NCBI GenBank assembly: GCA_046583315.1
Contig: JAYGCN010000248.1
Span: 1 to 41,372 of the forward strand
Length of the DNA: 41,372 nt
Direction of reading: 5' to 3'
Origin: Candidatus Hydrogenedentota bacterium
GTDB lineage: Bacteria > Hydrogenedentota > Hydrogenedentia > Hydrogenedentales > GCA-2746185
Shown: positions 1-41,372 of the stretch, piece after piece
Layout: the number at the start of each line of letters is the position of its first letter
How positions within the stretch are numbered: position 1 is the stretch's first letter
The notes under the pieces: model-generated
Told to the model about the DNA's origin: nothing
What the model saw: only the letters and a program-made list of their open reading frames with translations
The model's database searches: none
Program-made: the position numbers and the translations under genes

Positions 1-18
1 CGTGTGCTCTTCCGATCT
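1..18 (-). other. Illumina TruSeq adapter remnant (assembly artefact)
   Basis: CGTGTGCTCTTCCGATCT is the reverse complement of AGATCGGAAGAGCACACG, the adapter read-through sequence, and it sits at the extreme contig end. Confidence 0.95.
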
Positions 19-1434
19 TTCTTCGGGGAACTCGATGGAAATGGCGAACTCGGTGATCACGCGATCCCGTTCTCTACCGTCGTGGCTGTACAACTCTCGC
101 GCCTGAACCAACTGCGGATAAACGGATCGTCCAACGGTGCGAAGGCGGTCAATGAGTCCGGCGAAAACCATCGGTGTCGTGGATCGCCCGTTCAGGGTGA
201 TTCCTTCGTCGTAGCGATATTTGAATCTCGAAATGGTCAGTCCTGTCTCGGGTGCTTGCAGCGAAATTCTGGCCAGTTGTTCCAAAGGAGGGTCAACACG
301 TGTGACTTGAGCTTGCATTCGTTGGAGATGACGACGTTTCAACGCGACTTGTTGCGCTTCGGGCCGCAAGAGTGCCGCTTGTTCGTCAAGTTTGGTCAAG
401 TAGGTGGTGCGCTGCTGCACGGCCTGCCCGAATACTCCTATGAGCAGAATCAGCGCGAGGAGCATCGCAGCGGAATACTCGATTAGGTTTCGTTTGTTGC
501 TGCTGCGCTCGCGTTCTTGAGTCACCGTGCCGGGCAACAGATCGGTTACGAATGAGGAGTCCCCCTGGGCGATAAGCAATGCACCGATTTCCGGCAACGG
601 CACGTCGTCCAATAACTCAACGCCCTTTTGCACGCTGCGTAAGCCCTGTGGGCAATCCTGAATGCTGGTTTCTACTTTGTGTGCAACCGCATCCCAGTTC
701 AGGCCCTTTGAGTCGACGCTTTGGCTGAAATGTTGATGACGCGGGTCGGGATTCCCGGATTCACGTTCATAGAGAGCGCGATTATCCCGAATGGCATCTG
801 CGATGGCTTCAGCGGACAGGTCATCACAGGTCGAGCCACGGGAGAATTCAATGCCACTTTCGCGTAGGGCTAGCGTTTCCAAGTTTCGGCCCGAGCGATG
901 AAAATAGAGTGCGTTTTCGCCGTGCGGCACGGGGAATTCAAGTGCCGCCAGGATACATGCGGTACTTAAATAAATATGTTCGGGTTCGAGTCCGGCACTC
1001 GCGAGTGTTTGAATATGTTCGTCGATGGTAAACTGGGGAACGACCACGGCGAGTACTTGGCTGTGGCTGTCATCGATCGTTTTGATGATGCAACTGGAAA
1101 CGACGATTTCGTCAGCATTAAAGGGTACCCATTCTTGAGCACTTAGCGCGACCATGCCCTCGATTTCTGCGGGGTCGGTAGCGGGGAGTTCGAGCACCCG
1201 TACAGTAACCAGATGTCGCGGGATAATCGATACGATTCGGTTATCAGCGAATCCATGGGCCTCGGTCATCTCGATCAGCTTGCGCAGAAGAGAACCGTCC
1301 TCCTGTGGCCAATTCCCCTCTTCAACGATGTGGTTGGTGAGGGTGACACCGGACTTGCCCGTTCGGGCGCGTAATGCACTGATATGGTGTTCCGAGCATT
1401 GGAGCGCGAGTATGTGGTTGCTTTTATGATGCAC
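19..1434 (-). CDS. T2SS/T4P assembly-platform protein, GspL-like (PilM-like cytoplasmic domain, TM helix, PilN-like periplasmic domain); 3' truncated
   Basis: Not in the ORF track because there is no stop in the window. Manual translation: GTG at 1434 after a GAGGGG RBS, overlapping the gspK stop, reading MHHKSNHILALQCSEHHISALR...IPRHLVTVRVLELPATDPAEIEGMVALSAQEWVPF...TM (AAMLLALILLIGVFG)...GITLNGRS. Open to the contig end, in the expected position after gspK. Confidence 0.8.
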
Positions 1435-2431
1435 GGAACCCCTCTTTCCAGTCTTTGATGATCGCGTCATTGCCTTGCAATTCGACCACGACTGTGCAAA
1501 ACGCGTTGATCGTCCCCCGCCTACGCGTTGCATGTGCTGTAATTCTAAACAACCTTGAATCCGTCTTGCAATATTTTCGGATGGGATCAAGCGATTCATA
1601 GCTGATTTCGAGTTGTTTACTCATGGTATCGAGCGATCGAAACGCCCGATCGTCTCCTGTGTAGGGAATGCCGTCCGCACCTACACGATATTCGATGATA
1701 CGGGTCAATACGGATTCGTCCAGTTCCGGGATTCGTTCCAGAACGCCCAGGGACGCCGTGTTGACGTTGATGAGTCCGTCGTTCGGGTCGCTCCAGACTG
1801 TAAACAGGGATCGCAACCCATCGCTGTTGCCCTCGCCCATCCAGCTCGTGTAATCAATGTTCGATCCCTCTTCCAGGGTGAGGACCTCGTCAACGGTCAC
1901 GAATCGATAGGGTTGTTGACGGAAATTGGCGGCATCACGACGGGCAAGGATAGCGCCGATGAGCTGGAAATCAAGTTCGTCGATGGATTCAAAGAGTTCG
2001 CGCGGCGCATCATTCAGGGAAATTCGTGCGGAGCAATCGGAGATCGTATACGTGCAGATGTCATCTCCGGATTGTGCTCCTTCGACGGGAGCAAAATAGC
2101 GTGCTTCATTCATAAGGTTAATTCTGCGACTCCAGCGTTGATTGTATGCTGTATAGGGGGCGCTTCGGGGGGAGGTATACCACCCGGGATCGCGATAGGT
2201 GTCGAGCATCTGTTTGTTGCGCAATTCGAGGATCGCGCGCTGTATCGCGCCCCTGGCCATGCCCCGTGCCTGCGCCTGATCCATGCCGTACCAGGCGGCA
2301 CGACGTTCCATCATCGCGCGGTGTGAAAATCCAAGGGTAATGACCGTCAGAATCGCGAGTATCCAGATGACTGTCACGAGTACGAAGCCCTCGTTTTGTC
2401 TGTGGCATCTATTGTTTGATGATGGGCGCAT
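1424..2431 (-). CDS. gspK: type II secretion minor pseudopilin GspK
   Basis: G|FVLVTVIWILAILTVI prepilin-like N-terminus lacking E5; ISLNDA and INVNTAS motifs; start set at ATG 2431, next to the gspJ stop. Confidence 0.9.
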   Translation of the reverse strand: MRPSSNNRCHRQNEGFVLVTVIWILAILTVITLGFSHRAMMERRAAWYGMDQAQARGMARGAIQRAILELRNKQMLDTYRDPGWYTSPRSAPYTAYNQRWSRRINLMNEARYFAPVEGAQSGDDICTYTISDCSARISLNDAPRELFESIDELDFQLIGAILARRDAANFRQQPYRFVTVDEVLTLEEGSNIDYTSWMGEGNSDGLRSLFTVWSDPNDGLINVNTASLGVLERIPELDESVLTRIIEYRVGADGIPYTGDDRAFRSLDTMSKQLEISYESLDPIRKYCKTDSRLFRITAHATRRRGTINAFCTVVVELQGNDAIIKDWKEGFRAS

Positions 2432-2432
2432 A

Positions 2433-3182
2433 TCAGACTTCCCCGCCGTCTTTTTCAAGATCATCGGGAACAAAACTGACATTTCCATCGAACTTGATCG
2501 TTTTGACGAAGCGTGTATCCTGAATTGATTTCGCAGCGTCGTACAGCGTCAATTCAATACGCACTCCGGCGGGAAGACGATCGGTTGCGGTGGGACGTTC
2601 GATGAGCGGGGTCCATATCGGCGGCGCGTCTTGTCGAATGGACGAACCGGGTGTCCATAAATAGGTGAGGCGAACATCAAGCACGCCGTCCGCGATGATG
2701 CGCTCGTACTTTCTTCCGAGTCGCAATGAGGCCTGCGGTCGCGATCCGGCCATGCCCGTGAATTGGGATGCGAGAGGACCTTCTACCGGTCTCTCTTCGC
2801 GTATCAGGTCAGTTCCGTTGAGGTAATAGCGTACCGCGAAAAGGCGTTCTATGGCCAACTCTTCAACGTTCATGGGTTGTATCGCGCTCACAAACGATAC
2901 TTCGTCCGGGAATCCTGAAAAATACGAGACGGCTGAAAGTTGACGTCGGTCGTTGGGAATGCCGGACAGATCGTGCTGCATGATGGCAAACACGCGACGG
3001 GCATCTGTAAAGGTCTTCTCGTTCGCGCTCCCGTTTCGCCAGTGTAATACGGTGGAGTGAAAAGTGGTGTACACACCGATGAGCGCGATGGACATGAGCG
3101 TGGAGGCGACAAGCAGCTCGGCCAGCGTGAACCCCGATTGGGTCGGCAGACGTTTTTGAAGGGTTGACGGAGAGGACATCAT
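2433..3182 (-). CDS. gspJ: type II secretion minor pseudopilin, GspJ-like
   Basis: SG|FTLAELLVAS N-methylation motif; ATG at 3182 overlaps the gspI stop (ATGA). The upstream part of the 528-aa ORF call is spurious. Confidence 0.8.
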   Translation of the reverse strand: MMSSPSTLQKRLPTQSGFTLAELLVASTLMSIALIGVYTTFHSTVLHWRNGSANEKTFTDARRVFAIMQHDLSGIPNDRRQLSAVSYFSGFPDEVSFVSAIQPMNVEELAIERLFAVRYYLNGTDLIREERPVEGPLASQFTGMAGSRPQASLRLGRKYERIIADGVLDVRLTYLWTPGSSIRQDAPPIWTPLIERPTATDRLPAGVRIELTLYDAAKSIQDTRFVKTIKFDGNVSFVPDDLEKDGGEV

Positions 3183-3661
3183 GCGGCTTGCCTCTCGCGT
3201 TGCGGAACATACAGTTTGTCTTCCGGCAGGAGTACTTCCATCGTTTCTTCGAAGGGAAGCTGTCCACGGGACCAGTAGGTAGTAATCGAAATCCGGATCA
3301 ATCGCGATGCACCGTCTATGTAACGGAATGTCTTGAGTGGTTCTCCGTTGGTTGCGATTCGCGGTGGAAACTGAGGACGCGGCACGGGAACAGGCGTGAT
3401 CGAATAGGTGTAACCGAAGCGTCCGCTGCCGTCCTGGAATACGCCTTCTCCTTGTTCCACAAAGACCAGTGGCTGAAGCTCTTTCTCGGTGAGGAATTCT
3501 TCCATGAGCAAGCGGACCTGAGTATAGTCCTGCACTTGACCGCGGGTCAGGATGGCTTGACGTACCACGCCGTGGATCGTAATCGCGCTGATGCCAAGTA
3601 CAACGATAGCGACGGTGGTCTCGATGAGGATATAACCCGCACGGGCGTGTCGATGTCTCAT
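3179..3661 (-). CDS. gspI: type II secretion minor pseudopilin, GspI-like
   Basis: AG|YILIETTVAIVVLG prepilin motif; ATGA overlap with the gspH stop; operon position. Confidence 0.75.
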   Translation of the reverse strand: MRHRHARAGYILIETTVAIVVLGISAITIHGVVRQAILTRGQVQDYTQVRLLMEEFLTEKELQPLVFVEQGEGVFQDGSGRFGYTYSITPVPVPRPQFPPRIATNGEPLKTFRYIDGASRLIRISITTYWSRGQLPFEETMEVLLPEDKLYVPQRERQAA

Positions 3662-4185
3662 GCGTCCTCCTCCGCCCATCGAATCTTTGAGCCTTCCGTG
3701 GAAATGACAAAGACGGTATCTTCTCTAAGATCTCTGAGGCCGAGGACTGCCTCGTCGCACATGCCGTTGGGATAGAAGGCGACATAATAGAGGGACTCCC
3801 CGCCAACCCGACGTGCGCGCGGCTTGGCGAGTTGCAGTGAGTCACCGAGTTTGGTGGATTCAATAAGCATATCCTCAACGAAGTCAAACGAGACCGAGCG
3901 CCCTTCACGCATGACCGCGCGTTCGAGCCAGTAGGTATTGATCGTCGGGGCGAGATAGACCCGGTATTCCACCGCGTCGGTAATCGAGCGTGCCTGTGCA
4001 TACTCCAGCAACCCGGCAAGATTGCGCGCTTCGTTCTCTGCGCGAATTCCCATGAGTGTACCGCGGAAAACCGGCGTCACCATCGCGGTAATCACGGCAA
4101 GCAACGACATGACGATCATGAGTTCCAGCAAGGTGAAACCCGATCGTGATGTCGGTGTGCGACGGTTATTTGGAGCGGAAGGCAT
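3658..4185 (-). CDS. gspH: type II secretion minor pseudopilin, GspH/FimT-like
   Basis: SG|FTLLELMIV motif, 'YAQARSI' helix and C-terminal FYPNG typical of GspH/FimT. Confidence 0.82.
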   Translation of the reverse strand: MPSAPNNRRTPTSRSGFTLLELMIVMSLLAVITAMVTPVFRGTLMGIRAENEARNLAGLLEYAQARSITDAVEYRVYLAPTINTYWLERAVMREGRSVSFDFVEDMLIESTKLGDSLQLAKPRARRVGGESLYYVAFYPNGMCDEAVLGLRDLREDTVFVISTEGSKIRWAEEDA

Positions 4186-4188
4186 GGT

Positions 4189-4599
4189 TTAGTTGCCCTT
4201 CAGTAACCAGTCGGCCACGTCATCTTCTGTGCCTTTTTGACCATCCGGGCCAGCCGAATACAAATCGTACGATTCGGGGTGTCGGCTACCTGGCTTCTCG
4301 TAGATATAGGGCGTTCCCCAAGGGTCTCTGTTGAGATCGCGAATGTACTTTTTCTGTCCAGTGGCAAGCTGGCTCAGTGAATCGGGATAACGGTCGTTGT
4401 TATCCAGCGCAAAGAGATCCAGCGCATTCATATACGATTTGATGTCCCCACTGGCGGCCTTGATCTTCGCGTCGGTGGCACTACCCGCGAAAACCAACAC
4501 CACCATGCCCGCGAGCACGCCAATGATGACGGTGACGAGCATCAGTTCGATGAGAGTGAATCCGACATTGGACTGCATGGATTTTCGTTCTTGTTGCAT
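4189..4599 (-). CDS. gspG: type II secretion major pseudopilin GspG
   Basis: G|FTLIELMLV; DPWGTPYIY and SAGPDGQKGTEDD GspG signatures. Confidence 0.93.
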   Translation of the reverse strand: MQQERKSMQSNVGFTLIELMLVTVIIGVLAGMVVLVFAGSATDAKIKAASGDIKSYMNALDLFALDNNDRYPDSLSQLATGQKKYIRDLNRDPWGTPYIYEKPGSRHPESYDLYSAGPDGQKGTEDDVADWLLKGN

Positions 4600-4610
4600 A
4601 TCCGTTCTCC

Positions 4611-5822
4611 TTAACGTACTTGCGCACTCAGGGTCAGCATGGGCAGTAACATCGCGATGACCATAAAGCCAACGATGATGCCCATCACTACAATGATTAA
4701 AGGTTCCAACAACGCGGTAAATGCTTTCACCGCGCGATCAACTTCCAATTCATAGGTGTCCGCGACGCGTTGGGTGGTGCTGCCCAGTTCTCCAGTCTCT
4801 TCACCGACGGCGAGCATATTGACGACCAGAGGCGGGAAATAAGGCGAGGTTTTCAGGCTTGCGCTTATGCTTTCTCCATCCGAGACGCGGCGATGCACCT
4901 CGTCGAGATCCCGTTTGATGAGTCGATTGGACAAGGTCTCGCGTGTGATCGACAGTGCGGTCAGCACGGGTACGCCGTTATCGAAGAGCGTGCCGAGCGT
5001 GCGAGCGAATTTTGCCATTTCGTATCGCTGGATGAGCCCGCGCACGGTGGGTATTTTAAGCAACCATCCGTCTTTGGTGAACTGGCCAGACTCGGTGCTG
5101 AGGAAGGAGCGAATTCCCATGCCAACGACACCTAGGAATGCCAATACCGCCCACCAGAATTTTCCCATGAAGGCGCTTACTTCAATAACGATTGTCGTGA
5201 TAAGGGGCAGGCTTGCGTCGAAGTCGTCGAAAATGATCACGAACTTAGGGAAAACAAAAGAGACCAGGATGAATATTGTTATCCAACTGATGAGCAGGAG
5301 AAAAGCCGGATAGACCATGGCCCCGATCACCTTGCCGCGCAGCTCTTCATCTTTCTCGCCAAACGAAACCATGCGCCACAGCACCTCGTCAAGCATGCCT
5401 CCGGTTTCGCCGGCACGCGTGAGGCTGGTGTACATCGGCGGAAACACTTTCGGATGACGCGCCAGGGCATCGGCGAAACTGTCCCCGTCGTGTACGGCAT
5501 CGTGCAGGTCTTGCATCAGTGCTTTAAGCTTTGGGTTCTCGGCCTGTTCCGTCAGCGTCGCTAGCGCGCGCAGAATGGGCATACCGGCTTGCATCAAACT
5601 GGCCAACTGGCGAAAGAAGACGTTGCGATCTTTGAGACGAATCCGTTGGAAGGTTTGCCGGATACTTGGGGCTGCTGCGGACTCATCGAATTCCGTAACT
5701 TCGATCGGAAACAACCCGTCGGCACGAAGTTTGGCGATGGCGGCCCGTTGGTTTTCGGCCATCAGACTTCCCGTGACGACTGCCGCCGATTGGTCTTTTA
5801 CTTTATAGGAGAACGTAGGCAT
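4611..5822 (-). CDS. gspF: type II secretion inner-membrane platform protein GspF/PilC
   Basis: MPTFSYK start; FFRQLASLMQAG, AGETGG, YPAF and VGEETGEL...LLEP motifs; three TM segments. Confidence 0.95.
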   Translation of the reverse strand: MPTFSYKVKDQSAAVVTGSLMAENQRAAIAKLRADGLFPIEVTEFDESAAAPSIRQTFQRIRLKDRNVFFRQLASLMQAGMPILRALATLTEQAENPKLKALMQDLHDAVHDGDSFADALARHPKVFPPMYTSLTRAGETGGMLDEVLWRMVSFGEKDEELRGKVIGAMVYPAFLLLISWITIFILVSFVFPKFVIIFDDFDASLPLITTIVIEVSAFMGKFWWAVLAFLGVVGMGIRSFLSTESGQFTKDGWLLKIPTVRGLIQRYEMAKFARTLGTLFDNGVPVLTALSITRETLSNRLIKRDLDEVHRRVSDGESISASLKTSPYFPPLVVNMLAVGEETGELGSTTQRVADTYELEVDRAVKAFTALLEPLIIVVMGIIVGFMVIAMLLPMLTLSAQVR

Positions 5823-5826
5823 CAGT

Positions 5827-7545
5827 TTACTCGTAGGTCGCATCGGTGTCCGCACTGACGCGCAAAACTTCGTCCAGCGTGGTCTCTCCGGATTGGACAC
5901 GCAGCCAGCCCGAATCGCGAAGGCTCCGCATGCCCAGGGAGCGCGCCTTGCGTTTGATTTCTGAAGACGTCGCGGACTGTACGGTAAGTTCTTTTATTTC
6001 TTGTACAAAAGGAAGAATTTCGCAGATGGCGAGACGACCGTGGTATCCGGTTTGTCGGCAATCCTCGCAACCCTGCCCCATTCTGAATCGTCCATCGAGT
6101 ACCTCGCCTTGGGTTAAGTTAAATTCACGCAGTGCCTCGGCGGAAGGCGTGACGGGTTGTGCGCAGGTATCGCAGACTTTGCGGACGAGGCGTTGGGCGA
6201 TCGAGGCGATCATCGTAGAGGCGATAAGGAAGGGTTCGACACCCATATCGATAAGACGCGTAACCGTACCGGATGCGTCGTTCGTGTGCAGAGTACTGAA
6301 GACCAGATGGCCGGTAAGACTCGCGCGAATTGACATCTCAGCGGTCTCGTAGTCGCGAATTTCCCCGACCATCATCACATCGGGGTCGTGGCGCAGCATC
6401 GAGCGCAGTCCCATGCTGAAATCAAAACCAATCTGCGGCATGACCTGCATCTGGGTGATTCCTTTAAGCTGATACTCGATTGGGTCTTCGATGGTAATCG
6501 TTTTTCGATCATCTTTGTTTAATCGGTTCAATGCCGAATAGAGTGTCGTGGACTTTCCGCTACCGGTAGGTCCCGTAACCAGGATAATGCCGTGAGGACG
6601 CTCGATAAATGAGTGAATCTGCTCCAAGTCGTCTTTCATGAACCCGAGTTCGCCCAGCGTCATGAAAATGGATGAGCGGGTCAGGATACGAATGTTCAAG
6701 GTTTCGCCGTAGGGGGTTGGCAACAGAGAAATACGCAGATCGTATTTTTCTCCGGCGAGACTCACCTGTATTTTGCCGTCCTGGGGAAGTCGTTTCTCGG
6801 CAATATTGAGATTCGCCATCACTTTGACGCGGGATACAATGGAGGCCTGAAAACCCAGCACGGTGGACGGCACAGGAACCGCATGCAGTATGCCGTCGAT
6901 GCGATACCGTACGCGCAGCTCGTCCTCGAAAGGTTCAATGTGAATATCGGTCGCGCTGGATTCGATGGCCTCGGCGAATAAGACGTTTACGAATTTAACG
7001 ATCGACGCATCGATGGAATCGTCGCCCAGGTCAGACGCGTATCCGTCGGTTTCCAGGGTGACCTCGTGATCGTCCGTGTTTGCATCTTGAATGATCTGCT
7101 CGACCGTGTCGGCACCGAGTCCGTAGAGTGCGCGCGACGCTTTTTCGATGTCGGATGGTGTGGCAACGACCGCGCGCACAGGACGTTTGAGCACCATGCG
7201 AATTTCGTCTACGAGATTGCTGTCGAGTGGATTGGAGAGGGCGATGATGAGGTGGTTGTCGTCCTGACCAACCGGGACGAAGCCGTAGTGGGTAGCATAT
7301 CGCGCAGGCACTTCGGCCGTGATGGACTCAGGGATCGCGCTCAGATCGCTGGAAATGAATTCGAGTTCACAATAACTGGCCAGAGCACGATAAAGGGGCT
7401 CCGAATTGGACAGCCCGGATTCATTGAGAATCTCGAGCAGCGAACGTCCTTGCGCGCGGGCTTCGGCACTGTAACGATTGAGTGCTTGTTCTGAGAGGAT
7501 CGCTTCGGCGACGATTTGCTGTTCAAAGGCATTCAATACACTCAT
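5827..7545 (-). CDS. gspE: type II secretion ATPase GspE/PilB
   Basis: Walker A GPTGSGKST, TIEDPIEY, DPDVMMVGEIRD, TGHLVFSTLHTN, and the CxxC...CxxC zinc motif. Confidence 0.96.
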   Translation of the reverse strand: MSVLNAFEQQIVAEAILSEQALNRYSAEARAQGRSLLEILNESGLSNSEPLYRALASYCELEFISSDLSAIPESITAEVPARYATHYGFVPVGQDDNHLIIALSNPLDSNLVDEIRMVLKRPVRAVVATPSDIEKASRALYGLGADTVEQIIQDANTDDHEVTLETDGYASDLGDDSIDASIVKFVNVLFAEAIESSATDIHIEPFEDELRVRYRIDGILHAVPVPSTVLGFQASIVSRVKVMANLNIAEKRLPQDGKIQVSLAGEKYDLRISLLPTPYGETLNIRILTRSSIFMTLGELGFMKDDLEQIHSFIERPHGIILVTGPTGSGKSTTLYSALNRLNKDDRKTITIEDPIEYQLKGITQMQVMPQIGFDFSMGLRSMLRHDPDVMMVGEIRDYETAEMSIRASLTGHLVFSTLHTNDASGTVTRLIDMGVEPFLIASTMIASIAQRLVRKVCDTCAQPVTPSAEALREFNLTQGEVLDGRFRMGQGCEDCRQTGYHGRLAICEILPFVQEIKELTVQSATSSEIKRKARSLGMRSLRDSGWLRVQSGETTLDEVLRVSADTDATYE

Positions 7546-7594
7546 GGATTACTCCGTAGATTCCCCGATACTGCTAACCGTGCCTTCAGATGGT

Positions 7595-8611
7595 TCACTG
7601 CGCTCGCAATCCCGAAAGGGATAGCTCGGCTGCTCTGGCCAGAACGGTCACCGGACCAGCCTCAACTTCTTCGAGCAAGGTGCGGGCTTTTTCAGGTTGA
7701 TTCGCCTCGTTCCAGTAATAGCGTCCCAGTTCCAGTTTGAATTGGGCCAGAATAATGGGATTTTCCTCTTGCGCTAAGGCAAGCTCCATCGCGGCTTCGA
7801 AGGCGTTTTCATCAGCGTTGTCCACAAATGATTTTTCCGCAATGAGACGCGCCATCTGTTCGACCGCTTCCGAGGCGTGCAAGGTGCCCGGATAATGCTG
7901 GATGTATTCGCCGTAGGTACCGGCGCGACCATCCAGCTGGACGCGATCCCATTCGTGCAGCAACGTAAAACGCTCATCAATCACGCGTGCCTCGTCGAGT
8001 AAGGCGAAGCGGCGGATGTCTTCTCCCGAATTGCGGAAGGATTCAGGAAACGTCGAGCGCATGAGGCTATAGGCTTCGTAGGCCTCCGGGTACCATTTTA
8101 ATTCGTCGAAGGCCAGACGTGCCAACGCGATTCGATTCTCACTGGTTTCGAAAGTCTGGGGATTGGTGGTCATGGCTTCGTTTAACCAGACAAATGCACG
8201 TGCGAACTCGTCCTGCTCCATAAGACGTGTGAATTGGGCAGGATGAGCCGCCAATGTAGCGGTCATCTGTGAATCACTCGATGAGTTTGAGTCGACTGCG
8301 GTAAATTGGATATATCCAACGGGTACGGCGATCAGCAGCAACGCGGCCATTGAAATCAAGCCGAGGCGGCGACCGAAGAGTCGGCGTCCGGTATTCGAGC
8401 GGATTTGGGCTTCGATAGCGGGACGCAGATCGGCATTCATGGCTACAGAGCCGGCAGGAATCGATTCGACGATTTTCTTCAGCGCAGTTATCTCGTTCGC
8501 GCACGACGCGCAATTCGCCACGTGTTCATTAAGTCGATTGGCATCGAATTCATGCAGCGATTCGTACAGCGATTGCGCGATTAGTCCTTCAAACTCGTCA
8601 CAGGCACTCAT
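7595..8611 (-). CDS. zinc-binding (ZAS/zf-HC2) transmembrane anti-sigma factor with TPR-like periplasmic domain
   Basis: HVANCASC (HxxxCxxC) near the N-terminus, a single TM helix, a helical TPR-like C-terminus; starts 1 nt after the ECF sigma stop. Confidence 0.85.
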   Translation of the reverse strand: MSACDEFEGLIAQSLYESLHEFDANRLNEHVANCASCANEITALKKIVESIPAGSVAMNADLRPAIEAQIRSNTGRRLFGRRLGLISMAALLLIAVPVGYIQFTAVDSNSSSDSQMTATLAAHPAQFTRLMEQDEFARAFVWLNEAMTTNPQTFETSENRIALARLAFDELKWYPEAYEAYSLMRSTFPESFRNSGEDIRRFALLDEARVIDERFTLLHEWDRVQLDGRAGTYGEYIQHYPGTLHASEAVEQMARLIAEKSFVDNADENAFEAAMELALAQEENPIILAQFKLELGRYYWNEANQPEKARTLLEEVEAGPVTVLARAAELSLSGLRAQ

Positions 8612-8612
8612 A

Positions 8613-9200
8613 TTATCGTAACTCCTCTACTGAATCGGCCAACTCTACTCGCAATTTGCGAAGTGCGCGAAACAGATGTACTTTGACGCTCCCCAGGGAG
8701 CATTCCAGCGTGTCTGCGATTTCCTGCAGGCTCATCTCGTCGTAATGCCTCAACATAAACACTTGGCATTGCATCTTCGAGAGAACCTCCAGCGCTTCAC
8801 GAACGTGCGCGTCAATCTCGTTGTGGCGGGCACTGTCTTCCGGCGTGTCCACAGAGGCTGATTCAGCCCCGTCGAAATCATGCTCAGAAACAATGACTCT
8901 ACGTTTGCGATTCAACCGACGTGCTTCGTCGATGGCCGCATTCGTCGTCAGCCGCATCAACCAGCCGCCAAAGGGTCCGGTGGGCTTCCATGCACCGATT
9001 CGCTCGTAGGCCCGGAACAGAGCCGTCTGTGCGACATCGAGTGCTTCTTCGCGGTTGCCTGTGTAGCGATAGGCAATCGCATAGACCCGACCTTGGTACC
9101 GTTCTACCAAGGGGCCGAAAGCACTGTCGTCACCCTCCTGAACGGCTTTGGCCAGTTCTTCGTCTGACGGTCCTGTCATTTGATCAGAATCCGCATTCAC
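8613..9200 (-). CDS. ECF (group 4) RNA polymerase sigma factor
   Basis: SDEEL...GDDSAFGPLVERY, region 2 'EALDVAQ...WLMRLTTNAAID' and region 4 'SLQEIADTLECSLGSVKVHLFRALRKLR'. Start placed at GTG 9200 (uncertain). Confidence 0.93.
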   Translation of the reverse strand: MNADSDQMTGPSDEELAKAVQEGDDSAFGPLVERYQGRVYAIAYRYTGNREEALDVAQTALFRAYERIGAWKPTGPFGGWLMRLTTNAAIDEARRLNRKRRVIVSEHDFDGAESASVDTPEDSARHNEIDAHVREALEVLSKMQCQVFMLRHYDEMSLQEIADTLECSLGSVKVHLFRALRKLRVELADSVEELR

Positions 9201-9206
9201 TGCTAA

Positions 9207-9234
9207 AACGAAGCTCCGACGCAATTGGTTGACA
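9207..9234 (-). promoter_or_regulatory. putative ECF-dependent autoregulatory promoter
   Basis: Minus strand TGTCAACC-N16-CGTT matches the AAC/CGT ECF consensus and lies 6 nt upstream of an in-frame GTG of the sigma gene. Confidence 0.55.
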
Positions 9235-9304
9235 CACCGTCCCCCGCATTCTTATAACCCCCTGTTGCATCAAGTACTTAGATAGTATACCGAACCCTGA
9301 GGTC

Positions 9305-10303
9305 CTATGCCAGAAAAAGAAAATCCCGGCATTCCACGTAGGACCGCTGCGTGAACCATTGACGTATTTCGTCGCGGGCACCTGGTGCACCCACGGCAAC
9401 CACGGTAAATCCTTGCACCGGTGGCGGTAAGTCCTCCGGGTTGATGACCAGGCAGTCGTGGATGTATTTACCGATTTTGCGCGGGGCGATATCCACCACA
9501 GCTTTGGGGCGGACTCCCTCCCACTCCTGCAACCAGGTCTTGCCTACGGCACCGGCGCCCCACTGGTAAAATTCCGTTTGGGTCGCGGGGTACATGTGGT
9601 GGAGGTAATGCCGTTTGAGTTCACGGAATTTCGCCAGGGAATAGCGCGAGTCGTTCATGGTCACGCGACTCTCTGAGTGCCGCCATCCGAGAAGTTTTTC
9701 GGGCACGTTCTCCATACGATACCCCTTGAGCGCGAAACGCATGATGAGATCATAGTCTTCGGCCCAAGTGTAGTCCTGGTATCCGCCGATCGTGTCGAAG
9801 GCTTCACGTCGCATCATGCAGGTCGGATTGGCGATGGGACATTCCACGAATAGTTCACGGATGATTGCGTCGTGATCGACAAAAGAATTGATCCAGTCGA
9901 AATAACGTTCTCTACCCTCGCCGGCGGAAAGCCCCATGTGCCATACGCCTGTGCCGCAGAGTGCCACCTCCGGTTTCGCGTCAAGCAACTCCACCTGTCG
10001 CGCCAACCGCTCTGGAGCGCACACGTCGTCGGCATCCATGCGTGCCAGGAATTCGCCGTGAAGCTGCTGGATACCGCGCATCGGGGTCTCTACAATGCCC
10101 ACCTTCGGCAGATCAAGGCTTTGAATGCGTTCGTCACGTGATGCGTAATCATTCAAGACATCGATTGTTGTGTCCGTTGAGCCATCGTTCACGGCGACCA
10201 GTTCCCAATCCGTGTAGGTTTGGGCGACCATGGAATCGAGACATTCGGGCAGGGTATCCGCCGCATTCCAACAGGGGATGATTATGGAGACACGAGGCGG
10301 CAT
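9305..10303 (-). CDS. family 2 glycosyltransferase with C-terminal Rossmann-like domain (B3GNTL1/QTGAL-like)
   Basis: VSIIIPCWN, VNDGSTD, RMDADD (DxD) and AEDYDL GT-A motifs; C-terminal WGAGAVGK...VDIAPRKIG domain. Confidence 0.9.
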   Translation of the reverse strand: MPPRVSIIIPCWNAADTLPECLDSMVAQTYTDWELVAVNDGSTDTTIDVLNDYASRDERIQSLDLPKVGIVETPMRGIQQLHGEFLARMDADDVCAPERLARQVELLDAKPEVALCGTGVWHMGLSAGEGRERYFDWINSFVDHDAIIRELFVECPIANPTCMMRREAFDTIGGYQDYTWAEDYDLIMRFALKGYRMENVPEKLLGWRHSESRVTMNDSRYSLAKFRELKRHYLHHMYPATQTEFYQWGAGAVGKTWLQEWEGVRPKAVVDIAPRKIGKYIHDCLVINPEDLPPPVQGFTVVAVGAPGARDEIRQWFTQRSYVECRDFLFLA

Positions 10304-10314
10304 TGCTCGGGAGA

Positions 10315-11013
10315 TCAGCTCTGCGCCTGCGGCGTGTCGTATTGGTTCAGGAAGGGGAATATGTTTTGGCTGATGAAGTCGCGACAGGTCTGGATATTCG
10401 ATTCCCAAGCATCCTGCGTGGCCAAGGGGGTATGCTGACCTGAAAAGATGCCTTTGACTTCCACAAACAATTCGCGAGGCGAGTCTCGGAAAGGTTCAAT
10501 GATGAGATACAAGGTTCCGGCGTCCGTACCTGTGGCGGGTAATACAAACCGCAGCCCTGCGGACTTCATGGGCCGCTTGAAAAAAGGATTAATTCGATCC
10601 CGTTGGTTACAGGCATGGTCAATCAAGAAAATACGACTATCCTCAAAGTGGGTTAATCCGAATGTCGTGCGAATGAGCACTGTTTGTGCCTGATAGGTGT
10701 CGATGGACAAGTCCGCTTGCGCCTGCGTCCCGATGGCACCGACTTTCTGTATGAAGTCGCTCATGGGGATATCCACCCATTCTTCGACGATGCCGATACG
10801 ATCCGGTATGACAACGACGGAAGATTGCGCCTTGGGGGCGCGTTTCGTGACGAATCGGGCTAGTGGAGCCTGGCCGAACTGGCTGGAGTCGTAATTGAGG
10901 CCTGGTATCTGGGATAGCTCATAGTAGAACTTCTGCAAATCCGGCTTTGGAATTGCGCGCGTCGGAAATAACAGCTCAGTGGAGAAATGAATTGGTCGGT
11001 CTTCGGATTGCAT
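10315..11013 (-). CDS. hypothetical cytoplasmic protein (possibly TIGR04255-like)
   Basis: 232-aa ORF from ATG 11013 with an upstream sigma70-like promoter; ends 11 nt before the GT2 start. The family guess is from overall pattern only. Confidence 0.75.
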   Translation of the reverse strand: MQSEDRPIHFSTELLFPTRAIPKPDLQKFYYELSQIPGLNYDSSQFGQAPLARFVTKRAPKAQSSVVVIPDRIGIVEEWVDIPMSDFIQKVGAIGTQAQADLSIDTYQAQTVLIRTTFGLTHFEDSRIFLIDHACNQRDRINPFFKRPMKSAGLRFVLPATGTDAGTLYLIIEPFRDSPRELFVEVKGIFSGQHTPLATQDAWESNIQTCRDFISQNIFPFLNQYDTPQAQS

Positions 11014-11056
11014 GGGCCTGCTTTCGGTATCTGATGCTTGATTGCCAGTTTGTAAA

Positions 11057-11085
11057 AGTATAGGATTTGAAATTATCGATTTCAA
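11057..11085 (-). promoter_or_regulatory. sigma70-like promoter overlapped by a 7-5-7 inverted repeat
   Basis: Minus strand TTGAAA-N17-TATACT; perfect inverted repeat TTGAAAT-tatcg-ATTTCAA at 11067-11085. Confidence 0.6.
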
Positions 11086-11108
11086 CTGCCCATTCGAGAG
11101 GTGCATTC

Positions 11109-11672
11109 ATGAGTATCAAAATTATCCCCGTTTTTCTGTCGATGGCCCTCCTGCTGGCCTCGCCTTCCCAGGCACAAGATGCCGATGCGGTCCTGGGACA
11201 TTGGTTTACAGAGGACAATCTCTCGATTGTGCACCTCGTCAAAGAAGAAAATAAGTATGTCGGTCGAATCGTCTGGCTCGAAGAACCCCGATACGAAGAG
11301 GGTGACGAAGACGAGGGCAAGCTGAGGTTCGATCGCGAAAACAAGAAAAAGAAGTTACGCAAACGTCCCATTATCGGTCTTCCCTTCATGCACGGCTTTG
11401 TTTACGATGGGAAAGACGAAAAATGGCGTGGCGGAACCATTTACGATCCCGAAGTCGGCAAGTACTACAAATGTGAAATGAAGATTTTGCTGAAAGAAGG
11501 CACGGACGACACCTACGTACTGGGAGTCCACGGCTATATCGGCATACCCACCTTCGGGCGCACGACCAGTTGGAATCGCGTGCCGAAGGAGGATCTCAAG
11601 AACTACGAGTTCCCCAACGAAGACGAAATAGGCAAAGTCGATGCTGGTAAGAAAAGCAGAAAAGACGAATAA
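11109..11672 (+). CDS. exported DUF2147-family protein
   Basis: GAGGTG RBS, signal peptide, GHWFTED, GRIVWL, GTIYDPEVGKYY and GYIGIPTFGRTTSWNR motifs. Confidence 0.9.
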   Translation: MSIKIIPVFLSMALLLASPSQAQDADAVLGHWFTEDNLSIVHLVKEENKYVGRIVWLEEPRYEEGDEDEGKLRFDRENKKKKLRKRPIIGLPFMHGFVYDGKDEKWRGGTIYDPEVGKYYKCEMKILLKEGTDDTYVLGVHGYIGIPTFGRTTSWNRVPKEDLKNYEFPNEDEIGKVDAGKKSRKDE

Positions 11673-11673
11673 A

Positions 11674-11705
11674 AGCCGGATCGCTCCCCATGGAACGATC
11701 CGGCT
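11674..11705. terminator. hairpin between convergent genes (probable bidirectional terminator)
   Basis: AGCCGGATCG...CGATCCGGCT 10-bp stem, with an A-tract on the left side. Confidence 0.75.
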
Positions 11706-11718
11706 ACATGCGTAATAA

Positions 11719-12282
11719 TTAGTCGGCTTTCAACTCTTCTTCGATCTTCGCAATGACTTCGTCTGCATCGGGTTTCGTACGTGGCTCGAAACGTGCAACC
11801 ACTTCGCCCTCTTTGTTCACAAGAAACTTCGTGAAGTTCCAGGCGATTTCCCCGGAGAAGTCAGCGTTCTCTTCTTTGGACGTCAACTCCTGATAAAGCG
11901 GTGCGGTATCGTCACCTTTCACTGAAATCTTCGAGAACATAGGAAACTGCACGCCGAACTTGGTTGAACAGAACTCTTTGATATCGGAATCAGTACCTGG
12001 CTCTTGCTTCATGAAATTATTGGCCGGAAATGCCAGAATCGTAAAACCCTGATCCTTGTACTTCTCGTGTACTTCGACGAGTTGCTTGTACTGAGGGGTC
12101 AGGCCGCATTTCGACGCAACGTTTACCATCATGACTACCTGTCCTTTGTAATCCGAGAGATTCACTTCTTTTCCGTCAATATCAACGACTTTGTGGTCGA
12201 GCACCTGTGCCCCATTGGCATAGGAAACGACGCTGATGGCCAACACGGCCAATAGGGTTGCTGCAAATTTAAATACTTTCAC
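11719..12282 (-). CDS. exported glutathione peroxidase family protein (Cys type)
   Basis: VNVASKCGLTPQY, FPANNFMKQEPG and WNFTKFLV motifs; N-terminal signal peptide; GTG start after AAGGAG. Confidence 0.93.
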   Translation of the reverse strand: MKVFKFAATLLAVLAISVVSYANGAQVLDHKVVDIDGKEVNLSDYKGQVVMMVNVASKCGLTPQYKQLVEVHEKYKDQGFTILAFPANNFMKQEPGTDSDIKEFCSTKFGVQFPMFSKISVKGDDTAPLYQELTSKEENADFSGEIAWNFTKFLVNKEGEVVARFEPRTKPDADEVIAKIEEELKAD

Positions 12283-12430
12283 GATTCTTTCTCCTTCTCA
12301 CGTTGTGAAATTATTACTGATTGAGTTCTTTAAATAAAAAACGAATCTGTAGAGCATAGTATCACCAACCCCGCACTATCAAGAACTATTCCATCTGCCG
12401 ATTACGGGTTGGAATGGGCACAACCACGCG

Positions 12431-13015
12431 CTAATCGAGAAAATCACCGACGTAACCCCATAATTCCTTGCGCCCCTCCCCATTTTCCGAGGAAAACGGG
12501 ATTATGACGGCTTCGTCGTCCAATTCCAGAGTCGTGCGAATCAGCTCCAGATTTTTCTTGCGCTCGCCGCGTTTGAGCTTGTCTATCTTGGTAGCCACGA
12601 TAAGTGTAGGTACCTCGGCCTCATCCAGAATCGACAACATATCGATGTCCTGCACGGTAGGTTTGTGGCGCGCGTCCAGCAGATGCACGACCATGGCCAG
12701 TGGTTTACGCGATTCGAGGTAGCCATACATCACGCGTCCCCACTCTTCTTTCATCTTGAGGGGGACTTTGGCGTAGCCGTATCCGGGTAAATCGACAAAG
12801 AAATTCTTGTCGTCCACGAGAAAAAAATTGAGGGCCTGGGTTTTGCCTGGACGTGAACTCGTCTTGGCCAGACCTTTACGCCCGAGCAGACAGTTGAGCA
12901 GGCTCGATTTACCAACATTGGATCGACCGACAAAAGCGATCTCCGGCCGCTCACCTTTTGGGCACTCGGGAAGCGCATAGACACTTTTTACAAATTGGAT
13001 GGTACGCTGGTTCAT
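12431..13015 (-). CDS. engB: ribosome biogenesis GTPase YihA/YsxC
   Basis: GRSNVGKSS, PGKT, DLPGYGYAK and TKIDK motifs; overlaps the lon stop. Confidence 0.96.
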   Translation of the reverse strand: MNQRTIQFVKSVYALPECPKGERPEIAFVGRSNVGKSSLLNCLLGRKGLAKTSSRPGKTQALNFFLVDDKNFFVDLPGYGYAKVPLKMKEEWGRVMYGYLESRKPLAMVVHLLDARHKPTVQDIDMLSILDEAEVPTLIVATKIDKLKRGERKKNLELIRTTLELDDEAVIIPFSSENGEGRKELWGYVGDFLD

Positions 13016-15417
13016 TTCTTTTTCTTGGCTTTCGCTTTAGATTTCTTGGTCGGACGTTTTGCCTTGCGAATCGGCTTCGGCTTAGGCAATGCACGCGCAA
13101 TCACCTCGTCCAGGGTTTCGACTAAAATGAATTCGATGTCGTCTCTGACTTCCTTAGGGATATCGATGAGATCTTTTTCGTTTTCTTTGGGCAACAACAC
13201 GCGCGTCACCTTGGCACGGTGGGCCGCCAGCATCTTCTCCTTGATCCCTCCTACCGGCAACATGCGCCCCTGAAGCGTAATCTCGCCCGTCATGGCCAGA
13301 TGCGCGTGGGGTGCCTGTTTACGCAGTCCCGACAACATGGAAACGGCGAGTGCTCCTCCAGCCGACGGACCATCTTTCGGAATCGCACCCTCGGGCAGGT
13401 GTACGTGAATGTCGCTACTCTTCCAAAACTCCACGGGAATCTGAAGTTTCTTGGCATTGGCGCGTAAATAGGTATAGGCCGCCTGAGCCGATTCCTGCAT
13501 GACCTCCCCGAGCTGTCCGGTAAGGCGCAGGTCTCCCTTGCCTTTCATCACCGTCGTTTCGATCGGCAGCGTGTCTCCACCAAACGAGGTCCACGCCAGG
13601 CCCAGCGATACCCCGATGGCCGGAGCTGTAGCCGCGCCAATATCGGAATAGATAGGCGGACCGAGCAACTTGAAAATCTGTTTTTCAGTTACTTTTATCG
13701 TGGCAGGTTTCGAATCTTTCTTGGCAGAGACCACCTTGCGTGCGACCTTGCGACAGATGGATCCAATCTGGCGATCGAGCTCGCGCACACCGGCCTCCAT
13801 CGTATAACGATGAATCAAGGTCTGTAGGCCTTCCGAGCGAAACTTGACTTGTTTATCGGATACTCCGGCCTGCTCCAATTGACGGGGAATTAGGAAGTTT
13901 CGCGCAATTTTTTCCTTTTCGAGCGGTGTATAACCGGGAATGCGGATGATCTCCATCCGATCCAGCAGGGGCTCCGGAATCTCATATTCATTGTTCGCTG
14001 TCGTGACAAAGAACACCTCCTGCAAATCAAAATCCACCTCGAGATAATGGTCGCTGAAGTTCTTGTTCTGCTCGGGGTCGAGCACTTCGAGCAAGGCGGA
14101 CGATGGGTCTCCACGAAAATCCATGGACATCTTGTCTATCTCGTCGAGCATGAACACGGGATTCTTGACGCCGCACTTCTTCATACTCTGAATGATGCGT
14201 CCGGGTAACGCGCCGATGTAGGTGCGCCGGTGTCCCCGGATTTCGGCTTCATCGCGAACACCGCCGAGGGAGACCCGCGCGAATTTGCGTCCCATGGCAC
14301 GTGCTATCGACTCGCCCAGCGATGTTTTACCGACCCCGGGCGGCCCGACGAGGCACATAACCGGACCTCGCTTGGATTTGCTCAACTTGCGCGCGGCGAG
14401 GAATTCGAGAATGCGTTCTTTGACCTTAATCAAGCCGTAATGGTCCTCGTTCAGTATTTTTTCGGCTTTAGCAAGATCAAGCTTGTCCCGTGTGCGCTTA
14501 TCCCACGGCACTTCCGTGAGCCATTCAAGATAGGTCTGCGTAATGGCACTCTCCGGAGTCATCATGGGCATGCGCTCGAAGCGTGTGAGCTCGCGTTGGG
14601 CCTTGGCCTTGACTTCTTTGGGCATCTTGGTTTTTTCGATGAGTTCGCGGAGATCCTGCACGTCATCGCCGCCAAATTCGCCACTGCCCAACTCGCGCTG
14701 TATGACGCGCATCTGTTCGGTGAGGAAATACTCGCGTTGCCCGCGCTCCATCTGGTCGCGTACGCGATCGCGGACGTCTTGCTCCATGCTGAGTAACTCA
14801 AGTTCACGTGCAAGAAAGACGGAGATGCGCTCGAATCGCTCCGCGAGGTCGTCCATTTCAAGCAACTCTTGTCGTTCGGCCGATTTTATGCTCAGGTGGG
14901 CGCAGATCATGTCTGCCAGAATATTGGGATCGTCAATCGATTGTAGCGATGCGACAATTTCGGGAGCGAGTCGTTGTCCCTGCTGGGCATATTCGTCAAA
15001 TTGTTTGGAAACGACGCTGGTGAGCGCGTCTTCGGGGAGGCGACTCTTCTTCGAGTCAGTCGGTATCTCATCAAGGAGAACCATGAGCGCGTCGTCTTCG
15101 GTGAACATGTTACTAAGGCGCGCACGGGCGACTCCTTCAACGATAACTTTGACCGAGCCATCGGGAAGGCGCACGGTCTGAATGACGTTCGCGGTCACAC
15201 CGACTTCGTGCAGGTCCTCCAGGTTGGGGGTCTCTGTTTCGGCGCTTCGCTGCATACACAGGAAAAGGGGTTGTTGCTGCTCTACGGCCTCTTCAATGGC
15301 CGCCAGAGACGAGGTGCGGCCCACCAAGAGCGGCGAAACCATGTGCGGAAACACGACGATATCTTTCAGGGGGACCATGGAACAGATGATCTGGCCCTTT
15401 TTGGGGCGGATGGACAT
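13012..15417 (-). CDS. lon: ATP-dependent protease La
   Basis: Lon N-domain, [19 protein letters not shown], and catalytic PKDGPSAG...GGIKEK. Confidence 0.98.
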
Positions 15418-15482
15418 TCGGTGACTCCAACGAACGATTGGTTATAGGGGGACGTGTGACAAATTCGCAGCAACAATACAAC

Positions 15483-15517
15483 GAAACCACACGCAGATCG
15501 GGGTTGCGTGTGGTTTC
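15483..15517 (-). terminator. intrinsic terminator-like hairpin after clpX
   Basis: 13-bp perfect stem GAAACCACACGCA/TGCGTGTGGTTTC, followed on the minus strand by GTTGTATTGTT. Confidence 0.7.
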
Positions 15518-15541
15518 ATAAATCTATCGTAATTTTGGTGA

Positions 15542-16810
15542 TTATGCGGTGGCAGTCGCGTCCGAATCGCCCGCAACTTCAGTATCATATACAAGCAGTG
15601 GATCTTCGCCGTTGCGAATCACGCCCGGTGTAATAATGCATTCCTGTATGCTCTTCTTCGACGGCACTTCAAACATAATTTCCATCATGGCTTCTTCGAG
15701 AATGGCGCGCAATCCGCGGGCACCCGTATCTTTGTCGAGTGCTTTGTCGGCCACGGCTTCGATGGATTCGTCCGGAAAACGCAATTTCACGTTTTCGAGC
15801 TCAAACAGTTTTTGGTATTGCATAACGAGTGCGTTTTTGGGCTCAATGAGCACACGAATCAGTTCGTCGCGATTGAGTTCGTTGAGCGTTCCAAGCACGG
15901 GTACGCGACCGGAGAATTCAGGAATCATACCGAATTGTACGAGGTCTTCAGGTTGAACCAGAGAGAGTAATTCGCCGATGCTTCGGTCTTTGCGTGTTTT
16001 CATATCGGCGTTGAACCCGATAACGTTTCTACCCACGCGACGTTCAATAATTTTGTCCAATCCGTTGAAGGCACCACCGCAGATAAACAGAATGTTTGTT
16101 GTGTCGACCTGGATGCATTCCTGCTGCGGGTGTTTACGCCCTCCTTGCGGCGGAACATTGGCAACGGTTCCTTCGAGCAACTTGAGTAAGGCTTGTTGTA
16201 CACCTTCACCCGATACGTCGCGCGTAATGGATGGGCTATCGCCCTTGCGCGCCACTTTGTCGATTTCATCAATGTAGATCATACCCATCTCGGCGCGGGC
16301 GGGATCGAAGTCGGCGGCTTGCAAAAGTTTAAGTACGACGTTTTCTACATCATCACCAACATAACCTGCTTCGGTCAGCGTGGTTGCGTCTACTACGGCG
16401 AAGGGAATATCCAGCATTTTGGCCAAAGTCTGCGCAAGGAGCGTTTTACCGCAACCCGAAGGTCCGATAAGCAGTACATTGGATTTTTGTATCTCGACTC
16501 CATCAATCTCGCCACCAGCACCTACGCGCTTGAAGTGGTTGTGTACAGCAACTGAAAGTATCTTCTTCGCACTGTGCTGACCGATGACATACTGGTCCAG
16601 AAAGTCTTTGATTTCGATCGGGGTCGGGACTTCTTTGGTGCGTGTAACCCCTTTTCGGGCACGGTCTTCTGACACAATCTCGCCACAAAGATGCACGCAT
16701 TCATCGCAGATATTGACATCCGGTCCTGCGATCAATTTGCTGACTTCATCATGACGTTTGCCACAGAATGAACAGGTGGTTACGTCACTTCTACTACGAT
16801 GAGGGGCCAT
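15542..16810 (-). CDS. clpX: Clp protease ATP-binding subunit ClpX
   Basis: CSFCGK...CDEC zinc domain, [24 protein letters not shown] and the IGF loop. Confidence 0.98.
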
Positions 16811-16861
16811 TAAAACCTCCGATATTCAATAAGACTAATTCAAAATTCAACGAACGTCTAA

Positions 16862-16950
16862 TTTATATCACTTTGAATCTATTTTGTCAATAATTTATTA
16901 TTGATCTATGTTCCACAGGCTATTTTGCCATGTTTGGCGCGTGGGGTCAA
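16862..16950 (-). promoter_or_regulatory. tandem sigma70-like promoters for clpX with an intervening palindrome
   Basis: Minus strand TTGACC-N17-CAAAAT (16950-16922) and TTGACA-N17-TATAAA (16890-16862), both with extended -10 TG; TCAATAAT-tt-ATTATTGA at 16887-16904. Confidence 0.7.
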
Positions 16951-17035
16951 CTACTTCGTTACATTCAATCCGTATGGGTACTGGATTGGATGCATATTTA
17001 CCTCGTTAATACGGCAATATAGCCAAATATCGCCG

Positions 17036-17641
17036 TTATTTGGCCTTTTTGGGCTCACGAATGAGCACTTCGTCAATAATGCCGTATTCTTTGGCTTGGT
17101 CCGAACTCATGAAGAAGTCGCGGTCGCTGTCCTGCTGAATCTGTTCTTTGGTCTGGCCTGTGTGTTTCACGAGAATATCATCGATCATATCGCCAATACG
17201 CACGATCTCGTTGGCCTGAATTTCGATGTCGGAGGCCTGACCCTGTACGCCGCCCATAATCTGGTGCAGCAGAAATCGCGAGTATTGCAGACCAAATCGT
17301 TTTCCTTCGGTTCCTGCGGCCATTAGCACGGCTCCCATGCTCGCGGCTTGTCCGAGACATATGGTCGTGATGTCCGAAGAGATGTACTGCATGGTGTCGT
17401 AGATGGCAAGGCCCGCCGTTACGCTACCACCGGGTGAGTTGATATAGACGCTGATGTCTTTTTCGGGATCTTCGGCTTCCAGAAAGAGAAGCTGTGCGAT
17501 AATATAGTTCGCCACGTAGTCGTCGATGGGCATGCCGAGAAAGACGATTCGATCAGCAAGCAATTTCGAGTAAATGTCGTAGGGCCGCTCGCCTCGACTC
17601 GTCTGTTCGTAAATGGTGACCATGCGCGGATCCATATTCAT
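17036..17641 (-). CDS. clpP: Clp protease proteolytic subunit
   Basis: [17 protein letters not shown] (Ser), LHQ (His) and DRD (Asp) catalytic motifs. Confidence 0.98.
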
Positions 17642-17660
17642 AAAAGCCTATCCCCCTTGA

Positions 17661-19067
17661 TTACTCGCCGGAATCGTCTGTGTCTTCACGTTCGATTTCT
17701 TCGAGCTCTTCTCGTGTCAATTCTTTGTCGGTCACGGTGGCGTTATCGATAATGATGGCCATCGCTTTGGCGCGGTAGATGCGGTCGGCATAGGTGCTAC
17801 GCTGTTCGCCCTGAGCCATGAACTGGGCGACCATTTCAACCTGATCTTCCATACCCATTGATTTAGCCATAACGCTGGCTTCTTTTTCAAAATCTTCTTC
17901 GGTAACTTCGAGGCCTTCCGCGTCACCGATTTCATTGAGGGTAACCATGGCCTTGATGCTCTTGATGGCCTCCGCTTCGGCGTTCGCTTCGATGTACTCC
18001 ATTCGGGCCTTCATATCATCAGGACTCATTTGTGCCTGACCGAGTTTTTGGTACTCCTGCTGCTTGTAGTTCGCCGCAACGGACTCAACCATGCTAGGAG
18101 ACATTTCGTAGGTGCTTCCCTCTATGATGGCATCCAGTGCGCGGGACTCAGCGATGCGTTTGGACTGGTCGGTTGAGCTTACGCGCATTTGTTCGGTGAG
18201 TTTTTCGCGCAGGTCATCGGTGCTTTCGAAACCTTGTTCGGTAGCGAAGTCATCCGTTAACTCAGGTACCTTCAGGCGCTTGACTTCATTGGTCGTAATG
18301 GAGAATTCGGCTTGTTTGCCTTGTAAATCTTCGCTGAAGTAGTCGTCCGGGAAGGCAACGTCGACGGTCTGTTCGTCACCGGCGCGGCTGCCTTTAAGTG
18401 CGACTTCGAATTCCGGGAAGAATCGGTTGGAGCCCAATATGTAGGGATAGTTCTCTGCGCTGCCGCCGGAGAATTCTTCGCCGTCAACGGTACCCTTGAA
18501 ATCCATGATGACCTGATCGTTTTCTTCGGCTTCGTCGTCGCACTCTTCGTAGGAAGCATGCTGCTTGAGCAGATTATCGACGGAGTCCATCACGTCTTCT
18601 TCATCAATCTTCACGACGGGACGTTCAATATTGAGCCCACGATATTTTCCCAGCTCAACGCGTGGTTGCACTTCGAATTTGTACGTGCAACTCAGGGGCT
18701 CGTCCGTATTGCGTTCTTCGTCGTCATCGTCGAGACCATCGATATCGGGCTGACCAAGAGGCCGCAACTTTTCGTCTTCAATGAGTTTCTGATACGCCTC
18801 GCCGATCAGTTTCCCGGCCACTTCTTTCTGGACCGCTTTCGAAAACTTCTTCTCGATGAGTTTGGCCGGCGCTTTACCGCGACGAAATCCGGGAATCTCA
18901 GCGTCGTCCTTGATTTCCTTGATCATTTCCTTGGCTTTTTCGGCCTCGTTCGCGATAGGAATCGTCACCTTCACTTCGTACGCGCAGTCACCCTTGTAAT
19001 CAATATCGAATGATGGATCTTCTACAAAAGTGAATTTTTCTTCTTCGTTCAACAATTCTTCTGACAT
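17661..19067 (-). CDS. tig: trigger factor
   Basis: IPGFRRGKAP ribosome-binding motif, FKBP domain (DFKGTVDGEEFSGG, FPDDY), located upstream of clpP. Confidence 0.96.
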   Translation of the reverse strand: MSEELLNEEEKFTFVEDPSFDIDYKGDCAYEVKVTIPIANEAEKAKEMIKEIKDDAEIPGFRRGKAPAKLIEKKFSKAVQKEVAGKLIGEAYQKLIEDEKLRPLGQPDIDGLDDDDEERNTDEPLSCTYKFEVQPRVELGKYRGLNIERPVVKIDEEDVMDSVDNLLKQHASYEECDDEAEENDQVIMDFKGTVDGEEFSGGSAENYPYILGSNRFFPEFEVALKGSRAGDEQTVDVAFPDDYFSEDLQGKQAEFSITTNEVKRLKVPELTDDFATEQGFESTDDLREKLTEQMRVSSTDQSKRIAESRALDAIIEGSTYEMSPSMVESVAANYKQQEYQKLGQAQMSPDDMKARMEYIEANAEAEAIKSIKAMVTLNEIGDAEGLEVTEEDFEKEASVMAKSMGMEDQVEMVAQFMAQGEQRSTYADRIYRAKAMAIIIDNATVTDKELTREELEEIEREDTDDSGE

Positions 19068-19121
19068 GTCGGTTTACTTTCTCGGTTCATCTGTCCCGCT
19101 TTGCGGGAACCTTGGGATTTG

Positions 19122-19206
<85 letters not shown>

Positions 19207-19281
19207 TGCATAATTTATGCCGTTCGTGTCTCCGTCGATTCGGCACAGTTTGTGCCCATAAACGTTGATCGGAGAGGCACT

Positions 19282-19311
19282 ATGGTATCACAAGGACTGG
19301 AGGGCCTGCAA
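19282..19311 (-). promoter_or_regulatory. putative sigma70 promoter of tRNA-Leu/tig
   Basis: Minus strand TTGCAG-N18-TACCAT with extended -10 TG. Confidence 0.45.
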
Positions 19312-19355
19312 GACTCGATCGCAGGCAAAGGGTGCATGGGTAAGGGGTTATCGGC

Positions 19356-21266
19356 TTAAAGCGTCAGTGCGACGAGCTGGGCCGGATTCGTGCCTACGGA
19401 GACTACCACGTATTGCTTTCCGCCATGCATATAACTCATTGGCACGCCCGTTGCATCGCCTGGCAGTGGAAACGCGGCGATGAGCTCTCCGGTACGTTTG
19501 TCGAAGGCGCGCAGGTTCGGAGAACCTCCACGGGCGGAACCTGACCGTCCTGAGCCTTCCGTAACGAATAAGAGGCTCTTCGTGACCATCGCAGCAGCTC
19601 GCGCATTGGAACCGAGTGGGGGCAGATTCAGGTCTTTCAGGCGAGGGTGATCAATTGGACCGTCTCCCCCATTTACTGCAGACCAGACTTTCGTGCCGGC
19701 GTTCATATCCAGCGCGACGATTTCGGCGTATGGCCCTTTCAAAAGCGGCAAACCGTCCGGACCCTCCATGGGCGCGCGTGAACGGGTATATCGGAAGTTA
19801 GATCGCGCCGGATCGGGTTTGTCTACCGCTATCACGGATGGATGATTCATCGCGGGAACAAAAAGGAACCCAGTCTCAGGATCATACGCGGCTCCTGGCC
19901 AGTTCGCCCCGCCGCCGTATCCCGGAAGAATGATCGTGCCTTGGGTGACGACCGGCGGCGTGAAGAGTGGTCCAATATTGAAGGTGTCGATGATTGCGAG
20001 AGCCTCCTCGCGCAGTTCCGGTGTGAAATCGATTACGTCATCGCGACTCACGCCTTGCCGCGCAAAGGGTGGCGGTTTCGTTGGAAAGGGTTGCGTCGGC
20101 GAGGTGCGTTCACCTGGCACGGTAGACTGCGCAACGGGTCGCTCTTCAATAGGCCAGACTGGTTTTCCGGTGGCGCGATCAAAAACGAAGGTGAATCCGT
20201 ATTTCGTCACTTGCGCGACGGCCTTGATCGTTTTACCATCGACCGTGATGTCCATCAGATTTGGTGCACACGGCAAGTCATAATCCCACAACCCATGATG
20301 CACCATCTGAAAATGCCATACGCGTTTACCCGTTTTGGCATCGAGGCATACGAGACTTTCGCTGAATAGCCCATCGCCCAACCGATGGCCGCCGTAGAAG
20401 TCATTGGTCGGTGTGCTGGTTGGAAGATAGACGTATCCCAGCTCAGCATCGGCACTGATAGAGGACCACACGTTCGCGCTGCCCGTGTATTCGTTCGATC
20501 TATTCTCCCAAGTCGCCGCGCCAAATTCGCCGGGTTGCGCAATCGTGTTAAAGGTCCAATTGAGCTTTCCCGTGCGCGCGTCGAAGCCTTTGACCTGACC
20601 CGGCGTGCCTTCCTTGACTGGAGGACCGTCCGAAATGGACGAACCTACCACGATAGTTCCATTCAGAATGATTGGTGCCGAAGGATGACCATAGCCCCGT
20701 GCTCGGCGTGCTCGCGGAACGCCTTCCAGCAGGTCCGCACGACCCGCATCACCGAATTCATTCACGAGTTTGCCCGTGTCCGCATTCAGCGCGATCAACC
20801 AAGAGTCACTGGTCGACATGAAAATGCGGCGGTCGTCGCCATCGGCCCAATAGCCCACGCCGCGACTGATATAGCCTAGATTCGGAGGTCGACCCGTTCG
20901 GTAGGCTTCGGAACTATACGACCACAGCGTCTCCCCCGTGCCCGCGTCAATCGCCATAGCCTGACCCAGCGAAGTGCTGCCATATAACACGCCATCCACG
21001 AGTAGCGGGGTTAATTCAAAATACGTCGCGTTCGCCACCTGTGGATTGTCAGAGTTTTCCTTTTGAATCTGAGCGTCGATAGATTCCCACGTCCACGCAA
21101 CCGACAAGTCCCCCACGTTGTCATGATTAATCTGGTCCAAGGGCGCATACTTCGTCGACCCCAAATCGCCGCCATACGACAGCCACGCATCGCCGGAGGT
21201 GCCGTGTTGGGCGGAAGAAAGAGAAGATACAACGAGAAAGATTGTTAAAAGTCCAAGGCCCTTCAC
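19356..21266 (-). CDS. exported PQQ-dependent dehydrogenase (glucose/quinate dehydrogenase-like, no membrane domain)
   Basis: Signal peptide; YAPLDQINHDNVGDLSVAW, TPLLVDG, RGVGYW, NVWS, VHHGLWDYD and SPTQPFP motifs; repeated tryptophan-docking motifs; TAGTG overlap with the upstream gene. Confidence 0.92.
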   Translation of the reverse strand: MKGLGLLTIFLVVSSLSSAQHGTSGDAWLSYGGDLGSTKYAPLDQINHDNVGDLSVAWTWESIDAQIQKENSDNPQVANATYFELTPLLVDGVLYGSTSLGQAMAIDAGTGETLWSYSSEAYRTGRPPNLGYISRGVGYWADGDDRRIFMSTSDSWLIALNADTGKLVNEFGDAGRADLLEGVPRARRARGYGHPSAPIILNGTIVVGSSISDGPPVKEGTPGQVKGFDARTGKLNWTFNTIAQPGEFGAATWENRSNEYTGSANVWSSISADAELGYVYLPTSTPTNDFYGGHRLGDGLFSESLVCLDAKTGKRVWHFQMVHHGLWDYDLPCAPNLMDITVDGKTIKAVAQVTKYGFTFVFDRATGKPVWPIEERPVAQSTVPGERTSPTQPFPTKPPPFARQGVSRDDVIDFTPELREEALAIIDTFNIGPLFTPPVVTQGTIILPGYGGGANWPGAAYDPETGFLFVPAMNHPSVIAVDKPDPARSNFRYTRSRAPMEGPDGLPLLKGPYAEIVALDMNAGTKVWSAVNGGDGPIDHPRLKDLNLPPLGSNARAAAMVTKSLLFVTEGSGRSGSARGGSPNLRAFDKRTGELIAAFPLPGDATGVPMSYMHGGKQYVVVSVGTNPAQLVALTL

Positions 21267-22915
21267 TATTCGAACTCCAAAACCGTCACGGGCAATACAA
21301 GCGCACTCGAATACTTCGCATCGTGATGTACGGCGTTGACGGCGATTTTCGGTTTCAGTTTAGAGCTACCCGGTGCTTCGCCTGTGTTCGGGTTTACTTC
21401 GAACCTTGGAAAATTGCTGGACGAGATGTGCACGGCGATCTTGTGGCCCTTTTCGAAGGTCATGGACATGTTCCACAGATCGATCACCATCAGTTCGGGT
21501 TTGCCCGGTGTCATCATGCGAATATCCCCCGGTTCGCGACCGTCTCGGTAGCGAGTCCGAATCGGCGTGTCCAGCACGATGGCTTCGTAACCATCCGGAT
21601 ACACGTCAACCAGTTTAACCATGAAGTCGGTATCCACAGCATCCGTGGAGGCCCATAACTCGAACTCGATGCGTCCCTGTATCGTCACGTCGTCTTCGAG
21701 CGCTGGTGTCGTGAATCGCAGGTAATCCTGGCGATCCGGTATCTCGCGCTGATCGACCGGTCCTACGCGTATGGGGAAATCCCTGGGAAAGTTATTGTAG
21801 TTCGCGCCGCCGACTGTGGGAATCGGGTTCGCTGGATCGAAGGTGTAGGAGGTCGCGGATTCCGGGTTGGTAGGTCGCGCGGTCGATAGCGAATTGTCTG
21901 ACGTCAGATAGAACCGCGTGTCCTTTGATACCGGCGGCCATTGATCCGTCTCGAAGAACCGATTCTTGTCCGATACTGCACCCTTGCGTGCCGATGCGAT
22001 GTGGTGATACGTCATCGCGGGTTCATCCATAATGCCGTTCTGTTCACCCTTGAGCCAATAGTTGAACCAGCGCATTTCCTCGTCGAATCCTCGGTCCAGC
22101 CCGATTGCATCCGGGTATTCCAAATCCCCATGCAACGGCGAATGCGCCCACGGCCCCATCCAGAGTTTCTGATTACCCTTCGCCCCCTCGCGACCATGAT
22201 ACTGCAAGGCGACAAAGTTATTGACCGCCCCCTTCGCGAACATGTCATACCATCCACCGAAGTTGTACATCGGAATATCGATATTGTGACGATGATGTAT
22301 GAGATCCGTAGCCTTCCATTTCTCATCCGAGATCACGCGCGCCTTCAAACTTGGAATCTGATCGGAGGCACCTGTCAGGCGCATGAAGTTGCCGCGGAAA
22401 TGTTCTCGGAATACGCCGCCCATATAATACGATTCATTGAACAACGATTCGGGCGCGGTCACGATATACCCGGCTACCAAATGCGGCGGATCAGCGGCGG
22501 CGGCAAGATTCGTGCAGATGCCCATGGCCGAGCGACCCGACATGCCGACCTTACCATTGCTCCACGACTGCTCGGCAATCCATTCAACGATGTCGTAACC
22601 GTCCTCCATGTCATCTTGGTAGGGTTCATATACGCCGTCCGAGGTGTGTTTGCCCCGGCAATCCTGCGTGACGAAGGCGATCTGTTCATCCAGGTATCTG
22701 GAGGCGCGCCGATTGTAGCGTTTCATGTTGTAGGGCGTGCGGGTGAGTACGACGGGCCAGGGCCCATCGCCCTCGGGGAGATAAATATTCGTGCCCAGCA
22801 TTACGCCATCACGCATCGGCACTATTAGGTGCTCCGGAACCGGGTATTCTTGTTCCTGCGCCACGGTGCTCAGCGGAATCATAAGTAGACAGAAAAGTAC
22901 AATCGACCTGCGCAT
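21266..22915 (-). CDS. exported CocE/NonD family serine hydrolase
   Basis: Signal peptide; PMRDGVML, RTPY, QDCRG, GRSAMG nucleophile elbow, GWYD, GPWAH, and C-terminal SSSNFPRF. Confidence 0.92.
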   Translation of the reverse strand: MRRSIVLFCLLMIPLSTVAQEQEYPVPEHLIVPMRDGVMLGTNIYLPEGDGPWPVVLTRTPYNMKRYNRRASRYLDEQIAFVTQDCRGKHTSDGVYEPYQDDMEDGYDIVEWIAEQSWSNGKVGMSGRSAMGICTNLAAAADPPHLVAGYIVTAPESLFNESYYMGGVFREHFRGNFMRLTGASDQIPSLKARVISDEKWKATDLIHHRHNIDIPMYNFGGWYDMFAKGAVNNFVALQYHGREGAKGNQKLWMGPWAHSPLHGDLEYPDAIGLDRGFDEEMRWFNYWLKGEQNGIMDEPAMTYHHIASARKGAVSDKNRFFETDQWPPVSKDTRFYLTSDNSLSTARPTNPESATSYTFDPANPIPTVGGANYNNFPRDFPIRVGPVDQREIPDRQDYLRFTTPALEDDVTIQGRIEFELWASTDAVDTDFMVKLVDVYPDGYEAIVLDTPIRTRYRDGREPGDIRMMTPGKPELMVIDLWNMSMTFEKGHKIAVHISSSNFPRFEVNPNTGEAPGSSKLKPKIAVNAVHHDAKYSSALVLPVTVLEFE

Positions 22916-22982
22916 AAAAAACGCTCCCTGGTCACCAAGACCAGAGAGCATCATAACGTGTTCGTTTTCGATCCGCAAACAG

Positions 22983-24176
22983 CTAATCCGTGTCTCCAAC
23001 AACGGCGTCTCCATCATCGTAAATATACTCGAAAATGCCAAACATCATCTCGTCGGTCGACTGAAGCCCGAACCCTACATTGCGCGTCGGATCGGGGTTA
23101 TTGGGGTTGTTCGCCGAATTGTCGTAGTGAGCCGTGATTTCGATTTCAGAGCCGGCGGGAACGGAAATAGGTTTTTCCGGATAGTAAAACAGCTGCCAAT
23201 TGAAATCATACTTGGGCACGCTCAGGAGAATGTCTGCTCTCTTATTGTCCATGAGCGCCGTAAATCGCATATCTTTGCCCCGTAAGTGCATGTGCGGGAA
23301 CAACGATATGATTTTGATGTCTTCCTCCACGTACCAGGCATCTATCTCTTCATGATTCTCAGCGCCAGCAGGAATAAAAAACGAATACGATCCGGCGAGA
23401 GCGGCATGCACTTCGTGTTGCAATTTTCCCTCACCATGATAAAGCCCGATGCGCGTCGTATCCGTCGTCGCCGTGCCGTTCGGATGATAATGCATGTTGG
23501 TCATGAGCGTCTGGCCGTTGCGCAGTTTGCGCCCCATGCCCTTGGGATAGACATTCGGTGCTGTGCCCAAGGCCCACGTGCCAAGCACATTGAAATCGTT
23601 TCCCATTCCGCTGCCGAAGCCGTTCATAAAAATAACGACGTGGTGTGCAACATCCATGTTACTCGGGCGAATTTCGATAGCCTGAATCCATTGTGACTCA
23701 TCCACCTCGGCCTTAAAACTCAGATTCGGAAAGTAGTCGGTTCCTTCAGCGGGAATGTTTACGGTCGGCAGTTCGATAATCGCATCCGGTTCGCCCCGTT
23801 GCCATCCGGACGTAAACGTCGGCATCTCCGGCATGTCCTTGGGATTCCCGCGCGGAGCTCCAGCATTCACCCACTTAACGATCGCCTTGATTTCCTTGTC
23901 GGTCAGGCTCGCGTCATTGGAGAAGGTACCGTGCGCAGGATCGGCAAACCAAGGCGGCATCTCGCGGCTTGACACTTTTTCCTTGATCGCTTTGGCCCAG
24001 GGTCGGGTCTCATCGTAATTACGCAACGACATCGGGGCCACTTCCCCCGCGCGATGACAAGTCACACAATTCTCGAATAGAATTGGCGCGATGTCCTTGG
24101 TGTAGGTAATTTGGGCGGCGTGGGCACCGAAACTACACAGGAATAAAAAGATAAGACTTAGGGATAAGCTGCGCAT
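22983..24176 (-). CDS. exported c-type cytochrome / copper type II (PHM/DBH-like) monooxygenase fusion, soluble form
   Basis: AGAGGAG RBS; signal peptide; CVTCH and MPPW; HHVVIF and MHYH; PHMHLRG and DEMM. Confidence 0.85.
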   Translation of the reverse strand: MRSLSLSLIFLFLCSFGAHAAQITYTKDIAPILFENCVTCHRAGEVAPMSLRNYDETRPWAKAIKEKVSSREMPPWFADPAHGTFSNDASLTDKEIKAIVKWVNAGAPRGNPKDMPEMPTFTSGWQRGEPDAIIELPTVNIPAEGTDYFPNLSFKAEVDESQWIQAIEIRPSNMDVAHHVVIFMNGFGSGMGNDFNVLGTWALGTAPNVYPKGMGRKLRNGQTLMTNMHYHPNGTATTDTTRIGLYHGEGKLQHEVHAALAGSYSFFIPAGAENHEEIDAWYVEEDIKIISLFPHMHLRGKDMRFTALMDNKRADILLSVPKYDFNWQLFYYPEKPISVPAGSEIEITAHYDNSANNPNNPDPTRNVGFGLQSTDEMMFGIFEYIYDDGDAVVGDTD

Positions 24177-24180
24177 GGAT

Positions 24181-25581
24181 TTAGCTCCTCTGAGAGTTTG
24201 TCTGCCTCCTCTTATACAGAAAAAGCAGCAGAAAACCAAATCCCGCAACCACAGAGACGATGAGGGGTATAAGGATCTCCTGAGATCGTTGCGCCTGGGC
24301 TATCTCCATTCGGATCTCTGCACGTCTTTTTTCATGACGTTTCTGCAGTAATGCGGTCTCTATTTTGTCGTGATAGCCAATATCGATGGGCATATCTGAC
24401 GTGTACTCAAAAATCCCGAACATCATTTCATCATCAGAATTTTCCCCGTACGATATCTCGAGCTGAGGATTCGGATTGTCCGGGTTGCCCGCCGAATTAT
24501 CGAAGTGGCCGACGACATCGATGATCGTATCTTTTGGAATAAACTTGGGCGTTTCCAGATAATAGAAATACTGCCAATTAAACCTGTAATTGGGAACATT
24601 CAACAAAATCTCGCTGTTGCCATCCGGATAGGTGGCCGTGTAAACCATGTCTTTTCCGCGATAGTGCATATGTGGAAAAAACGAGCGGATCGTTAAGTCC
24701 GCAGGAGTCTTCCAGCGACCTCTAACCTCATGATTGTTCGCGTAGGGCGGAATTGTGAGTTCGAAATCTCCAATCCGAATTCCATGAAGGTCCTTTCCCA
24801 TTTCGCCCTCGCCGAAATACAATCCGACGTGGGTGATGTCGGTCCCCTCTTCGCCATAAGGATGGTAATGTTGGCTGATGACAATTTTTTCTGAGGGCCC
24901 GATGCGGCGACCGGTTCCCGGAGGGTAAATATTGGGCGGGGTATCAACGGCCCACACGCCGAGGACCGCATAGTCAGAGTTCTGGTCGCGTGCATGGCTC
25001 CCATCCAAAAAAACGACGCTGTGATGCACCCCATTGCGATTCTCGGGGCGGATCTCAACAGCACGCACCCAACGCGATCCGTCTGTTTCCAGCACAGCGC
25101 GTAAGGGTACTTTAAGATCTTCACCTTCAGCGGGAATCACTACTTCCGGAGTGGAGACCAGATAGTCGGGCTCACCGAGTTGCCATCCGTTCGTGAAGAC
25201 TGGGAGTTCGGGCAGGTCCTTCGGATCGCCGAGTAGCGCACCCTGATCCACCCAATCAATAATGACCTGAATTTCTTCATCGGACAACGAAGGGTCGTTT
25301 GAGAACACCCCGTGTTGTGGATCGGCAAACCAGGGCGGCATCGCTCGATTAAAGACCTGTTCACGAATGGCTTTTGCCCATGGTCGCGTCTCTAAATAGG
25401 AACGTAGCGACATAGGGGCTGCGGTATCGGGTCGATGACACGATACGCAATGCTCGAACATGACCGGTGCCACATGCTCGGTATAGGTTACCCGATCGGC
25501 GCGCGCAACATTTGTGAACAATCCGATCAATCCGGCTATCGCGATCAGGGGGATCGCTCTCAGTTTCTCGGAATTGATCAT
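24181..25581 (-). CDS. exported c-type cytochrome / copper type II monooxygenase fusion with C-terminal membrane anchor
   Basis: Signal peptide; CVSCH and MPPW; HHSVVF and QHYH; PHMHYRG and DEMM; C-terminal TM ILIPLIVSVVAGFGFLLLFLY followed by KRR. Confidence 0.85.
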   Translation of the reverse strand: MINSEKLRAIPLIAIAGLIGLFTNVARADRVTYTEHVAPVMFEHCVSCHRPDTAAPMSLRSYLETRPWAKAIREQVFNRAMPPWFADPQHGVFSNDPSLSDEEIQVIIDWVDQGALLGDPKDLPELPVFTNGWQLGEPDYLVSTPEVVIPAEGEDLKVPLRAVLETDGSRWVRAVEIRPENRNGVHHSVVFLDGSHARDQNSDYAVLGVWAVDTPPNIYPPGTGRRIGPSEKIVISQHYHPYGEEGTDITHVGLYFGEGEMGKDLHGIRIGDFELTIPPYANNHEVRGRWKTPADLTIRSFFPHMHYRGKDMVYTATYPDGNSEILLNVPNYRFNWQYFYYLETPKFIPKDTIIDVVGHFDNSAGNPDNPNPQLEISYGENSDDEMMFGIFEYTSDMPIDIGYHDKIETALLQKRHEKRRAEIRMEIAQAQRSQEILIPLIVSVVAGFGFLLLFLYKRRQTNSQRS

Positions 25582-25604
25582 CGTTTGTCTCTTAATACTT
25601 TTCT

Positions 25605-26738
25605 CTAGGTTAATACTTTCATGTGCGCCAAATCAAAGGCCACAATTTCGTCTTCTTTGCTGGCTTGTACTTTGTTCGCCCAAGCAGGGTCGGACAACAA
25701 CGCGCGCCCTACCGCCACCAAATCGAACTCGTCGTTCTCGAATCGTGTGATCAGGTCATCGATACTCGTCGGTGCCGCTTCCTTGCCCGCGTAGGAACGA
25801 AGAAAATCCGAATCGAGTCCGATGCTGCCCACTGTAATTGACGGTTTACCTGTGAGCTTTTTGGTCCATCCAGCGAGATTCAGATCGGAACCCTCGAACT
25901 CCGGCTCATCAAAGCGACGTTGGCTACAGTGGAAGTAATCCACGCCTGCATTCGACAGCGGCATCAGGAAGGCTTCGAGCGCTTCGGGCGTCGGTGCCAT
26001 CTTGTGCGAATAGTCGCCCTGCTTCCACTGTGAGAAGCGGAACACAATCGGGAAGTCGTCGGACACGTTTGCGCGCATGGCTTCGATAATTTCTACCGCA
26101 AAACGAGTACGCTGCGGCAAGTCGCCACCGTATTCGTCGCTACGCTGATTCGTCGCTTCCCAGAAAAACTGGTCAATCAGGTAGCTGTGCGCCCCGTGAA
26201 TTTCAATGCCGTCCATACCAATCGCCTCCGCGTCTTTCGCGGACTGACCATAGGCAGCAACACATTGCGCGATTTCTTCCTTTGTTAATGCATGTGCAGG
26301 AACAGCATCTTCCTTCTTCGCCAGCGACGGATGCACCACCGCAGACGGACCTACCGGCGTAGCATCTGGATCCGGTCCCACACCCGGTTGACGGATGCTA
26401 CCTACATGCCAAATTTGAGGAATGATAAATCCGCCGCCTGCATGCACTTCGTCTACAACCTTTTTCCAACCTGCCAGGGCGTCTTCGCCGTAGAAATTCG
26501 GCACGTCGGGATAGCCATGATTACCCGTAAATTCGGGAGGTGTACCCTCGGTAATAATGAGTCCAACGCCACCTTCAGCCCGGCGACGGTAATACGCGGC
26601 GACCTCATCACTCGGCACGTTGCCCGGCGATTGACTGCGTGTCATCGGTGCCATCGCGATTCGATTCGGCAATGTCACTTTTCCGAATGCGTAGGGCTTA
26701 AATAATGAGTCAACACTTACTTGGGTAGTCTCTGACAT
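25605..26738 (-). CDS. NADH:flavin oxidoreductase (old yellow enzyme family)
   Basis: NRIAMAPMTR, GLIITEG, QIWHVG, EIHGAHSYLIDQF, NQRSDEYGG and VGRALL motifs. Confidence 0.95.
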   Translation of the reverse strand: MSETTQVSVDSLFKPYAFGKVTLPNRIAMAPMTRSQSPGNVPSDEVAAYYRRRAEGGVGLIITEGTPPEFTGNHGYPDVPNFYGEDALAGWKKVVDEVHAGGGFIIPQIWHVGSIRQPGVGPDPDATPVGPSAVVHPSLAKKEDAVPAHALTKEEIAQCVAAYGQSAKDAEAIGMDGIEIHGAHSYLIDQFFWEATNQRSDEYGGDLPQRTRFAVEIIEAMRANVSDDFPIVFRFSQWKQGDYSHKMAPTPEALEAFLMPLSNAGVDYFHCSQRRFDEPEFEGSDLNLAGWTKKLTGKPSITVGSIGLDSDFLRSYAGKEAAPTSIDDLITRFENDEFDLVAVGRALLSDPAWANKVQASKEDEIVAFDLAHMKVLT

Positions 26739-26754
26739 GCTCTGTTCCTTTTCA

Positions 26755-27480
26755 CTATCGATAGGTTAATAAATCGGGCTTATTCACAAAATGGGGCGTC
26801 GCATTGAAGGCGTCCAGCGTCACCCGGTCCGCATTACTGAATGTAAAATCCGTCAATGAAGCGTTGCGAACCCGCCAATTCAGTTTCGCTGCCTGTAGCT
26901 CAGGAGCCTGCAACACCGTCTGCACGCTCACTCCAATCGGGCCTCCAGACGTAAACACCGCCACACGCCGTCCGGACCCGCCTTTGTCCATGATTTCCCT
27001 CAACGAATCCCGCACTCCACCGGCAAATTCCGCCCAAGTGGAGATGGAATCCGTCTCATATTCTTTATGAACCCACTTGTCCATTATCGCCTCCAACAGG
27101 CGGTGAAAGCTCTTGTACTTGTGCCCGGATTCCGTCGCACCAGAGTAATCATCACTCAGCACCTTAATCTCCGGATACTTCTCGCACAATTCGGGAAGTA
27201 GCACCCCCATCACCTGATCTGAAGGATATTCATTCAAGGCGGCCATCGTCTGAATCTCGGGATAGTCGAGCCCCTGCTCCAGAAACGGCCCGCCCGCGCA
27301 CTCCGCCGTACGCGTCTGACGTTTCAACGTGCCCACATACACCTCGTCAAAGGCGGTCCCCATTTCAATCCAGTGCCGGCCCAGCACCCGGGACTGCTCC
27401 TCACCGAGTTCTGACAACTTGTCATAATCATCCGAAAAAAAACTCGCCTGTCCATGTCGAACCAGCGTCAATATACTCAT
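26755..27480 (-). CDS. histidine phosphatase (phosphoglycerate mutase-like) family protein
   Basis: LVRHGQASF, GTLKRQTRTA, LNEY, VFTSGGPI and NAS motifs. Confidence 0.92.
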   Translation of the reverse strand: MSILTLVRHGQASFFSDDYDKLSELGEEQSRVLGRHWIEMGTAFDEVYVGTLKRQTRTAECAGGPFLEQGLDYPEIQTMAALNEYPSDQVMGVLLPELCEKYPEIKVLSDDYSGATESGHKYKSFHRLLEAIMDKWVHKEYETDSISTWAEFAGGVRDSLREIMDKGGSGRRVAVFTSGGPIGVSVQTVLQAPELQAAKLNWRVRNASLTDFTFSNADRVTLDAFNATPHFVNKPDLLTYR

Positions 27481-27583
27481 AAAATCAATCTCGCCTTCGC
27501 AAAAATTCAAAAATCAAAGACGAACAGCATACCAAACACACCCCCTGTGGCTCCAGAGAGGGAAATTTCAGCCTTCGAGCGGG

Positions 27584-27877
27584 TTAATCAACTTGCGTAC
27601 TGTCGAAAATCCGAATCTCCGGCGGCCCTACGCTCAACGCCTTGGCCTGTTGCACAAACCCACCCGATTCCGGAACGTCGAAATGAGTCTGCAACACGGC
27701 TCTATCCGCCCACTGCTCGAAGAAGACCAGACGATTATCATTCTCTGCGTCAATATGCACCCCATGCTGAATGCACCCCGGCTCCTCACGCGACCGCGCC
27801 ACATGCTCCAGACTGATCCGAAGCAACTCATCCAACTTACCCCGCTGGGCCTCAGCACAACCCCAAACAATTATCAA
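27584..27877 (-). CDS. ABM-family (putative quinol monooxygenase) protein
   Basis: SREEPGCI...VFFEQWAD...HF motifs; TTG start after GGAG. Confidence 0.88.
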   Translation of the reverse strand: MIIVWGCAEAQRGKLDELLRISLEHVARSREEPGCIQHGVHIDAENDNRLVFFEQWADRAVLQTHFDVPESGGFVQQAKALSVGPPEIRIFDSTQVD

Positions 27878-27895
27878 CGCATATCTCCAATATTC

Positions 27896-28048
27896 CTAAT
27901 CCATAGACGCTTCAACGGAAACGAGACGCTGTTCCAGCGCAACGAATCGCACAGTCAGCCTATCAATATCGGCCTACTCATTGTCCAACTCAAGCGTAAG
28001 CTTCTCATTCAAGCCCTGAGTCGCCGCCAGCGCCACGTCACCCGGGTC
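27896..28048 (-). pseudogene. remnant of a peptidase S74 / intramolecular chaperone (tail-fibre type) C-terminus
   Basis: Manual translation DPGDVALAATQGLNEKLTLELDNE*ADIDRLTVRFVALEQRLVSVEASMD* resembles the 'DxDGVALAAIQGLNxKL + coiled coil' terminus; in-frame TAG at 27976-27974; no convincing start. Confidence 0.6.
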
Positions 28049-28149
28049 TGAGTAGCAATTATCAAGCAGGCCGCGATCCTTCAAAAAACCCCCTTCAATC
28101 CGCTATACTAGCCGCTTTCCCGAAGTCTCATACGCAAGGAGTCCTTTCA

Positions 28150-28797
28150 ATGTACATCGGCCGCATCGTTTCTGTAGCCAAGACGCCGGATGACCGCATC
28201 GTTGCGTCCTACCGCGTGTCCAGCCGCTCATTTCCCAACCGCAAGGCCGTGATTACAGGTGATAAAGTGAGTATCGTGCCCAAAGAGGGGCATGAAGGCG
28301 ATATCTACAAGAACCCGTACATCGCCTACAACTGCGTGCGCGTGGTCAATGATGGTAATATCGCCATCGTCACCAACGGCTCCCAGACGGACCCCATTGC
28401 CGAGAAAATCATCTTGGGCATGCCCATTCGCGACGCGCTTGTCCTTTCTTCGTTGGCGCTGGATTATGAAAAAGACGACTACAATACGCCGCGTGTGAGT
28501 GCTGTCGCGGATCGCGCGAACAACACGGGGTGGCTAGCCGTCGTGCGCGACAATGGACTCGAGGTGCGCGAGATGCCCCTTGAAGCCGGAAAGTTTTTCT
28601 ATGTGGCCACCTATGAAGAGAATAGTCTAGCACTGGATCAGTCTGGAGACTACGACGCGAACTCCGCCGATGAAGCCTGCGACTTTATCATCGGCAAAGG
28701 CATATTCGCCGACCGCGAGAAACCGGTGACCTCCGTGGCCGCCGTCGCACAGGCCGAAGGATTTGAACTCGCCTCCAAAGACGTTACGCCCGAATAA
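28150..28797 (+). CDS. purO: archaeal-type IMP cyclohydrolase
   Basis: MYIGR, YRVSSRSFPNR, NPYIAYNC, NGSQTDPI, DYEKDDYNTPR and ATYE are PurO signatures; AAGGAG RBS; adjacent to purB. Confidence 0.92.
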   Translation: MYIGRIVSVAKTPDDRIVASYRVSSRSFPNRKAVITGDKVSIVPKEGHEGDIYKNPYIAYNCVRVVNDGNIAIVTNGSQTDPIAEKIILGMPIRDALVLSSLALDYEKDDYNTPRVSAVADRANNTGWLAVVRDNGLEVREMPLEAGKFFYVATYEENSLALDQSGDYDANSADEACDFIIGKGIFADREKPVTSVAAVAQAEGFELASKDVTPE

Positions 28798-28821
28798 CCA
28801 AAACCCGAATCGGAATCAATC

Positions 28822-30252
28822 ATGACCACCGAATACACATCACCTTTCGTCGAACGATTCGCCACCAAAGAGATGTCTCAACTGTGGAGCGCCCAAAAGA
28901 AATTCTCGACCTGGCGTCGCTGTTGGATTGCTCTCGCTGAAGCTGAACAGGAACTCGGCCTACCCATCACGGACGAGCAGATCGCGCAGATGAAGGATCA
29001 CATCGACGACATTGATTTCGAGAAAGCCAAAGAACATGAAGCCCTGACCCGTCACGATGTCATGGCGCACATTCACACCTGGGGCGAAACGATTCCCGAG
29101 GCCAAGCCGATCATCCACCTCGGCGCGACCAGTTGTTATGTAGGCGACAACACAGACCTCATTCTGCTCCGCGAAGGTCTCGAAATCATCCTGGCCAAAG
29201 CGGTCAACGTGCTCGCTAAACTCAAAACCTTCGCCGACAAATGGAAAGACCTGCCGACGCTCGGCTATACCCACTATCAACCCGCGCAGGTTGTTACCGT
29301 CGGCAAACGCGCGTGTCTCTGGGCGCAGGACCTCGTATTCGACATAGAGGATCTCGAAGACCAACTTAAACGCCTGAAATGCCGCGGCGTAAAAGGAACG
29401 ACCGGCACTCAGGCATCGTTTATGGCTCTCTTCGAGAATGATTCGCAGAAGGTGCGCAAACTCGACCAGCTTGTCGCCGAACGACTTGGCTTTGATGCCT
29501 CCTATCCTGTCACCGGACAGACCTACCCGCGCAAGGTCGACACGCAGGTGTTGCAGACCCTCGCAGCCATCGGCGAAAGCGTACACAAATTCGCAACGGA
29601 TATGCGCTTGCTACAGAACCTCAAAGAAATTGAGGAACCCTTCGAGAAAACTCAGGTTGGCAGTTCCGCGATGGCCTATAAACGCAATCCCATGCGTTCG
29701 GAACGGGCCTGCGCATTATCCCGCCACTTGATGGTCTCTCCCTTGCACTCTCAATTCACCACGGCGACCCAATGGTTCGAACGCACGCTCGATGACTCAG
29801 CCATCCGACGTATCAACATCCCCGAAGCATTTCTCGCCGCGGACGGCATCCTCAATCTATACCTCAGCATCATGGAAGACCCCGCAGTCTATCCAAGGGT
29901 CATCGAAAAACACCTCCGGGCCGAACTCCCTTTCATGGCGACCGAAAACATCATCATGGCCGGCGTCAAGAAAGGCGGCGACCGTCAGCATCTCCACGAA
30001 GTCATCCGTGTCCACTCCCATGCCGCCGCCGCAGTAGTGAAAGAGGAAGGCGGCGACAATGATCTCATCGAACGCATGGCCAACGATCCCGAAATCGATA
30101 TGACGCTCGAAGAAATCGAAGCGACGTTGGACATGAAAAACTTCGTGGGACGTGCGCCGCAGCAGGTTGACGAGTTTATCGCAGACTTCATCAACCCCAT
30201 TCTGGATCGCAACGCCAGCCTTCTTGGAGCATCATCCGACGTTCGCGTCTAA
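28822..30252 (+). CDS. purB: adenylosuccinate lyase
   Basis: RHDVMAH, IHLGATS, GYTHYQPAQ and SSAMAYKRNP motifs. Confidence 0.97.
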   Translation: MTTEYTSPFVERFATKEMSQLWSAQKKFSTWRRCWIALAEAEQELGLPITDEQIAQMKDHIDDIDFEKAKEHEALTRHDVMAHIHTWGETIPEAKPIIHLGATSCYVGDNTDLILLREGLEIILAKAVNVLAKLKTFADKWKDLPTLGYTHYQPAQVVTVGKRACLWAQDLVFDIEDLEDQLKRLKCRGVKGTTGTQASFMALFENDSQKVRKLDQLVAERLGFDASYPVTGQTYPRKVDTQVLQTLAAIGESVHKFATDMRLLQNLKEIEEPFEKTQVGSSAMAYKRNPMRSERACALSRHLMVSPLHSQFTTATQWFERTLDDSAIRRINIPEAFLAADGILNLYLSIMEDPAVYPRVIEKHLRAELPFMATENIIMAGVKKGGDRQHLHEVIRVHSHAAAAVVKEEGGDNDLIERMANDPEIDMTLEEIEATLDMKNFVGRAPQQVDEFIADFINPILDRNASLLGASSDVRV

Positions 30253-30262
30253 CCGGCCCTAG

Positions 30263-31219
30263 GTGACTCCCATCCCGTCCCCACCGCTTAAATACGCACT
30301 CATCATGAACCCCGAATCCGGGAATCATCGCGCATTGAAACAGTGGAAACACCTTAAGCCGAAGATCGATAATCTTCTCGGTGATTACACCCTGCTGCAG
30401 ACGGAACGCCCCGGACACGCCACCGATCTTGTGCGTCAGGCATTAAAGGACGCTCATACCCGAATCGTCAGTCTCGGCGGCGACGGCACGGCCTACGAAG
30501 TCGTCAACGGCTTTTTCGAAAATGACGCGCTCATCAATCCCAACGCCTCCATGGCTATTCTGCCCATCGGTACGGCCTGCGATTTACGCAAAACCTTGCG
30601 ACTTCCTAAGCCAAACGAATCGATTGATTATCTAGTCGATCCAAACCCTGTACCCATGGACGTCGGAAAAGTTATTTCTACTGACTCCGTCGGCGCACCC
30701 ATGACACGTTATTTTCTCACGGCGGTACACATCGGACTTGGCGGTCTCGTCGCCGTACACGTGAATCGTCGCAGTAAACGATTGGGTGGATTCGCAACAT
30801 TTTTGCTTGGCATACTCTCGGCCCTTGTTGAATACACGTGTGAAGAAATGGAAGTCACAATTGGGGGCGAGGCCATCTCCAAACCCATGCTCGAAGTCAT
30901 CGCGGCGAATGGCGAGTACGATGGCGGCGGCATGACAGTAGCCCCCAAATGCAAACTCAATAACGGGCAACTGGAAATATTTACGATTGGCGAGATGAGC
31001 GTCTTGGATTCAATCCGAAATCTGCCGCACATTTACAAAGGCACTCAGGATACACACCCAAATTGTGACTATTTTCGGTCACCACGGGTAGAAATTCGTT
31101 CAAACAAGGAAGTGTGGGTCTCGCCGGATGGAGAAATCGCCGGGCAACTCAATGCCACCGTCAGCATTGTCCCAAAGGCGCTCAATATGGTGATGGGGCC
31201 TAATCCGCCGTTGGTATAA
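30263..31219 (+). CDS. diacylglycerol kinase family (YegS/DgkB-like) lipid kinase
   Basis: NPESG, GGDGTAYEVVNG, LPIGT, NGEYDGGGM and DGE motifs. Confidence 0.92.
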   Translation: MTPIPSPPLKYALIMNPESGNHRALKQWKHLKPKIDNLLGDYTLLQTERPGHATDLVRQALKDAHTRIVSLGGDGTAYEVVNGFFENDALINPNASMAILPIGTACDLRKTLRLPKPNESIDYLVDPNPVPMDVGKVISTDSVGAPMTRYFLTAVHIGLGGLVAVHVNRRSKRLGGFATFLLGILSALVEYTCEEMEVTIGGEAISKPMLEVIAANGEYDGGGMTVAPKCKLNNGQLEIFTIGEMSVLDSIRNLPHIYKGTQDTHPNCDYFRSPRVEIRSNKEVWVSPDGEIAGQLNATVSIVPKALNMVMGPNPPLV

Positions 31220-32627
31220 ACGCGCCTTCGGGCCCCATGGCGATCGGACCCTCGGCTGGCCATTCGAAATCAGAAGCGCGCTCGACGAATTCATCCTGAT
31301 CCAGTGCGAACTGCGGACTGATCTCGACGGTTACACCGCTGAGGTCGCGCGTGCATCCGGCCGCAGTGACCCACGCACCCCAATACTTCGACATCGCATT
31401 CCGGGATTCTTCCACACTGCCCGAGCCCGTCATTTGTTTGGTCGGAGTGGTCTCCCCGGCTTTGGCGATTTCGAGAACGACGTTGTCGCGCTCCGCGTAT
31501 TGAAGCGAATCAAAAATGAAGGTCTCGAATTTGTATCCATTCGGCGAACTCGGCTCAACGAGTGTACCCAACTCATCAACATATGGGATCTTCTTGTGGG
31601 AGCAATGCCACGGAAATTCTGAATAGCGATCGTATACGCGTTGAATGAATTCCACGGACAGGACGTGTATCGCGGCATTCGAGGCGAAGTGAATGATGTT
31701 TCCGTCGTTGTCGAGATCAAGTAGTTGCGGATAAATGTCATATTCAGTGTATTCGATGACACGTAATTTACCGTCACATCGACAGAAGACACCGGCAGCC
31801 TCGCGAACTTCCTGCTTGCGATGCGCTTTCGAGGATATCTCGCCGTCGTTGAGCAGATGATATCCAATGAAATGCGGATCGGCGAGCCGCGTGGCCCAGT
31901 TATCCACCTGAAAATAGCTGAAAGTATCAATCCCACGCGCGCGCGCATCGTCCAAAATACCATTCTCCACGAGGGCAGGAATGCATCCGCCGTGTCCGTT
32001 TGGATTCATCGCGAGAAGACCCGTCTCACTCAGGATGAAATTGCCTGCCTCATCGACGCATGGCATCATGCGTTGTTTGAAGAAGGTGACGTTGGATTCG
32101 TCCAAACCAAAAAATTTGTTCTCGGCGAAAAAATCCTTGGTAGCGACTTCGTTGGTCTCGCCGACCATGATATACCACGGAAGCACACAGCCGTAACGCC
32201 GCTGTATCCCGTGAATTTTCTCCGCATGGAAGGCAAAAAGTGATCGGCCGGAAACAGGACCAATCGGGAACGCGCCTTTCGGGCCCGGATAGCCCAGCCG
32301 TGTTCCCTGTCCACCGGCAACCAGTACCAGTCCAACGCGTCCATCGCGCAGGGCCTGTTCCCCGGCGATTCTCGCTCCATCCAGACCCTCGCGCGGCACC
32401 GTCGTAGGCGGTTGAACGGATGCCGGAGCGATCTCCTGAAATTGCTGACCGGAGGAGCTACTGAGGATCCATGCATCAATGAGTTGGTCCATCAAATCAA
32501 AGTCGATGGACTCTATCTGAGTCGCGAGCCGCGCGTGTTCCTCGTCGCTAAGTGTATCCCAATGGTCCAACACGTGATACTGATTTGCAGATTCGAGCTT
32601 GGCGCGAAGTTCTTCCAATGTGGACAA
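31200..32627 (-). CDS. eukaryote-type UDP-N-acetylhexosamine pyrophosphorylase (UAP1/AGX-like)
   Basis: VAGGQGTRLG...PKG, PWYIM, PNGHGG, QVDN, IEYTE, KKIPY and KFETFIFD motifs. Confidence 0.9.
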   Translation of the reverse strand: MSTLEELRAKLESANQYHVLDHWDTLSDEEHARLATQIESIDFDLMDQLIDAWILSSSSGQQFQEIAPASVQPPTTVPREGLDGARIAGEQALRDGRVGLVLVAGGQGTRLGYPGPKGAFPIGPVSGRSLFAFHAEKIHGIQRRYGCVLPWYIMVGETNEVATKDFFAENKFFGLDESNVTFFKQRMMPCVDEAGNFILSETGLLAMNPNGHGGCIPALVENGILDDARARGIDTFSYFQVDNWATRLADPHFIGYHLLNDGEISSKAHRKQEVREAAGVFCRCDGKLRVIEYTEYDIYPQLLDLDNDGNIIHFASNAAIHVLSVEFIQRVYDRYSEFPWHCSHKKIPYVDELGTLVEPSSPNGYKFETFIFDSLQYAERDNVVLEIAKAGETTPTKQMTGSGSVEESRNAMSKYWGAWVTAAGCTRDLSGVTVEISPQFALDQDEFVERASDFEWPAEGPIAMGPEGAFIPTAD

Positions 32628-32666
32628 TACGGTACCTTTCCGGGATGCCGTGTGCGACGGGTCGTG

Positions 32667-33848
32667 TTACTGACGTTTCATCAAGGCGACAACCTTGAGC
32701 GTTTCGGTAACGGATTTTCCATCCACGAGCATTGAGACTGTCCACTCATCCTTCTGTAAGCGATTCTCCACGACCTCAGGAATCGTTACGTCAAATCGAT
32801 ATGAATTGGGTTCCTCACCCGGCACCAGCGTAACGGTCACATTGGGATTCGTGTTGGTTACTTCTTCCACGGTCAAGGGAACAGACGAGGTGAGTACTGA
32901 AACACCTTCTTGCAATTCTCCCGTGGCGACGTTGCGCAGAGTGATGTCGAAAGGCTCAAAACTGTAATCGCCGCGAACGGTAAGACGTACCGGAAATGAA
33001 AGGCGTTTTCCGCGACCATCCTCAACCGGTACTTTGACGGTAGGCGCGTATCGGCCCGCCGTGCTCGCGTCGCTGATATGCACAACCAAATCGAATTCGG
33101 GAATTTCGGCATCGACCCATTCATCCTGCGGAACGTCTACTTTTGACGCGGTCATGAACTCTGGACCTCCGCGCACTTCGAGCTCTCCGATGAGAACCGG
33201 CTCACTGGTGGTCTGCGTCACGCGAAGTGTTTTCGATGCGGCCACACCATCCTCTAATGTATCGAAGATAAAGTCACGCGTAGAGAAGAGAAGTTCGCCT
33301 GGAATTTGAGCCGCGACAATGAGTTTTACCGAAGGGTTTACAGGGTCGTTGCTCGCAAGTGTGAGTACTTTGCGTGAACGATAGCCGTTGATGCGACTGG
33401 GATCGATTTCAATTTCAAGGGTACCGGTCTGCCCCGGTGCAATCGTATCTTCGAGCATTCGGCCCGTGGTGCACCCGCACGAGGTCGAAACTTTTGAGAT
33501 GACCAAGGGCTGTCCGCCGTGGTTGTATATGGAGATTTGTTTGATCGTGTGTTCTTTGACATGGACCATGCCCATGTCAAACTCTTTGGTTTCGAGTACA
33601 ATCAATGGGGGGGCTTCGGTTGAAGCGGGGTCAATCTGCGCACGTTCAGCGGGAGCCGCCTCGGCCATTTCTGTGGATGCTCGAACTTCCTCCAGAAATT
33701 CCGCGTCGGTGGCAGGTGCCGACGCTTCTGAGTCGGTAGCCGTCGTTTCGGGCTCTGTGGTCTCCGTTCCCGAATCCGACCCACAGCCCGAAAGAAAGGC
33801 CATAGCGCCCAGCAGAAGAAGAGTTGTCAATAGTTTAAAATTTCGCAT
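32667..33848 (-). CDS. DUF1573-domain lipoprotein (tandem Ig-like domains)
   Basis: Lipobox LSGC, acidic Thr/Ala linker, and the 'PLVISKVSTSCGCT...IAPGQTG...SNDP' DUF1573 pattern. Confidence 0.85.
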   Translation of the reverse strand: MRNFKLLTTLLLLGAMAFLSGCGSDSGTETTEPETTATDSEASAPATDAEFLEEVRASTEMAEAAPAERAQIDPASTEAPPLIVLETKEFDMGMVHVKEHTIKQISIYNHGGQPLVISKVSTSCGCTTGRMLEDTIAPGQTGTLEIEIDPSRINGYRSRKVLTLASNDPVNPSVKLIVAAQIPGELLFSTRDFIFDTLEDGVAASKTLRVTQTTSEPVLIGELEVRGGPEFMTASKVDVPQDEWVDAEIPEFDLVVHISDASTAGRYAPTVKVPVEDGRGKRLSFPVRLTVRGDYSFEPFDITLRNVATGELQEGVSVLTSSVPLTVEEVTNTNPNVTVTLVPGEEPNSYRFDVTIPEVVENRLQKDEWTVSMLVDGKSVTETLKVVALMKRQ

Positions 33849-33851
33849 TTT

Positions 33852-34862
33852 TTACCTCACCCTGAACGATTTGTTGTATTTGGACTCCGATTGTATCAAA
33901 TTTTTGGAAATTTTATCATACATCTTATCGGAAATCGGGTTTTCGACTTCGAATCCCAGAAGTAATGCCCCGACCACGGGAATCCATATCGGTCTTTGAA
34001 AGTGGGCATTCCGGCATACCTGCTTGACTATTTGAGCCATGGAGTCGTGCAATATAGGCGCCCCCTGGGAAAACACGCTTCCCGCCGTACAAATGGCGAA
34101 AGCGGAGTCGCTCATCCTCAGTTTACGTGCTACGGCATTGATCATCATGCCGAGATACTCTCCCCCGCGCTGCAATATTTCGCAGGCCACAGCGTCTCCG
34201 GCCTGCCCCGCTTGAAATACCAATTGTGCCATGGGTTGAAGAGCATCCGTGGACAAACGTTGGTTGTAGAGATCGAAAAATAGCGTATCGACGTCGCTAT
34301 ACCCAGCGCGTTCCAGAAAGAGTTCTGTCAGGAGCGTTGGCGGGACGATATCCTCCCGGGCACGCCACACCGAATTCAATCCTTCCTCTCCGAGCGTTTC
34401 TCCGGTGCATCGGTCTCCATATTCCGGCATCCATCCCCCCGCGCGCGCGCGTTCTTGACTCGGTGAAATACCGGCACAAATCGCGCCCGTGCCACAGGCA
34501 ATCACCAGACCGGATGACGCGCGTGTGCCGCCACGCAATGCTGCGAAGGCATCGTTCACAAAGACGCGTGGTATGTCCCCGAACAGCGGCGTGTATAGGG
34601 CGTCTTCCAACATGGGGAAATCACTCGGCTGATCGGCACCTGCGACGCCAAGGCCGATGGATTGGACTGCGCCCAGTGAAATATCGGCATCGTCCAGCGT
34701 CGCGCAGACGGCTTTCTCAATTTCACGCGCGGCGGATTCAATGCCGTGGTATTCATGGCTTCCCGTACCTGCGGAAGCAAAGCCACAGATCTTCCCGTCT
34801 TCATCGGCGATGATGCAATCGATTTTGGTCCCACCGATGTCTAGTCCCAGGATGTAGTGCAT
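33852..34862 (-). CDS. BadF/BadG/BcrA/BcrD-type sugar kinase (GlcNAc/MurNAc kinase-like)
   Basis: LGLDIGGTK, GVAGAD, VNDA, CGTGA, GGW...GD, GDAVA and GSVF motifs. Confidence 0.88.
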   Translation of the reverse strand: MHYILGLDIGGTKIDCIIADEDGKICGFASAGTGSHEYHGIESAAREIEKAVCATLDDADISLGAVQSIGLGVAGADQPSDFPMLEDALYTPLFGDIPRVFVNDAFAALRGGTRASSGLVIACGTGAICAGISPSQERARAGGWMPEYGDRCTGETLGEEGLNSVWRAREDIVPPTLLTELFLERAGYSDVDTLFFDLYNQRLSTDALQPMAQLVFQAGQAGDAVACEILQRGGEYLGMMINAVARKLRMSDSAFAICTAGSVFSQGAPILHDSMAQIVKQVCRNAHFQRPIWIPVVGALLLGFEVENPISDKMYDKISKNLIQSESKYNKSFRVR

Positions 34863-34896
34863 GGTTCAAGTTTACCTCATCGGCGATCATCACGAT

Positions 34897-34928
34897 AAAA
34901 AAGGCGCGCGGAAAAGTTCCGCGCGCCT
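34897..34928 (-). terminator. intrinsic terminator after cpoB
   Basis: 12-bp stem AGGCGCGCGGAA/TTCCGCGCGCCT followed by a T-run on the minus strand. Confidence 0.85.
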
Positions 34929-34954
34929 AAAAATTGCAACAACGTTTGTTATTC

Positions 34955-35869
34955 TTACTGACTGAGTCCCTGCAGTTGACGTAAATTGTCACGTGCAACT
35001 TCAGTAGCCACGTCATCGGGATATTCCCGGATCAATTGTTGGAAGAGTACTTTCGCGCGTTCTATATTACCAAGGCGAGAATAGGCGACGCCTTCGTTGT
35101 ACATTGCGATAGGTACTTTCTCGCTGGTCGGATATTGACTACGCATCGCACCGAATCTTTGAACGGCCTGTGTGTAGTCACCCATTTTGAAGTAACAATG
35201 CGCTCTCCAATATGTGGCGTTGGAAAGATGCGGGGAATCAGGATGCAATCGAATGTGTTCATCGAACTGCTGCAACGCCGTTGCATAATCGGCATTGGTG
35301 TAGGACTCTTGCGCCTGACGATAATGGGCCGAGGCATCGGACGCATTCGGAGTTTGCGTCCCCGGGGGAGCTGTATCGATCGATGGCGGAAGCGTTGGTG
35401 GCGGCGTAATCGTTGGGCCATCGTCCGGCCGCGTCACAAATGGTTGCGGAGTGGTTTGAGGCGGCCCCAAAGGGTCAGGAGTCGTTCCAATACGGGGTTG
35501 AGTCGGCATCGTCACGCGGGTCGGCGGAGTAAGATTCATCTCTTTGTACAGCGTCGCGATGAGATCGTCCAGGCTGTACTGCAGCGTATCCAGTTTGCGC
35601 TGGTTCTCTTCCGCCATGCTCAACAGTCGACGTGTCTCTTGCTCATTGGTATTGAGGCGCGCGGCGATCTCGGCCGTCGTACGCGTCAGTGTCGAAACGG
35701 AACCGGTAAGATTCTGTTCCATGTTCTGAACCATGCGATGCGTCTGGACGACCGTATTCGATAACTGATTCGAACTACCGCCGCCACTGATGCCGCCGGC
35801 TGTTGCACACCCACTGGTGAGTAATGCAACCGACAGGCCTGCCGCCAAGTATCCCTTGACCTTTTTCAT
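34955..35869 (-). CDS. cpoB: Tol-Pal associated TPR protein CpoB/YbgF, lipoprotein form
   Basis: Lipobox TSGC, coiled coil, Pro/Thr linker, three TPRs (NATYW...YPTSEKVP...YP); directly downstream of pal. Confidence 0.88.
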   Translation of the reverse strand: MKKVKGYLAAGLSVALLTSGCATAGGISGGGSSNQLSNTVVQTHRMVQNMEQNLTGSVSTLTRTTAEIAARLNTNEQETRRLLSMAEENQRKLDTLQYSLDDLIATLYKEMNLTPPTRVTMPTQPRIGTTPDPLGPPQTTPQPFVTRPDDGPTITPPPTLPPSIDTAPPGTQTPNASDASAHYRQAQESYTNADYATALQQFDEHIRLHPDSPHLSNATYWRAHCYFKMGDYTQAVQRFGAMRSQYPTSEKVPIAMYNEGVAYSRLGNIERAKVLFQQLIREYPDDVATEVARDNLRQLQGLSQ

Positions 35870-35916
35870 AAATTTACCCCCACACGCAATCATTTTTTTC
35901 ATGTAACGGGTTAAAC

Positions 35917-36453
35917 CTAGAGTGCTCTGTTAAACTCGCTACGACGATTCTGTGACCATGACGATTCAGTGTGTCCACCGTCAGCGGGATCTTCTTCGCC
36001 GTAGCTGATGGTCACCATGCGATCACCTGAGACACCCATGTTCATTAAATATTCACGAGTGGCCAAAGCACGTTTCTCGCCAAGGGCCAAGTTGTATTCT
36101 TGCGTACCGCGTTCATCGCAATGACCTTCGATTTGAATGATAACACCAGGCACTTGGAGAATTTTGTCCGCGTTACCTTTAAGTGCGCTCATGGCATCCG
36201 GACGCAACGAGTAGCTGTTGTAATCGAAGTAGATCACTTCAAGGCCGCCAGCTCTGCTGAAAAGGGTCTCTGCTGAAATTTCGGGCAAGCCATCAACGAC
36301 GGTAACTTCTCCACCAGTGCGCGAAGACTGAGTCGACGACGTATCGGTGTTCAATGGTTCCTCAGCAGCTTTCTTTTTGCAGCCGCTAAGACCCCCAATC
36401 ATGACAATAGCAAGCACAGCGATACCCGAACGACGAATTAGTAATGTGTTCAT
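35917..36453 (-). CDS. pal: peptidoglycan-associated lipoprotein
   Basis: Lipobox LSGC; IYFDY, IEGHCDERGTQEYNLALGEKRA, SYGEE and NRR motifs; ATG 36453 after GGAG. Confidence 0.95.
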   Translation of the reverse strand: MNTLLIRRSGIAVLAIVMIGGLSGCKKKAAEEPLNTDTSSTQSSRTGGEVTVVDGLPEISAETLFSRAGGLEVIYFDYNSYSLRPDAMSALKGNADKILQVPGVIIQIEGHCDERGTQEYNLALGEKRALATREYLMNMGVSGDRMVTISYGEEDPADGGHTESSWSQNRRSEFNRAL

Positions 36454-36556
36454 AACTTTCTCCACACGTTGTTGTTTACTGACCAAATTGGAACCTTCGG
36501 GTTCTTCCATCAATAACGTCCCTTGATTTTTTTTGGTCTCCCCCGAAACTACGCCG

Positions 36557-36585
36557 ATGGTAGCAAAAATATAAGTCGACTTCAA
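36557..36585 (-). promoter_or_regulatory. sigma70-like promoter of pal
   Basis: Minus strand TTGAAG-N17-TACCAT with extended -10 TG. Confidence 0.55.
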
Positions 36586-36647
36586 CCGAAACTGATGCCT
36601 ATATCCCCTTTGGTCGCAAAAAGTTGCGCGGATACATGGGAAATCAT

Positions 36648-37169
36648 TTACCACCCAAGACGGTCTCGGGTTTCGGTGATATGCGCGAGATGGTGATTTC
36701 CGTGCCAGGCGTAGAGCCCGACGTTTTGATCCAGTCTTAACGGGCCCAGTTCATGGTGACTCAGCGTACGCGCTAACTCCTTCTCCCCCATCGTGTTAAG
36801 CACGATCACCCAGCGCCGATGCAGGGCCACAAGCAGGTCCAGCGAAATCGCTGGATCCCCGTCACGGGCTTCGGGCAATTCGGCCCACAGCGCCTCTTCA
36901 TAGGGGCGAATCGTAGGCGCGTCCTCTGTCAAAGCCAGCTTGAATCGTATATAGCTGTTCATGTGACTGTCCGCCAGATGATGGATTACTTGACGGATCG
37001 TCCAGCCTTGCGGGCGATACGGGGTGTCCAGTTGAGTATCATTGAGGCCCGCGATTGCCTGCGCAACCCGCGCCGGCAGTAATTCAATATCCGGCATCCA
37101 TGTATACAGCATCTCGGACGTGATCGTCGAAGGCCAGTCGTATTCACCGATGGGGTATTGCAGGCTCAA
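36648..37169 (-). CDS. YfiT/BstA-family (DinB superfamily) thiol S-transferase
   Basis: LQYPIG, LDTPYRPQGWTIRQVIHHLADSH, KLALTEDAPTIRPY and YAWHGNHHLAHI motifs; start placed at TTG 37169 (uncertain). Confidence 0.9.
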   Translation of the reverse strand: MSLQYPIGEYDWPSTITSEMLYTWMPDIELLPARVAQAIAGLNDTQLDTPYRPQGWTIRQVIHHLADSHMNSYIRFKLALTEDAPTIRPYEEALWAELPEARDGDPAISLDLLVALHRRWVIVLNTMGEKELARTLSHHELGPLRLDQNVGLYAWHGNHHLAHITETRDRLGW

Positions 37170-37176
37170 GGGAGTG

Positions 37177-37401
37177 TTAGTCCACGACTGGCTCGGGCAC
37201 CGTGCCCGCCGCGAGTCGTGTCTCGTAGGCATCGTAGATTTCGTAGTGAAGAAAGCCAGCCTTGCGCACGCTGTTGATACAATCGTCAACAATCTTGGCT
37301 TGGTGGATTTCGCGCAGGATCTTGCTGAAGGGACTGTGCCACTGCCGCGTGTCGCTTGCGGAGAGCACGGTAATTGCTTTTCGACTCGGTGTACACTTCA
37401 T
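37177..37401 (-). CDS. small hypothetical protein (74 aa), probably leaderless
   Basis: Extended -10 TGTTATACT lies 6 nt before ATG 37401; the ORF fills the gap and ends 7 nt before the yfiT start. Confidence 0.5.
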   Translation of the reverse strand: MKCTPSRKAITVLSASDTRQWHSPFSKILREIHQAKIVDDCINSVRKAGFLHYEIYDAYETRLAAGTVPEPVVD

Positions 37402-37480
37402 AAATGAAGTATAACACGGATCGTAATCTCCGTACAGTAGCCCCATAAACCGTATGAAATCACACAGATTTTCTGTCGAT

Positions 37481-38848
37481 TTACAGAGATTCGCGGACAT
37501 ATATTGGATTGGCGTAAATCCAGGTGCGCTGCTCGCCGTCGACTTCTAACCAAGCCTCCAGCCGATACACGCCCGGCTCCTTAATCTTGAAGCTAAAATC
37601 GCGGGTCTTGTCTTCTTCGATGACTTCCCCGTTGCGTAACAGGCGCACGTTGCAGGCCGCGGGAAACTGAGCCTTCAAGATTTGGCCTTTGGCGAAGGCG
37701 ATCTCGTCACCAACAATCGCTACGTTTTTTCCTTTTTGCTCGACCCATGCAAGAAATCCTTTCGGGTCACACAGCCAATCGTGACTGACGTAGGCGTGAC
37801 CACTGCGCACGGCCTCGCGCATGGACGTCTCAGTTTGTTCGCTTGCAAAAATATGGGTGCTTACGTTGTCAATGGCTATCGGGTAGGGATCGATATCGAG
37901 ACGCGCGAGGATGCCGCCAGGTGATTTCCCTTTCAACAATTCTGCTAGACCCGGATAGGTGTCCACAGAGAACTCCTGCATCTCATCGTCATCATCAACG
38001 TTGGTTCCGACGATGGCGGTCTTGTTGTCTTTCACTTTCATGATGAGCACGTTGTTGTGATGGCAATCGTTTGCCGCGATGCCGACCACTCGTTGCTTGA
38101 TGGACTCGGCATCCCACTTGTCCATGTAGACCTGTGGGTAATCCTGCTGTGATGCGAAAAATTCATCTGGATATTTTGCGATCAGATCCGAAAGAATCTG
38201 TGCCTCTCCAATTTTGGTCAATCGTTGCGCGACGTGGAGTAACAACATCATATCGTCCATCGCATCGTAATGACGGTTGTAGACTTCCATGCCCGTGAGG
38301 CCGTCCATGGCGTGATCGACTTTGTCTTCGACGTGAGAAAGGAACAGCATGCCACTCCCCGCGCCTACTTTGTCGATCAAGACCTGCTTATCACCGCTCA
38401 TCTCTTCAAAAACGGACTCATCTGGATGCACGAGAAATCCATGTGATTCGGATCCGGGAATAAACAACACACCTTCCTTGAGACCGCGCCAGCTGTCCAT
38501 GAAATCCCTCGGAGGACGAAAATGGTCGCTCAGAAAGACGACTTGTAATCCTGTTTCATGGGCACCTTTGAGCAATTCTTCCGGGGTGCCTCCGGTATGC
38601 GCTGAATCGCCCGCGTGCGTATGAAAAATGGCGCGAAAATCGCTCAACCCGAGGCTTTCGAGCTGTTTAGTCGTCTTGGGAGTCTGCTCTCGCTTATTCT
38701 GGATGGCTTGAACATCGGCATGCACCGCCTCAAGATGCGCTGGCTGTATGCGTTGGGCCGCCGTGTATTCACGACCGAGCGATTTTCCGGCCCAGGCCGA
38801 TTGAATGAGCAGAGCGGCGACAAAACATGAGAGAACAAGACGGTACAT
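37481..38848 (-). CDS. exported PHP-domain metallohydrolase
   Basis: Signal peptide; FHTH...SAH, SDH, PGSE, SH, MEVYN and ANDCH PHP metal ligands; C-terminal beta domain ending WIYANPIY. Confidence 0.82.
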   Translation of the reverse strand: MYRLVLSCFVAALLIQSAWAGKSLGREYTAAQRIQPAHLEAVHADVQAIQNKREQTPKTTKQLESLGLSDFRAIFHTHAGDSAHTGGTPEELLKGAHETGLQVVFLSDHFRPPRDFMDSWRGLKEGVLFIPGSESHGFLVHPDESVFEEMSGDKQVLIDKVGAGSGMLFLSHVEDKVDHAMDGLTGMEVYNRHYDAMDDMMLLLHVAQRLTKIGEAQILSDLIAKYPDEFFASQQDYPQVYMDKWDAESIKQRVVGIAANDCHHNNVLIMKVKDNKTAIVGTNVDDDDEMQEFSVDTYPGLAELLKGKSPGGILARLDIDPYPIAIDNVSTHIFASEQTETSMREAVRSGHAYVSHDWLCDPKGFLAWVEQKGKNVAIVGDEIAFAKGQILKAQFPAACNVRLLRNGEVIEEDKTRDFSFKIKEPGVYRLEAWLEVDGEQRTWIYANPIYVRESL

Positions 38849-38909
38849 TGAGATTTCCTTGACGGTTCGTGATTATCAACGATTCAGTATACGTGAGCCG
38901 ACGCACGTA

Positions 38910-41372
38910 TCAAAAGGAAACTTCCACTTCCAGCTCCGGCTGATCCTGAACCACAACAGGGGTCGTCGCCACTTGCATCGATGAAAAATTGACTCCATCA
39001 GGAGCTGCAGAATAGGCGACAATCAGCACCAGATACGAACCGTTTTCGATGCCTCCAACGGTACCAACACCGTTCGTAACCTGTGCCTGCCCCACCATTG
39101 CGGTGGTGAGCATTTGAAAGAAACCCATATCCAGCTTGGCGGGAACAACCGTGTCGCCCTGCAAGATCGCCGCAAAAACCACTTTATCGGCAGGCGGATT
39201 GGCAACTAGGCAATGAATCGTCGTGCCGCCATACATCTTCAGGTCGAGACGGATACTTTCGTTTTCGCCCAATTCTGCCGAGACGCTTTTTTGACGCTGT
39301 GTCGACCCTCCCCATGCACGCAGAGAAACCGTGCCGGCGGGTAGTGATTCAAAGAGGTAGTGTCCATCCCCAGAGACCTCCTGATAGCGGGACTCTGTGT
39401 TTCCGCCGGTGTTGATGCTAAGCGAGACGCGCCCGGAACTCGTCTCCGTCTCACTAATCATGATGTAGCCTTCCACGGACGACGTGGCAGACTCAAAAAT
39501 AAAATTCACCTCGGTGGTCATGCCCGTCGCGACTTCAATCTGCACGGACATGTTTCTATTCTCGCCACCACGACTGAGATTCGCCGATACGCTCCCGCGA
39601 CCTTCGGGAACGCCACCAATGCTATAGAACCCTGCATCATCCGTCGTGCCTCGAACGTCAAAGCCTCTTTGCCCGTCACTCCCGTCGAAAATATTTCCAT
39701 AGATCGACACGTTCGGTGCAGGTTTACCGTCCACCGTGACCACGCCTTCGATAGACGCTCCTTCGGTGAGGACAAACTGTATCTTATTAGTGCCCGATCC
39801 AATATTGACTGCCTGTGTATCAGGAGACAATCCTTTCAGGTAGGCAGAGATCGTCATTTCTCCTCTGGATAGGCCTCCCATTGTAAACTCTCCATCAAAA
39901 TTACTGCGGACTTTCACGCCACGATCTCGCTCCCACTCGTTTCGCGGTAAGGGGCCCTTGAATATTGAAACACCGGACAAACGGTTGCCCCGCTGATCCA
40001 CGACCACCCCGCTCACCGTGCTTTCGCCTTCCATCGAAATCAAGACATTGGAGACGGTGTCCCCGCTGTGCACGCCAGCTACAGGTATGGTGGTCTCTGC
40101 ATAGCCAGTTGCACGCACCATAATCGAGACTGATTGATTGGGATACGCCCCTTCTAGCGTGAATTCGCCATCTGCGTGGTGGTAGCGCTTGAACTGCTGT
40201 TCCATATGAGATTGAAATTGGCCGTTCACCAGAAGCAAATTGAAATCCGTGACCGGCTCGCCGTTTATACCGTCCACGATCGTTCCCGATATAGAACCGG
40301 TCCGCGTCATTACCACATTCGCGTTGCTCGACCCTGCATCGATTTGCTGGAGATTCTGGGGCGTATGTTTTTGTGATTGAAAGTTAAGCGTGTACATACC
40401 CGCTTCGATATTTTGAAGCACGTAGTTACCCTCGGGGCCTGAAGTACTCTGGATTTGACCGCCACCACCGCCTCCATAGGCGTACACGCGCGCGCCGCTG
40501 ATTGCGTTTCCCTGGTCATCCGTTACATTGCCCGAGATCTGATATGAGCCATCCCGTTCGTGCCAAACGATCCGGACCCCTTCCAGGTGTTGTCCGCGAG
40601 CGAGCGTCACGGTTTCAAGGGTGGGGTCATTGCTGGAATAACTGTTGTTCACCGACGGTTTAATGTAATACGTACCCGCCTTGAGCTGCTCCAACTCGAA
40701 TTCTCCCTGCGCGTTTGAGTCGTCAGAGCCGCCCCAGTCATTCGAATCTTTTTCGCGCGTGTAGAGGCTTACACTGGGTACCGGACGTCCAGATGCGTCA
40801 ACCACTACGCCGGAAATCTTCCCCTCGGGGTCCATCACGATTCGCACACCCGACACCGATTCATTTTCGATTTTCACCGACTCCAGTTCACGCGCGAATT
40901 CATTGGCGGAAACATTCAGTGATACCGTTGTATTCGGATTGAAGCCGTAAATGGAAAAGTTTCCAGACTCGTCAGACTGTCCCGAGTCGCGCGTATTACC
41001 GTTTTGTATGGATCCGTTAATCCATGCCTGATTGACGGGGTCGCCGCGCGTATCGACCACGGTGCCGCTGATCGAAATGCCCTGGCGAACGGGAAAATCC
41101 AGTCCCGCGAGTCGCTGCCCCAATGCCGTAACCACTTCCTTGCGATCTTCCCAGCGCATATCGCGCGGATAGTTTTTGATCTCCGAATATTCCACGCGAT
41201 AATTCCCCGCATGCATGCCTTGAATCAGGTAATACCCGTTCGCGTCCGTATTGGTTTCCTTGCGCTCGGCAACAGGGATGTTCTCAGGCCGCGCCGTGAT
41301 CGTAACGTTCGCAACTCCAAGATCGGTGTCCGAATCATAGACCCGTCCCGCGACCATCGCACCTATCTGTAC
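38910..41372 (-). CDS. large repeat protein with multiple carboxypeptidase-regulatory-like (prealbumin/CnaB-fold) domains; 5' partial
   Basis: About 90-aa units 'ISGxVVDxxGxPV...SDxxGxFxLxxLxxGxY' repeated about 8 times; frame open to the window end. Confidence 0.85.
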   Translation of the reverse strand, partial: VQIGAMVAGRVYDSDTDLGVANVTITARPENIPVAERKETNTDANGYYLIQGMHAGNYRVEYSEIKNYPRDMRWEDRKEVVTALGQRLAGLDFPVRQGISISGTVVDTRGDPVNQAWINGSIQNGNTRDSGQSDESGNFSIYGFNPNTTVSLNVSANEFARELESVKIENESVSGVRIVMDPEGKISGVVVDASGRPVPSVSLYTREKDSNDWGGSDDSNAQGEFELEQLKAGTYYIKPSVNNSYSSNDPTLETVTLARGQHLEGVRIVWHERDGSYQISGNVTDDQGNAISGARVYAYGGGGGGQIQSTSGPEGNYVLQNIEAGMYTLNFQSQKHTPQNLQQIDAGSSNANVVMTRTGSISGTIVDGINGEPVTDFNLLLVNGQFQSHMEQQFKRYHHADGEFTLEGAYPNQSVSIMVRATGYAETTIPVAGVHSGDTVSNVLISMEGESTVSGVVVDQRGNRLSGVSIFKGPLPRNEWERDRGVKVRSNFDGEFTMGGLSRGEMTISAYLKGLSPDTQAVNIGSGTNKIQFVLTEGASIEGVVTVDGKPAPNVSIYGNIFDGSDGQRGFDVRGTTDDAGFYSIGGVPEGRGSVSANLSRGGENRNMSVQIEVATGMTTEVNFIFESATSSVEGYIMISETETSSGRVSLSINTGGNTESRYQEVSGDGHYLFESLPAGTVSLRAWGGSTQRQKSVSAELGENESIRLDLKMYGGTTIHCLVANPPADKVVFAAILQGDTVVPAKLDMGFFQMLTTAMVGQAQVTNGVGTVGGIENGSYLVLIVAYSAAPDGVNFSSMQVATTPVVVQDQPELEVEVSF

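What the first reader, a model, noticed from the sequence alone, without database searches (positions are those of the whole stretch)
19356..25581. Candidate self-contained periplasmic oxygenation module: PQQ dehydrogenase, CocE hydrolase and two heme c/copper monooxygenase fusions
Seen: four consecutive co-oriented genes (gaps of 4 nt and 67 nt, then a 1-nt TAGTG overlap), all with signal peptides. Two carry CxxCH...MPPW followed by HH...H and HxH...EM. Known: PHM and dopamine beta-hydroxylase use CuH (His,His,His) and CuM (His,His,Met) and need an external reductant (ascorbate), while periplasmic PQQ dehydrogenases pass electrons to c-type cytochromes. Inference: the fused heme replaces ascorbate and is reduced by the PQQ enzyme, analogous to fungal dehydrogenase-cytochrome/LPMO coupling. 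The CocE-type ester/amide hydrolase would act on the same substrate. I know of no characterised bacterial pathway with this combination.
Basis: partly seen in the sequence, partly recalled or inferred. Interest (0 to 1): 0.8.

Follow-up and report, generated by a model that had tools for sequence, protein, structure and literature searches.

The report
Heme-fed copper oxygenases beside PQQ dehydrogenase
Two neighbouring bacterial genes encode exported copper enzymes shaped like the animal enzymes that make noradrenaline and amidated hormones, each fused to its own cytochrome; they belong to a huge unstudied family with about forty copies in this genome, and that family often sits beside a PQQ dehydrogenase that could supply its electrons, but this particular four-gene row is not a fixed unit.

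Summary
The four genes, gaps and motifs are real. A and B join a His/Met monoheme cytochrome c to a PHM/DBH double jelly-roll (Z 17.6 to PHM). Five His copper ligands align with PHM's, the CuM Met is inferred, and PHM's substrate-binding Arg240 is absent. The family is huge (23,251 clusters) with 41 members in this probable Hydrogenedentota genome. My paper searches found no study of it; this scan found it before on other DNA.

The PQQ link holds for the family, not for this row. PQQ dehydrogenases lie within 3 kb of a family member in 6 of 19 cases here (background 4.6%), and 13 of 37 close-clade ones in five relatives; enrichment in Acidobacteria is weaker. The widest-spread pairing found involves a paralogue that kept the heme and lost every copper ligand.

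The self-contained quartet is not supported. Monooxygenase-CocE-PQQ is intact in 2 relatives and broken in 4, A is a local duplicate, CocE is not linked elsewhere, and a strong hairpin precedes it.

Best model: dehydrogenase or respiratory electrons enter through the heme and drive copper hydroxylation of a small non-peptide substrate. No electron transfer, copper binding or substrate is shown.

The parts
24181..25581 (-). Gene A (466 aa): signal peptide, monoheme cytochrome c (CVSCH, distal M81), PHM-like two-copper core (H186, H187, H238; H304, H306, M386), C-terminal membrane helix. A fast-evolving duplicate within the clade of B.
   Evidence: 49% identical to B; no separate orthologue in 13 family relatives; branch 1.38 against 0.26 for B; a 72%-identical metagenomic relative, P0128, also has the C-terminal helix
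22983..24176 (-). Gene B (397 aa): signal peptide, monoheme cytochrome c (CVTCH, distal M73), PHM-like two-copper core (H178, H179, H229; H295, H297, M377), soluble
   Evidence: Cu2_monoox_C and Cytochrom_C above cut-off; pLDDT 85.5; Foldseek E 5.7e-14 to PHM; Z 17.6, rmsd 2.9 over 245 residues to 1sdw
22920..22952 (-). 14-bp stem-loop followed by a U-run in the B/CocE gap; its 3' arm holds the likely CocE ribosome-binding site (GGAG). Candidate intrinsic terminator or translation-gating hairpin.
   Evidence: -31.4 kcal/mol, z -3.3, 1 of 200 shuffles as stable; not recognisable in the G008 and G012 gaps
21266..22915 (-). Exported CocE/NonD-family serine hydrolase (549 aa), triad S129, D224, H258, oxyanion Y62
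   Evidence: (TIGR00976 363 bits, cut-off 66)
19356..21266 (-). Exported, heme-less, anchor-less eight-bladed PQQ dehydrogenase of the glucose-dehydrogenase clade (636 aa), with a D328-Y-D330 motif (candidate lanthanide site) and no vicinal disulfide
25605..26738 (-). Context: old-yellow-enzyme family NADH:flavin oxidoreductase, cytoplasmic, 23 nt upstream of A in the same run
26755..27480 (-). Context: histidine-phosphatase family protein heading the co-oriented run; syntenic in relatives
19122..19206 (-). Context: tRNA-Leu, followed by tig-clpP-clpX-lon; the fixed anchor downstream of the variable gene row

Best explanation
A and B are periplasmic members of a very large bacterial family of non-coupled two-copper monooxygenases that carry their own electron-entry cytochrome. 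SHOWN (computationally): PHM fold, conserved ligand pattern, fused CxxCH/Met heme domain, export signals. INFERRED: the low-spin His/Met heme takes single electrons from periplasmic partners and passes them to CuH, replacing ascorbate; O2 is activated at CuM and a C-H bond of a small non-peptide organic molecule is hydroxylated. The donor pool most likely includes the co-expanded heme-less PQQ dehydrogenases, the adjacent one among them. They have no built-in acceptor and are repeatedly placed beside family members. If they oxidise the alcohol or carbinol product, they return the two electrons the oxygenase spent. The wiring is many-to-many across the genome (41 family members, about 20 PQQ enzymes), not a dedicated one-operon circuit. 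The CocE hydrolase is a lineage-restricted neighbour that may work on related esters or amides but is not a required part.
For: Fold and ligands; all ten heme and copper ligands in 32 of 41 genome members; nine of the ten invariant and the CuM Met at least 90% conserved in 61 diverse homologues. Link to PQQ: 6 of 19 within 3 kb against 4.6% background, p 1.3e-4; second of 50 paralogue families tested; 5 of 20, p 1.2e-3, without the copper-less partner; 13 of 37 close-clade against 0 of 22 other PQQ genes in five relatives; 13 of 104 against 4.8 expected in five Acidobacteria genomes, p 0.0025. PQQ-adjacent members fall in several tree clades. An MO-MO-DUF2911-PQQ operon is kept in this genome and all five relatives examined. 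A heme-only paralogue sits directly behind a same-clade PQQ gene in 5 of 7 genomes of two families, which points to the heme as the docking partner. The genome has pqqBCDE, cytochrome c assembly genes and five heme-copper oxidase subunit I matches. Precedent: a fungal PQQ enzyme drives LPMO through its cytochrome domain (PMC5960967, abstract); a c-type cytochrome reduces a bacterial LPMO (PMC8981238, abstract).
Against: 32 of 41 members here and 91 of 104 in Acidobacteria have no PQQ gene within 3 kb. At 1.5 kb the Acidobacteria excess vanishes (5 against 3.2, p 0.21), and only one of five genomes is significant alone at 3 kb. PQQ was found in 9 of 78 outside loci. No PQQ fusion among the 120 longer homologues listed. 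The profiles decouple: 7 of 20 family-f4 genomes have the monooxygenase and 0 of 20 a close-clade PQQ enzyme, while G009 has 6 PQQ enzymes and no copper-type member at the cut-off. The copper-less pairing shows that the link need not involve oxygenation. Glucose-dehydrogenase-clade enzymes classically reduce quinones rather than cytochrome c (recalled). Relatives are not independent.
Confidence: 0.5

Rival explanations
1. Same enzyme, different wiring: the fused heme is reduced from the quinol pool (bc1-type complex and soluble cytochromes). PQQ dehydrogenases cluster with these genes only because they act next in the same catabolic routes and pass their electrons to quinone.
For: The genome has a cytochrome b and A is membrane-anchored. 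Most members lack a PQQ neighbour, and some lineages have the family without this PQQ clade. Neighbours include many other catabolic enzymes: enoyl-CoA hydratases, alpha/beta hydrolases, a carotenoid oxygenase, short-chain dehydrogenases.
Against: It does not explain why a heme-only, copper-less paralogue stays directly behind a PQQ gene in two families, in G052 behind the only close-clade PQQ match of that genome.
Confidence: 0.28
2. The first reader's dedicated, self-contained four-gene pathway: one transcript, one substrate, with A, B, CocE and the PQQ enzyme working in series.
For: Tight spacing and a 1-nt overlap; all four exported; the mutually best orthologues keep MO-CocE-PQQ order in G008 and G012, and CocE-PQQ in L206.
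Against: Broken in G001, G005, G006 and G011. A is private to this genome among those searched. Unrelated cytoplasmic genes and tig are as syntenic in the same relatives. Terminator-like hairpin before CocE. CocE was found in 2 of 78 outside loci, both close orthologues, and no family member beside 20 metagenomic CocE loci, many of them short.
Confidence: 0.12
3. The proteins are not hydroxylases but use the PHM scaffold for other redox work, as oxidases, reductases or electron-transfer hubs, with copper optional.
For: Two full-length paralogues have lost the copper ligands and kept the heme, one of them conserved in 7 genomes. PHM's Arg240 position is Phe here and variable across paralogues.
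Against: The CuH and CuM sets and the Gln matching PHM's second-sphere Gln272 are conserved together across 30-45% identity. Variable pocket residues around fixed ligands fit an enzyme family with many substrates.
Confidence: 0.1

Closest known systems
Peptidylglycine alpha-hydroxylating monooxygenase (PHM core of PAM; PDB 1SDW, 1PHM, 3MLL)
   Same: Double jelly-roll fold (Z 17.6, rmsd 2.9 over 245 residues), aligned HH, H and HxH ligands, a conserved EM at the CuM Met position, the Gln272 equivalent, secretion.
   Different: 18-20% identity; fused c-type heme; no disulfide cysteines in the copper core; no Arg240 (Phe293 in B); no PAL-type gene among 31 window proteins scanned; bacterial, with up to about 40 paralogues per genome.
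Dopamine beta-hydroxylase (PDB 4ZEL)
   Same: Same copper core (Z 13.8; profile E 4.9e-12); no Arg at the Arg240 position; an extra N-terminal domain.
   Different: Its N-terminal domain is DOMON (recalled), not cytochrome c; ascorbate-driven; eukaryotic.
Fungal PQQ pyranose dehydrogenase-cytochrome/LPMO coupling (CcPDH, AA12/AA8 with AA9; PMC5960967)
   Same: The proposed logic: PQQ enzyme to cytochrome to copper oxygenase outside the cytoplasm.
   Different: There the cytochrome (b-type) is fused to the dehydrogenase and the oxygenase is a one-copper LPMO; here a c-type heme is fused to a two-copper oxygenase and the PQQ enzyme is an eight-bladed GDH-clade protein. It is an analogy, not homology.
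E. coli membrane-bound quinoprotein glucose dehydrogenase Gcd
   Same: 34% identical; E217, R266, D354, W404, D466, D468 and K493 are kept (their catalytic roles are recalled).
   Different: No five-helix membrane anchor; H262, N355, H775 and C230/C265 are absent, so substrate and electron acceptor are open. Below the TIGR03074 cut-off (381 against 833).
Cocaine esterase CocE / alpha-amino acid ester hydrolase family
   Same: TIGR00976 far above cut-off; Ser-Asp-His triad and oxyanion Tyr present.
   Different: Exported; Ala follows the nucleophile where CocE has Tyr; substrate unknown.

Membership tests
PHM/DBH/TBM non-coupled binuclear copper monooxygenases | Two-domain jelly-roll catalytic core | tested here: met
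   Model of B, pLDDT 85.5; Foldseek E 5.7e-14; VIA Z 17.6 to 1sdw, next unrelated family 8.5. A was not modelled (49% identical to B).
PHM/DBH/TBM non-coupled binuclear copper monooxygenases | CuH ligands His-His and His | tested here: met
   The profile alignment places HH and HY on PHM's HH and QVHY; invariant.
PHM/DBH/TBM non-coupled binuclear copper monooxygenases | CuM ligands His-x-His and Met | tested here: met
   HxH aligns to PHM HTH. The Met (M377/M386) lies beyond the printed alignment; it is assigned by conservation (at least 90%) and by lying within the structurally aligned range.
PHM/DBH/TBM non-coupled binuclear copper monooxygenases | Ligands converge in space with about 11 angstroms between the coppers | not testable with these tools
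PHM/DBH/TBM non-coupled binuclear copper monooxygenases | Binds two Cu and inserts O from O2 into a C-H bond | not testable with these tools
   Needs purified protein.
PHM (peptide amidation) specifically | Arg240 salt bridge to the peptidylglycine carboxylate | tested here: not met
   Role from PMC12164859 (passages). The aligned position is Phe in A and B and Arg in only 1 of 41 genome members, a copper-less one.
PHM (peptide amidation) specifically | Partner PAL lyase | tested here: inconclusive
   No NHL or PAL-type Pfam hit among 31 window proteins; the genome was not searched for PAL.
Class I monoheme cytochrome c | CxxCH plus distal Met, export, maturation system in the host | tested here: met
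   Invariant C37, C40, H41 and M73; Pfam Cytochrom_C above cut-off in B; weak fold match to PccH, Z 6.9; two Cytochrom_C_asm matches.
Membrane-bound PQQ GDH family (TIGR03074) | N-terminal membrane anchor and score above cut-off | tested here: not met
   No anchor; 381 bits against 833.
Eight-bladed PQQ dehydrogenases | PQQ and metal-binding residues, catalytic Asp, PQQ supply | tested here: met
   Pfam PQQ 642 bits; residues mapped on E. coli Gcd; pqqBCDE on contig C143.
Lanthanide-dependent PQQ dehydrogenases | D-x-D motif | tested here: inconclusive
   D328-Y-D330 is present and D-x-D is the marker used in PMC11996626 (passages), but E. coli Gcd has D-M-D at the same place, so it does not discriminate in this clade.
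CocE/NonD hydrolases | Ser-Asp-His triad and family score | tested here: met
   Quartet in no other genome searched; triple intact in 2 relatives, broken in 4, undetermined in 1.

The most novel reading that the evidence does not exclude
Hydrogenedentota and Acidobacteria run a periplasmic oxidation network in which dozens of heme-fused PHM-type copper monooxygenases hydroxylate inert organic molecules, and dozens of possibly lanthanide-using PQQ dehydrogenases oxidise the products and return the electrons by docking on the fused heme. This would be a redox-neutral loop needing neither ascorbate nor NADH. Copper-less heme-only paralogues would act as outlets to the respiratory chain.
Probability: 0.3. 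Interest if true: 0.88.

Novelty: new variant of a known kind. Interest (0 to 1): 0.62.

Why it matters
PHM/DBH-type chemistry is treated as eukaryotic (PMC8812541, passage), and how electrons reach and cross its two copper sites, and what ascorbate does besides reducing copper, is still debated (PMC12164859, passages). A soluble 397-residue bacterial version with a built-in heme would give a spectroscopic handle on electron entry and an easily expressed model. About 1% of this genome's genes encode the family, which suggests a large unrecognised route for oxidising organic matter. It may also explain what the unexplained expansions of PQQ dehydrogenases in such bacteria are for. The best experimental targets are B with its adjacent PQQ enzyme, the conserved MO-MO-DUF2911-PQQ operon and the heme-only pair, not the quartet.

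Tried and rejected
1. Quartet as a conserved module: rejected.
2. Peptide amidation (PAM-like) as the function of A and B: disfavoured, no Arg240 equivalent.
3. Rosetta-stone fusion with a PQQ enzyme: none among the 120 listed of 200 longer hits, nor among 30 long representatives scanned. The fusions seen were redoxin, EF-hand, TPR, tandem MO-MO, one alpha/beta hydrolase and one NHL propeller.
4. Recent horizontal island or tRNA integration: GC is flat at 51-56% and the genes lie 5' of tRNA-Leu.
5. Promoter scan: 9 sites against 7.6 expected, uninformative.
6. RNA data: no RNA holder listed.
7. Single-sequence PDB searches reached PHM only weakly (E 0.02); the diverse profile was needed.
8. 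Atlas look-alikes were only unnamed clusters of the same family.
9. Paper searches listed no study of the bacterial family; the library lacks most subscription papers and no supplements were read. PMC10028931 was a false lead (pHMM). One search found no paper to confirm the Gcd residue roles.
Full report
OBSERVATION. The window is one whole contig (G000:C74) of a 4.65 Mb, 355-contig genome. The closest named homologues of B are labelled Candidatus Hydrogenedentota (68-69%), so that phylum is inferred. The four genes lie on the minus strand in the order A (25581-24181), B (24176-22983), CocE (22915-21266), PQQ dehydrogenase (21266-19356), with gaps of 4 and 67 nt and a 1-nt overlap. All have Sec-type N-termini by hydropathy and inspection. 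A also has a C-terminal membrane helix, shared by a 72%-identical metagenomic relative. The same-strand run begins further up, with a histidine phosphatase and an old-yellow-enzyme gene (gaps 16 and 23 nt), and is followed by tRNA-Leu and tig-clpP-clpX-lon. A 14-bp hairpin with a U-run occupies the B/CocE gap and covers the likely CocE ribosome-binding site (z -3.3). It is not recognisable in two relatives.

WHAT A AND B ARE. They are 49% identical. Pfam gives B Cytochrom_C and Cu2_monoox_C above cut-off. The AlphaFold model of B (pLDDT 85.5, pTM 0.80) has a helical domain (about residues 21-110) and two beta-sandwiches. All top Foldseek hits are PHM or DBH (E 5.7e-14). An independent search of 48,161 chains gives PHM Z 17.6 (rmsd 2.9, 245 residues), DBH 13.8, PNGase F at most 8.5, and a weak match of the helical domain to the monoheme cytochrome PccH (Z 6.9). 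A profile of 61 diverse homologues finds DBH and PHM at E about 1e-11 and aligns HH, HY and HxH with PHM's copper ligands, and the Gln of FNWQ with the Gln of PHM's LPQ (read as Gln272). The CuM Met lies past the printed alignment and is assigned by conservation. The Arg that binds the peptidylglycine carboxylate in PHM (PMC12164859, passages) aligns with Phe293 and varies across paralogues. These proteins therefore work like PHM/DBH but are not peptide-amidating PHM. Ligand geometry could not be measured.

THE FAMILY. 7,452 of 8,000 candidates scored as homologues, and 23,251 clusters at 50% identity match the profile, 5,589 at E of 1e-30 or better. Sources name them thiol-disulfide isomerase, redoxin or cytochrome c. 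This genome has 41 members, 32 with all ten heme and copper ligands; 7 are fragments and 2 are full-length but lack the copper ligands. All 13 family relatives have matches (1 to 39), against 0 to 11 in other families of the order. Eighteen of the 120 listed longer homologues are head-to-tail fusions of two cores, which echoes the A-B tandem. The scan's earlier notes describe this family on many other genomes; I treat them as leads only.

THE OTHER TWO GENES. The hydrolase is a clear CocE/NonD member with S129-D224-H258; the genome has one other copy, beside DinB genes. The dehydrogenase belongs to the glucose-dehydrogenase clade but lacks the membrane anchor, a heme and the vicinal disulfide. 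It keeps E217, R266, D354, W404, D466, D468 and K493 of E. coli Gcd and loses H262, N355 and H775 (residue roles recalled). Its D-x-D motif is the lanthanide marker of PMC11996626 (passages), but Gcd shares it. About 20 PQQ paralogues, pqqBCDE, two cytochrome c assembly matches, five heme-copper oxidase subunit I matches and one cytochrome b are elsewhere in the genome.

IS THE QUARTET A UNIT? No. A has no separate orthologue in 13 family relatives and sits on a long branch within B's clade in a quick tree (support 96; the careful search did not finish). At the orthologous locus, G008 has phosphatase-APH-nucleoside hydrolase-MO-CocE-PQQ-TPR-tig and G012 the same up to a contig end inside PQQ. 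G001 (same genus, 84% complete) has MO directly before tRNA-Leu-tig. G006 has MO followed by a GH26 gene, with the PQQ orthologue before tig on another contig. G011 has CocE followed by the TPR gene without PQQ. G005 has the closest PQQ match (62%) with neither partner in 15.6 kb. G013 is cut by a contig end. Unrelated cytoplasmic genes are just as syntenic, so the two intact cases may be plain synteny. Among 78 outside loci, CocE occurs in 2, both close orthologues in the same order and not independent of the relatives. Among 20 metagenomic CocE loci, many short, none showed a family member; one (75%) is followed by the PQQ orthologue.

IS THERE A FAMILY-LEVEL PQQ LINK? Yes, moderate. Here 6 of 19 PQQ genes (two short hits dropped) lie within 3 kb of a member, against 4.6% of 1,119 long ORFs (p 1.3e-4). 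Among 50 paralogue families of four or more, PQQ ranks second (6 of 20), after a secreted DUF2911-like family (4 of 4); the 42-member family with sulfatase-like sequences shows 2 of 42. In five relatives, 13 of 37 close-clade PQQ genes (grouped by score and identity to the window's enzyme) against 0 of 22 others are within 3 kb, with background 2.7-4.7%; 10 of 37 without copper-less partners. These collapse to about five locus types, so the p-values overstate. One type, MO-MO-DUF2911-PQQ, is kept in this genome and all five relatives. In five Acidobacteria genomes, 13 of 104 members have a PQQ gene within 3 kb against 4.8 by circular shifts (p 0.0025). At 1.5 kb it is 5 against 3.2 (p 0.21), and only G031 is significant alone at 3 kb. 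For that test the PQQ list was the best 150 of 226 rows, and for G033 only contig C1 was used. PQQ-adjacent members lie in several clades, so the pairing arose or persisted repeatedly. Against an obligate link: 32 of 41 members here lack a PQQ neighbour (a fragmented assembly hides some); there is no fusion among 120 longer hits; and the two families decouple across the class.

A TELLING PARALOGUE. G000:C93 keeps CxxCH and MPPW, gains a Cys-rich N-terminal domain and has lost all six copper ligands. Its orthologues (40-53%) have lost them too; one is cut by a contig end before the last. It lies directly behind a same-clade PQQ gene in 5 of the 7 genomes that have it, across two families; in G052 that gene is the only close-clade PQQ match. 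Selection keeps the pair without any oxygenase site, which fits the heme domain as the dehydrogenase's electron acceptor. It also shows that the link does not prove oxygenation.

MECHANISM. Shown: fold, ligand pattern, fused heme motif, export signals, cofactor supply, non-random neighbourhood. Inferred: heme to CuH electron entry in place of ascorbate (about 0.8); O2-dependent hydroxylation at CuM of a small non-peptide molecule (about 0.75); PQQ enzymes among the donors (about 0.5), possibly by oxidising the hydroxylated product; the four genes as one dedicated pathway (about 0.12). Neighbours of other members (enoyl-CoA hydratases, alpha/beta hydrolases, a carotenoid oxygenase, short-chain dehydrogenases, TetR) point to catabolism of lipid-like or otherwise resistant organic compounds, which is a lead only.

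COMPARISON AND NOVELTY. The closest enzymes are PHM and DBH, and the closest wiring is fungal PQQ-PDH/cytochrome/LPMO (PMC5960967, abstract only) and cytochrome-driven bacterial LPMO (PMC8981238, abstract only). PMC8812541 (passages) calls PHM eukaryotic. Six searches listed no study of the bacterial heme-fused family; the library omits most subscription journals and I read no supplements. I also saw two sections of bioRxiv 10.64898/2026.07.10.737718, on abundant D-x-D glucose-dehydrogenase-clade genes in soil bacteria. The family is a new variant of a known kind; the specific quartet is a local arrangement.

VERDICT. Observation confirmed, interpretation partly supported. Interest 0.62: the enzyme family and its statistical tie to PQQ dehydrogenases are real and testable, but the module as drawn is not conserved, and the scan has met the family before.

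Noticed in passing
G000:C93:1834-5439 (L062); L179, L180, L183, L184: Copper-less paralogue that keeps the heme motif and has a Cys-rich N-terminal domain (WCPVTD, WESCCQFCN), directly downstream of a PQQ dehydrogenase in 5 of 7 genomes; no Pfam name beyond weak cytochrome c hits.
   Followed up: partly
G000:C307:2962-8550 (L061); L190-L194: Operon of two copper-type family members, a secreted DUF2911-like protein and a PQQ dehydrogenase, conserved in six genomes of the family; a better-conserved module than the one in this window.
   Followed up: partly
G000:C231, C165, C303, C307: All 4 members of a secreted DUF2911-like family lie within 3 kb of a monooxygenase gene; it is the top-ranked neighbour family in this genome.
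   Followed up: partly
G000:C344:797-7307 (L060): MO, a CxxCH-bearing Vgb-lyase-like propeller, PQQ dehydrogenase and a second MO in one run, near a di-heme peroxidase gene.
   Followed up: no
G000:C76:2385-5165 (L069): 925-aa member with the heme motif but without the copper ligands, upstream of a complete member.
   Followed up: no
G000:C299:34802-36232: One family member is split into a heme part and a copper part 4 nt apart: a frameshift or a natural split.
   Followed up: no
P0271-P0288: Head-to-tail fusions of two complete heme-copper cores, suggesting that tandem genes such as A and B may form heterodimers.
   Followed up: partly
window 28150-28797 (+): Archaeal-type IMP cyclohydrolase PurO (TIGR01922 above cut-off) upstream of purB in a bacterial genome.
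   Followed up: no
G000:C262, C97, C329, C342, C351: Five heme-copper oxidase subunit I matches in one genome (contamination estimate 5.4%); one lies just downstream of a monooxygenase gene on C329.
   Followed up: no
window 1424-9224 (-): ECF sigma factor and putative zinc-finger anti-sigma followed by type II secretion or pilus genes (PulE/PulF-like, N-methylation motif, GspK-like).
   Followed up: no
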